Shown here one piece after another: positions 1-64,000 of a DNA stretch of 64,000 bases (position 1 is its first letter; the number at the start of each line of letters is the position of its first letter). The stretch is from Eledone cirrhosa. Taxonomy: Eukaryota. The stretch lies in assembly GCA_964016885.1 (NCBI GenBank), contig OZ024742.1, forward strand, positions 371,318,001 to 371,382,000. The letters run 5' to 3'. The notes under the pieces were generated by a model, which made no database searches, had not been told where the DNA came from, and saw only the letters and a program-made list of their open reading frames with translations. The position numbers were made by a program, and so were the translations under genes.

Positions 1-3000
1 GTAGTGAGACATGGGAGGTGAATGTAGAGGTTATGTTATATGGTAGTGAGACATGGGTAGTGAATGTAGAGGTTATGTTACATGGTAGTGAGACATGGGT
101 GGTGAATGTAGAGGTTATGTTACATGGTAATGAGACATGGGTAGTGAATGTAGAGGTTATGTTACATGGTAGTGAGACATGGGTGGTGAATGTAGAGGTT
201 ATGTTACATGGTAGTGAGACATGGGTGGTGAATGTAAAGGTTATGTTACATGGTAGTGAGACATGGGTGGTGAATGTAGAGGTTATGTTACATGGCTGGT
301 GAATGTAGAGGTTATGTTACATGGTAGTGACACATGTGTGGTGAATGTAGAGGTTATGTTACATGGGTGGTGAATGTAGAGGTTATGTTACATGGTAGTG
401 AGACATGGGTGGTGAATGTAGAGGTTATGTTACATGGCTGGTGAATGTAGAGGTTATGTTACATGGTAGTGACACATGTGTGGTGAATGTAGAGGTTATG
501 TTACATGGGTGGTGAATGTAGAGGTTATGTTACATGGTAGTGAGACATGGGTGGTGAATGTAGAGGTTATGTTACATGGTAGTGACACATGGGTAGTGAA
601 TGTAGAGGTTATGTTACATGGGTGGTGAATGTAGAGGTTATGTTACATGGTAATGAGACATGGGTAGTGAATGTAGAGGTTATGTTACATGGTAGTGAAT
701 GTAGACGTTATGTTACATGGTAGTGAGACATGGCTGGTGAATGTAGAGGTTATGTTACATGGTAGTGACACATGTGTGGTGAATGTAGAGGTTATGTTAC
801 ATGGTAGTGAGACATGGGTGGTGAATGTAGAGGTTATGTTACATGGTAGTGAGACATGGGTGGTGAATGTAAAGGTTATGTTACATGGTAGTGAGACATG
901 GGTGGTGAATGTAGAGGTTATGTTACATGGCTGGTGAATGTAGAGGTTATGTTACATGGTAGTGAGACATGGGTGGTGAATGTAGAGGTTATGTTACATG
1001 GTAGTGAGACATGGGTAGCGAATGTAGAGTTTATGTTACAAGGTAGTGAGACATGGGTAGTGAATGTAGAGGTTATGTTACATGGTAGTGAAATCTGGGT
1101 GGTGAATGTAGAGGTTATGTTACATGCTAATGAGACATGGACACTGAATGTAGAGGTTATGTTACATTGTAGTGAGACATGGGTAGTGAATGTAGAGGTT
1201 ATGTTACATGGTAGTGAATGTAGAGGTTATGTTACATGCTAATGAGACATGGACACTGAATGTAGAGGTTATGTTACATGGTAGTGAGATATGGGTGGTG
1301 AATGTAGAGGTTATGTTACATGGTAGTGTGACATAGGTGGTGAATGTAGAGGTTATGTTACATGGTAGTGTGACATAGGTGGTGAATGTAGAGGTTATGT
1401 TACAAGGTAGTGAGACATGGGTGGTGAATGCAGAGGTTATGTTACATGGTAGTGAATGTAGAGGTTATGTTACATGGGTAGTGAATGTAGAGGTTGTTAC
1501 ATGGGTGGTGAATGTAGAGGTTATGTTACATGGTAATGAGACATCGGTAGTGAATGTAGAGGTTATGTTACATGGGTGGTGAATGTAGAGGTTATGTTAC
1601 ATGGTAGTGAATGTAGAGGTTATGTTACATGGTAATGAGACATGGGTATAGAATGTAGAGGTTATGTTACATGGTAGTGAGACATGGGTGGTGAATGTAG
1701 AGGTTATGTTACATGGGTGGTGAATGTAGAGGTTATGTTACATGGTAGTGAGATATGGGTGGTGAATGTAGAGGTTATGTTATATGGTAGTGAGACATGG
1801 GTAGTGAATGTAGAGGTTATGTTACATGGTAGTGAGACATGGGAGGTGAATGTAGAGGTTATGTTATATGGTAGTGAGACATGGGTAGTGAATGTAGAGG
1901 TTATGTTACATGGTAGTGAGACATGGGTGGTGAATGTAGAGGTTATGTTACATGGTAATGAGACATGGGTAGTGAATGTAGAGGTTATGTTACATGGTAG
2001 TGAGACATGGGTGGTGAATGTAGAGGTTATGTTACATGGTAGTGAGACATGGGTGGTGAATGTAAAGGTTATGTTACATGGTAGTGAGACATGGGTGGTG
2101 AATGTAGAGGTTATGTTACATGGCTGGTGAATGTAGAGGTTATGTTACATGGTAGTGACACATGTGTGGTGAATGTAGAGGTTATGTTACATGGTAGTGA
2201 GACATGGGTGGTGAATGTAGATGTTATGTTACATGGTAGTGAGACATGGGTGGTGAATGTAAAGGTTATGTTACATGGTAGTGAGACATGGGTGGTGAAT
2301 GTAGAGGTTATGTTACATGGCTGGTGAATGTAGAGGTTATGTTACATGGTAGTGAGACATGGGTGGTGAATGTAGAGGTTATGTTACATGGTAGTGAGAC
2401 ATGGGTAGCGAATGTAGAGTTTATGTTACAAGGTAGTGAGACATGGGTAGTGAATGTAGAGGTTATGTTACATGGTAGTGAAATCTGGGTGGTGAATGTA
2501 GAGGTTATGTTACATGCTAATGAGACATGGACACTGAATGTAGAGGTTATGTTACATTGTAGTGAGACATGGGTAGTGAATGTAGAGGTTATGTTACATG
2601 GTAGTGAATGTAGAGGTTATGTTACATGGTAGTGAGACATGGGTGGTGAATGTAGAGGTTATGTTACATGGTAGTGAGACATGGGTGGTGAATGTAGAGG
2701 TTATGTTACATGGTAATGAGACATGGGTAGTGAATGTAGAGGTTAAGTTACATGGTAGTGAGACATGGGTGGTGTATGTACGTTATGTTACATGGTAGTG
2801 AGACATGGACAGTGAATGTAGAGGTTATGTTACATGGTAGTGAGACATGGGTGGTGAATGTAGAGGTTATGTTACATGGTAGTGAGACATGGGTAGTGAA
2901 TGTAGAGGTTATGATACATCGTAGTGAGACATGGGTCGTGAATGTAGAGGTTATGTTACAAGGTAGTGAGACATGCGTAGTGAATGTAGAGGTTATGTTA

Positions 3001-6000
3001 CATGGTAATGAGACATGGGTAGTGAATGTAGAGGTTGTGTTACATGGTAGTGAGACGTGGGTAGTGAACGTAAAGGTTATGTTACATGGTAGTGAGGCAT
3101 GGGTAGTGAATGTAGAGGTTATGTTACATGGTAGTGAGACATGGGTAGTGAATGTAGAGGTTATGTTATATGGTAGTGAATGTAGAGGTTATGTTACATG
3201 GTAGTGAGACATGGGTAGTGAATGTAGAGTTTATGTTACAAGGTAGTGAGACATGGGTAGTGAATGTAGAGGTTATGTTACATGGTAGTGAAATCTGGGT
3301 GGTGAATGTAGAGGTTATGTTACATGCTAATGAGACATGGACAGTGAATGTAGAGGTTATGTTACATGGACAATGAATGTAGAGGTTATGTTACATTGTA
3401 GTGAGACATGGGTAGTGAATGTAGAGGTTATGTTACATGGTAGTGAGACATGGGTGGTGAATATAGAGGTTATGTTACATGGTAGTGAATGTAGAGTTTA
3501 TGTTACATGGTAATGAGACATGGGTGGTGAATGTAGAGGTTATGTTACATGGTAATGAGACATGGGTAGTGAATGTAGAGGTTGTGTTACATGGTAGTGA
3601 GACATGGGTAGTGAACGTAGAGGTTATGTTACATGGTAGTGAGGCATGGGTAGTGAATTTAGAGGTTATGTTACATGGTAGTGACACATGGGTAGTGAAT
3701 GTAGAGGTTATGTTATATGGTAGTGAGACATGGGTAGTGAATGTAGAGGTTATGTTACATGGTAGTGAAATCTGGGTGGTGAATATAGAGGTTATGTTAC
3801 ATGCTAATGAGACATGGACAGTGAATGTAGAGGTTATGTTACATTGTAGTGAGACATGGGTAGTGAATGTAGAGGTTATGTTACATGGTAGTGAGACATG
3901 GGTAGTGAATGTAGAGGTTATGTTACATGGTAGTGAATGTAGAGGTTATGTTACATGATAGTGAGACATGGGTGGTGAATGTAGAGGTTATGTTACATGG
4001 TCGTGAATGTAGAGCTTATGTTACATGCTAATGAGACATGGACAGTGAATGTAGAGGTTATGTTACATGGACAGTGAATGTAGAGGTTATGTTACATTGT
4101 AGTGAGACATGGGTAGTGAATGTAGAGGTTATGTTACATGGTAGTGAATGTAGAGGTTATGTTACATGGTAGTGAGACATGGGTAGTGAATGTAGAGGTT
4201 ATGTTACATGGTAGTGTGACATGGGTTGTGAATGTAGAGGTTATGTTACATGGTAGTGAATGTAGAGGTTATGTTACATGGGTAGCGAATGTAGAGATTA
4301 TGTTACAAGGTAGTGAGACATGGGGGGTGAATGTATAGGTTATGTTACATGGTAGCGAGACATGGGTGGTGAATGTAGAGTTTCTGTTTCATGGTAATGA
4401 GACATGGGTAGTGAATGTAGAGGTTGTTACATGGGTAGTGAATGTAGAGGTTATGTTACATGGGTAGTGAATGTAGAGGTTATGTTACATGGTAGTGAAT
4501 GTAGAGGTTATGTTACATGGTAGTGAATGTAGAGGTTATGTTACATGGTAGTGAATGTAGAGGTTATGTTACATGGTAGTGAATGTAGAGGTTATGTTAC
4601 ATGGTAGTGAATGTAGAGATTATGTTACAAAGTAGTGAGACATATGTGATGGATGTAGAGGTTATGTTACATGGTAATGAGACATGGGTGGTGAATGTAG
4701 AGTTTCTGTTACATGGTAATGAGACATGGGTAGTGAATGTAGAGTTTCTGTTACATGGTAATGAGACATGGGTAGTGAATGTAGAGGTTATGTTTCATGG
4801 TAGTGAGACGTGGGTAGTGAATGTAGAGGTTATGTTATATGGTAGTGAGACATGGGTAGTGAATGTAGGGGTTATGTTACATGGTAGTGAATGTAGAGGT
4901 TATGTTACATGGTAGTGAGACATGGGTGGTGAATGTAGAGGTTATGTTACATGGTAGTGAGACATGGGTGGTGAATGTAGAGATTATGTTACATGGTAGT
5001 GAGACATGGACAGGGAATGTAGAGGTTAAGTTACATGGTAGTGAGATATGCGTGGTGAATGTAGAGGTTGTTACATGGTAGTGAGACATGGGTATTGAAC
5101 GTAGAGGTTATGTTACATGGTAGTGAGACATGGGTGTTGAATGTAGAGGTTATGTTACATGGTAGTGAATGTAGAGGTTATGTTACATGGTAGTGAGACA
5201 TGGGGAATGAATGTAGATGTTATGTTACATGGTAGGGAATGTAGAGGTTATGTTACATGGTAATGAGACATGGGAGTGAATGTAGAGGTTATGTTACATT
5301 GTAGTGAGACATGGGTAGTGAATGTAGAGGTTATGTTACATGGTAGTGAGACATGGGTAGTGAATGTAGAGGTTATGTTACATGGTAGTGAGACATGGGT
5401 GGTGAATGTAGAGGTTATGTTACATGGTAGTGAATATAGAGGTTATGTTACATGGTAGTGAAATCTGGGTGGTGAATGTAGAGGTTATGTTACATGCTAA
5501 TGAGACATGGACAGTGAATGTAGAGGTTATGTTACATGGTAGTGAGATATGGGTAGTGAATGTAGAGGTTATGTTACATGGTAGTGAGACATGGACAGTG
5601 AATGTAGAGGTTATGTTACATGGTAGTGAGTCATGGGTGGTGAATGTAGAGGTTATGTTACATGGTAGTGAGACATGGGTGGTGAATGTAGAGGTTATGT
5701 TACATGGTAGTGAGACATGGGTGGTGAATGTAGAGGTTATGTTACATGGTAGTGAATATAGAGGTTATGTTACATGGTAGTGAGGCATGGACAGTGAATG
5801 TAGAGGTTATGTTACATGGTAGTGAGATATGGGTAGTGAATGTAGAGGTTATGTTACATGGTAGTGAGATATGGGTAGTGAATGTAGAGGTTATGTTACA
5901 TGGTAGTGAGATATGGGTAGTGAATGTAGAGGTTATGTTACATGGTGGTGAGACATGGGTGGTAAATGTAGAGGTTATGTTACATGGTAGTGAGACATGG

Positions 6001-9000
6001 GTGGTGAATGTAGAGGTTATGTTACATGGTAGTGAATGTAGAGGTTATGTTACATGGCTGGTGAATGTAGAGGTTATGTTACATGGTAGTGAGACATGGG
6101 TGGTGAATGTAGAGGTTATGTTATATGGTAGTGAGACATGGGTGGTGAATGTAGAGGTTATGTTACATGGTAGTGACACATGGGTAGTGAATGTAGAGGT
6201 TATGTTACATGGTAGTGAGACATGGGTGGTGAATGTAGAGGTTATGTTACATGGTAGTGAATGTAGAGGTTATGTTACATGGCTGGTGAATGTAGAGGTT
6301 ATGTTACATGGTAGTGAGACATGGGTGGTGAATGTAGAGGTTATGTTATATGGTAGTGAGACATGGCTGGTGAATGTAGAGGTTATGTTACATGGTAGTG
6401 ACACATGGCTAGTGAATGTAGAGGTTATGTTACATGGTAGTGAATGTAGAGGTTATGTTACATGGGTGGTGAATGTAAAGGTTATGTTACATGGTATTGA
6501 GATACGGGTGGTGAATGTAGAGGTTATGTTACATGGTAGTGTGACATAGGTGGTGAATGTAGAGGTTATGTTACATGGTAGTGTGACATAGGTGGTGAAT
6601 GTAGAGGTTATGTTACAAGGTAGTGAGACATGGGTGGTGAATGCAGAGGTTATGTTACATGGTAGTGAGACATGGACAGTGAATGTAGAGGTTATGTTAC
6701 ATGGGTAGTGAATGTAGAGGTTGTTACATGGGTGGTGAATGTAGAGGTTATGTTACATGGTAATGAGACATCGGTAGTGAATGTAGAGGTTATGTTACAT
6801 GGGTGGTGAATGTAGAGGTTATGTTACATGGGTAGTGAATGTAGAGGTTATGTTACATGGTAATGAGACATGGGTATAGAATGTAGGTTATGTTACATGG
6901 TAGTGAGACATGGGTGGTGAATGTAGAGGTTATGTTACATGGGTGGTGAATGTAGAGGTTATGTTACATGGTAGTGAGATATGGGTGGTGAATGTAGAGG
7001 TTATGTTATATGGTAGTGAGACATGGGTAGTGAATGTAGAGGTTATGTTACATCGTAGTGAGACATGGGAGGTGAATGTAGAGGTTATGTTATATGGTAG
7101 TGAGACATGGGTAGTGAATGTAGAGGTTATGTTACATGGTAGTGAGACATGGGTGGTGAATGTAGAGGTTATGTTACATGGTAATGAGACATGGGTAGTG
7201 AATGTAGAGGTTATGTTACATGGTAGTGAGACATGGGTGGTGAATGTAGAGGTTATGTTACATGGTAGTGAGACATGGGTGGTGAATGTAAAGGTTATGT
7301 TACATGGTAGTGAGACATGGGTGGTGAATGTAGAGGTTATGTTACATGGCTGGTGAATGTAGAGGTTATGTTACATGGTAGTGACACATGTGTGGTGAAT
7401 GTAGAGGTTATGTTACATGGGTGGTGAATGTAGAGGTTATGTTACATGGTAGTGAGACATGGGTGGTGAATGTAGAGGTTATGTTACATGGCTGGTGAAT
7501 GTAGAGGTTATGTTACATGGTAGTGACACATGTGTGGTGAATGTAGAGGTTATGTTACATGGGTGGTGAATGTAGAGGTTATGTTACATGGTAGTGAGAC
7601 ATGGGTGGTGAATGTAGAGGTTATGTTACATGGTAGTGACACATGGGTAGTGAATGTAGAGGTTATGTTACATGGGTGGTGAATGTAGAGGTTATGTTAC
7701 ATGGTAATGAGACATGGGTAGTGAATGTAGAGGTTATGTTACATGGTAGTGAATGTAGACGTTATGTTACATGGTAGTGAGACATGGCTGGTGAATGTAG
7801 AGGTTATGTTACATGGTAGTGACACATGTGTGGTGAATGTAGAGGTTATGTTACATGGTAGTGAGACATGGGTGGTGAATGTAGAGGTTATGTTACATGG
7901 TAGTGAGACATGGGTGGTGAATGTAAAGGTTATGTTACATGGTAGTGAGACATGGGTGGTGAATGTAGAGGTTATGTTACATGGCTGGTGAATGTAGAGG
8001 TTATGTTACATGGTAGTGAGACATGGGTGGTGAATGTAGAGGTTATGTTACATGGTAGTGAGACATGGGTAGCGAATGTAGAGTTTATGTTACAAGGTAG
8101 TGAGACATGGGTAGTGAATGTAGAGGTTATGTTACATGGTAGTGAAATCTGGGTGGTGAATGTAGAGGTTATGTTACATGCTAATGAGACATGGACACTG
8201 AATGTAGAGGTTATGTTACATTGTAGTGAGACATGGGTAGTGAATGTAGAGGTTATGTTACATGGTAGTGAATGTAGAGGTTATGTTACATGCTAATGAG
8301 ACATGGACACTGAATGTAGAGGTTATGTTACATGGTAGTGAGATATGGGTGGTGAATGTAGAGGTTATGTTACATGGTAGTGTGACATAGGTGGTGAATG
8401 TAGAGGTTATGTTACATGGTAGTGTGACATAGGTGGTGAATGTAGAGGTTATGTTACAAGGTAGTGAGACATGGGTGGTGAATGCAGAGGTTATGTTACA
8501 TGGTAGTGAATGTAGAGGTTATGTTACATGGGTAGTGAATGTAGAGGTTGTTACATGGGTGGTGAATGTAGAGGTTATGTTACATGGTAATGAGACATCG
8601 GTAGTGAATGTAGAGGTTATGTTACATGGGTGGTGAATGTAGAGGTTATGTTACATGGTAGTGAATGTAGAGGTTATGTTACATGGTAATGAGACATGGG
8701 TATAGAATGTAGAGGTTATGTTACATGGTAGTGAGACATGGGTGGTGAATGTAGAGGTTATGTTACATGGGTGGTGAATGTAGAGGTTATGTTACATGGT
8801 AGTGAGATATGGGTGGTGAATGTAGAGGTTATGTTATATGGTAGTGAGACATGGGTAGTGAATGTAGAGGTTATGTTACATGGTAGTGAGACATGGGAGG
8901 TGAATGTAGAGGTTATGTTATATGGTAGTGAGACATGGGTAGTGAATGTAGAGGTTATGTTACATGGTAGTGAGACATGGGTGGTGAATGTAGAGGTTAT

Positions 9001-12000
9001 GTTACATGGTAATGAGACATGGGTAGTGAATGTAGAGGTTATGTTACATGGTAGTGAGACATGGGTGGTGAATGTAGAGGTTATGTTACATGGTAGTGAG
9101 ACATGGGTGGTGAATGTAAAGGTTATGTTACATGGTAGTGAGACATGGGTGGTGAATGTAGAGGTTATGTTACATGGCTGGTGAATGTAGAGGTTATGTT
9201 ACATGGTAGTGACACATGTGTGGTGAATGTAGAGGTTATGTTACATGGTAGTGAGACATGGGTGGTGAATGTAGATGTTATGTTACATGGTAGTGAGACA
9301 TGGGTGGTGAATGTAAAGGTTATGTTACATGGTAGTGAGACATGGGTGGTGAATGTAGAGGTTATGTTACATGGCTGGTGAATGTAGAGGTTATGTTACA
9401 TGGTAGTGAGACATGGGTGGTGAATGTAGAGGTTATGTTACATGGTAGTGAGACATGGGTAGCGAATGTAGAGTTTATGTTACAAGGTAGTGAGACATGG
9501 GTAGTGAATGTAGAGGTTATGTTACATGGTAGTGAAATCTGGGTGGTGAATGTAGAGGTTATGTTACATGCTAATGAGACATGGACACTGAATGTAGAGG
9601 TTATGTTACATTGTAGTGAGACATGGGTAGTGAATGTAGAGGTTATGTTACATGGTAGTGAATGTAGAGGTTATGTTACATGGTAGTGAGACATGGGTGG
9701 TGAATGTAGAGGTTATGTTACATGGTAGTGAGACATGGGTGGTGAATGTAGAGGTTATGTTACATGGTAATGAGACATGGGTAGTGAATGTAGAGGTTAA
9801 GTTACATGGTAGTGAGACATGGGTGGTGTATGTACGTTATGTTACATGGTAGTGAGACATGGACAGTGAATGTAGAGGTTATGTTACATGGTAGTGAGAC
9901 ATGGGTGGTGAATGTAGAGGTTATGTTACATGGTAGTGAGACATGGGTAGTGAATGTAGAGGTTATGATACATCGTAGTGAGACATGGGTCGTGAATGTA
10001 GAGGTTATGTTACAAGGTAGTGAGACATGCGTAGTGAATGTAGAGGTTATGTTACATGGTAATGAGACATGGGTAGTGAATGTAGAGGTTGTGTTACATG
10101 GTAGTGAGACGTGGGTAGTGAACGTAAAGGTTATGTTACATGGTAGTGAGGCATGGGTAGTGAATGTAGAGGTTATGTTACATGGTAGTGAGACATGGGT
10201 AGTGAATGTAGAGGTTATGTTATATGGTAGTGAATGTAGAGGTTATGTTACATGGTAGTGAGACATGGGTAGTGAATGTAGAGTTTATGTTACAAGGTAG
10301 TGAGACATGGGTAGTGAATGTAGAGGTTATGTTACATGGTAGTGAAATCTGGGTGGTGAATGTAGAGGTTATGTTACATGCTAATGAGACATGGACAGTG
10401 AATGTAGAGGTTATGTTACATGGACAATGAATGTAGAGGTTATGTTACATTGTAGTGAGACATGGGTAGTGAATGTAGAGGTTATGTTACATGGTAGTGA
10501 GACATGGGTGGTGAATATAGAGGTTATGTTACATGGTAGTGAATGTAGAGTTTATGTTACATGGTAATGAGACATGGGTGGTGAATGTAGAGGTTATGTT
10601 ACATGGTAATGAGACATGGGTAGTGAATGTAGAGGTTGTGTTACATGGTAGTGAGACATGGGTAGTGAACGTAGAGGTTATGTTACATGGTAGTGAGGCA
10701 TGGGTAGTGAATTTAGAGGTTATGTTACATGGTAGTGACACATGGGTAGTGAATGTAGAGGTTATGTTATATGGTAGTGAGACATGGGTAGTGAATGTAG
10801 AGGTTATGTTACATGGTAGTGAAATCTGGGTGGTGAATATAGAGGTTATGTTACATGCTAATGAGACATGGACAGTGAATGTAGAGGTTATGTTACATTG
10901 TAGTGAGACATGGGTAGTGAATGTAGAGGTTATGTTACATGGTAGTGAGACATGGGTAGTGAATGTAGAGGTTATGTTACATGGTAGTGAATGTAGAGGT
11001 TATGTTACATGATAGTGAGACATGGGTGGTGAATGTAGAGGTTATGTTACATGGTCGTGAATGTAGAGCTTATGTTACATGCTAATGAGACATGGACAGT
11101 GAATGTAGAGGTTATGTTACATGGACAGTGAATGTAGAGGTTATGTTACATTGTAGTGAGACATGGGTAGTGAATGTAGAGGTTATGTTACATGGTAGTG
11201 AATGTAGAGGTTATGTTACATGGTAGTGAGACATGGGTAGTGAATGTAGAGGTTATGTTACATGGTAGTGAGACATGGGTTGTGAATGTAGAGGTTATGT
11301 TACATGGTAGTGAATGTAGAGGTTATGTTACATGGTAGTGAGACATGGGTAGCGAATGTAGAGATTATGTTACAAGGTAGTGAGACATGGGGGGTGAATG
11401 TATAGGTTATGTTACATGGTAGCGAGACATGGGTGGTGAATGTAGAGTTTCTGTTTCATGGTAATGAGACATGGGTAGTGAATGTAGAGGTTGTTACATG
11501 GGTAGTGAATGTAGAGGTTATGTTACATGGGTAGTGAATGTAGAGGTTATGTTACATGGTAGTGAATGTAGAGGTTATGTTACATGGTAGTGAATGTAGA
11601 GGTTATGTTACATGGTAGTGAATGTAGAGGTTATGTTACATGGTAGTGAATGTAGAGGTTATGTTACATGGTAGTGAATGTAGAGATTATGTTACAAAGT
11701 AGTGAGACATATGTGATGGATGTAGAGGTTATGTTACATGGTAATGAGACATGGGTGGTGAATGTAGAGTTTCTGTTACATGGTAATGAGACATGGGTAG
11801 TGAATGTAGAGTTTCTGTTACATGGTAATGAGACATGGGTAGTGAATGTAGAGGTTATGTTTCATGGTAGTGAGACGTGGGTAGTGAATGTAGAGGTTAT
11901 GTTATATGGTAGTGAGACATGGGTAGTGAATGTAGGGGTTATGTTACATGGTAGTGAATGTAGAGGTTATGTTACATGGTAGTGAGACATGGGTGGTGAA

Positions 12001-14984
12001 TGTAGAGGTTATGTTACATGGTAGTGAGACATGGGTGGTGAATGTAGAGATTATGTTACATGGTAGTGAGACATGGACAGGGAATGTAGAGGTTAAGTTA
12101 CATGGTAGTGAGATATGCGTGGTGAATGTAGAGGTTGTTACATGGTAGTGAGACATGGGTATTGAACGTAGAGGTTATGTTACATGGTAGTGAGACATGG
12201 GTGTTGAATGTAGAGGTTATGTTACATGGTAGTGAGACATGGGTAGTGAATGTAGAGGTTATGTTACATGGTAGTGAGACATGGGGAATGAATGTAGATG
12301 TTATGTTACATGGTAGGGAATGTAGAGGTTATGTTACATGGTAATGAGACATGGGAGTGAATGTAGAGGTTATGTTACAAGGTAGTGAATGTAGAGATTA
12401 TGTTACATGGTAGTGAAATCTGGGTGGTGAATGTAGAGGTTATGTTACATGCTAATGAGACATGGACAGTGAATGTAGAGCTTATGTTACATGGTAATGA
12501 GACATGGGTTGTGAATGTAGAGGTTAAGTTAGATGGTAGTGAAACATGGGTGGTGAATGTAGAGGTTATGTTACATGGTAGTGAGACATGGACAGTGAAT
12601 GTAGAGGTTATGGTACATGGTAGTGAGACATGGGTGGTGAATGTAGAGCTTATGTTACATGGGTAGTGAATGTAAAGGTTATGTTACATGGGTAGTGAAT
12701 GTAGAGGTTATGTTACATGGTAGTGAGACATGGACAGTGAATGTAGAGGTTATGTTACATGGGTAGTGAATGTAGAGGTTATGTTACATGGGTAGTGAAT
12801 GTAGAGGTTATGTTACATGGGTAGTGAATGTAGAGGTTATGTTACATGGGTGGTGAATGTAGAGGTTATGTTACATGGTAGTGAGCCATGGGTAGTGAAT
12901 GTAGAGGTTATGTTACATGGTAGGGAGACATGGGTGGTGAATGTAGAGGTTATGTTACAAGGTAGTGAAACATGGAGTGAATGTAGATGTTATGTTACAT
13001 GGTAGGGAGACATGGGTGGTGAATGTAGAGGTTATGTTACATGGTAGTGAGACATGGGGAGTGAATGTAGAGGTTATGTTACAAGGTAGTGAGACATGGG
13101 TAGTGAATGTAGAGGTTATGTTACATGGTAGTGAAATCTGGGTGGTGAATGTAGAGGTTATGTTACATGCTAATGAGACATGGACAGTGAATGTAGAGGT
13201 TATGTTACATGGTAATGAGACATGGACAGTGAATGTAGAGGTTATGTTACATGGTAGTGAGACATGGGTGGTGATTGTAGAGGTTATGTTACATGGTAGT
13301 GAATGTAGAGGTTATGTTACATGGTAGTGAGACATGGGTGGTGAATGTAGAGGTTAAGTTAGATGGTAGTGAGACATGGGTGGTGAATGGAGAGGTTATG
13401 TTACATGGTAGTGAGACATGGGTAGTGAATGTAGAGGTTATGTTACATGGGTGGTGAATGTAGAGGTTATGTTACATGGTAGTGAATGTAGAGGTTATGT
13501 TACATAGTAATGAGACATGGGTGGTGAATGTAGAGTTTGTTTCGTGGTAATGAGACATGGGTAGTGAATGTAGAGGTTATGTTACATGGTAGTGAGACAT
13601 GGGCAGTGAATGTAGAGGTTATGTTACATGGTAGGGAGACATGGGTCGTGAATGTAAAGGTAATGTTACAAGCTAGTGAGACATGGGTAGTGAATGTAGA
13701 TGTTATGTTACATGGTAGGGAGACATGGGTGGTGAATGTAGAGGTTATGTTACATCGTAGTGAGACATGGGGAGTGAACGTAGAGGTTATGTTACAAGGT
13801 AGTGAGACATGGGGGGTGAATGTAGAGGTTATGTTACAAGGTAGTGAGACATGGGTAGTGAATGTAGAGGTTATGTTACATGGTAGTGAATCATGGGGAG
13901 TGAATGTAGAGGTTATGTTACATGGTAGTGAGACATGGGGGGTGAATGTAGAGGTTATGTTACAAGGTAGTGAGACATGGGTAGTGAATGTAGAGGTTAT
14001 GTTACATGGTAGTGAGACATGGGGAGTGAATGTAGAGGTTATGTTACATGCTAATGAGACATGGACAGTGAATGTAGAGGTTGTTACATGCTAATGAGAC
14101 ATGGACAGTGAATGTAGAGGTTATGTTACATTGTAGTGAGACATGGGTAGTGAATGTAGATGTTATGTTACATGGTAGTGAGACATGGGTAGTGAATGTA
14201 GATGTTATGTTACATGGTAGTGAGACATGGGTAGTGAATGTAGAGGTTATGTTACATGGTAGTGAGACATGGGTGGTGAATGTATAGTTTATGTTACATG
14301 GTAGTGAATGTAGAGGTTGTGTTACATGGACAGTGAATGTAGAGGTTATGTTACATGGTAGTGAGACATGGGTAGTGAATGTAGAGGTTATGTTACATGG
14401 TAGTGAGACATGGGTACTGAATGTAGAGGTTATGTTACATGGTAGTGAATGTTTGAGGTTGTTACATTGTAGTGAGACATGGACAGTGAATGTAGAGGTT
14501 ATGTTACATGGTAGTGAGACATGGACAGTGAATGTAGAGGTTGTTACATGGTAGTGAATGTAGAGGTTGTTACATGGTAGTGAATGTAGAGGTTATGTTA
14601 CATGGTAGTAACACATGGGTGGTGAATGTAGAGGTTATGTTACATGGTAGTGAGACATGGACAGTGAATGTAGAGGTTATGTTACATGGTAGTGAGACAT
14701 GGGTAGTGAATGTAGAGGTTATGTTACATGGTAGTGAGGCATGGGTGGTGAATGTAGAGGTTATGTTACATGGTAGTGAATGTAGAGCTTATGTTACATG
14801 GTAGTGAGACATGGGTAGTGACTGTAGAGGTTATGTTACATGGTAGTGAGACATGGGTAGTGAATGTAGAGGTTATGTTACATGGTAGTGAATGTAGAGG
14901 TCATGTTACATGGTAGTGAGACATGGGTGGTGAATGTAGAGGTTATGTTACATGGTAGTGAGACATGGACAGTGAATGTAGAGG
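1..14984 (+). repeat. Satellite A: tandem array of a 42-bp unit (GTAGTGAGACATGGGTRGTGAATGTAGAGGTTATGTTACATG) mixed with 28/29-bp deletion variants; continues off the left edge; intronic
   Basis: The unit is readable throughout and ORFs show a 14-aa period (GSETWVVNVEVMLH). The array ends at ...GTAGAGG|ATGTGTGAC (14984). Roughly 350-400 units, estimated from length. Confidence 0.98.
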
Positions 14985-15351
14985 ATGTGTGACAAGTGAA
15001 GAGAAATGAAGCAAGTATGCTTCAATGAATGACTAAGCATGGGTGAGCTAAGAAAAAAAATTGGTTATAAGAATAATCAGATGTAGTGTGTAAGAGAAAA
15101 GACTGCGATTGTATGTGCACGTGATACATATGGAAGATATTTGATTGAAGTTCTGAGAGATATCATTGAAAGGAAGCTGCTGTAGAGGAAGACCTGGGCC
15201 GAAATGTTGAGAGCAGATCTCAAAATTCTAGACTTCACTGAGGAGATTGCAAAGGGAGACAATGAGTGGAAGGTGACTGTGCTAGAAAAGACCTAACTTA
15301 CACAAATGTGGAAAAGCAGATTTAAAGTATTGATGATGCCGATGATGATGA
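14945..15351 (+). mobile_element. Decayed 3' end of an RTE-clade LINE (post-RT C-terminal ORF region plus (TGA)n tail), contiguous with the last unit of satellite A
   Basis: Translation with stops and frameshifts gives MLHGSETWTVNVEDV*QVKRNEASMLQ*M...LVIRIIRCSV*EKRLRLYVHVIHMED...GSCCRGR/RKTWAEMLRADLKILDFTEEIAKGDNEWKVTVLEKT*. This follows the RTE motif order LYGSETW...E..MLR...RLRWxGHVxRM...GRPRKTW...D...W. TGATGATGCCGATGATGATGA tail at 15331-15351. Confidence 0.85.
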
Positions 15352-15397
15352 ATTTGCCGTGTTTTATTGTTAATCTTTCTTTCTTTTTGTTTTGCAG

Positions 15398-15529
15398 GCC
15401 CTATCACAGAAGACCCTGGAAATGTTAATGGGGGTAGATCTATCTAAACAAAGCAACAATAATTTACCCACAGACATGCCAATGGTAACGTTTGCTTACA
15501 TCAAACATATGTGGCTCTGTAATCAAAAG
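15398..15529 (+). CDS. MTOR: mTOR (serine/threonine-protein kinase TOR) internal coding exon, FAT domain; 132 bp, phase 0/0
   Basis: Polypyrimidine tract plus TTTGCAG acceptor and AAG|GTAAGT donor. Encodes ALSQKTLEMLMGVDLSKQSNNNLPTDMPMVTFAYIKHMWLCNQK, which aligns without gaps to human mTOR ALAHKTLVLLLGVDPSRQLDHPLPTVHPQVTYAYMKNMWKSARK (recalled from memory). Confidence 0.93.
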
Positions 15530-15670
15530 GTAAGTCTACTACAGTTCTCATGAAATACACTGAGTTTCAATTAGTTAACTCAGAATGTCCTGTACCCCAT
15601 TAGCAAGACATTTTTGTATAAAATTAACAGAAAATATGCCCTTTAGGTGGTATTTCGGCTACTTTGCTCC

Positions 15671-15880
15671 ATAATGATGATAATGGTTTCTGATTTAGGC
15701 ACAAGACCCGCAATTTTGGAGGTGGGGAAAATTATTAAATCAACCCCAGTATATGACTGCTACTTTTGGCACAAGGCCAGCAATTAGCCCAGTGCATTAC
15801 TGGTGCTTTATTTTATCGACCTTGAAAGGATGAAAGGCAAAACTAACCTCAGCGGGATTTGAACTCAGAATGTAAAGGGC
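15671..15880 (-). mobile_element. tRNA-derived SINE remnant with Nin/Deu-domain-like core
   Basis: The minus strand reads CTTTACATTCTGAGTTCAAATCCCGCTGAGG (B box GAGTTCAAATCC), then TTTGCCTTTCATCCTTTCAAGGTCGATAAAATAAAGCACCAG (Nin/Deu-like core). A (CAT/TAT)-type tail lies at 15671-15685. Confidence 0.7.
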
Positions 15881-16030
15881 TGGCAATAATACTTCTCAGA
15901 ATTAAATTATGACATAACTAATGACATGTAATAAAGTTAGTATTAACATCAACACACCATTTGAATTAACTCATTTTCAGATATTTTCTACTAAATTATT
16001 GTAGGATGTTAAGAGTTAACAAACCCATTT

Positions 16031-16257
16031 TTAACCCTTTAGCATTTAAACTAACCGTATCTGGCTAGAATTCTCTCACCTTTTTCTGTTCAAACTGGAC
16101 ATAACTGGCTGCTCATAGTGATGTTAAGGTATTGTTCTCAAAATAAATAACATCAAAATCTCAGATTCGATACTATGTGAGATAATTATGTAAGATAAAG
16201 TGTTTACCACCAAAATACAATAGTATATATAGAGTAATGTAAATGCTAAAGGGTTAA
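16031..16257. mobile_element. piggyBac-family MITE (219 bp, 16035-16253) flanked by TTAA target duplications
   Basis: TTAA|CCCTTTAGCATTTA ... TAAATGCTAAAGGG|TTAA: a 14-bp perfect TIR with TTAA TSDs and no ORF. Confidence 0.9.
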
Positions 16258-16360
16258 ACATTTTCTGCTAAATCATTACTTCATGTTAAGAGTTAAAGAT
16301 CTCTCATAATGTCATCAGTGTCAAGATACAATAAAAATTATTTTTTCTTCAATAAAACAG

Positions 16361-16476
16361 CAAGACAGTTTTTTAGCCTTGCAACAATTTATTCATCAAA
16401 CCCTGCGACAAAGTGAAGTCTTGTCATCCACTGGAGATGCAGCTGCCCTCACAGAACTTCGTAAGCTGTTAGCCAG
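16361..16476 (+). CDS. MTOR: mTOR internal coding exon, FAT domain; 116 bp, phase 0/2
   Basis: TTTTTTCTTCAATAAAACAG acceptor and CAG|GTAAGG donor. Encodes QDSFLALQQFIHQTLRQSEVLSSTGDAAALTELRKLLA(R), same length as human IDAFQHMQHFVQTMQQQAQHAIATEDQQHKQELHKLMAR and in frame with both neighbouring exons. Confidence 0.88.
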
Positions 16477-16597
16477 GTAAGGTCAGCTTTCTGAATTTTT
16501 TTGTAGTGTGGAACTCATGTAGCTCATTACTGGAAAACACACTTGCTTAAGGTATTTTAAGGTATTATTATTTTAATCACTTAGATTTGAGGGGAAA

Positions 16598-16712
16598 GCA
16601 TGTAGCCTAGTGGTTAGGGTGTTGGGCCTTTGATCATAAAGATCATTGGTTTGTTTGCCTAGAATGGACAGCACATTGTGTTCTTGAGCAAGGGGCTTCA
16701 TTATGCATTGCT
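16598..16712 (+). mobile_element. Degenerate tRNA-headed SINE (CORE-like); may extend to ~16820
   Basis: A-box-like TAGCCTAGTGGTTAGGG head, a degenerate B box, then TTGTGTTCTTGAGCAAGGGGCTTCATT resembling the CORE motif TGTGxCCTTGGGCAAGxCACTT. Confidence 0.55.
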
Positions 16713-16848
16713 TTTCATGATAGGAAGTTTCTTTGGTGTTTTAATAATGCACCCAGTCCTATGAGATGCAACCCTGGAGGAGACGAGCTAAACCTGCAAA
16801 AGTATGAACATTTGATTAGAGGCAGTTTTGAGCAGGTTATTTAAAGGA

Positions 16849-18325
16849 TTAACCCTTTAGCATTCAAAGCGACAAAAACCGACAAGATTATGTCCCCTTT
16901 CATTTATTCAAACCGACAAAAACCGACATTTAATACCACACGGAGATTTCCTTCTAAAAATAAACATTGACATCATCGAAATCTCGTCAATTCGAGATTA
17001 CTGCGAGATAAAGCCCTTACGTGCGAAAATTAACTCTTAGTATAGTTAAAGAACTTGCGATAACACGTGTTTTTAACGTTGAAAGTGTAACATGGCTTCC
17101 GAAAGTAGCGACAACGAATTTGAAGGTTTTACGTCCGACGACATTCGAGATCAAAAAGAAACAGAAGATAATATCAGTGATTTATCTTCAAACGAATCAG
17201 ATATATTTATTTCTGATATATCTGATAATGATGATAGTTACTTTGAAAGTGAAAGAGAAGATTTGACTGACACCATTGAAAAAATAGCAACGTGGTTGAA
17301 AGAAACAACATCGATACATGTTTCGGATTTTACTGAAAATATTGGACCACAACACACATTACCACCCGATGCTAAAGCACTGGATTATTATTTTTTATTT
17401 TTACCACAATCTTTCTTCGAAGTTGTGGCAAATCGCTATGCACAACAACAAATTTCTAATATCGGAAAACCTGATCTGTTATGTTGTTCGACAGATTCTG
17501 CCGATATGAAAGCGTTTTTTACCATAAATATTATGTTTGGTATTAAACAATTTCCACGACTGTGGAATTATTGTAGTACTGATATAAGGTTTGGTGACCC
17601 TTATATATCTAGTATTATGGCAAAAACGAGATTCATTAAATTAAACCAGTATTTGCATCTGGTTGATACTTCAAATGCCCCTGGTAGAAATGAATCAAAT
17701 TACGACCCACTGTACAAAGTACGACCATTAATTGAAATATTGTCAGAAAAATTTAAAAGTGTGTATAAACTTATATATTGGGAACTTTCTATTACGTAAT
17801 TTTACACCGTACATTTACAGAGTACATTGCCAATATTATTTTGACCGGTGAAAAGGTTTTATACATTTTTTTCAATGAAAATATTTGCCTGAAATGTAGA
17901 GAAAGACTAAAACCTTGTACTGATTACACCTGCATTTTTAATTAATTCACCTGTTCAGAAAACTGCTAGAATTGATGGAAATCAGCATCTAGGTCATTAT
18001 TGGATTTTTTTGCAACAAATCTAACAGATAAGGCAGATAAAGTTTAAATTTTTGTGTTTATCCATAAAGTTATTACTTTTACACCTGTTAATTAATTTCA
18101 CCTGCCCATAAAAGTCAAATTTAACAAAAAAAATCAGGTAAAAATATATAATTGTAAATTATAGTTATTTAAACATCTACTGACAAAATTTCAAGTCTGC
18201 ACATATAAAATTAAAGTAATTACAAACAAATAAAATTGATAACCCTCTTGAGTATAATTAAGTGAAAATAATGCGAATAGATGAACATGACATTTGACAA
18301 TTCAATGTGAATGCTAAAGGGTTAA
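16849..18325 (+). mobile_element. Non-autonomous, internally deleted piggyBac transposon (16853-18321, 1469 bp) with TTAA TSDs
   Basis: TTAA|CCCTTTAGCATTCA ... TGAATGCTAAAGGG|TTAA (14-bp perfect TIR). A 23-bp subterminal direct repeat ATTCAAA(G/C)CGACAAAAACCGACA occurs at 16862 and 16906, and a transposase ORF lies inside. Confidence 0.92.
17092..17799 (+). pseudogene. Truncated piggyBac transposase (PGBD-like, N-terminal 235 aa); catalytic DDD core absent
   Basis: Acidic D/E/S-rich N-terminus, then piggyBac hallmarks LDYYFLFL..., MKAFFTINIMFGI...P.L.NY.S.D...I..IM.K.RF..L..YLHL.D, DPLYKVRPLIE.LSEKF..VY. Similarity ends just before the expected IDE catalytic motif. Confidence 0.88.
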
Positions 18326-18330
18326 AGCGT

Positions 18331-18420
18331 GACTCATTTCATTCATTAGACTACAGCCTTTACAGGGGTTTAGTCAATCATATCAACCTCCCTAAGTTTG
18401 GTACAAATTTTATATCTTTT
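18331..18420 (-). mobile_element. Possible highly degenerate SINE fragment
   Basis: TTTAGTCAATCATATCAACCTCC...TGGTACAAATTTTAT loosely resembles ATCAACCCCAGT...CTGGTGCTTTATTTTAT in the 15671-15880 SINE. Confidence 0.3.
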
Positions 18421-18589
18421 TTTAAACCTTTAAATTCAGAGCTACTGCACTGCAGCATTTCAGAGTTACAGAGCGGCAACATTTTGATGTGTGTGGTACT
18501 AATACAATGACTGCACAGCTCTACTGCCTAAAGGGAACATTACAGGGGGAAGAATCTGCAACCATATGGTTGTGACATTTCATTGTAAA

Positions 18590-18870
18590 CATCATCATCA
18601 TCATCATCATCATCATCACTGTTTTACGTCCGTTCTTCCACGCTAGCATGGGTTAGACGGGTTATCCTGTTGTGGGCAGTGTCTGGTCGGCTGACCATGC
18701 CTTGTTCATACAGGAACTGATTTGGCTTGATTTCTACAGCTGGATGCCCTTCCTAACACCAACCTCATTTACAGTGAGTGCTGGGTGCTTTTTCGTGGCG
18801 CCTACACGTCCACTATACAGTGTGGGCTGGGTGCTTTTTTGCCGTGGCACCTCCACGACCACCTTGCAGT
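18590..18870 (-). mobile_element. RTE-tailed non-autonomous retroelement (SINE or deleted LINE), antisense, with (CAT)9 tail
   Basis: (CAT)9 at 18590-18616. The adjacent minus-strand AACCCATGCTAGCGTGGAAGAACGGACGTAAAACAGTGATGATG resembles the RTE tail at 15295-15338 (AACTTACACAAATGTGGAAAAGCAGATTTAAAGTATTGATGATG). Internal GGTTGGTGTTAGGAAGGGCATCCAGCTGTAGAAA motif. Confidence 0.7.
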
Positions 18871-19025
18871 GGGGGGTGTGGGGGCATATTGTCTATATGC
18901 TTCAGCTTGTACCCATGGGAGGTCGGGTACTCTGTATTACTGCGTGACGCCAGAGGTCACGGTCTTGTCAAACAATTTTTTCTTATTAATTATTCTTAAT
19001 TATTTTTACTGTGGAAATTTTCCAG

Positions 19026-19143
19026 ATGCTACTTAAAACAAGGAGATTGGTTATTGGAATTAAACGGTATTGATGACAACTCAATTGCAAAAGCTTTAGA
19101 GAGTTTTAAAATGGCTCAGGACAGAAACAAGAATTGGTATAAA
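19026..19143 (+). CDS. MTOR: mTOR internal coding exon, FAT domain; 118 bp, phase 2/0
   Basis: TTTTCCAG acceptor and AAA|GTAAGT donor. Encodes (R)CYLKQGDWLLELNGIDDNSIAKALESFKMAQDRNKNWYK versus human RCFLKLGEWQLNLQGINESTIPKVLQYYSAATEHDRSWYK, and completes the split Arg codon AG|A from the previous exon. Confidence 0.93.
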
Positions 19144-19577
19144 GTAAGTGATCCATGATGGTTTTAAACGTATTTTATTTTCATTTATTTATGTTTGTAT
19201 ATGAAGTTAGTAGGAAGGAACCATCTTAATTTTATAAAATGTTTGTGAGTAGAGTAAAGAATGATTGATATCTATGACGTTTAGGTTTGCATAATAAGAC
19301 TCATAAACTATAGTTATACGTGTTTTAAGGCCTTTTACCCTGGCAATGCAGGGGTTAGTTTTGCAGGCCCCCATGACAGACTTCATATTCATCATGGGGT
19401 CCTTTTAAAGGCAATGTTTTCCAGCCTGATGCCCTCTTTGGTTTCAACCCTTTTTGTCACCACTCATGGCACAAGGTTATGGTGTACCTATTCTAAACTT
19501 GATACACAATGCTATATACTGTAGTTGTGTCTATATTAAATAATGATTTTCTAATATATATATTATTTTACTTCATT

Positions 19578-19800
19578 TTTGGCAGAGGTTTTCTGGCTGG
19601 ATTCCTTTCCTAATCACCAGTCATTTTATAGAATAGACAGAATGCTTTTTATGAGACTAGAGATGTTGTCTGCCAACACTGAAGAGTCCTCTTGACCTTG
19701 TGTCTTTTTTTATTCAGTGTGACTTTCTTAGATGGGTTGCTTTCACTACAACATGCAAAGCCCATGTCTTCCTCATGCAGTCTTATTTATTTGGAATTTA
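19578..19800 (-). mobile_element. Diverged fragment of the same RTE-related element as 18590-18870, directly abutting satellite B
   Basis: TTTGGCAGAGGTTTTCTGGCTGGATTCCTTTCCTAATCACCAGTCATTTTATAG (19578) aligns with TTTGGCTTGATTTCTACAGCTGGATGCCCTTCCTAACACCAACCTCATTTACAG (18721). How far the homology extends past ~19650 is uncertain. Confidence 0.55.
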
Positions 19801-22800
19801 CTGTTCTCCTAGACACCTTACCTTCTCCACAACAGTTAACTGCTCTCCTAGACACCCTACCTTCTCCACAACAGTTAACTGCTCTCCTAAACACTCTACC
19901 TTCTCCACAACAGTTAACTGCTCTCCTAGACACCCTACCTTCTCCACAGTAAAGTTAACTGCTCTCCTAGACACCCTACCTTTTCTACAGCAAAGTTAAC
20001 TGCTCTCCTAGACACCCTACCTTCTCCACAGTAAAGTTAACTGCTCTCCTAGACACCCTACCTTCTCCACTACAAAGTTAACTGCTCTCCTAGACACTTG
20101 ACCTTCTCCACAACAAAGTTTACTGCTCTCCTAGACACCCTACCTTATCCACAACAAAGTTAACTGCTCTCCTAGACACCCTACCTTCTCCACAACAAAA
20201 TTAACTGCTCTCCTAGACACCCTACCTTCTCCACAACAAAATTAACTGCTCTCCTAGACACCCTACCTTCTCCACAGTAAAGTTAACTGCTCTCCTAGAC
20301 ACCCTACCTTCTCCACAACAGTTAACTGCTCTCCTAGACACCCTACCTTCTCCACAACAAAGTTAACTGCCCTCCTAGACACCCTACCCTCTCCACAACA
20401 GTTAACTGCTCTCCTAGACACCCTACCTTCTCCACAACAAAGTTAACTTCCCTCCTAGACACCCTACCCTCTCCACAACAGTTAACTGCTCTCCTAGACA
20501 CCCTACCTTCTCCACAACAAAGTTAACTGCTCTCCTAGACACCCTACCTTCTCCACTACAAAGTTAACTGCTCTCCTAGACACCCTACCTTTCTCCACAG
20601 TAAAGTTAACTGCTCTCCTAGACACCCTACCTTCTCCACAACAGTTAACTGCTCTCCTAGACACCCTACCTTCTCCACAACAGTTAACTGCTCGCCTAGA
20701 CACCCTGCCTTCTCCACTACAAAGTTAACTGCTCTCCTAGACACCCTACCTTCTCCACAGTAAAGTTAAATGCTCTCCTAGACACCCTACCTTCTCCACA
20801 GTAAAGTTAACTGCTCTCCTAGACACCCTACCTTCTCCACAGTAAAGTTAACTGCTCTCCTAGACACCCTACCTTCTCCACAGTAAAGTTAACTGCTCTC
20901 CTAGACACCAGACCTTCTCCACAACAAAGTTTACTGCTCTCCTGGACACCCTACCTTATCCACAACAAAGTTAACTGCTCTCCTAGACACCCGACCTTCT
21001 CCACAACAGTTAACTGCTCTCCTAGACACCCTACCTTCTCCACAACAAAGTTAACTGCTCTCCTACACACCCTACCTTCTCCACTACAAAGTTAACTGCT
21101 CTCCTAGACACCCTACCTTCTCCACTACAAAGTTAACTGCTCTCCTAGACACCCTACCTTCTCCACAGTAAAGTTAACTGCTCTCCTAGACACCCTACCT
21201 TTTCCACAGCAAAGTTAACTGCTCTCCTAGACACCCTACCTTCTCCACAGTAAAGTTAACTGCTCTCCTAGACACCCTACCTTCTCCACACTAAAGTTAA
21301 CTGCTCTCCTAGACACCCTACCTTCTCCACAACAGTTAACTGCTCTCCTAGACACCCTACCTTCTCCACAACAAAGTTAACTGCTCTCCTAGACACCCTA
21401 CCTTTTCCACAGTAAAGTTAACTGCTCTCCTAGACACCCTACCTTCTCCACTACAAAGTTAACTGCTCTCCTAGACACTTGACCTTCTCCACTACAAAGT
21501 TAACTGCTCTCCTAGACACTTGACCTTCTCCACTACAAAGTTAACTGCTCTCCTAGACACCAGACCTTCTCCACAACAAAGTTTACTGCTCTCCTAGACA
21601 CCCTACCTTATCCACAACAAAGTTAACTGCTCTCCTAGACACTTGATCTTCTCCACTACAAAGTTAACTGCTCTCCTAGACACCCTACTTTCTCCACAAC
21701 AGTTAACTGCTCTCCTAGACACCCTACCTTCTCCACAACAGTTAACTGCTCTCCTAGACACCCTACCTTCTCCACAACAGTTAACTGCTCGCCTAGACAC
21801 CCTGCCTTCTCCACTACAAAGTTAACTGCTCTCCTAGACACCCTACCTTCTCCACAGTAAAGTTAAATGCTCTCCTAGACACCCGACCTTCTCCACAGTA
21901 AAGTTAACTGCTCTCCTAGACACCCTACCTTCTCCACAACAAAGTTAACTGCTCTCATAGACACTTGACCTTCTCCACTACAAAGTTAACTGCTCTCCTA
22001 GACACTTGACCTTCTCTACTACAAAGTTAACTACTCTCCTAGACACTCTACCTTCTCCACAACAGTTAACTGCTCTCCTAGACACCCTACCTTCTCCACT
22101 GTAAAGTTAACTGCTCTCCTAGACACCCAACCTTCACAACAAAGTTAACTGCTCTCCTAGACACCCTACTTTCTCCACAACAGTTAACTGCTCTCCTAGA
22201 CACCCTACCTTCTCCACAACAGTTAACTGCTCTCCTAGACACCCTACCTTCTCCACAACAGTTAACTGCTCGCCTAGACACCCTGCCTTCTCCACTACAA
22301 AGTTAACTGCTCTCCTAGACACCCTACCTTCTCCACAGTAAAGTTAAATGCTCTCCTAGACACCCGACCTTCTCCACAGTAAAGTTAACTGCTCTCCTAG
22401 ACACCCTACCTTCTCCACAGTAAAGTTAACTGCTCTCCTAGACACCCTACCTTCTCCACAGTAAAGTTAACTGCTCTCCTAGACACCAGACCTTCTCCAC
22501 AACAAAGTTTACTGCTCTCCTAGACACCCTACCTTATCCACAACAAAGTTAACTGCTCTCCTAGACACCCGACCTTCTCCACAACAAAGTTAACTGCTCT
22601 CCTAGACACCCTACCTTCTCTACAACAAAGTTAACTGCTCTCCTACACACCCTACCTTCTCCACTACAAAGTTAACTGCTCTCCTAGACACCCTACCTTC
22701 TCCACTACAAAGTTAACTGCTCTCCTAGACACCCTACCTTCTCCACAGTAAAGTTAACTGCTCTCCTAGACACCCTACCTTTTCCACAGCAAAGTTAACT

Positions 22801-25800
22801 GCTCTCCTAGACACCCTACCTTCTCCACAGTAAAGTTAACTGCTCTCCTAGACACCCTACCTTCTCCACACTAAAGTTAACTGCTCTCCTAGACACCCTA
22901 CCTTCTCCACAACAGTTAACTGCTCTCCTAGACACCCTACCTTCTCCACAACAAAGTTAACTGCTCTCCTAGACACCCTACCTTTTCCACAGTAAAGTTA
23001 ACTGCTCTCCTAGACACCCTACCTTCTCCACTACAAAGTTAACTGCTCTCCTAGACACTTGACCTTCTCCACTACAAAGTTAACTGCTCTCCTAGACACT
23101 TGACCTTCTCCACTACAAAGTTAACTGCTCTCCTAGACACTTGACCTTCTCCACTACAAAGTTAACTGCTCTCCTAGACACCAGACCTTCTCCACAACAA
23201 AGTTTACTGCTCTCCTAGACACCCTACCTTATCCACAACAAAGTTAACTGCTCTCCTAGACACTTGATCTTCTCCACTACAAAGTTAACTGCTCTCCTAC
23301 ACACCCTACTTTCTCCACAACAGTTAACTGCTCTCCTAGACACCCTACCTTCTCCACAACAGTTAACTGCTCTCCTAGACACCCTACCTTCTCCACAACA
23401 GTTAACTGCTCGCCTAGACACCCTGCCTTCTCCACTACAAAGTTAAATGCTCTCCTAGACACCCGACCTTCTCCACAGTAAAGTTAACTGCTCTCCTAGA
23501 CACCCTACCTTCTCCACAGTAAAGTTAACTGCTCTCCTAGACACTTGACCTTCTCCACTACAAAGTTAACTGCTCTCCTAGACACTTGACCTTCTCCACT
23601 ACAAAGTTAACTGCTCTCCTAGACACCAGACCTTCTCCACAACAAAGTTAACTGCTCTCCTAGACACCCTACCTTCTCCACAACAAAGTTAACTGCTCTC
23701 CTAGACACCCTACCTTCTCCACAGTAAAGTTAAATGCTCTCCTAGACACCCGACCTTCTCCACAGTAAAGTTAACTGCTCTCCTAGACACCCTACCTTCT
23801 CCACATTAAAGTTAACTGCTCTCCTAGACACCCTACCTTCTCCACAGTAAAGTTAACTGCTCTCCTAGACACCAGACCTTCTCCACTACAAAGTTAACTG
23901 CTCTCCTAGACACCCTACCTTCTCCACAACAGTTAACTGCTCTCCTTGACACCCTACCTTCTCCACAACAGTTAACTGCTCTCCTAGACACCCTACCTTC
24001 TCCACTGTAAAGTTAACTGCTCTCCTAGACACCCAACCTTCACAACAAAGTTAACTGCTCTCCTAGACACCCTACTTTCTCCACAACAGTTAACTGCTCT
24101 CCTAGACACCCTACCTTCTCCACAACAGTTAACTGCTCTCCTAGACACCCTACCTTCTCCACAACAGTTAACTGCTCGCCTAGACACCCTGCCTTCTCCA
24201 CTACAAAGTTAACTGCTCTCCTAGACACCCTACCTTCTCCACAGTAAAGTTAACTGCTCTCCTAGACACCCTACCTTCTCCACAGTAAAGTTAACTGCTC
24301 TCCTAGACACCAGACCTTCTCCACAACAAAGTTTACTGCTCTCCTAGACACCCTACCTTATCCACAACAAAGTTAACTGCTCTCCTAGACACCCGACCTT
24401 CTCCACAACAAAGTTAACTGCTCTCCTAGACACCCTACCTTCTCCACAACAAAGTTAACTGCTCTCCTACACACCCTACCTTCTCCACTACAAAGTTAAC
24501 TGCTCTCCTAGACACCCTACCTTCTCCACTACAAAGTTAACTGCTCTCCTAGACACTCTACCTTCTCCACAGTAAAGTTAACTGCTCTCCTAGACACCCT
24601 ACCTTTTCCACAGCAAAGTTAACTGCTCTCCTAGACACCCTACCTTCTCCACAGTAAAGTTAACTGCTCTCCTAGACACCCTACCTTCTCCACACTAAAG
24701 TTAACTGCTCTCCTAGACACCCTACCTTCTCCACAACAGTTAACTGCTCTCCTAGACACCCTACCTTCTCCACAACAAAGTTAACTGCTCTCCTAGACAC
24801 CCTACCTTTTCCACAGTAAAGTTAACTGCTCTCCTAGACACCCTACCTTCTCCACTACAAAGTTAACTGCTCTCCTAGACACTTGACCTTCTCCACTACA
24901 AAGTTAACTGCTCTCCTAGACACTTGACCTTCTCCACTACAAAGTTAACTGCTCTCCTAGACACCAGACCTTCTCCACAACAAACTTTACTGCTCTCCTA
25001 GACACCCTACCTTATCCACAACAAAGTTAACTGCTCTCCTAGACACTTGATCTTCTCCACTACAAAGTTAACTGCTCTCCTAGACACCCTACCTTTCTCC
25101 ACAGTAAAGTTAACTGCTCTCCTAGACACCCTACCTTCTCCACAACAAAGTTAACTGCTCTCCTAGACACCCTACCTTTTCCACAGTAAAGTTAACTGCT
25201 CTCCTAGACACCCTACCTTCTCCTCTACAAAGTTAACTGCTCTCCTAGACACTTGACCTTCTCCACTACAAAGTTAACTGCTCTCCTAGACACTTGACCT
25301 TCTCCACTACAAAGTTAACTGCTCTCCTAGACACCAGACCTTCTCCACAACAAAGTTTACTGCTCTCCTAGACACCCTACCTTCTCCACAGTAAAGTTAA
25401 CTGCTCTCCTAGACACCAGACCTTCTCCACTACAAAGTTAACTGCTCTCCTAGACACCCTACCTTTCTCCACAGTAAAGTTAACTGCTCTCCTAGACACC
25501 CTACCTTCTCCACAACAGTTAACTGCTCTCCTAGACACCCTACCTTCTCCACAACAGTTAACTGCTCTCCTAGACACCCTACCTTCTCCACAACAGTTAA
25601 CTGCTCTCCTAGACACCCTACCTTCTCCACAACAGTTAACTGCTCTCCTAGACACCCTACCTTCTCCACAACAGTTAACTGCTCTCCTAGACACCCTACC
25701 TTCTCCACAACAGTTAACTGCTCTCCTAGACACCCTACCTTCTCCACAACAGTTAACTGCTCTCCTAGACACCCTACCTTCTCCACAACAGTTAACTGCT

Positions 25801-28800
25801 CTCCTAGACACCCTACCTTCTCCACAACCGTTAACTGCTCTCCTAGACACCCTACCTTCTCCACAACAAAGTTAGCTGCTATCCTAGACACCCTACCTTC
25901 ACCACAGTAAAGTTAACTGCTCTCCTAGACACCCTACCTTCTCCACAGTAAGGTTAACTGCTCTCCGAGACACCCTACCTTCTCCACAACAAAGTTAACT
26001 GCTCTCCTAGACACCCTACCTTCTCCACAACAAAGTTAACTGCTCTCCTAGACACCCTACCTTCTCCACAACAGTTAACTGCTCTCCTAGACACCCTACC
26101 TTCTCCACAACAAAGTTAACTGCTCTCCTAGACACCCTACCTTCTCCACAGTAAAGTTAACTGCTCTCCTAGACACCCTACCTTCTCCACAGTAAAGTTA
26201 ACTGCTCTCCTAGACACCAGACCTTCTCCACAACAAAGTTTACTGCTCTCCTAGACACCCTACCTTATCCACAACAAAGTTAACTGCTCTCCTAGACACC
26301 CGACCTTCTCCACAACAAAGTTAACTGCTCTCCTAGACACCCTACCTTCTCCACAACAAAGTTAACTGCTCTCCTACACACCCTACCTTCTCCACTACAA
26401 AGTTAACTGCTCTCCTAGACACCCTACCTTCTCCACTACAAAGTTAACTGCTCTCCTAGACACCCTACCTTCTCCACAGTAAAGTTAACTGCTCTCCTAG
26501 ACACCCTACCTTTTCCACAGCAAAGTTAACTGCTCTCCTAGACACCCTACCTTCTCCACAGTAAAGTTAACTGCTCTCCTAGACACCCTACCTTCTCCAC
26601 ACTAAAGTTAACTGCTCTCCTAGACACCCTACCTTCTCCACAACAGTTAACTGCTCTCCTAGACACCCTACCTTCTCCACAACAAAGTTAACTGCTCTCC
26701 TAGACACCCTACCTTTTCCACAGTAAAGTTAACTGCTCTCCTAGACACCCTACCTTCTCCACTACAAAGTTAACTGCTCTCCTAGACACTTGACCTTCTC
26801 CACTACAAAGTTAACTGCTCTCCTAGACACTTGACCTTCTCCACTACAAAGTTAACTGCTCTCCTAGACACCAGACCTTCTCCACAACAAAGTTTACTGC
26901 TCTCCTAGACACCCTACCTTATCCACAACAAAGTTAACTGCTCTCCTAGACACTTGATCTTCTCCACTACAAAGTTAACTGCTCTCCTAGACACCCTACT
27001 TTCTCCACAACAGTTAACTGCTCTCCTAGACACCCTACCTTCTCCACAACAGTTAACTGCTCTCCTAGACACCCTACCTTCTCCACAACAGTTAACTGCT
27101 CGCCTAGACACCCTGCCTTCTCCACTACAAAGTTAACTGCTCTCCTAGACACCCTACCTTCTCCACAGTAAAGTTAAATGCTCTCCTAGACACCCGACCT
27201 TCTCCACAGTAAAGTTAACTGCTCTCCTAGACACCCTACCTTCTCCACAACAAAGTTAACTGCTCTCCTAGACACTTGACCTTCTCCACTACAAAGTTAA
27301 CTGCTCTCCTAGACACTTGACCTTCTCTATTACAAAGTTAACTACTCTCCTAGACACTCTACCTTCTCCACAACAGTTAACTGCTCTCCTAGACACCCTA
27401 CCTTCTCCACTGTAAAGTTAACTGCTCTCCTAGACACCCAACCTTCACAACAAAGTTAACTGCTCTCCTAGACACCCTACTTTCTCCACAACAGTTAACT
27501 GCTCTCCTAGACACCCTACCTTCTCCACAACAGTTAACTGCTCTCCTAGACACCCTACCTTCTCCACAACAGTTAACTGCTCGCCTAGACACCCTGCCTT
27601 CTCCACTACAAATTTAACTGCTCTCCTAGACACCCTACCTTCTCCACAGTAAAGTTAAATGCTCTCCTAGACACCCGACCTTCTCCACAGTAAAGTTAAC
27701 TGCTCTCCTAGACACCCTACCTTCTCCACAGTAAAGTTAACTGCTCTCCTAGACACCCTACCTTCTCCACAGTAAAGTTAACTGCTCTCCTAGACACCAG
27801 ACCTTCTCCACAACAAAGTTTACTGCTCTCCTAGACACCCTACCTTATCCACAACAAAGTTAACTGCTCTCCTAGACACCCGACCTTCTCCACAACAAAG
27901 TTAACTGCTCTCCTAGACACCCTACCTTCTCCACAACAAAGTTAACTGCTCTCCTACACACCCTACCTTCTCCACTACAAAGTTAACTGCTCTCCTAGAC
28001 ACCCTACCTTCTCCACTACAAAGTTAACTGCTCTCCTAGACACCCTACCTTCTCCACAGTAAAGTTAACTGCTCTCCTAGACACCCTACCTTTTCCACAG
28101 CAAAGTTAACTGCTCTCCTAGACACCCTACCTTCTCCACAGTAAAGTTAACTGCTCTCCTAGACACCCTACCTTCTCCACACTAAAGTTAACTGCTCTCC
28201 TAGACACCCTACCTTCTCCACAACAGTTAACTGCTCTCCTAGACACCCTACCTTCTCCACAACAAAGTTAACTGCTCTCCTAGACACCCTACCTTTTCCA
28301 CAGTAAAGTTAACTGCTCTCCTAGACACCCTACCTTCTCCACTACAAAGTTAACTGCTCTCCTAGACACTTGACCTTCTCCACTACAAAGTTAACTGCTC
28401 TCCTAGACACTTGACCTTCTCCACTACAAAGTTAACTGCTCTCCTAGACACCAGACCTTCTCCACAACAAAGTTTACTGCTCTCCTAGACACCCTACCTT
28501 ATCCAGAACAAAGTTAACTGCTCTCCTAGACACTTGATCTTCTCCACTACAAAGTTAACTGCTCTCCTAGACACCCTACTTTCTCCACAACAGTTAACTG
28601 CTCTCATAGACACCCTACCTTCTCCACAACAGTTAACTGCTCTCCTAGACACCCTACCTTCTCCACAACAGTTAACTGCTCGCCTAGACACCCTGCCTTC
28701 TCCACTACAAAGTTAACTGCTCTCCTAGACACCCTACCTTCTCCACAGTAAAGTTAAATGCTCTCCTAGACACCCTACCTTCTCCACAACAGTTAACTGC

Positions 28801-31800
28801 TCTCCTAGACACCCTACCTTTTCCACAGTAAAGTTAACTGCTCTCCTAGACACCCTACCTTCTCCACTACAAAGTTAACTGCTCTCCTAGACACTTGACC
28901 TTCTCCACTACAAAGTTAACTGCTCTCCTAGACACTTGACCTTCTCCACTACAAAGTTAACTGCTCTCCTAGACACTTGACCTTCTCCACTACAAAGTTA
29001 ACTGCTCTCCTAGACACCAGACCTTCTCCACAACAAAGTTTACTGCTCTCCTAGACACCCTACCTTATCCACAACAAAGTTAACTGCTCTCCTAGACACT
29101 TGATCTTCTCCACTACAAAGTTAACTGCTCTCCTACACACCCTACTTTCTCCACAACAGTTAACTGCTCTCCTAGACACCCTACCTTCTCCACAACAGTT
29201 AACTGCTCTCCTAGACACCCTACCTTCTCCACAACAGTTAACTGCTCGCCTAGACACCCTGCCTTCTCCACTACAAAGTTAAATGCTCTCCTAGACACCC
29301 GACCTTCTCCACAGTAAAGTTAACTGCTCTCCTAGACACCCTACCTTCTCCACAGTAAAGTTAACTGCTCTCCTAGACACTTGACCTTCTCCACTACAAA
29401 GTTAACTGCTCTCCTAGACACTTGACCTTCTCCACTACAAAGTTAACTGCTCTCCTAGACACCAGACCTTCTCCACAACAAAGTTAACTGCTCTCCTAGA
29501 CACCCTACCTTCTCCACAACAAAGTTAACTGCTCTCCTAGACACCCTACCTTCTCCACAGTAAAGTTAAATGCTCTCCTAGACACCCGACCTTCTCCACA
29601 GTAAAGTTAACTGCTCTCCTAGACACCCTACCTTCTCCACATTAAAGTTAACTGCTCTCCTAGACACCCTACCTTCTCCACAGTAAAGTTAACTGCTCTC
29701 CTAGACACCAGACCTTCTCCACTACAAAGTTAACTGCTCTCCTAGACACCCTACCTTCTCCACAACAGTTAACTGCTCTCCTTGACACCCTACCTTCTCC
29801 ACAACAGTTAACTGCTCTCCTAGACACCCTACCTTCTCCACTGTAAAGTTAACTGCTCTCCTAGACACCCAACCTTCACAACAAAGTTAACTGCTCTCCT
29901 AGACACCCTACTTTCTCCACAACAGTTAACTGCTCTCCTAGACACCCTACCTTCTCCACAACAGTTAACTGCTCTCCTAGACACCCTACCTTCTCCACAA
30001 CAGTTAACTGCTCGCCTAGACACCCTGCCTTCTCCACTACAAAGTTAACTGCTCTCCTAGACACCCTACCTTCTCCACAGTAAAGTTAACTGCTCTCCTA
30101 GACACCCTACCTTCTCCACAGTAAAGTTAACTGCTCTCCTAGACACCAGACCTTCTCCACAACAAAGTTTACTGCTCTCCTAGACACCCTACCTTATCCA
30201 CAACAAAGTTAACTGCTCTCCTAGACACCCGACCTTCTCCACAACAAAGTTAACTGCTCTCCTAGACACCCTACCTTCTCCACAACAAAGTTAACTGCTC
30301 TCCTACACACCCTACCTTCTCCACTACAAAGTTAACTGCTCTCCTAGACACCCTACCTTCTCCACTACAAAGTTAACTGCTCTCCTAGACACTCTACCTT
30401 CTCCACAGTAAAGTTAACTGCTCTCCTAGACACCCTACCTTTTCCACAGCAAAGTTAACTGCTCTCCTAGACACCCTACCTTCTCCACAGTAAAGTTAAC
30501 TGCTCTCCTAGACACCCTACCTTCTCCACACTAAAGTTAACTGCTCTCCTAGACACCCTACCTTCTCCACAACAGTTAACTGCTCTCCTAGACACCCTAC
30601 CTTCTCCACAACAAAGTTAACTGCTCTCCTAGACACCCTACCTTTTCCACAGTAAAGTTAACTGCTCTCCTAGACACCCTACCTTCTCCACTACAAAGTT
30701 AACTGCTCTCCTAGACACTTGACCTTCTCCACTACAAAGTTAACTGCTCTCCTAGACACTTGACCTTCTCCACTACAAAGTTAACTGCTCTCCTAGACAC
30801 CAGACCTTCTCCACAACAAACTTTACTGCTCTCCTAGACACCCTACCTTATCCACAACAAAGTTAACTGCTCTCCTAGACACTTGATCTTCTCCACTACA
30901 AAGTTAACTGCTCTCCTAGACACCCTACCTTTCTCCACAGTAAAGTTAACTGCTCTCCTAGACACCCTACCTTCTCCACAACAAAGTTAACTGCTCTCCT
31001 AGACACCCTACCTTTTCCACAGTAAAGTTAACTGCTCTCCTAGACACCCTACCTTCTCCACTACAAAGTTAACTGCTCTCCTAGACACTTGACCTTCTCC
31101 ACTACAAAGTTAACTGCTCTCCTAGACACTTGACCTTCTCCACTACAAAGTTAACTGCTCTCCTAGACACCAGACCTTCTCCACAACAAAGTTTACTGCT
31201 CTCCTAGACACCCTACCTTCTCCACAGTAAAGTTAACTGCTCTCCTAGACACCAGACCTTCTCCACTACAAAGTTAACTGCTCTCCTAGACACCCTACCT
31301 TTCTCCACAGTAAAGTTAACTGCTCTCCTAGACACCCTACCTTCTCCACAACAGTTAACTGCTCTCCTAGACACCCTACCTTCTCCACAACAGTTAACTG
31401 CTCTCCTAGACACCCTACCTTCTCCACAACAGTTAACTGCTCTCCTAGACACCCTACCTTCTCCACAACAGTTAACTGCTCTCCTAGACACCCTACCTTC
31501 TCCACAACAGTTAACTGCTCTCCTAGACACCCTACCTTCTCCACAACAGTTAACTGCTCTCCTAGACACCCTACCTTCTCCACAACAGTTAACTGCTCTC
31601 CTAGACACCCTACCTTCTCCACAACAGTTAACTGCTCTCCTAGACACCCTACCTTCTCCACAACCGTTAACTGCTCTCCTAGACACCCTACCTTCTCCAC
31701 AACAAAGTTAGCTGCTATCCTAGACACCCTACCTTCACCACAGTAAAGTTAACTGCTCTCCTAGACACCCTACCTTCTCCACAGTAAGGTTAACTGCTCT

Positions 31801-34800
31801 CCGAGACACCCTACCTTCTCCACAACAAAGTTAACTGCTCTCCTAGACACCCTACCTTCTCCACAACAAAGTTAACTGCTCTCCTAGACACCCTACCTTC
31901 TCCACAACAGTTAACTGCTCTCCTAGACACCCTACCTTCTCCACAACAAAGTTAACTGCTCTCCTAGACACCCTACCTTCTCCACAGTAAAGTTAACTGC
32001 TCTCCTAGACACCCTACCTTCTCCACAGTAAAGTTAACTGCTCTCCTAGACACCAGACCTTCTCCACAACAAAGTTTACTGCTCTCCTAGACACCCTACC
32101 TTATCCACAACAAAGTTAACTGCTCTCCTAGACACCCGACCTTCTCCACAACAAAGTTAACTGCTCTCCTAGACACCCTACCTTCTCCACAACAAAGTTA
32201 ACTGCTCTCCTACACACCCTACCTTCTCCACTACAAAGTTAACTGCTCTCCTAGACACCCTACCTTCTCCACTACAAAGTTAACTGCTCTCCTAGACACC
32301 CTACCTTCTCCACAGTAAAGTTAACTGCTCTCCTAGACACCCTACCTTTTCCACAGCAAAGTTAACTGCTCTCCTAGACACCCTACCTTCTCCACAGTAA
32401 AGTTAACTGCTCTCCTAGACACCCTACCTTCTCCACACTAAAGTTAACTGCTCTCCTAGACACCCTACCTTCTCCACAACAGTTAACTGCTCTCCTAGAC
32501 ACCCTACCTTCTCCACAACAAAGTTAACTGCTCTCCTAGACACCCTACCTTTTCCACAGTAAAGTTAACTGCTCTCCTAGACACCCTACCTTCTCCACTA
32601 CAAAGTTAACTGCTCTCCTAGACACTTGACCTTCTCCACTACAAAGTTAACTGCTCTCCTAGACACTTGACCTTCTCCACTACAAAGTTAACTGCTCTCC
32701 TAGACACCAGACCTTCTCCACAACAAAGTTTACTGCTCTCCTAGACACCCTACCTTATCCACAACAAAGTTAACTGCTCTCCTAGACACTTGATCTTCTC
32801 CACTACAAAGTTAACTGCTCTCCTAGACACCCTACTTTCTCCACAACAGTTAACTGCTCTCCTAGACACCCTACCTTCTCCACAACAGTTAACTGCTCTC
32901 CTAGACACCCTACCTTCTCCACAACAGTTAACTGCTCGCCTAGACACCCTGCCTTCTCCACTACAAAGTTAACTGCTCTCCTAGACACCCTACCTTCTCC
33001 ACAGTAAAGTTAAATGCTCTCCTAGACACCCGACCTTCTCCACAGTAAAGTTAACTGCTCTCCTAGACACCCTACCTTCTCCACAACAAAGTTAACTGCT
33101 CTCCTAGACACTTGACCTTCTCCACTACAAAGTTAACTGCTCTCCTAGACACTTGACCTTCTCTATTACAAAGTTAACTACTCTCCTAGACACTCTACCT
33201 TCTCCACAACAGTTAACTGCTCTCCTAGACACCCTACCTTCTCCACTGTAAAGTTAACTGCTCTCCTAGACACCCAACCTTCACAACAAAGTTAACTGCT
33301 CTCCTAGACACCCTACTTTCTCCACAACAGTTAACTGCTCTCCTAGACACCCTACCTTCTCCACAACAGTTAACTGCTCTCCTAGACACCCTACCTTCTC
33401 CACAACAGTTAACTGCTCGCCTAGACACCCTGCCTTCTCCACTACAAATTTAACTGCTCTCCTAGACACCCTACCTTCTCCACAGTAAAGTTAAATGCTC
33501 TCCTAGACACCCGACCTTCTCCACAGTAAAGTTAACTGCTCTCCTAGACACCCTACCTTCTCCACAGTAAAGTTAACTGCTCTCCTAGACACCCTACCTT
33601 CTCCACAGTAAAGTTAACTGCTCTCCTAGACACCAGACCTTCTCCACAACAAAGTTTACTGCTCTCCTAGACACCCTACCTTATCCACAACAAAGTTAAC
33701 TGCTCTCCTAGACACCCGACCTTCTCCACAACAAAGTTAACTGCTCTCCTAGACACCCTACCTTCTCCACAACAAAGTTAACTGCTCTCCTACACACCCT
33801 ACCTTCTCCACTACAAAGTTAACTGCTCTCCTAGACACCCTACCTTCTCCACTACAAAGTTAACTGCTCTCCTAGACACCCTACCTTCTCCACAGTAAAG
33901 TTAACTGCTCTCCTAGACACCCTACCTTTTCCACAGCAAAGTTAACTGCTCTCCTAGACACCCTACCTTCTCCACAGTAAAGTTAACTGCTCTCCTAGAC
34001 ACCCTACCTTCTCCACACTAAAGTTAACTGCTCTCCTAGACACCCTACCTTCTCCACAACAGTTAACTGCTCTCCTAGACACCCTACCTTCTCCACAACA
34101 AAGTTAACTGCTCTCCTAGACACCCTACCTTTTCCACAGTAAAGTTAACTGCTCTCCTAGACACCCTACCTTCTCCACTACAAAGTTAACTGCTCTCCTA
34201 GACACTTGACCTTCTCCACTACAAAGTTAACTGCTCTCCTAGACACTTGACCTTCTCCACTACAAAGTTAACTGCTCTCCTAGACACCAGACCTTCTCCA
34301 CAACAAAGTTTACTGCTCTCCTAGACACCCTACCTTATCCAGAACAAAGTTAACTGCTCTCCTAGACACTTGATCTTCTCCACTACAAAGTTAACTGCTC
34401 TCCTAGACACCCTACTTTCTCCACAACAGTTAACTGCTCTCATAGACACCCTACCTTCTCCACAACAGTTAACTGCTCTCCTAGACACCCTACCTTCTCC
34501 ACAACAGTTAACTGCTCGCCTAGACACCCTGCCTTCTCCACTACAAAGTTAACTGCTCTCCTAGACACCCTACCTTCTCCACAGTAAAGTTAAATGCTCT
34601 CCTAGACACCCGACCTTCTCCACAGTAAAGTTAACTGCTCTCCTAGACACCCTACCTTCTCCACAGTAAAGTTAACTGCTCTCCTAGACACTTGACCTTC
34701 TCCACTACAAAGTTAACTGCTCTCCTAGACACTTGACCTTCTCCACTACAAAGTTAACTGCTCTCCTAGACACCAGACCTTCTCCACAACAAAGTTAACT

Positions 34801-37800
34801 GCTCTCCTAGACACCCTACCTTCTCCACAACAAAGTTAACTGCTCTCCTAGACACCCTACCTTCTCCACAACAGTTAACTGCTCTCATAGACACCCTACC
34901 TTCTCCACTGCAAAGTTAACTGCTCTCCTAGACACCCTACCTTCTCCACAACAGTTAACTGCTCTCCTAGACACCCTACCTTCTCCACAACAGTTAACTG
35001 CTCGCCTAGACACCCTGCCTTCTCCACTACAAAGTTAACTGCTCTCCTAGAGACCCTACCTTCTCCACAGTAAAGTTAAATGCTCTCCTAGACACCCGAC
35101 CTTCTCCACAGTAAAGTTAACTGCTCTCCTAGACACCCTACCTTCTCCACATTAAAGTTAACTGCTCTCCTAGACACCCTACCTTCTCCACAGTAAAGTT
35201 AACTGCTCTCCTAGACACCAGACCTTCTCCACAACAAAGTTTACTGCTCTCCTAGACACCCTACCTTATCCACAACAAAGTTAACTGCTCTCCTAGACAC
35301 CCGACCTTCTCCACAACAAAGTTAACTGCTCTCCTAGACACCCTACCTTCTCTACAACAAAGTTAACTGCTCTCCTAGACACCCTACCTTCTCCACTACA
35401 AAGTTAACTGCTCTCTTAGACACTTGACCTTCTCCACTACAAAGTTAACTGCTCTCCTAGACACTTGACCTTCTCCACTACAAAGTTAACTGCTCTCCTA
35501 GACACTTGACCTTCTCCACTACAAAGTTAACTGCTCTCCTAGACACTTGACCTTCTCCACTACAAAGTTAACTGCTCTCCTAGACACCCTACCTTCTCCA
35601 CAACAAAGTTAACTGCTCTCCTAGACACCCTACCTTCTGCACAACAGTTAACTGCTCTCATAGACACCCTACCTTCTCCACTACAAAGTTAACTGCTCTC
35701 CTAGACACCCTACCTTCTCCACAACAGTTAACTGCTCTCCTAGACACCCTACCTTCTCCACAACAGTTAACTGCTCTCATAGACACCCTACCTTCTCCAC
35801 TACAAAGTTAACTGCTCTCCTAGACACCCTACCTTCTCCACAGTAAAGTTAACTGCTCTCCTAGACACCCTACCTTTTCCACAGCAAAGTTAACTGCTCT
35901 CCTAGACACCCTACCTTCTCCACAACAGTTAACTGCTCTCCTAGACACCCTACCTTCTCCACAACAGTTAACTGCTCGCCTAGACACCCTGCCTTCTCCA
36001 CTACAAAGTTAACTGCTCTCCTAGACACCCTACCTTCTCCACAGTAAAGTTAAATGCTCTCCTAGACACCCGACCTTCTCCACAGTAAAGTTAACTGCTC
36101 TCCTAGACACCCTACCTTCTCCACAACAAAGTTAACTGCTCTCCTAGACACTTGACCTTCTCCACTACAAAGTTAACTGCTCTCCTAGACACTTGACCTT
36201 CTCTATTACAAAGTTAACTACTCTCCTAGACACTCTACCTTCTCCACAACAGTTAACTGCTCTCCTAGACACCCTACCTTCTCCACTGTAAAGTTAACTG
36301 CTCTCCTAGACACCCAACCTTCACAACAAAGTTAACTGCTCTCCTAGACACCCTACTTTCTCCACAACAGTTAACTGCTCTCCTAGACACCCTACCTTCT
36401 CCACAACAGTTAACTGCTCTCCTAGACACCCTACCTTCTCCACAACAGTTAACTGCTCGCCTAGACACCCTGCCTTCTCCACTACAAATTTAACTGCTCT
36501 CCTAGACACCCTACCTTCTCCACAGTAAAGTTAAATGCTCTCCTAGACACCCGACCTTCTCCACAGTAAAGTTAACTGCTCTCCTAGACACCCTACCTTC
36601 TCCACAGTAAAGTTAACTGCTCTCCTAGACACCCTACCTTCTCCACAGTAAAGTTAACTGCTCTCCTAGACACCAGACCTTCTCCACAACAAAGTTTACT
36701 GCTCTCCTAGACACCCTACCTTATCCACAACAAAGTTAACTGCTCTCCTAGACACCCGACCTTCTCCACAACAAAGTTAACTGCTCTCCTAGACACCCTA
36801 CCTTCTCCACAACAAAGTTAACTGCTCTCCTACACACCCTACCTTCTCCACTACAAAGTTAACTGCTCTCCTAGACACCCTACCTTCTCCACTACAAAGT
36901 TAACTGCTCTCCTAGACACCCTACCTTCTCCACAGTAAAGTTAACTGCTCTCCTAGACACCCTACCTTTTCCACAGCAAAGTTAACTGCTCTCCTAGACA
37001 CCCTACCTTCTCCACAGTAAAGTTAACTGCTCTCCTAGACACCCTACCTTCTCCACACTAAAGTTAACTGCTCTCCTAGACACCCTACCTTCTCCACAAC
37101 AGTTAACTGCTCTCCTAGACACCCTACCTTCTCCACAACAAAGTTAACTGCTCTCCTAGACACCCTACCTTTTCCACAGTAAAGTTAACTGCTCTCCTAG
37201 ACACCCTACCTTCTCCACTACAAAGTTAACTGCTCTCCTAGACACTTGACCTTCTCCACTACAAAGTTAACTGCTCTCCTAGACACTTGACCTTCTCCAC
37301 TACAAAGTTAACTGCTCTCCTAGACACCAGACCTTCTCCACAACAAAGTTTACTGCTCTCCTAGACACCCTACCTTATCCAGAACAAAGTTAACTGCTCT
37401 CCTAGACACTTGATCTTCTCCACTACAAAGTTAACTGCTCTCCTAGACACCCTACTTTCTCCACAACAGTTAACTGCTCTCATAGACACCCTACCTTCTC
37501 CACAACAGTTAACTGCTCTCCTAGACACCCTACCTTCTCCACAACAGTTAACTGCTCGCCTAGACACCCTGCCTTCTCCACTACAAAGTTAACTGCTCTC
37601 CTAGACACCCTACCTTCTCCACAGTAAAGTTAACTGCTCTCCTAGACACTTGACCTTCTCCACTACAAAGTTAACTGCTCTCCTAGACACTTGACCTTCT
37701 CCACTACAAAGTTAACTGCTCTCCTAGACACCAGACCTTCTCCACAACAAAGTTAACTGCTCTCCTAGACACCCTACCTTCTCCACAACAAAGTTAACTG

Positions 37801-40800
37801 CTCTCCTAGACACCCTACCTTCTCCACAACAGTTAACTGCTCTCATAGACACCCTACCTTCTCCACTGCAAAGTTAACTGCTCTCCTAGACACCCTACCT
37901 TCTCCACAACAGTTAACTGCTCTCCTAGACACCCTACCTTCTCCACAACAGTTAACTGCTCGCCTAGACACCCTGCCTTCTCCACTACAAAGTTAACTGC
38001 TCTCCTAGAGACCCTACCTTCTCCACAGTAAAGTTAAATGCTCTCCTAGACACCCGACCTTCTCCACAGTAAAGTTAACTGCTCTCCTAGACACCCTACC
38101 TTCTCCACATTAAAGTTAACTGCTCTCCTAGACACCCTACCTTCTCCACAGTAAAGTTAACTGCTCTCCTAGACACCAGACCTTCTCCACAACAAAGTTT
38201 ACTGCTCTCCTAGACACCCTACCTTATCCACAACAAAGTTAACTGCTCTCCTAGACACCCGACCTTCTCCACAACAAAGTTAACTGCTCTCCTAGACACC
38301 CTACCTTCTCTACAACAAAGTTAACTGCTCTCCTAGACACCCTACCTTCTCCACTACAAAGTTAACTGCTCTCTTAGACACTTGACCTTCTCCACTACAA
38401 AGTTAACTGCTCTCCTAGACACTTGACCTTCTCCACTACAAAGTTAACTGCTCTCCTAGACACTTGACCTTCTCCACTACAAAGTTAACTGCTCTCCTAG
38501 ACACTTGACCTTCTCCACTACAAAGTTAACTGCTCTCCTAGACACCCTACCTTCTCCACAACAAAGTTAACTGCTCTCCTAGACACCCTACCTTCTGCAC
38601 AACAGTTAACTGCTCTCATAGACACCCTACCTTCTCCACTACAAAGTTAACTGCTCTCCTAGACACCCTACCTTCTCCACAACAGTTAACTGCTCTCCTA
38701 GACACCCTACCTTCTCCACAACAGTTAACTGCTCTCATAGACACCCTACCTTCTCCACTACAAAGTTAACTGCTCTCCTAGACACCCTACCTTCTCCACA
38801 GTAAAGTTAACTGCTCTCCTAGACACCCTACCTTTTCCACAGCAAAGTTAACTGCTCTCCTAGACACCCTACCTTCTCCACAGTAAAGTTAACTGCTCTC
38901 CTAGACACCCTACCTTCTCCACAGTAAAGTTAACTGCTCTCCTAGACACCCTACCTTCTCCACAACAGTTAACTGCTCTCCTAGACACCCTACCTTCTCC
39001 ACAACAAAGTTAACTGCTCTCCTAGACACCCTACCTTTTCCACAGTAAAGTTAACTGCTCTCCTAGACACCCTACCTTCTCCACTACAAAGTTAACTGCT
39101 CTCCTAGACACTTGACCTTCTCCACTACAAAGTTAACTGCTCTCCTAGACACTTGACCTTCTCCACTACAAAGTTAACTGCTCTCCTAGACACCAGACCT
39201 TCTCCACAACAAAGTTTACTGCTCTCCTAGACACCCTACTTTATCCACAACAAAGTTAACTGCTCTCCTAGACACTTGATCTTCTCCACTACAAAGTTAA
39301 CTGCTCTCCTAGACACCCTACCTTCTCCACAACAGTTAACTGCTCTCCTAGACACCCTACCTTCTCCACAACAAAGTTAACTGCTCTCCTAGACACCCTA
39401 CCTTCTCCACAACAGTTAACTGCTCTCCTAGACACCCTACCTTCTCCACAACAAAATTAACTGCTCTCCTAGACACCCTACCTTCTCCACAGTAAAGTTA
39501 ACTGCTCTCCTAGACACCCTACCTTCTCCACAACAGTTAACTGCTCTCCTAGACACCCTACCTTCTCCACAAAAAAGTTAACTGCCCTCCTAGACACCCT
39601 ACCCTCTCCACAACAGTTAACTGCTCTCCTAGACACCCTACCTTCTCCACAACAAAGTTAACTGCCCTCCTAGACACCCTACCTTCTCCACAAAAAAGTT
39701 AACTGCCCTCCTAGACACCCTACCCTCTCCACAACAGTTAACTGCTCTCCTAGACACCCTACCTTCTCCACAGTAAAGTTAACTGCTCTCCTAGACACCC
39801 TACCTTCTCCACAGTAAAGTTAACTGCTCTCCTAGACACCCTACCTTCTCCACAGTAAAGTTAAATGCTCTCCTAGACACCCGACCTTCTCCACAGTAAA
39901 GTTAACTGCTCTCCTAGACACCCTACCTTCTCCACAGTAAAGTTAACTGCTCTCCTAGACACCCCACCTTATCCACAACAAAGTTAACTGCTCTCCTAGA
40001 CACTTGATCTTCTCCACTACAAAGTTAACTGCTCTCCTAGACACCCTACTTTCTCCACAACAGTTAACTGCTCTCCTAGACACCCTACCTTCTCCACAAC
40101 AGTTAACTGCTCTCCTAGACACCCTACCTTCTCCACAACAGTTAACTGCTCGCCTAGACACCCTGCCTTCTCCACTACAAAGTTAACTGCTCTCCTAGAC
40201 ACCCTACCTTCTCCACAGTAAAGTTAAATGCTCTCCTAGACACCCGACCTTCTCCACAGTAAAGTTAACTGCTCTCCTAGACACCGTACCTTCTCCACAG
40301 TAAAGTTAACTGCTCTCCTAGACACTTGACCTTCTCCACTACAAAGTTAACTGCTCTCCTAGACACTTGACCTTCTCCACTACAAAGTTAACTGCTCTCC
40401 TAGACACTTGACCTTCTCCACTACAAAGTTAACTGCTCTCCTAGACACTTGACCTTCTCCACTACAACGTTAACTGCTCTCCTAGACACCAGACCTTCTC
40501 CACAACAAAGTTAACTGCTCTCCTAGACACCCTACCTTCTCCACAACAGTTAACTGCTCTCATAGACACCCTACCTTCTCCACTGCAAAGTTAACTGCTC
40601 TCCTAGACACCCTACCTTCTCCACAACAGTTAACTGCTCTCCTAGACACCCTACCTTCTCCACAACAGTTAACTGCTCGCCTAGACACCCTGCCTTCTCC
40701 ACTACAAAGTTAACTGCTCTCCTAGACACCCTACCTTCTCCACAGTAAAGTTAAATGCTCTCCTAGACACCCGATCTTCTCCACAGTAAAGTTAACTGCT

Positions 40801-43800
40801 CTCCTAGACACCCTACCTTCTCCACAGTAAAGTTAACTGCTCTCCTAGACACTTGACCTTCTCCACTACAAAGTTAACTGCTCTCCTAGACACTTGACCT
40901 TCTCCACTACAAAGTTAACTGCTCTCCTAGACACTTGACCTTCTCCACTACAAAGTTAACTGCTCTCCTAGACACCAGACCTTCTCCACAACAAAGTTAA
41001 CTGCTCTCCTAGACACCCTACCTTCTCCACAACAGTTAACTGCTCTCATAGACACCCTACCTTCTCCACTGCAAAGTTAACTGCTCTCCTAGACACCCTA
41101 CCTTCTCCACAACAGTTAACTGCTCTCCTAGACACCCTACCTTCTCCACAACAGTTAACTGCTCGCCTAGACATCCTGCCTTCTCCACTACAAAGTTAAC
41201 TGCTCTCCTAGACACCCTACCTTCTCCACAGTAAAGTTAAATGCTCTCCTAGACACCCTACCTTCTCCACAACAGTTAACTGCTCTCATAGACACCCTAC
41301 CTTCTCCACTGCAAAGTTAACTGCTCTCCTAGACACCCTACCTTCTCCACAACAGTTAACTGCTCTCCTAGACACCCTACCTTCTCCACAACAGTTAACT
41401 GCTCGCCTAGACACCCTACCTTCTCCACTACAAAGTTAACTGCTCTCCTAGACACTCTACCTTCTCCACAGTAATGTTAACTGCTCTCCTAGACACCCTA
41501 CCTTTTCCACAGCAAAGTTAACTGCTCTCCTAGACACCCTACCTTCTCCACAGTAAAGTTAACTGCTCTCCTAGACACCCTACCTTCTCCACACTAAAGT
41601 TAACTGCTCTCCTAGACACCCTACCTTCTCCACAACAGTTAACTGCTCTCCTAGACACCCTACCTTCTCCACAACAAAGTTAACTGCTCTCCTAGACACC
41701 CTACCTTTTCCACAGTAAAGTTAACTGCTCTCCTAGACACCCTACCTTCTCCACAACAGTTAACTGCTCTCCTAGACACCCTACCTTCTCCACAACAAAG
41801 TTAACTGCTCTCCTAGACACCCTACCTTCTCCACTACAAAGTTAACTGCTCTCCTAGACACTTGACCTTCTCCACTACAAAGTTAACTGCTCTCCTAGAC
41901 ACTTGACCTTCTCCACTACAAAGTTAACTGCTCTCCTAGACACCAGACCTTCTCCACAACAAAGTTTACTGCTCTCCTAGACACCCTACCTTATCCACAA
42001 CAAAGTTAACTGCTCTCCTAGACACTTGATCTTCTCCACTACAAAGTTAACTGCTCTCCTAGACACCCTACCTTTCTCCACAGTAAAGTTAACTGCTCTC
42101 CTAGACACCCTACCTTCTCCACAACAAAGTTAACTGCTCTCCTAGACACCCTACCTTTTCCACAGTAAAGTTAACTGCTCTCCTAGACACCCTACCTTCT
42201 CCACTACAAAGTTAACTGCTCTCCTAGACACTTGACCTTCTCCACTACAAAGTTAACTGCTCTCCTAGACACTTGACCTTCTCCACTACAAAGTTAACTG
42301 CTCTCCTAGACACCAGACCTTCTCCACAACAAAGTTTACTGCTCTCCTAGACACCCTACCTTCTCCACAGTAAAGTTAACTGCTCTCCTAGACACCAGAC
42401 CTTCTCCACAACAGTTAACTGCTCTCCTAGACACCCTACCTTCTCCACAACAGTTAACTGCTCTCCTAGACACCCTACCTTCTCCACAACAGTTAACTGC
42501 TCTCCTAGACACCCTACCTTCTCCACAACAGTTAACTGCTCTCCTAGACACCCTACCTTCTCCACAACAGTTAACTGCTCTCCTAGACACCCTACCTTCT
42601 CCACAACAGTTAACTGCTCTCCTAGACACCCTACCTTCTCCACAACAGTTAACTGCTCTCCTAGACACCCTACCTTCTCCACAACAGTTAACTGCTCTCC
42701 TAGACACCCTACCTTCTCCACAACCGTTAACTGCTCTCCTAGACACCCTACCTTCTCCACAACAAAGTTAGCTGCTATCCTAGACACCCTACCTTCACCA
42801 CAGTAAAGTTAACTGCTCTCCTAGACACCCTACCTTCTCCACAGTAAGGTTAACTGCTCTCCGAGACACCCTACCTTCTCCACAACAAAGTTAACTGCTC
42901 TCCTAGACACCCTACCTTCTCCACAACAAAGTTAACTGCTCTCCTAGACACCCTACCTTCTCCACAACAGTTAACTGCTCTCCTAGACACCCTACCTTCT
43001 CCACAACAAAGTTAACTGCTCTCCTAGACACCCTACCTTCTCCACAGTAAAGTTAACTGCTCTCCTAGACACCCTACCTTCTCCACAGTAAAGTTAACTG
43101 CTCTCCTAGACACCAGACCTTCTCCACAACAAAGTTTACTGCTCTCCTAGACACCCTACCTTATCCACAACAAAGTTAACTGCTCTCCTAGACACCCGAC
43201 CTTCTCCACAACAAAGTTAACTGCTCTCCTAGACACCCTACCTTCTCCACAACAAAGTTAACTGCTCTCCTACACACCCTACCTTCTCCACTACAAAGTT
43301 AACTGCTCTCCTAGACACCCTACCTTCTCCACTACAAAGTTAACTGCTCTCCTAGACACCCTACCTTCTCCACAGTAAAGTTAACTGCTCTCCTAGACAC
43401 CCTACCTTTTCCACAGCAAAGTTAACTGCTCTCCTAGACACCCTACCTTCTCCACAGTAAAGTTAACTGCTCTCCTAGACACCCTACCTTCTCCACACTA
43501 AAGTTAACTGCTCTCCTAGACACCCTACCTTCTCCACAACAGTTAACTGCTCTCCTAGACACCCTACCTTCTCCACAACAAAGTTAACTGCTCTCCTAGA
43601 CACCCTACCTTTTCCACAGTAAAGTTAACTGCTCTCCTAGACACCCTACCTTCTCCACTACAAAGTTAACTGCTCTCCTAGACACTTGACCTTCTCCACT
43701 ACAAAGTTAACTGATCTCCTAGACACTTGACCTTCTCCACTACAAAGTTAACTGCTCTCCTAGACACCAGACCTTCTCCACAACAAAGTTTACTGCTCTC

Positions 43801-46800
43801 CTAGACACCCTACCTTATCCACAACAAAGTTAACTGCTCTCCTAGACACTTGATCTTCTCCACTACAAAGTTAACTGCTCTCCTAGACACCCTACTTTCT
43901 CCACAACAGTTAACTGCTCTCCTAGACACCCTACCTTCTCCACAACAGTTAACTGCTCTCCTAGACACCCTACCTTCTCCACAACAGTTAACTGCTCGCC
44001 TAGACACCCTGCCTTCTCCACTACAAAGTTAACTGCTCTCCTAGACACCCTACCTTCTCCACAGTAAAGTTAAATGCTCTCCTAGACACCCGACCTTCTC
44101 CACAGTAAAGTTAACTGCTCTCCTAGACACCCTACCTTCTCCACAACAAAGTTAACTGCTCTCCTAGACACTTGACCTTCTCCACTACAAAGTTAACTGC
44201 TCTCCTAGACACTTGACCTTCTCTATTACAAAGTTAACTACTCTCCTAGACACTCTACCTTCTCCACAACAGTTAACTGCTCTCCTAGACACCCTACCTT
44301 CTCCACTGTAAAGTTAACTGCTCTCCTAGACACCCAACCTTCACAACAAAGTTAACTGCTCTCCTAGACACCCTACTTTCTCCACAACAGTTAACTGCTC
44401 TCCTAGACACCCTACCTTCTCCACAACAGTTAACTGCTCTCCTAGACACCCTACCTTCTCCACAACAGTTAACTGCTCGCCTAGACACCCTGCCTTCTCC
44501 ACTACAAAGTTAACTGCTCTCCTAGACACCCTACCTTCTCCACAGTAAAGTTAAATGCTCTCCTAGACACCCGACCTTCTCCACAGTAAAGTTAACTGCT
44601 CTCCTAGACACCCTACCTTCTCCACAGTAAAGTTAACTGCTCTCCTAGACACCCTACCTTCTCCACAGTAAAGTTAACTGCTCTCCTAGACACCAGACCT
44701 TCTCCACAACAAAGTTTACTGCTCTCCTAGACACCCTACCTTATCCACAACAAAGTTAACTGCTCTCCTAGACACCCGACCTTCTCCACAACAAAGTTAA
44801 CTGCTCTCCTAGACACCCTACCTTCTCCACAACAAAGTTAACTGCTCTCCTACACACCCTACCTTCTCCACTACAAAGTTAACTGCTCTCCTAGACACCC
44901 TACCTTCTCCACTACAAAGTTAACTGCTCTCCTAGACACCCTACCTTCTCCACAGTAAAGTTAACTGCTCTCCTAGACACCCTACCTTTTCCACAGCAAA
45001 GTTAACTACTCTCCTAGACACCCTACCTTCTCCACAGTAAAGTTAACTGCTCTCCTAGACACCCTACCTTCTCCACACTAAAGTTAACTGCTCTCCTAGA
45101 CACCCTACCTTCTCCACAACAAAGTTAACTGCTCTCCTAGACACCCTACCTTTTCCACAGTAAAGTTAACTGCTCTCCTAGACACTTGACCTTCTCCACT
45201 ACAAAGTTAACTGCTCTCCTAGACACTTGACCTTCTCCACTACAAAGTTAACTGCTCTCCTAGACACTTGACCTTCTCCACTACAAAGTTAACTGCTCTC
45301 CTAGACACCAGACCTTCTCCACAACAAAGTTTACTGCTCTCCTAGACACCCTACCTTATCCAGAACAAAGTTAACTGCTCTCCTAGACACTTGATCTTCT
45401 CCACTACAAAGTTAACTGCTCTCCTAGACACCCTACTTTCTCCACAACAGTTAACTGCTCTCCTAGACACCCTACCTTCTCCACAACAGTTAACTGCTCT
45501 CCTAGACACCCTACCTTCTCCACAACAGTTAACTGCTCGCCTAGACACCCTGCCTTCTCCACTACAAAGTTAACTGCTCTCCTAGACACCCTACCTTCTC
45601 CACAGTAAAGTTAAATGCTCTCCTAGACACCCGACCTTCTCCACAGTAAAGTTAACTGCTCTCCTAGACACCCTACCTTCTCCACAGTAAAGTTAACTGC
45701 TCTCCTAGACACTTGACCTTCTCCACTACAAAGTTAACTGCTCTCCTAGACACTTGACCTTCTCCACTACAAAGTTAACTGCTCTCCTAGACACCAGACC
45801 TTCTCCACAACAAAGTTAACTGCTCTCCTAGACACCCTACCTTCTCCACAACAAAGTTAACTGCTCTCCTAGACACCCTACCTTCTCCACAACAGTTAAC
45901 TGCTCTCATAGACACCCTACCTTCTCCACTGCAAAGTTAACTGCTCTCCTAGACACCCTACCTTCTCCACAACAGTTAACTGCTCTCCTAGACACCCTAC
46001 CTTCTCCACAACAGTTAACTGCTCGCCTAGACACCCTGCCTTCTCCACTACAAAGTTAACTGCTCTCCTAGAGACCCTACCTTCTCCACAGTAAAGTTAA
46101 ATGCTCTCCTAGACACCCGACCTTCTCCACAGTAAAGTTAACTGCTCTCCTAGACACCCTACCTTCTCCACATTAAAGTTAACTGCTCTCCTAGACACCC
46201 TACCTTCTCCACAGTAAAGTTAACTGCTCTCCTAGACACCAGACCTTCTCCACAACAAAGTTTACTGCTCTCCTAGACACCCTACCTTATCCACAACAAA
46301 GTTAACTGCTCTCCTAGACACCCGACCTTCTCCACAACAAAGTTAACTGCTCTCCTAGACACCCTACCTTCTCTACAACAAAGTTAACTGCTCTCCTAGA
46401 CACCCTACCTTCTCCACTACAAAGTTAACTGCTCTCTTAGACACTTGACCTTCTCCACTACAAAGTTAACTGCTCTCCTAGACACTTGACCTTCTCCACT
46501 ACAAAGTTAACTGCTCTCCTAGACACTTGACCTTCTCCACTACAAAGTTAACTGCTCTCCTAGACACTTGACCTTCTCCACTACAAAGTTAACTGCTCTC
46601 CTAGACACCCTACCTTCTCCACAACAAAGTTAACTGCTCTCCTAGACACCCTACCTTCTGCACAACAGTTAACTGCTCTCATAGACACCCTACCTTCTCC
46701 ACTACAAAGTTAACTGCTCTCCTAGACACCCTACCTTCTCCACAACAGTTAACTGCTCTCCTAGACACCCTACCTTCTCCACAACAGTTAACTGCTCTCA

Positions 46801-49800
46801 TAGACACCCTACCTTCTCCACAGCAAAGTTAACTGCTCTCCTAGACACCCTACCTTCTCCACAGTAAAGTTAACTGCTCTCCTAGACACCCTACCTTCTC
46901 CACAACAAAGTTAACTGCTCTCCTAGACACCCTACCTTTTCCACAGTAAAGTTAACTGCTCTCCTAGACACCCTACCTTCTCCACTACAAAGTTAACTGC
47001 TCTCCTAGACACTTGACCTTCTCCACTACAAAGTTAACTGCTCTCCTAGACACTTGACCTTCTCCACTACAAAGTTAACTGCTCTCCTAGACACCAGACC
47101 TTCTCCACAACAAAGTTTACTGCTCTCCTAGACACCCTACTTTATCCACAACAAAGTTAACTGCTCTCCTAGACACTTGATCTTCTCCACTACAAAGTTA
47201 ACTGCTCTCCTAGACACCCTACCTTCTCCACAACAGTTAACTGCTCTCCTAGACACCCTACCTTCTCCACAACAAAGTTAACTGCTCTCCTAGACACCCT
47301 ACCTTCTCCACAACAGTTAACTGCTCTCCTAGACACCCTACCTTCTCCACAACAAAATTAACTGCTCTCCTAGACACCCTACCTTCTCCACAGTAAAGTT
47401 AACTGCTCTCCTAGACACCCTACCTTCTCCACAACAGTTAACTGCTCTCCTAGACACCCTACCTTCTCCACAAAAAAGTTAACTGCCCTCCTAGACACCC
47501 TACCCTCTCCACAACAGTTAACTGCTCTCCTAGACACCCTACCTTCTCCACAACAAAGTTAACTGCCCTCCTAGACACCCTACCTTCTCCACAAAAAAGT
47601 TAACTGCCCTCCTAGACACCCTACCCTCTCCACAACAGTTAACTGCTCTCCTAGACACCCTACCTTCTCCACAGTAAAGTTAACTGCTCTCCTAGACACC
47701 CTACCTTCTCCACAGTAAAGTTAACTGCTCTCCTAGACACCCTACCTTCTCCACACTAAAGTTAAATGCTCTCCTAGACACCCGACCTTCTCCACAGTAA
47801 AGTTAACTGCTCTCCTAGACACCCCACCTTATCCACAACAAAGTTAACTGCTCTCCTAGACACTTGATCTTCTCCACTACAAAGTTAACTGCTCTCCTAG
47901 ACACCCTACTTTCTCCACAACAGTTAACTGCTCTCCTAGACACCCTACCTTCTCCACAACAGTTAACTGCTCTCCTAGACACCCTACCTTCTCCACAACA
48001 GTTAACTGCTCGCCTAGACACCCTGCCTTCTCCACTACAAAGTTAACTGCTCTCCTAGACACCCTACCTTCTCCACAGTAAAGTTAAATGCTCTCCTAGA
48101 CACCCGACCTTCTCCACAGTAAAGTTAACTGCTCTCCTAGACACTTGACCTTCTCCACTACAAAGTTAACTGCTCTCCTAGACACTTGACCTTCTCCACT
48201 ACAAAGTTAACTGCTCTCCTAGACACTTGACCTTCTCCACTACAAAGTTAACTGCTCTCCTAGACACTTGACCTTCTCCACTACAACGTTAACTGCTCTC
48301 CTAGACACCAGACCTTCTCCACAACAAAGTTAACTGCTCTCCTAGACACCCTACCTTCTCCACAACAGTTAACTGCTCTCATAGACACCCTACCTTCTCC
48401 ACTGCAAAGTTAACTGCTCTCCTAGACACCCTACCTTCTCCACAACAGTTAACTGCTCTCCTAGACACCCTACCTTCTCCACAACAGTTAACTGCTCGCC
48501 TAGACACCCTGCCTTCTCCACTACAAAGTTAACTGCTCTCCTAGACACCCTACCTTCTCCACAGTAAAGTTAAATGCTCTCCTAGACACCCGATCTTCTC
48601 CACAGTAAAGTTAACTGCTCTCCTAGACACCCTACCTTCTCCACAGTAAAGTTAACTGCTCTCCTAGACACTTGACCTTCTCCACTACAAAGTTAACTGC
48701 TCTCCTAGACACTTGACCTTCTCCACTACAAAGTTAACTGCTCTCCTAGACACTTGACCTTCTCCACTACAAAGTTAACTGCTCTCCTAGACACCAGACC
48801 TTCTCCACAACAAAGTTAACTGCTCTCCTAGACACCCTACCTTCTCCACAACAGTTAACTGCTCTCATAGACACCCTACCTTCTCCACTGCAAAGTTAAC
48901 TGCTCTCCTAGACACCCTACCTTCTCCACAACAGTTAACTGCTCTCCTAGACACCCTACCTTCTCCACAACAGTTAACTGCTCGCCTAGACATCCTGCCT
49001 TCTCCACTACAAAGTTAACTGCTCTCCTAGACACCCTACCTTCTCCACAGTAAAGTTAAATGCTCTCCTAGACACCCTACCTTCTCCACAACAGTTAACT
49101 GCTCTCATAGACACCCTACCTTCTCCACTGCAAAGTTAACTGCTCTCCTAGACACCCTACCTTCTCCACAACAGTTAACTGCTCTCCTAGACACCCTACC
49201 TTCTCCACAACAGTTAACTGCTCGCCTAGACACCCTGCCTTCTCCACTACAAAGTTAACTGCTCTCCTAGACACCCTACCTTCTCCACAGTAAAGTTAAA
49301 TGCTCTCCTAGACACCCGACCTTCTCCACAGTAAAGTTAACTGCTCTCCTAGACACCCTACCTTCTCCACAGTAAAGTTAACTGCTCTCCTAGACACTTG
49401 ACCTTCTCCACTACAAAGTTAACTGCTCTCCTAGACACTTGACCTTCTCCACTACAAAGTTAACTGCTCTCCTAGACACTTCACCTTCTCCACTACAAAG
49501 TTAACTGCTCTCCTAGACACTTGACCTTCTCCACTACAAAGTTAACTGCTCTCCTAGACACTTGACCTTCTCCACTACAAAGTTAACTGCTCTCCTAGAC
49601 ACCAGACCTTCTCCACAACAAAGTTAACTGCTCTCCTAGACACCCTACCTTCTCCACAACAGTTAACTGCTCTCATAGACACCCCACCTTCTCCACTGCA
49701 AAGTTAACTGCTCTCCTAGACACCCTACCTTCTCCACAACAGTTAACTGCTCTCCTAGACACCCTACCTTCTCCACAACAGTTAACTGCTCGCCTAGACA

Positions 49801-52800
49801 CCCTGCCTTCTCCACTACAAAGTTAACTGCTCTCCTAGACACCCTACCTTCTCCACAGTAAAGTTAAATGCTCTCCTAGACACCCGACCTTCTCCACAGT
49901 AAAGTTAACTGCTCTCCTAGACACCCTACCTTCTCCACATTAAAGTTAACTGCTCTCCTAGACACCCTACCTTCTCCACATTAAAGTTAACTGCTCTCCT
50001 AGACACCCTACCTTCTCCACAGTAAAGTTAACTGCTCTCCTAGACACCAGACCTTCTCCACAACAAAGTTTACTGCTCTCCTAGACACCCTACCTTATCC
50101 ACAACAAAGTTAACTGCTCTCCTAGACACCCGACCTTCTCCACAACAAAGTTAACTGCTCTCCTAGACACCCTACCTTCTCCACAACAAAGTTAACTGCT
50201 CTCCTAGACACCCTACCTTCTCCACTACAAAGTTAACTGCTCTCCTAGACACTTGACCTTCTCCACTACAAAGTTAACTGCTCTCCTAGACACTTGACCT
50301 TCTCCACTACAAAGTTAACTGCTCTCCTAGACACTTGACCTTCTCCACAACAAAGTTAACTGCTCTCCTAGACACCCTACCTTCTGCACAACAGTTAACT
50401 GCTCTCATAGACACCCTACCTTCTCCACTACAAAGTTAACTGCTCTCCTAGACACCCTACCTTCTCCACAACAGTTAACTGCTCTCCTAGACACCCTACC
50501 TTCTCCACAACAGTCAACTGCTCTCATAGACACCCTACCTTCTCCACTACAAAGTTAACTGCTCTCCTAGACACCCTACCTTCTCCACAGTAAAGTTAAC
50601 TGCTCTCCTAGACACCCTACCTTTTCCACAGCAAAGTTAACTGCTCTCCTAGACACCCTACCTTCTCCACAGTAAAGTTAACTGCTCTCCTAGACACCCT
50701 ACCTTCTCCACAGTAAAGTTAACTGCTCTCCTAGACACCCTACCTTCTCCACAACAGTTAACTGCTCTCCTAGACACCCTACCTTCTCCACAACAAAGTT
50801 AACTGCTCTCCTAGACACCCTACCTTTTCCACAGTAAAGTTAACTGCTCTCCTAGACACCCTACCTTCTCCACTACAAAGTTAACTGCTCTCCTAGACAC
50901 TTGACCTTCTCCACTACAAAGTTAACTGCTCTCCTAGACACTTGACCTTCTCCACTACAAAGTTAACTGCTCTCCTAGACACCAGACCTTCTCCACAACA
51001 AAGTTTACTGCTCTCCTAGACACCCTACCTTATCCACAACAAAGTTAACTGCTCTCCTAGACACTTGATCTTCTCCACTACAAAGTTAACTGCTCTCCTA
51101 GACACCCTACCTTCTCCACAACAGTTAACTGCTCTCCTAGACACCCTACCTTCTCCACAACAAAGTTAACTGCTCTCCTAGACACCCTACCTTCTCCACA
51201 ACAGTTAACTGCTCGCCTAGACACCCTGCCTTCTCCACTACAAAGTTAACTGCTCTCCTAGACACCCTACCTTCTCCACAGTAAAGTTAAATGCTCTCCT
51301 AGACACCCGACCTTCTCCACAGTAAAGTTAACTGCTCTCCTAGACACCCTACCTTCTCCACAGTAAAGTTAACTGCTCTCCTAGACACTTGACCTTCTCC
51401 ACTACAAAGTTAACTGCTCTCCTAGACACTTGACCTTCTCCACTACAAAGTTAACTGCTCTCCTAGACACTTGACCTTCTCCACTACAAAGTTAACTGCT
51501 CTCCTAGACACTTGACCTTCTCCACTACAACGTTAACTGCTCTCCTAGACACCAGACCTTCTCCACAACAAAGTTAACTGCTCTCCTAGACACCCTACCT
51601 TCTCCACAACAGTTAACTGCTCTCATAGACACCCTACCTTCTCCACAGTAAAGTTAAATGCTCTCCTAGACACCCGACCTTCTCCACAGTAAAGTTAACT
51701 GCTCTCCTAGACACCCTACCTTCTCCACAACAAAGTTAACTGCTCTCCTAGACACTTGACCTTCTCCACTACAAAGTTAACTGCTCTCCTAGACACTTGA
51801 CCTTCTCTATTACAAAGTTAACTACTCTCCTAGACACTCTACCTTCTCCACAACAGTTAACTGCTCTCCTAGACACCCTACCTTCTCCACTGTAAAGTTA
51901 ACTGCTCTCCTAGACACCCAACCTTCACAACAAAGTTAACTGCTCTCCTAGACACCCTACTTTCTCCACAACAGTTAACTGCTCTCCTAGACACCCTACC
52001 TTCTCCACAACAGTTAACTGCTCTCCTAGACACCCTACCTTCTCCACAACAGTTAACTGCTCGCCTAGACACCCTGCCTTCTCCACTACAAAGTTAACTG
52101 CTCTCCTAGACACCCTACCTTCTCCACAGTAAAGTTAAATGCTCTCCTAGACACCCGACCTTCTCCACAGTAAAGTTAACTGCTCTCCTAGACACCCTAC
52201 CTTCTCCACAGTAAAGTTAACTGCTCTCCTAGACACCCTACCTTCTCCACAGTAAAGTTAACTGCTCTCCTAGACACCAGACCTTCTCCACAACAAAGTT
52301 TACTGCTCTCCTAGACACCCTACCTTATCCACAACAAAGTTAACTGCTCTCCTAGACACCCGACCTTCTCCACAACAAAGTTAACTGCTCTCCTAGACAC
52401 CCTACCTTCTCCACAACAAAGTTAACTGCTCTCCTACACACCCTACCTTCTCCACTACAAAGTTAACTGCTCTCCTAGACACCCTACCTTCTCCACTACA
52501 AAGTTAACTGCTCTCCTAGACACCCTACCTTCTCCACAGTAAAGTTAACTGCTCTCCTAGACACCCTACCTTTTCCACAGCAAAGTTAACTACTCTCCTA
52601 GACACCCTACCTTCTCCACAGTAAAGTTAACTGCTCTCCTAGACACCCTACCTTCTCCACACTAAAGTTAACTGCTCTCCTAGACACCCTACCTTCTCCA
52701 CAACAAAGTTAACTGCTCTCCTAGACACCCTACCTTTTCCACAGTAAAGTTAACTGCTCTCCTAGACACTTGACCTTCTCCACTACAAAGTTAACTGCTC

Positions 52801-55800
52801 TCCTAGACACTTGACCTTCTCCACTACAAAGTTAACTGCTCTCCTAGACACTTGACCTTCTCCACTACAAAGTTAACTGCTCTCCTAGACACCAGACCTT
52901 CTCCACAACAAAGTTTACTGCTCTCCTAGACACCCTACCTTATCCAGAACAAAGTTAACTGCTCTCCTAGACACTTGATCTTCTCCACTACAAAGTTAAC
53001 TGCTCTCCTAGACACCCTACTTTCTCCACAACAGTTAACTGCTCTCCTAGACACCCTACCTTCTCCACAACAGTTAACTGCTCTCCTAGACACCCTACCT
53101 TCTCCACAACAGTTAACTGCTCGCCTAGACACCCTGCCTTCTCCACTACAAAGTTAACTGCTCTCCTAGACACCCTACCTTCTCCACAGTAAAGTTAAAT
53201 GCTCTCCTAGACACCCGACCTTCTCCACAGTAAAGTTAACTGCTCTCCTAGACACCCTACCTTCTCCACAGTAAAGTTAACTGCTCTCCTAGACACTTGA
53301 CCTTCTCCACTACAAAGTTAACTGCTCTCCTAGACACTTGACCTTCTCCACTACAAAGTTAACTGCTCTCCTAGACACCAGACCTTCTCCACAACAAAGT
53401 TAACTGCTCTCCTAGACACCCTACCTTCTCCACAACAAAGTTAACTGCTCTCCTAGACACCCTACCTTCTCCACAACAGTTAACTGCTCTCATAGACACC
53501 CTACCTTCTCCACTGCAAAGTTAACTGCTCTCCTAGACACCCTACCTTCTCCACAACAGTTAACTGCTCTCCTAGACACCCTACCTTCTCCACAACAGTT
53601 AACTGCTCGCCTAGACACCCTGCCTTCTCCACTACAAAGTTAACTGCTCTCCTAGAGACCCTACCTTCTCCACAGTAAAGTTAAATGCTCTCCTAGACAC
53701 CCGACCTTCTCCACAGTAAAGTTAACTGCTCTCCTAGACACCCTACCTTCTCCACATTAAAGTTAACTGCTCTCCTAGACACCCTACCTTCTCCACAGTA
53801 AAGTTAACTGCTCTCCTAGACACCAGACCTTCTCCACAACAAAGTTTACTGCTCTCCTAGACACCCTACCTTATCCACAACAAAGTTAACTGCTCTCCTA
53901 GACACCCGACCTTCTCCACAACAAAGTTAACTGCTCTCCTAGACACCCTACCTTCTCTACAACAAAGTTAACTGCTCTCCTAGACACCCTACCTTCTCCA
54001 CTACAAAGTTAACTGCTCTCTTAGACACTTGACCTTCTCCACTACAAAGTTAACTGCTCTCCTAGACACTTGACCTTCTCCACTACAAAGTTAACTGCTC
54101 TCCTAGACACTTGACCTTCTCCACTACAAAGTTAACTGCTCTCCTAGACACTTGACCTTCTCCACTACAAAGTTAACTGCTCTCCTAGACACCCTACCTT
54201 CTCCACAACAAAGTTAACTGCTCTCCTAGACACCCTACCTTCTGCACAACAGTTAACTGCTCTCATAGACACCCTACCTTCTCCACTACAAAGTTAACTG
54301 CTCTCCTAGACACCCTACCTTCTCCACAACAGTTAACTGCTCTCCTAGACACCCTACCTTCTCCACAACAGTTAACTGCTCTCATAGACACCCTACCTTC
54401 TCCACAGCAAAGTTAACTGCTCTCCTAGACACCCTACCTTCTCCACAGTAAAGTTAACTGCTCTCCTAGACACCCTACCTTCTCCACAACAAAGTTAACT
54501 GCTCTCCTAGACACCCTACCTTTTCCACAGTAAAGTTAACTGCTCTCCTAGACACCCTACCTTCTCCACTACAAAGTTAACTGCTCTCCTAGACACTTGA
54601 CCTTCTCCACTACAAAGTTAACTGCTCTCCTAGACACTTGACCTTCTCCACTACAAAGTTAACTGCTCTCCTAGACACCAGACCTTCTCCACAACAAAGT
54701 TTACTGCTCTCCTAGACACCCTACTTTATCCACAACAAAGTTAACTGCTCTCCTAGACACTTGATCTTCTCCACTACAAAGTTAACTGCTCTCCTAGACA
54801 CCCTACCTTCTCCACAACAGTTAACTGCTCTCCTAGACACCCTACCTTCTCCACAACAAAGTTAACTGCTCTCCTAGACACCCTACCTTCTCCACAACAG
54901 TTAACTGCTCTCCTAGACACCCTACCTTCTCCACAACAAAATTAACTGCTCTCCTAGACACCCTACCTTCTCCACAGTAAAGTTAACTGCTCTCCTAGAC
55001 ACCCTACCTTCTCCACAACAGTTAACTGCTCTCCTAGACACCCTACCTTCTCCACAAAAAAGTTAACTGCCCTCCTAGACACCCTACCCTCTCCACAACA
55101 GTTAACTGCTCTCCTAGACACCCTACCTTCTCCACAACAAAGTTAACTGCCCTCCTAGACACCCTACCTTCTCCACAAAAAAGTTAACTGCCCTCCTAGA
55201 CACCCTACCCTCTCCACAACAGTTAACTGCTCTCCTAGACACCCTACCTTCTCCACAGTAAAGTTAACTGCTCTCCTAGACACCCTACCTTCTCCACAGT
55301 AAAGTTAACTGCTCTCCTAGACACCCTACCTTCTCCACACTAAAGTTAAATGCTCTCCTAGACACCCGACCTTCTCCACAGTAAAGTTAACTGCTCTCCT
55401 AGACACCCCACCTTATCCACAACAAAGTTAACTGCTCTCCTAGACACTTGATCTTCTCCACTACAAAGTTAACTGCTCTCCTAGACACCCTACTTTCTCC
55501 ACAACAGTTAACTGCTCTCCTAGACACCCTACCTTCTCCACAACAGTTAACTGCTCTCCTAGACACCCTACCTTCTCCACAACAGTTAACTGCTCGCCTA
55601 GACACCCTGCCTTCTCCACTACAAAGTTAACTGCTCTCCTAGACACCCTACCTTCTCCACAGTAAAGTTAAATGCTCTCCTAGACACCCGACCTTCTCCA
55701 CAGTAAAGTTAACTGCTCTCCTAGACACTTGACCTTCTCCACTACAAAGTTAACTGCTCTCCTAGACACTTGACCTTCTCCACTACAAAGTTAACTGCTC

Positions 55801-58800
55801 TCCTAGACACTTGACCTTCTCCACTACAAAGTTAACTGCTCTCCTAGACACTTGACCTTCTCCACTACAACGTTAACTGCTCTCCTAGACACCAGACCTT
55901 CTCCACAACAAAGTTAACTGCTCTCCTAGACACCCTACCTTCTCCACAACAGTTAACTGCTCTCATAGACACCCTACCTTCTCCACTGCAAAGTTAACTG
56001 CTCTCCTAGACACCCTACCTTCTCCACAACAGTTAACTGCTCTCCTAGACACCCTACCTTCTCCACAACAGTTAACTGCTCGCCTAGACACCCTGCCTTC
56101 TCCACTACAAAGTTAACTGCTCTCCTAGACACCCTACCTTCTCCACAGTAAAGTTAAATGCTCTCCTAGACACCCGATCTTCTCCACAGTAAAGTTAACT
56201 GCTCTCCTAGACACCCTACCTTCTCCACAGTAAAGTTAACTGCTCTCCTAGACACTTGACCTTCTCCACTACAAAGTTAACTGCTCTCCTAGACACTTGA
56301 CCTTCTCCACTACAAAGTTAACTGCTCTCCTAGACACTTGACCTTCTCCACTACAAAGTTAACTGCTCTCCTAGACACCAGACCTTCTCCACAACAAAGT
56401 TAACTGCTCTCCTAGACACCCTACCTTCTCCACAACAGTTAACTGCTCTCATAGACACCCTACCTTCTCCACTGCAAAGTTAACTGCTCTCCTAGACACC
56501 CTACCTTCTCCACAACAGTTAACTGCTCTCCTAGACACCCTACCTTCTCCACAACAGTTAACTGCTCGCCTAGACATCCTGCCTTCTCCACTACAAAGTT
56601 AACTGCTCTCCTAGACACCCTACCTTCTCCACAGTAAAGTTAAATGCTCTCCTAGACACCCTACCTTCTCCACAACAGTTAACTGCTCTCATAGACACCC
56701 TACCTTCTCCACTGCAAAGTTAACTGCTCTCCTAGACACCCTACCTTCTCCACAACAGTTAACTGCTCTCCTAGACACCCTACCTTCTCCACAACAGTTA
56801 ACTGCTCGCCTAGACACCCTGCCTTCTCCACTACAAAGTTAACTGCTCTCCTAGACACCCTACCTTCTCCACAGTAAAGTTAAATGCTCTCCTAGACACC
56901 CGACCTTCTCCACAGTAAAGTTAACTGCTCTCCTAGACACCCTACCTTCTCCACAGTAAAGTTAACTGCTCTCCTAGACACTTGACCTTCTCCACTACAA
57001 AGTTAACTGCTCTCCTAGACACTTGACCTTCTCCACTACAAAGTTAACTGCTCTCCTAGACACTTCACCTTCTCCACTACAAAGTTAACTGCTCTCCTAG
57101 ACACTTGACCTTCTCCACTACAAAGTTAACTGCTCTCCTAGACACTTGACCTTCTCCACTACAAAGTTAACTGCTCTCCTAGACACCAGACCTTCTCCAC
57201 AACAAAGTTAACTGCTCTCCTAGACACCCTACCTTCTCCACAACAGTTAACTGCTCTCATAGACACCCCACCTTCTCCACTGCAAAGTTAACTGCTCTCC
57301 TAGACACCCTACCTTCTCCACAACAGTTAACTGCTCTCCTAGACACCCTACCTTCTCCACAACAGTTAACTGCTCGCCTAGACACCCTGCCTTCTCCACT
57401 ACAAAGTTAACTGCTCTCCTAGACACCCTACCTTCTCCACAGTAAAGTTAAATGCTCTCCTAGACACCCGACCTTCTCCACAGTAAAGTTAACTGCTCTC
57501 CTAGACACCCTACCTTCTCCACATTAAAGTTAACTGCTCTCCTAGACACCCTACCTTCTCCACATTAAAGTTAACTGCTCTCCTAGACACCCTACCTTCT
57601 CCACAGTAAAGTTAACTGCTCTCCTAGACACCAGACCTTCTCCACAACAAAGTTTACTGCTCTCCTAGACACCCTACCTTATCCACAACAAAGTTAACTG
57701 CTCTCCTAGACACCCGACCTTCTCCACAACAAAGTTAACTGCTCTCCTAGACACCCTACCTTCTCCACAACAAAGTTAACTGCTCTCCTAGACACCCTAC
57801 CTTCTCCACTACAAAGTTAACTGCTCTCCTAGACACTTGACCTTCTCCACTACAAAGTTAACTGCTCTCCTAGACACTTGACCTTCTCCACTACAAAGTT
57901 AACTGCTCTCCTAGACACTTGACCTTCTCCACAACAAAGTTAACTGCTCTCCTAGACACCCTACCTTCTGCACAACAGTTAACTGCTCTCATAGACACCC
58001 TACCTTCTCCACTACAAAGTTAACTGCTCTCCTAGACACCCTACCTTCTCCACAACAGTTAACTGCTCTCCTAGACACCCTACCTTCTCCACAACAGTCA
58101 ACTGCTCTCATAGACACCCTACCTTCTCCACTACAAAGTTAACTGCTCTCCTAGACACCCTACCTTCTCCACAGTAAAGTTAACTGCTCTCCTAGACACC
58201 CTACCTTTTCCACAGCAAAGTTAACTGCTCTCCTAGACACCCTACCTTCTCCACAGTAAAGTTAACTGCTCTCCTAGACACCCTACCTTCTCCACAGTAA
58301 AGTTAACTGCTCTCCTAGACACCCTACCTTCTCCACAACAGTTAACTGCTCTCCTAGACACCCTACCTTCTCCACAACAAAGTTAACTGCTCTCCTAGAC
58401 ACCCTACCTTTTCCACAGTAAAGTTAACTGCTCTCCTAGACACCCTACCTTCTCCACTACAAAGTTAACTGCTCTCCTAGACACTTGACCTTCTCCACTA
58501 CAAAGTTAACTGCTCTCCTAGACACTTGACCTTCTCCACTACAAAGTTAACTGCTCTCCTAGACACCAGACCTTCTCCACAACAAAGTTTACTGCTCTCC
58601 TAGACACCCTACCTTATCCACAACAAAGTTAACTGCTCTCCTAGACACTTGATCTTCTCCACTACAAAGTTAACTGCTCTCCTAGACACCCTACCTTCTC
58701 CACAACAGTTAACTGCTCTCCTAGACACCCTACCTTCTCCACAACAAAGTTAACTGCTCTCCTAGACACCCTACCTTCTCCACAACAGTTAACTGCTCGC

Positions 58801-61800
58801 CTAGACACCCTGCCTTCTCCACTACAAAGTTAACTGCTCTCCTAGACACCCTACCTTCTCCACAGTAAAGTTAAATGCTCTCCTAGACACCCGACCTTCT
58901 CCACAGTAAAGTTAACTGCTCTCCTAGACACCCTACCTTCTCCACAGTAAAGTTAACTGCTCTCCTAGACACTTGACCTTCTCCACTACAAAGTTAACTG
59001 CTCTCCTAGACACTTGACCTTCTCCACTACAAAGTTAACTGCTCTCCTAGACACTTGACCTTCTCCACTACAAAGTTAACTGCTCTCCTAGACACTTGAC
59101 CTTCTCCACTACAACGTTAACTGCTCTCCTAGACACCAGACCTTCTCCACAACAAAGTTAACTGCTCTCCTAGACACCCTACCTTCTCCACAACAGTTAA
59201 CTGCTCTCATAGACACCCTACCTTCTCCACTGCAAAGTTAACTGCTCTCCTAGACACCCTACCTTCTCCACAACAGTTAACTGCTCTCCTAGACACCCTA
59301 CCTTCTCCACAACAGTTAACTGCTCGCCTAGACACCCTGCCTTCTCCACTACAAAGTTAACTGCTCTCCTAGACACCCTACCTTCTCCACAGTAAAGTTA
59401 AATGCTCTCCTAGACACCCGATCTTCTCCACAGTAAAGTTAACTGCTCTCCTAGACACCCTACCTTCTCCACAGTAAAGTTAACTGCTCTCCTAGACACT
59501 TGACCTTCTCCACTACAAAGTTAACTGCTCTCCTAGACACTTGACCTTCTCCACTACAAAGTTAACTGCTCTCCTAGGCACTTGACCTTCTCCACTACAA
59601 AGTTAACTGCTCTCCTAGACACCAGACCTTCTCCACAACAAAGTTAACTGCTCTCCTAGACACCCTACCTTCTCCACAACAGTTAACTGCTCTCATAGAC
59701 ACCCTACCTTCTCCACTGCAAAGTTAACTGCTCTCCTAGACACTTGACCTTCTCCACTACAAAGTTAACTGCTCTCCTAGACACTTGACCTTCTCCACTA
59801 CAAAGTTAACTGCTCTCCTAGACACTTGACCTTCTCCACTACAACGTTAACTGCTCTCCTAGACACCAGACCTTCTCCACAACAAAGTTAACTGCTCTCC
59901 TAGACACCCTACCTTCTCCACAACAGTTAACTGCTCTCATAGACACCCTACCTTCTCCACTGCAAAGTTAACTGCTCTCCTAGACACCCTACCTTCTCCA
60001 CAACAGTTAACTGCTCTCCTAGACACCCTACCTTCTCCACAACAGTTAACTGCTCGCCTAGACACCCTGCCTTCTCCACTACAAAGTTAACTGCTCTCCT
60101 AGACACCCTACCTTCTCCACAGTAAAGTTAAATGCTCTCCTAGACACCCGATCTTCTCCACAGTAAAGTTAACTGCTCTCCTAGACACCCTACCTTCTCC
60201 ACAGTAAAGTTAACTGCTCTCCTAGACACTTGACCTTCTCCACTACAAAGTTAACTGCTCTCCTAGACACTTGACCTTCTCCACTACAAAGTTAACTGCT
60301 CTCCTAGACACTTGACCTTCTCCACTACAAAGTTAACTGCTCTCCTAGACACCAGACCTTCTCCACAACAAAGTTAACTGCTCTCCTAGACACCCTACCT
60401 TCTCCACAACAGTTAACTGCTCTCATAGACACCCTACCTTCTCCACTGCAAAGTTAACTGCTCTCCTAGACACCCTACCTTCTCCACAACAGTTAACTGC
60501 TCTCCTAGACACCCTACCTTCTCCACAACAGTTAACTGCTCGCCTAGACATCCTGCCTTCTCCACTACAAAGTTAACTGCTCTCCTAGACACCCTACCTT
60601 CTCCACAGTAAAGTTAAATGCTCTCCTAGACACCCTACCTTCTCCACAACAGTTAACTGCTCGCCTAGACACCCTGCCTTCTCCACTACAAAGTTAACTG
60701 CTCTCCTAGACACCCTACCTTCTCCACAGTAAAGTTAAATGCTCTCCTAGACACCCGACCTTCTCCACAGTAAAGTTAACTGCTCTCCTAGACACCCTAC
60801 CTTCTCCACAGTAAAGTTAACTGCTCTCCTAGACACTTGACCTTCTCCACTACAAAGTTAACTGCTCTCCTAGACACTTGACCTTCTCCACTACAAAGTT
60901 AACTGCTCTCCTAGACACTTGACCTTCTCCACTACAAAGTTAACTGCTCTCCTAGACACTTGACCTTCTCCACTACAAAGTTAACTGCTCTCCTAGACAC
61001 TTGACCTTCTCCACTACAAAGTTAACTGCTCTCCTAGACACCAGACCTTCTCCACAACAAAGTTAACTGCTCTCCTAGACACCCTACCTTCTCCACAACA
61101 GTTAACTGCTCTCATAGACACCCCACCTTCTCCACTGCAAAGTTAACTGCTCTCCTAGACACCCTACCTTCTCCACAACAGTTAACTGCTCTCCTAGACA
61201 CCCTACCTTCTCCACAACAGTTAACTGCTCGCCTAGACACCCTGCCTTCTCCACTACAAAGTTAACTGCTCTCCTAGACACCCTACCTTCTCCACAGTAA
61301 AGTTAAATGCTCTCCTAGACACCCGACCTTCTCCACAGTAAAGTTAACTGCTCTCCTAGACACCCCACCTTCTCCACATTAAAGTTAACTGCTCTCCTAG
61401 ACACCCTACCTTCTCCACATTAAAGTTAACTGCTCTCCTAGACACCCTACCTTCTCCACATTAAAGTTAACTGCTCTCCTAGACACCCTACCTTCTCCAC
61501 AGTAAAGTTAACTGCTCTCCTAGACACCAGACCTTCTCCACAACAAAGTTTACTGCTCTCCTAGACACCCTACCTTATCCACAACAAAGTTAACTGCTCT
61601 CCTAGACACCCGACCTTCTCCACAACAAAGTTAACTGCTCTCCTAGACACCCTACCTTCTCCACAACAAAGTTAACTGCTCTCCTAGACACCCTACCTTC
61701 TCCACTACAAAGTTAACTGCTCTCTTAGACACTTGACCTTCTCCACTACAAAGTTAACTGCTCTCCTAGACACTTGACCTTCTCCACTACAAAGTTAACT

Positions 61801-64000
61801 GCTCTCCTAGACACTTGACCTTCTCCACAACAAAGTTAACTGCTCTCCTAAACACCCTACCTTCTGCACAACAGTTAACTGCTCTCATAGACACCCTACC
61901 TTCTCCACTACAAAGTTAACTGCTCTCCTAGACACCCTACCTTCTCCACAACAGTTAACTGCTCTCCTAGACACCCTACCTTCTCCACAACAGTCAACTG
62001 CTCTCATAGACACCCTACCTTCTCCACTACAAAGTTAACTGCTCTCCTAGACACCCTACCTTCTCCACAACAGTTAACTGCTCGCCTAGACACCCTGCCT
62101 TCTCCACTACAAAGTTAACTGCTCTCCTAGAGACCCTACCTTCTCCACAGTAAAGTTAAATGCTCTCCTAGACACCCGACCTTCTCCACAGTAAAGTTAA
62201 CTGCTCTCCTAGACACCCTACCTTCTCCACATTAAAGTTAACTGCTCTCCTAGACACCCTACCTTCTCCACAGTAAAGTTAACTGCTCTCCTAGACACCA
62301 GACCTTCTCCACAACAAAGTTTACTGCTCTCCTAGACACCCTACCTTATCCACAACAAAGTTAACTGCTCTCCTAGACACCCGACCTTCTCCACAACAAA
62401 GTTAACTGCTCTCCTAGACACCCTACCTTCTCTACAACAAAGTTAACTGCTCTCCTAGACACCCTACCTTCTCCACTACAAAGTTAACTGCTCTCTTAGA
62501 CACTTGACCTTCTCCACTACAAAGTTAACTGCTCTCCTAGACACTTGACCTTCTCCACTACAAAGTTAACTGCTCTCCTAGACACTTGACCTTCTCCACT
62601 ACAAAGTTAACTGCTCTCCTAGACACTTGACCTTCTCCACTACAAAGTTAACTGCTCTCCTAGACACCCTACCTTCTCCACAACAAAGTTAACTGCTCTC
62701 CTAGACACCCTACCTTCTGCACAACAGTTAACTGCTCTCATAGACACCCTACCTTCTCCACTACAAAGTTAACTGCTCTCCTAGACACCCTACCTTCTCC
62801 ACAACAGTTAACTGCTCTCCTAGACACCCTACCTTCTCCACAACAGTTAACTGCTCTCATAGACACCCTACCTTCTCCACAGCAAAGTTAACTGCTCTCC
62901 TAGACACCCTACCTTCTCCACAGTAAAGTTAACTGCTCTCCTAGACACCCTACCTTCTCCACAACAAAGTTAACTGCTCTCCTAGACACCCTACCTTTTC
63001 CACAGTAAAGTTAACTGCTCTCCTAGACACCCTACCTTCTCCACTACAAAGTTAACTGCTCTCCTAGACACTTGACCTTCTCCACTACAAAGTTAACTGC
63101 TCTCCTAGACACTTGACCTTCTCCACTACAAAGTTAACTGCTCTCCTAGACACCAGACCTTCTCCACAACAAAGTTTACTGCTCTCCTAGACACCCTACT
63201 TTATCCACAACAAAGTTAACTGCTCTCCTAGACACTTGATCTTCTCCACTACAAAGTTAACTGCTCTCCTAGACACCCTACCTTCTCCACAACAGTTAAC
63301 TGCTCTCCTAGACACCCTACCTTCTCCACAACAAAGTTAACTGCTCTCCTAGACACCCTACCTTCTCCACAACAGTTAACTGCTCTCCTAGACACCCTAC
63401 CTTCTCCACAACAAAATTAACTGCTCTCCTAGACACCCTACCTTCTCCACAGTAAAGTTAACTGCTCTCCTAGACACCCTACCTTCTCCACAACAGTTAA
63501 CTGCTCTCCTAGACACCCTACCTTCTCCACAAAAAAGTTAACTGCCCTCCTAGACACCCTACCCTCTCCACAACAGTTAACTGCTCTCCTAGACACCCTA
63601 CCTTCTCCACAACAAAGTTAACTGCCCTCCTAGACACCCTACCTTCTCCACAAAAAAGTTAACTGCCCTCCTAGACACCCTACCCTCTCCACAACAGTTA
63701 ACTGCTCTCCTAGACACCCTACCTTCTCCACAGTAAAGTTAACTGCTCTCCTAGACACCCTACCTTCTCCACAGTAAAGTTAACTGCTCTCCTAGACACC
63801 CTACCTTCTCCACACTAAAGTTAAATGCTCTCCTAGACACCCGACCTTCTCCACAGTAAAGTTAACTGCTCTCCTAGACACCCCACCTTATCCACAACAA
63901 AGTTAACTGCTCTCCTAGACACTTGATCTTCTCCACTACAAAGTTAACTGCTCTCCTAGACACCCTACTTTCTCCACAACAGTTAACTGCTCTCCTAGAC
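19796..64000 (+). repeat. Satellite B: tandem array of a 39/41-bp unit (GTTAACTGCTCTCCTAGACACCCTACCTTCTCCAC[AACA|AACAAA|AGTAAA|TACAAA]); continues off the right edge; intronic
   Basis: The unit is readable throughout ~44 kb (about 1,100 units, estimated) with no interruption seen. The first, degenerate unit is TTTACTGTTCTCCTAGACACCTTACC at ~19797. Confidence 0.98.

Follow-up and report, generated by a model that had tools for sequence, protein, structure and literature searches.

A minisatellite nested in a decayed LINE copy within an mTOR intron of Eledone cirrhosa, and related arrays in other copies of the same LINE family

The window analysed here, a stretch of 64,000 nucleotides from Eledone cirrhosa (G000:C3:371318001-371382000), lies 7.6 Mb from the contig end and includes part of the mTOR gene. 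The exon at 15398..15529 (plus strand), which corresponds to human residues 1667-1707, ends an intron of 23,390 bp that holds a large minisatellite array; the preceding exon (human residues 1625-1666) is located outside the window, at L021:1882-2007 in the upstream DNA. A contig of 10,487 bp from run X5 contains both exons adjacent to each other with zero differences, so this intron is spliced out. The original prediction of an intronic position is thus borne out by flanking exons that match consecutive human mTOR residues. In one read run from another species, no long piece was found over either LINE flank of the intron. A further mTOR exon (human residues 1750-1788) is present at 19027-19143, and an intron between mTOR exons carries a remnant of a piggyBac-like transposase (DDE_Tnp_1_7, E 5e-18) at 17092-17796. 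The exon at 19027-19143 is followed by an array of 41-bp units, 55.7 kb long with about 1375 copies, which extends from 19800 to the end of the window at 64000 and on to approximately 75530 (G000:C3:371337800-371393530). The 41-bp unit had appeared RT-like by eye and gave no match to the LINE library. Beyond this array, L032:1921-2073 (at approximately 75921 in window numbering) is a probable next exon, with no PDB or Pfam match.

The array in the 23,390-bp intron occupies positions 1..14984 of the window (plus strand, TRF) and consists of 42-bp units with 28-, 29- and 40-bp variants. Its left edge is at L021:2575, about 7.4 kb upstream of the window, so that the full length is about 22.4 kb. 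The whole array comprises 585 units (408 of 42 bp, 75 of 28 bp and 65 of 29 bp), with a mean divergence of 4.6% among the 42-mers, and the translation of the commonest 42-mer (108 of the 408), VNVEVMLHGSETWV, is the peptide that had been predicted. A higher-order duplication at an offset of 7054-7067 bp spans 1..12235 (plus strand). Within it, 4387 bp match without a difference, running from 169 bp before the window to 4216 against 6885-11270; this duplication of a 7054-bp block reflects either a recent unequal exchange or an assembly error. When the array is divided into tenths, each contains the array exit variant GGACA. A coding role for the in-frame 42-mer was rejected: no stop-free run exceeds 282 aa, 177 of the 585 units differ from 42 bp in length, and splicing removes the intron. 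We class the array as a non-coding minisatellite that lies within a decayed copy of a single-ORF LINE.

The last unit reads on into ...EDV*QVKRNEASMLQ*M, with stops and frameshifts, followed in shifted frames by KRLRLYVHVIHM, RKTW and VLEKT*. This decayed LINE 3' end (14985..15351, plus strand) continues to approximately residue 1014 of a 1025-aa ORF and finishes in a degenerate (GAT)n tail at about 15331-15351; the last unit together with the right flank corresponds to residues 886-1014. The check upstream of the window that had been proposed along with the prediction recovered the preceding LINE sequence, residues 856-891 of the same ORF with a 21-bp deletion, at L021:2502-2580. In a tblastn comparison with an intact ORF, the host copy is 49-64% identical over residues 856-1014 (E 1e-18 and 2e-10), in agreement with the proposed LINE origin with the parent element still attached. 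The two LINE flanks overlap only in the repeated motif, which places the array within one 5'-truncated copy. Abutting the left side of this copy is a second LINE 3' end in the opposite orientation (approximately L021:2358-2498).

Judged by its divergence, the host copy is old: of 40 candidates scored, the closest relatives reach about 67-75% identity. It falls with subfamily A. Young relatives contain a single ORF of 1023-1025 aa, and the intact ORF at L246:2456-5533 (1025 aa) encodes Exo_endo_phos and RVT_1 domains and a PHD-like finger after the RT; the other two frames of at least 200 aa in the 7 kb of L246 are low-complexity. No Pfam match to RNase H was detected in the intact ORF, and the (GAT)n tail is common to the intact and host copies. 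Elements of the RTE clade are not known to carry RNase H and typically end in a short tandem-repeat 3' tail. We take the HGSETW and RLRW motifs of the host LINE to be a putative RTE-type signature, and the architecture of the family fits this clade, with the clade label absent from the 120 homologs listed and from Atlas clusters. RTE-clade elements such as octopus RTE-2_OV are described as having a single ORF with endonuclease, RT and a zinc-binding domain, like the family examined here; compared by description, RTE-2_OV has 1109 aa and a C2H2 finger, and the host family 1025 aa and a PHD-like finger (PMC9115989). Intact ORFs of the young subfamily were found in L245, L246 and L247 (C1:1.85, 9.08 and 9.10 Mb), of which L246 and L247 look like a segmental duplicate because their flanks are common to both. 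A single-copy LINE pattern occurs at 7129 places, mostly in the young subfamily among the matches listed.

The left edge of the array differs from its bulk. The first four units are 47, 33, 47 and 47 bp long (L021:2596-2769, outside the window), three of them keep the LINE-like junction GATATGTTATGTTAC, and 42-mers appear only afterwards. The 6-bp microhomology GTGTGA is present in the 5' flank (L021:2564-2569) and in the array exit (14987..14992, plus strand), the two copies being exactly 47 bp apart in register, and loss of one TATGT converts the 47-bp unit to 42 bp. Internal repeats 13-14 bp apart account for the 28/29-mers and for the 14-bp deletions seen in single copies. Relic 47-mers also persist at the margins of two 40-bp arrays at other loci. 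A slice of 47 bp was likely duplicated first, with the in-frame 42-mer secondary, so the reading frame would be incidental; we infer that the 47-bp unit preceded the 42-bp one. The junction of this array can be constructed from local sequence. Against our preferred explanation, the subfamily majorities contain a direct repeat longer than the 47-bp microhomology. The prediction that a 42-bp slice was amplified in place therefore survives in part: amplification in place is very likely given the collinear flanks, and the relic 47-mers and the microhomology point to a probable 47-bp seed instead of a 42-bp one.

A tandem-pattern search returned 842 matches, 86 of them from the mTOR-intron array, and follow-up searches identified at least 50 other loci with 40-47-bp arrays of the same motif, distributed over three subfamilies, so that the anticipated recurrence at this motif was found. 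At least 46 of these arrays have a period of 47 (2 to 48 copies) and four have 40/42 bp, a count to be read with the fact that one search pattern pre-selected 47-type junctions, both bases being permitted at two junction sites. Four further short duplications at the motif have periods of 35, 27, 40 and 30 bp. Most sister arrays have LINE sequence on both sides and some have lost one flank; the satellite was not encountered at many loci devoid of LINE flanks. The exact junction of the mTOR-intron array occurs in 54 outside copies, all in a separate LINE-flanked array of 127 kb, and a satellite transposed without its LINE was rejected since this distinct array is the sole other holder of the junction. 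The largest sister array (3036 units, 127 kb) is on scaffold C16. In the C16 array (G000:C16:162373-289499, on an 810-kb scaffold), search matches recur at an offset of about 17.5 kb, which suggests block duplications. At L103 (C28:118.0 Mb) and L041 (C1:5.8 Mb), second LINE-derived arrays, with 115-bp and 24-bp units, respectively, lie just downstream of the 47-bp arrays.

Arrays are carried by a minority of copies. In subfamily B, 7 of the 55 copies with one exact 30-mer carry arrays, and a unit-independent 30-mer gave arrays in at least 6 of 188 copies, with none in the 50 of those 188 that were inspected, including 6 within 15 Mb of an end. The notion that nearly all distal subfamily-B copies bear arrays (6 of 8 within 15 Mb) was discarded after the unit-independent set yielded 0 of 6, and the rates in distal LINE copies are modest. 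Arrays at other LINE positions were found by script in none of 48 single B copies and at 1 of 47 array loci, and by eye at L041, so other positions seed arrays far less often. Among the placed array loci, 43 of 48 are within 25 Mb of an end, a zone that makes up about 35% of the listed chromosome length, and on C1-C4 the outer 17% contains 12 of 15 arrays.

This distribution has a regional context. In samples whose positions were chosen by hand, minisatellites make up 31% of the distal sequence (59 arrays in 400 kb) and 8% of the interstitial sequence (5 arrays in 170 kb). Of the 86 arrays tested, four match the LINE library, the mTOR-intron array at the motif and three upstream of the ORF. 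The distal region turns many sequences into arrays, and the LINE motif is one recurrent seed among them. Arrays born from this LINE, suggested as a recurring route of intron expansion in this lineage, are not the main one, with 0 of the 59 arrays in the 400 kb of sampled distal DNA mapping to the LINE's ORF; they are a minor route to intron growth, and nearly all sampled distal minisatellite is of other origin. Further large arrays of unrelated units lie in the 100 kb on each side of the window (L021-L040), with units of 48 bp (23.5 kb), 42 bp (25.4 kb), 32 bp, 30 bp and 43 bp, as well as a 53/27-bp array (9.7 kb) and an ACC-rich array of 57 bp (26 kb). At L019 (C7:7.64 Mb), a 42-bp array of a different unit lies beside a LINE fragment, upstream of the LINE match.

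The arrays share junction features that set them apart from single copies. The junction base G is present in 42 of 46 arrays versus 6 of 136 single copies, and the junction base A in 43 of 46 versus 9 of 136; the mTOR-intron array has junction features in common with the C15, C16 and C17 arrays. The flanks show no such common signal. In the flank tree, array-bearing copies are scattered among single copies and form no clade, the tree being star-like and of low power (120 of 141 rows kept, 21 dropped). Derived alleles shared among array flanks number 15.9 per 1000 sites versus 16.5 in shuffled sets (p 0.755), and there are no diagnostic flank columns of array-bearing copies beyond permutation. 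Private changes of first copies are also found in the units at frequencies of 1/26, 13/34 and 35/54 along the register, that is, almost never at the register start, a gradient that could be an array-edge effect. Changes in the units that are private to a locus recur in the copies at either end of its array, also where the array consists of two copies, and this sharing implies duplication or homogenisation after local decay.

Several pairs of loci share tracts next to their arrays. Loci L101 and L326 are identical at 267 of 270 bases after the array and then at 43 of 57, with 76% identity in the 5' flanks; the 3' sides of L172 and L173 are identical at 137 of 140 positions and then at 68 of 84; and the C15 and C16 arrays have 92% identity over 168 bp at the 3' side versus 80% at the 5' side. 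A window of at least 94% identity was seen in 2 of the 316 pairs between arrays, and in none of the 3453 pairs between single copies or the 2153 mixed pairs; the single-copy control consists mostly of distant pairs and has few distal neighbours. The partners of the two B-type tract pairs lie close together, at distances of 0.1 and 0.8 Mb. In the 1.4 kb compared, no long homology extends past the LINE, and segmental duplication was rejected as the source of the tracts. The exchange that the tracts reveal has an array at both partner loci; from it we infer that a donor junction can seed an array-free copy. Within G000:C28:113-119 Mb, there are six 47-bp arrays in 6 Mb, several with common unit variants and 3' tracts; this cluster is a local exchange network. 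For the mTOR-intron array, no conversion partner was identified: the identity of its 3' flank to other copies or arrays does not exceed about 75%, and it is 67-73% for the 3' flanks of eight other arrays.

We propose, with a probability of about 0.6 for the combined reading, that a likely 47-bp duplication gave way to a 42-bp unit that multiplied in place, and that the arrays likely spread in part by ectopic conversion among LINE copies. The series would begin with an old 5'-truncated LINE 3' end in the intron, both flanks of which are collinear with the ORF, where a duplication between the GTGTGA words 47 bp apart would provide the seed, either spontaneously at the mTOR intron or templated by another array. 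Going by the edge relics, loss of one TATGT would then yield the 42-mer, and slippage between the internal ACATGG/AGTGA repeats would give the 28/29-mers. Unequal exchange in a distal, minisatellite-prone region may have driven the expansion, including the 7-kb block duplication, with the array-bearing intron removed from the transcript by splicing, as the X5 contig indicates. At the family level, exchange between array-bearing loci would be joined by donor-junction seeding of array-free copies, and we lean towards conversion-assisted spread as part of the account. The simplest joint reading is that a donor junction is copied by ectopic conversion or eccDNA and then expands locally. More tentatively, a selfish minisatellite may home into dispersed dead LINE copies through short-patch ectopic conversion of the junction, whereby the donor junction would duplicate the recipient's own 47 bp and give rise to an array able to exceed 100 kb.

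That every array was born independently is unlikely, and many sister arrays instead look seeded from one another. Under independent birth, local slippage at the 47-bp microhomology would generate each array, and the junction bases would be convergent, the better slippers or folders being the ones that expand. Consistent with this, the arrays belong to three subfamilies and have local diagnostic bases, the four short duplications have other periods, single copies L289 and L307 have 14-bp deletions at the same motif, C16 has an apparently direct 42-bp junction, and the array junction folds slightly better than the simple junction (-2.9 versus -2.1 kcal/mol). However, this gain in folding is small, the two-copy arrays L076 and L091 already have both derived bases while their first copies do not, and inter-locus tracts are present. 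Inheritance of the seed, with a master LINE carrying a 47-bp dimer being retrotransposed and the arrays representing local expansions, would account directly for the common junction and for one subfamily holding most arrays. Yet dimers were found in 0 of 48 other B copies of the exact 30-mer set and in 0 of 50 inspected from the unit-independent set, array flanks have no excess of common derived alleles, and arrays also occur in the young-subfamily copy L086 and in A-type copies, so we regard this scenario as very improbable. An array that is real and inflated in length by assembly, or a LINE tail that is a chance neighbour of a transposed satellite, is likewise very improbable. The 4387 bp of exact identity at offset 7054 and the fact that no long read in the data used spans the array would fit inflation, but about 15 kb is left after removing the duplication, and both flanks are collinear with the ORF. 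Both array edges are also covered by short-read contigs of run X1, which may be the source sample and thus not independent: one of 78 bp spans the left edge (L021:2544-2621) with zero differences, and those over 15000-15700, on the right side, match without differences.

The closest known system is the SINE-derived satellites of squamates (sSat), in which an internal slice of a retroelement is tandemly repeated, terminal units run into the parent, and arrays occur at many loci, with up to 1000 units, a subtelomeric preference and a few dominant variants (Vassetzky et al. 2023, PMC10702118). The mTOR-intron array works like sSat, with the same use of an internal slice, terminal units continuing into the parent, many loci and a distal bias, and is not a member: its source is LINE coding sequence rather than a SINE, the units are 40-47 bp instead of 70-290, both flanks are usually kept, and arrays reach 3036 units (PMC10702118). 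The base-level evidence of inter-locus exchange sets the present arrays further apart, the term 'gene conversion' not being found in a term search of the accessible text of PMC10702118. In Drosophila, the spread of Rsp-like repeats into 1.688 clusters left one microhomology junction common to the loci, and homology in the flanks was proposed to let interlocus conversion or eccDNA seed new loci (Sproul et al. 2020, PMC7403614). A common junction across loci with differing flanks is seen here as well. The Rsp-like repeats land in another satellite, whereas scattered dead LINE copies would receive the present arrays, whose unit is itself a piece of the receiving sequence (PMC7403614). LINE sequence is likewise the source of PROsat (L1 ORF2), chicken HinfI (CR1) and a cetacean satellite, cases described as similarity between satellite and LINE, whereas the present arrays are nested in parent copies at dozens of loci (review PMC9659126). 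In the literature outside subscription papers and supplements, we found no account of this motif or of arrays that spread from one LINE copy to another, and the accessible text of an octopus repeat annotation (PMC13282606) gave no term match for 'satellite' or 'minisatellite' as word starts.

The first rise of tandem arrays and their spread to new loci are difficult to follow, as the source has usually disappeared. In this family, dozens of arrays still have parental sequence on either side, which gives access to the ancestral state, the seed length and conversion tracts, and the order of unit shortening, from 47 to 42 and 40, can be read from the parent-flanked arrays; independent birth and seeding thereby become directly testable against each other. 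The mTOR locus implies no function for the array; it does show that an essential gene can accommodate tens of kilobases of tandem repeats in a distal intron. If the homing reading is true, the LINE family would form a genome-wide landing network for the minisatellite, and its approximately 50 arrays, from 2 to 3036 units, would represent a natural time series of satellite birth.

Follow-up and report, generated by a model that had tools for sequence, protein, structure and literature searches.

Very probably, the three exons in the window (the whole stretch of 64,000 nucleotides analysed here) belong to an intact, single-copy TOR (mTOR) gene whose flanking introns, otherwise of about 1 kb, each hold one array private to this locus (22 kb and 56 kb), with Pol II read-through and splicing predicted. 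A tblastn search with the full-length TOR representative P0022 revealed 50 collinear pieces on the + strand of the 379-Mb scaffold C3, and a targeted search added four more; these pieces, at least 54 in number, cover 2389 of the 2471 residues of P0022 in order. The gene spans at least 289 kb (289,488 bp), which is a minimum because the located pieces begin after residue 9 and stop a few codons short of the C-terminal end. As evident from the Pfam results, P0022 has the full TOR architecture, and single exons of the gene matched FAT, FRB_dom, PI3_PI4_kinase and FATC in this genomic order; the N-terminal HEAT-repeat region and mTOR_dom were likewise covered by the pieces collinear with P0022. 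In particular, the FAT profile was spread over four consecutive exons (positions 78-115, 116-164, 166-200 and 244-284), the FRB exon (C3:371400887-371401072) matched PF08771 FRB_dom with 93.4 bits and an E-value of 1e-26, four exons matched positions 2-38, 39-83, 147-199 and 200-240 of PF00454, and the last large exon matched PF02260 FATC. Among the PIKKs, only TOR has the FRB domain, which lies between the FAT domain and the kinase domain.

The part of this gene that falls in the window consists of the following features, given in window coordinates:

1..14984, + strand, satellite A: unit of about 42 bp, with sub-periods of 28/29, 70, 84 and 126 (TRF)
15398..15529, + strand, TOR exon 1: 132 bp, phase 0, 44 codons (ALSQKTLEML...CNQK); human mTOR 1667-1707, FAT profile 166-200
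15530..16360, + strand, intron: 831 bp, ordinary, with very high-copy, SINE-like dispersed repeats
16361..16476, + strand, TOR exon 2: 116 bp, 38 codons and 2 bases; human mTOR 1711-1749 by position
16477..19025, + strand, intron: 2,549 bp, with transposon debris
19026..19143, + strand, TOR exon 3: 118 bp, 1 base and 39 codons (CYLKQGDW...NWYK); human mTOR 1750-1788, FAT profile 244-284
19800..64000, + strand, satellite B: unit of 41 bp, 1090 copies in the window, 92% matches (TRF)

The first-pass annotation had proposed these three exons with canonical splice sites and an in-frame reading of 122 codons, and we confirmed both at exactly these positions. Each exon was preceded by a pyrimidine tract and AG and followed by GTAAG; exon 1 was bordered by ttttgcag and gtaagt, and exon 3 by ttttccag and gtaagt. 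The joined exons were free of stops over 122 codons in one frame only and were collinear with residues 1667-1788 of human mTOR in the FAT domain. The exons were absent from the default list of open reading frames because each of their open frames is shorter than 60 aa. The proposed identity of the peptide also held, as TOR was its best and only match through exons 1 and 3 and the Pfam FAT profile. Exon 1 alone matched human mTOR 1667-1707 with E-values of 5e-8 to 7e-9, exon 3 alone matched residues 1750-1788 with E-values of 2e-5 to 5e-5, and mTOR was the only protein matched at these levels. Exon 2 encodes the fast-evolving linker of the FAT domain. It showed 36% identity to residues 1676-1717 of P0022 in a search limited to that intron, and its length exactly filled the mTOR gap between exons 1 and 3.

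Within the 64-kb window the exons look isolated, and exon 2 alone gave no PDB or Pfam match. Both observations would suit a dead duplicated fragment or pseudogene lying in satellite DNA, with the working TOR gene elsewhere. We regard this explanation as extremely improbable, as a complete collinear gene surrounds the exons and no disabling stop was present within TOR exons; the six stops inside the TOR pieces were all found where the alignment overran an exon border into the intron. The DNA of exon 1 and the protein sequence of the FRB exon each had one match in the genome, which spoke against the orphan duplicate that the first-pass annotation had named as a possible refutation. A long contig of run X4 matched exon 1 exactly, as described below. 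Additionally, the differences from organism B, among those listed, were mostly synonymous: between organisms A and B, 2 synonymous changes were found in exon 1, and 5 synonymous and 4 replacement changes (in 3 codons) in exon 2, in both cases among the differences listed.

The exons next to the window's three were present on the same scaffold, on the same strand and in order, and their borders agreed with those that had been anticipated. The previous exon, expected to end near KSGRL, ended in ...CRKSGRL followed by gtaagt, 23.4 kb upstream at C3:371310010; the next exon, expected to start near AWHAWA, started with AWHALA after cag, 56.8 kb downstream at C3:371393921. The two flanking introns measured 23,387 and 56,777 bp and contained 78 kb of satellite, in agreement with the earlier estimate of at least 59 kb. 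The window shows the last 15 kb of satellite A, which is 22,317 bp long as a whole (C3:371310668-371332984) and makes up 95% of the intron ending at exon 1, and the first 44 kb of satellite B, which is 55,731 bp long (C3:371337800-371393530; 1375 copies, 92% matches) and makes up 98% of the intron after exon 3. On the sense strand of the gene, satellite A is G+T-rich and almost C-free (GC skew of +0.73 to +0.75), and satellite B is C-rich and G-poor. The privacy of the two arrays was assessed by an exact search with test motifs over the 3-Gb genome: all 137 matches of a 30-base motif of array A were located inside array A, and all 93 matches of a 34-base motif of array B were located inside array B. 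Exact recurrence was seen for 68% of the 100-mers of array A, with about 7.05 kb as the prevailing lag, and for 90% of those of array B, with lags of 7,584, 5,836 and 8,475 bp.

The same organization was found across the whole gene. Ten unrelated arrays with units of 26-48 bp were present in nine TOR introns; they ranged from 2 to 64 kb and together made up 189,452 of the 289,488 bp of the gene (65%), with the largest intron reaching 71 kb. The array share was 93-98% in six introns, and in two others it was 75% and 19%. Once the arrays are set aside, 165-3,861 bp remain in the nine array-bearing introns; the median length of the array-free introns was 1,104 bp. Exact recurrence at lags of 3.5-10.7 kb involved 68-90% of the 100-mers of the five arrays that exceed 9 kb.

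Exact multi-kb blocks of this kind are hard to assemble and are easily shortened or lengthened by assemblers, the array lengths rest on one assembly, and short-read contigs break at the array edges. The arrays could thus be real but of artefactual length or placement through collapse, inflation or misjoining, the true introns being much shorter or rearranged. We consider this very improbable for several reasons. No N or gap was present in the 384 kb examined, and the exon order was perfectly collinear across every array. In run X1, a short-read contig (18939-19848) without any difference led from exon 3 into array B, of which it covered the initial 49 bases, and a contig of run X5, from another organism that is about 90% alike, likewise ran from exon 3 to the first 22 bases of array B (18980-19821). 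Moreover, the test motifs of arrays A and B were found only here, which leaves no other locus as the source of a misjoin.

Evidence on expression came from X4, a run of the same study, in which positions 5162-5292 of record 9 (10,487 letters) corresponded to positions 15397-15527 of the window with 0 differences. The record stopped matching at both borders of exon 1 and extended beyond each of them by more than 5 kb. Exon 1 lies in this record where it would be expected if about 4.9 kb of coding sequence and a short 5' UTR preceded it, exon 1 corresponding there to P0022 residue 1634. The depth of exon 2 in X4 was 30.4, the same as that of exon 1; X4 gave no cover at the listed intron places 15537 and 16481-16502, which we did not count as evidence. 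The contig points to a spliced, full-length TOR mRNA, and it is from this one contig that we infer X4 to be RNA. It is therefore likely that TOR is transcribed straight through the arrays and spliced normally, with array-crossing junctions as a prediction; the 15 joints listed out of 2,495 do not include the junctions 15529>16361 and 16476>19026 or the two array-crossing ones.

The sequence of the arrays was also compared with the signals used in splicing and polyadenylation. Strong donor motifs (GTRAGT) and poly(A) motifs (AWTAAA) were almost absent from the arrays on either strand, and some units carried many weak, one-sided sites, such as GTGAG in array A and an acceptor-like site in the 27-bp array. 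Selection against splice and poly(A) signals in the arrays was considered and rejected, as the strand asymmetry did not exceed that expected by chance for ten units of about 40 bp. The absence of strong donor and poly(A) motifs from the sense strand, the presence of arrays in nine introns of one essential gene and the start of an array-B-like sequence at the corresponding site of a related organism (the X5 contig) would all fit arrays that are selected functional parts, which might delay transcription as timers, serve as chromatin or insulator elements, or give rise to small RNAs. We judge such a role very unlikely. The missing signals were alike on both strands and at chance level, every array had an unrelated unit, and the exact multi-kb blocks point to recent turnover and not to conservation. 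No Rfam family was found in the 64-kb window, and the arrays contained no long open frame and no stop-free frame longer than 271 aa. Finally, the 10 Mb surrounding the gene were even richer in arrays than TOR itself (about 80% versus 65%).

This regional setting was characterized by sampling. TOR is located 7.5 Mb from the end of the C3 scaffold, and arrays made up 80% of C3 between 369.5 and 378.5 Mb (10 samples of 10 kb), 50% of the last 20 Mb of C3 (20 samples of 10 kb) and 55% of its first 10.5 Mb (10 samples of 10 kb). The corresponding shares were 16% in the C3 interior and 7% in the C2 interior (20 samples of 10 kb each), 24-32% at the C2 ends and 1.2% in the 200 kb around another FAT-domain gene. 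Each sampled distal array had its own, unrelated unit, and the regional units were 17-90 bp long. That arrays make up two thirds of TOR reflects the location of the gene in a chromosome end that itself consists mostly of arrays. The layout is thus regional and not special to TOR: the first-pass description of mTOR exons between giant arrays was right as to the layout itself, but the layout is particular neither to mTOR nor to two introns, as it extends over nine introns and an end domain of about 10 Mb.

On the preferred reading of an intact gene with private arrays, ordinary introns of about 1 kb would each have taken up one locus-private satellite array. The arrays may then have grown by unequal exchange of multi-kb blocks, as suggested by the exact recurrences in the five arrays above 9 kb (68-90% of their 100-mers). 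Such growth would be a regional property of chromosome ends and not an adaptation of TOR, and the arrays would be tolerated baggage that has roughly tripled the transcription unit. Pol II is predicted to read through the arrays and the spliceosome to remove them as parts of introns, with the array units probably offering neither strong donor sites nor poly(A) hexamers on the sense strand. Pol II elongates at 1.5-4 kb/min. At this rate, transcription of TOR would take about 1.2-3.2 h with the arrays, compared with 0.4-1.1 h without them.

To place the locus among known systems, we compared it with several cases of repeat-bearing genes, and found it to be a large-scale case of the known subtelomeric intronic minisatellites and satellite-bearing introns. 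No report of TOR or another housekeeping gene with this layout was found in the literature searched by topic. Excerpts from Fingerhut et al. (2019, PMC6508621) describe the Drosophila Y fertility genes kl-3, kl-5 and ks-1 as having gigantic introns with satellite DNA. TOR resembles these Y-loop genes in that the exons of a protein-coding gene are parted by introns that are almost wholly satellite, with a very high satellite share, and in that one transcription unit has to run through the arrays, as predicted here. The parallel to the Y-loop genes drawn in the first-pass annotation therefore stands as an analogy of layout, but it fails in scale (tens of kb and not megabases), in the complex, private units and in the housekeeping nature of the gene. 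In the same excerpts, the Y introns extend over megabases and consist of simple satellites with 5-bp units, such as (AATAT)n, which are shared among loci and account for over 99% of the locus; the genes lie on the heterochromatic Y, and spermatocytes alone express them, through a programme dedicated to this (PMC6508621). In contrast, the TOR arrays measure 2-64 kb, have complex units of 26-48 bp, are private to one intron and make up 65% of the locus, and TOR is a single-copy housekeeping kinase gene. Y-loop arrays are further marked by transcription within one long transcript, with a dedicated germline programme and RNA-binding proteins; for TOR, the X4 contig supports a spliced mRNA indirectly.

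Human intronic VNTRs or minisatellites are enriched subtelomerically, as in PTPRN2, DLGAP2 and ABCA7, and unequal exchange in recombination-rich ends is their proposed cause, according to parts of Linthorst et al. (2020, PMC7608644). The same parts report a 7- to 21-fold enrichment of GC-rich VNTRs that form a minor part of the DNA (PMC7608644). As described there, repeats with units longer than 15 bp cluster towards the ends of the chromosome arms, within the last megabases, and many of them lie in introns of the genes located there. The distal DNA here differs in that it consists of 50-80% arrays (10 kb or more) with a GC content of 33-47% and single arrays of up to 64 kb. The VNTR class is defined by length polymorphism; the TOR arrays are candidate members by unit size, enrichment at the ends and intronic position. 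The Drosophila essential genes light, rolled and others are embedded in heterochromatin, and their introns consist mainly of transposon fragments near centromeres. TOR is likewise a vital single-copy gene in a repeat-dominated block with introns swollen by repeats, although its introns are filled by private tandem arrays and lie near a scaffold end. Euchromatic satellite-like tandem repeats near or in genes are described for Tribolium castaneum and Crassostrea gigas in excerpts from PMC4675708, PMC5844308 and PMC7492417. These repeats are similar to the present arrays in being of satellite type, gene-associated and outside classical heterochromatin; in the excerpts, they are mostly short arrays of dispersed families (Helentron-carried in the oyster), whereas long arrays are present here, with every test motif restricted to a single intron.

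TOR is a dosage-sensitive master regulator of growth, and satellite DNA that evolves fast accounts here for two thirds of its transcription unit. Provided that the assembly is correct, a housekeeping gene can be expressed while about 190 kb of tandem repeats are read through, which would mean that chromosome ends rich in satellites are not necessarily gene deserts or silent heterochromatin. It is possible, although we suggest this only tentatively, that the last 10 Mb or so form a gene-bearing 'satellite sea', made up to about four fifths of hundreds of unrelated private minisatellite arrays, yet open enough for the only TOR gene to be read through about 190 kb of ten arrays in every growing cell; polymorphism in array length might then be a natural, heritable dial on the timing and output of TOR transcripts. 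If this were true, the locus would test whether tandem repeats alone nucleate heterochromatin or slow Pol II. With ten known private arrays in one gene, it offers a natural system for elongation, co-transcriptional splicing and chromatin over satellites, and it also lends itself to the question of whether individuals differ in array length and whether such differences alter expression. As regards annotation, essential genes in this genome can have exons that lie tens of kb apart, hidden between arrays, and gene finders or repeat masking may lose them.

Some minor observations were also made. The search with the FAT domain revealed an uninterrupted frame of 2695 aa on C26, considered as a second, intronless TOR; Pfam identified it as ATR, and it had no similarity to the 122-aa peptide. 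In the first intron of the window, the dispersed repeat at 15735-15901 may resemble a SINE known from cephalopods. The interval 15735-16402 showed extreme summed contig depth in all four runs (X1, X4, X5 and X6); such summed depths are not copy numbers, and the depths at the array edges were therefore dropped as estimates of copy number or transcription. In the second intron, positions 17092-17799 contained a 235-aa open frame that matched Pfam DDE_Tnp_1_7 (positions 3-123 of 349, E-value of 5e-18) and represents the N-terminal third of a transposase of the piggyBac type.

The DNA between the two satellite arrays of the window contained three exons of the TOR (mTOR) gene, and each of these was preceded by a pyrimidine tract and AG and followed by GTAAG.

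Exons in the window (window coordinates)
15398-15529, + strand, exon 1
16361-16476, + strand, exon 2
19026-19143, + strand, exon 3

Upon splicing in silico, the three exons gave 122 stop-free codons in one frame, with many stops in the other two. Exon 1 alone matched human mTOR residues 1667-1707 (E 7e-9 with truncated chains; 5e-8 at full length) and exon 3 alone matched residues 1750-1788 (E 2e-5 to 5e-5); at those E levels, both searches returned mTOR chains only. Exon 2 alone had no match in PDB or Pfam; its length was an exact fill for residues 1711-1749, and it showed 36% identity to residues 1676-1717 of the TOR representative protein, with that intron as the whole search space. The borders, the joined frame and the mTOR matches bore out the first-pass annotation, which had proposed three spliceable exons encoding 122 in-frame codons of the mTOR FAT domain, with TOR as the best match. 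The intron between exons 2 and 3 also contained a 235-aa open frame of a piggyBac-type transposase (window 17092-17799, + strand), comprising the N-terminal third only (DDE_Tnp_1_7 positions 3-123 of 349); contigs of all four compared sequencing runs covered it, and it therefore belongs to a repeated family. Additionally, dispersed short repeats with an enormous summed contig depth in this and two other organisms were present at window 15735-15901, 16069-16402 and 18574-19074; they look like SINEs and may resemble a cephalopod SINE.

The window is located at 371318001-371382000 of scaffold C3 (378.9 Mb) in the 3.0-Gb assembly, 7.5 Mb from the scaffold end, and the surrounding 384 kb were without any N. 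Searching the whole genome with the Pfam FAT model, we found two further FAT exons 8-9.5 kb ahead of the window. The TOR representative protein (P0022, 2471 aa, retrieved with exon 1), which has the architecture mTOR_dom, FAT, FRB, PI3_PI4_kinase and FATC, was used as a tblastn query on the 384 kb and yielded 50 pieces that without exception followed the query order on the + strand, from residue 10 (371150017) to residue 2470 (371439504). A targeted low-stringency search revealed four extra TOR exons, and all pieces together covered 2389 of the 2471 residues; the six stops within tblastn pieces each occurred where the alignment overran an exon border. Single-exon Pfam matches followed the genomic order FAT 78-115, 116-164, 166-200 (exon 1) and 244-284 (exon 3), and then FRB_dom (93 bits), four PI3_PI4_kinase pieces and FATC. 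The genome contained one copy of the exon 1 DNA and one of the FRB exon. The collinear gene, the domain order and the single genomic copy indicated that this is the one TOR gene of the organism and that the three exons lie in its interior, rather than an orphan fragment lacking flanking exons on the scaffold. At C3:371439199-371439504, a short intron of ~100 bp interrupted the FATC-coding end of TOR; the frame there departed from the conserved ...YIGW ending, so that a last micro-exon with the final few codons would have to lie further downstream.

The introns on either side of the three exons were almost completely occupied by satellite. The previous exon ended in ...YASLCRKSGRL, followed by gtaagt, at 371310010, and the next exon started with AWHALALTYYEAV, preceded by ...catcag, at 371393921; the neighbouring residues predicted earlier (near KSGRL and AWHAWA) were thus found at both borders, and the large satellite introns anticipated there were confirmed by measurement.

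Introns flanking the three exons (C3 coordinates, + strand)
Intron before exon 1, 23,387 bp; array A, 371310668-371332984, 22,317 bp, 95% of the intron
Intron after exon 3, 56,777 bp; array B, 371337800-371393530, 55,731 bp, 1375 copies with 92% matches, 98% of the intron

Within the window, TRF identified ~42-bp units at 1-14984 and 41-bp units at 19800-64000, and the GC skews of these two arrays were opposite and extreme (+0.74 and -0.62). A 30-base motif of array A had 137 exact genome-wide matches, 137/137 inside array A, and a 34-base motif of array B had 93, 93/93 inside array B; at exact-motif stringency, each satellite was therefore private to its intron.

When arrays of at least 500 bp were counted across the gene, ten were found in 9 of 53 introns.

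Arrays in TOR introns
26-bp unit, 0.9 kb
48-bp unit, 3.2 and 64.2 kb, both within one 71.2-kb intron
42-bp unit (a second one, unrelated to A), 25.4 kb
32-bp unit, 3.4 kb
30-bp unit, 2.3 kb
array A, 22.3 kb
array B, 55.7 kb
43-bp unit, 2.3 kb, in an intron that splits the kinase domain
27-bp unit, 9.7 kb, in the same intron as the 43-bp array

Array bases made up 189,452 of the 289,488 bp of the gene (65%). Without their arrays, the array-bearing introns measured 165-3,861 bp, close to the 1,104-bp median of array-free introns, so that each giant intron is an ordinary intron plus one array (two arrays in two introns). Five arrays exceeded 9 kb, and 68-90% of their 100-mers recurred exactly, with commonest lags of 3.5-10.7 kb: 10,714 bp in C3:371177389-371241545, 8,680 bp in 371252680-371278106, 7,054 bp in array A and 7,584 bp in array B. 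These exact multi-kb blocks form a higher-order structure on a scale well beyond that of the 41-48-bp unit, and such recurrence is the pattern expected from recent multi-kb block duplication by unequal exchange; for the same reason, the assembled array lengths should be read with caution. A separate array without G, whose units were of the (CACCACCACCACTACAACCAC) type (periods 15/21/36/57), started 13 kb past the last TOR exon and ran from C3:371452701 to at least 371472000 (at least 19.3 kb).

We compared contigs of sequencing runs with the window. Run X4, which came from the study that also supplied the best DNA-like runs, contained a 10,487-letter contig of depth 30.4, of which positions 5162-5292 aligned to window 15397-15527 with 0 differences. 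The match ended 1-2 bases from both exon 1 borders, and the record ran more than 5 kb further on each side. The listed exon 2 places had an equal depth of 30.4 in X4, and the bin with the final 69 bases of exon 3 had a mean depth of 12.7, which equals 30.4 x 69/167. Exon 1 starts at about residue 1634, and the ~4.9 kb that encode the preceding residues, together with a short 5' UTR, agree in length with the 5,161 or 5,195 letters of contig flank on one side. Judged from these sequence matches, the contig is probably a full-length spliced TOR mRNA, and splicing would thus proceed across the arrays. A short-read contig of run X1 (18939-19848, no difference) connected exon 3 with array B, of which it covered the first 49 bases, a join independent of the long assembly, and a contig of run X5, from a related organism with introns roughly 90% alike, extended from 18980 to 19821 and so reached into array B at its start. 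Of the listed differences that separate the two organisms, two fell in exon 1 and were both synonymous; nine fell in exon 2, where five were synonymous and the other four lay within three codons that were replaced. Such a distribution appears to be that of a constrained coding exon.

The regional setting was sampled by TRF on 10-kb samples, in which arrays of at least 500 bp with a period of at least 10 were counted.

Array content of samples from C3 and another scaffold, C2
C3, 18-Mb steps, 20 samples, 16.4% array bases, array in 6/20
C3, first 10.5 Mb, 10 samples, 55%, array in 7/10
C3, last 20 Mb, 20 samples, 50.3%, array in 15/20
C2, 20-Mb steps, 20 samples, 6.9%, array in 4/20
C2, first 8.5 Mb, 5 samples, 24%, array in 2/5
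C2, last 9 Mb, 5 samples, 32%, array in 4/5
C2, 200 kb around another FAT-domain gene, continuous, 1.2%

Over ten samples of C3 369.5-378.5 Mb, 79.9% was array, and 8/10 samples were at least 87% array. The unit differed in every sampled array and ranged from 17 to 90 bp. End domains of ~10 Mb (C3 369.5-378.9 and 1.5-10.5 Mb) consisted to 50-80% of arrays of at least 10 kb, the C2 ends to a lesser degree, and interiors were 7-16% array. The sampling placed TOR within a distal domain in which diverse, private arrays of minisatellite type predominate, and its own 65% share was, if anything, below the local level. Accordingly, the earlier picture of a satellite-flanked mTOR held for the layout and its reading, and the regional setting makes it less special: with the ends of C3 at 50-80% array, the region is special and TOR is not.

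Starting from the observed gene structure, private arrays, regional enrichment and exact multi-kb blocks, we propose that the arrays may arise and grow via unequal exchange in recombination-prone chromosome ends, which is the proposed cause of human subtelomeric VNTRs (PMC7608644). Polymerase II would read through the arrays and ordinary splicing would remove them, at the cost of a threefold longer transcription unit. Elongation proceeds at 1.5-4 kb/min, at which TOR transcription would take about 1.2-3.2 h, versus 0.4-1.1 h without arrays. The parallel drawn earlier to Drosophila Y-loop genes applied to the layout; those genes reach megabase scale (>99% of the locus) with simple satellites that are shared among loci, and they also differ from TOR in their chromosome and in their expression programme (PMC6508621). 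For human subtelomeric genes such as PTPRN2 and DLGAP2 the regional cause is the same, although their repeat load is much lower (PMC7608644). The TOR case is a large-scale instance of tandem-repeat-laden introns of genes near chromosome ends. In the literature searched, which did not include the genome paper of the species, no publication described this layout for TOR or for any other housekeeping gene. The greatest interest lies in the possible transcriptional openness of a domain that is ~80% satellite and in a possible bearing of array length on TOR output.

We saw nothing to suggest a role for the arrays beyond that of tolerated passengers. No Rfam families were found in the window, and no stop-free frame through the arrays exceeded 271 aa. 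Strong donor hexamers and poly(A) hexamers were nearly missing from the arrays, on both strands alike, a scarcity at chance level for ten ~40-bp units. Weak signals on one side were present in some units: array A had GTGAG ~300 times, and the 27-bp array had ~350 acceptor-like sites.

Other PIKK genes were also present in the genome. On scaffold C26 (9661397-9669481, - strand), one uninterrupted 2695-aa open frame showed the complete ATR architecture (N-HEAT_ATR, UME, M-HEAT_ATR, FAT, HEAT_ATR, PI3_PI4_kinase and FATC) and no other sequence in the genome matched PF25030. ATR thus appears to be one retrogene-like gene devoid of introns; the related TOR gene, by contrast, comprises 54 or more exon pieces. 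Another FAT-domain exon of a PIKK gene (60.6 bits, profile 221-300) was located at C2:56212239-56212460 on the - strand, where the surrounding 200 kb held only 1.2% arrays.
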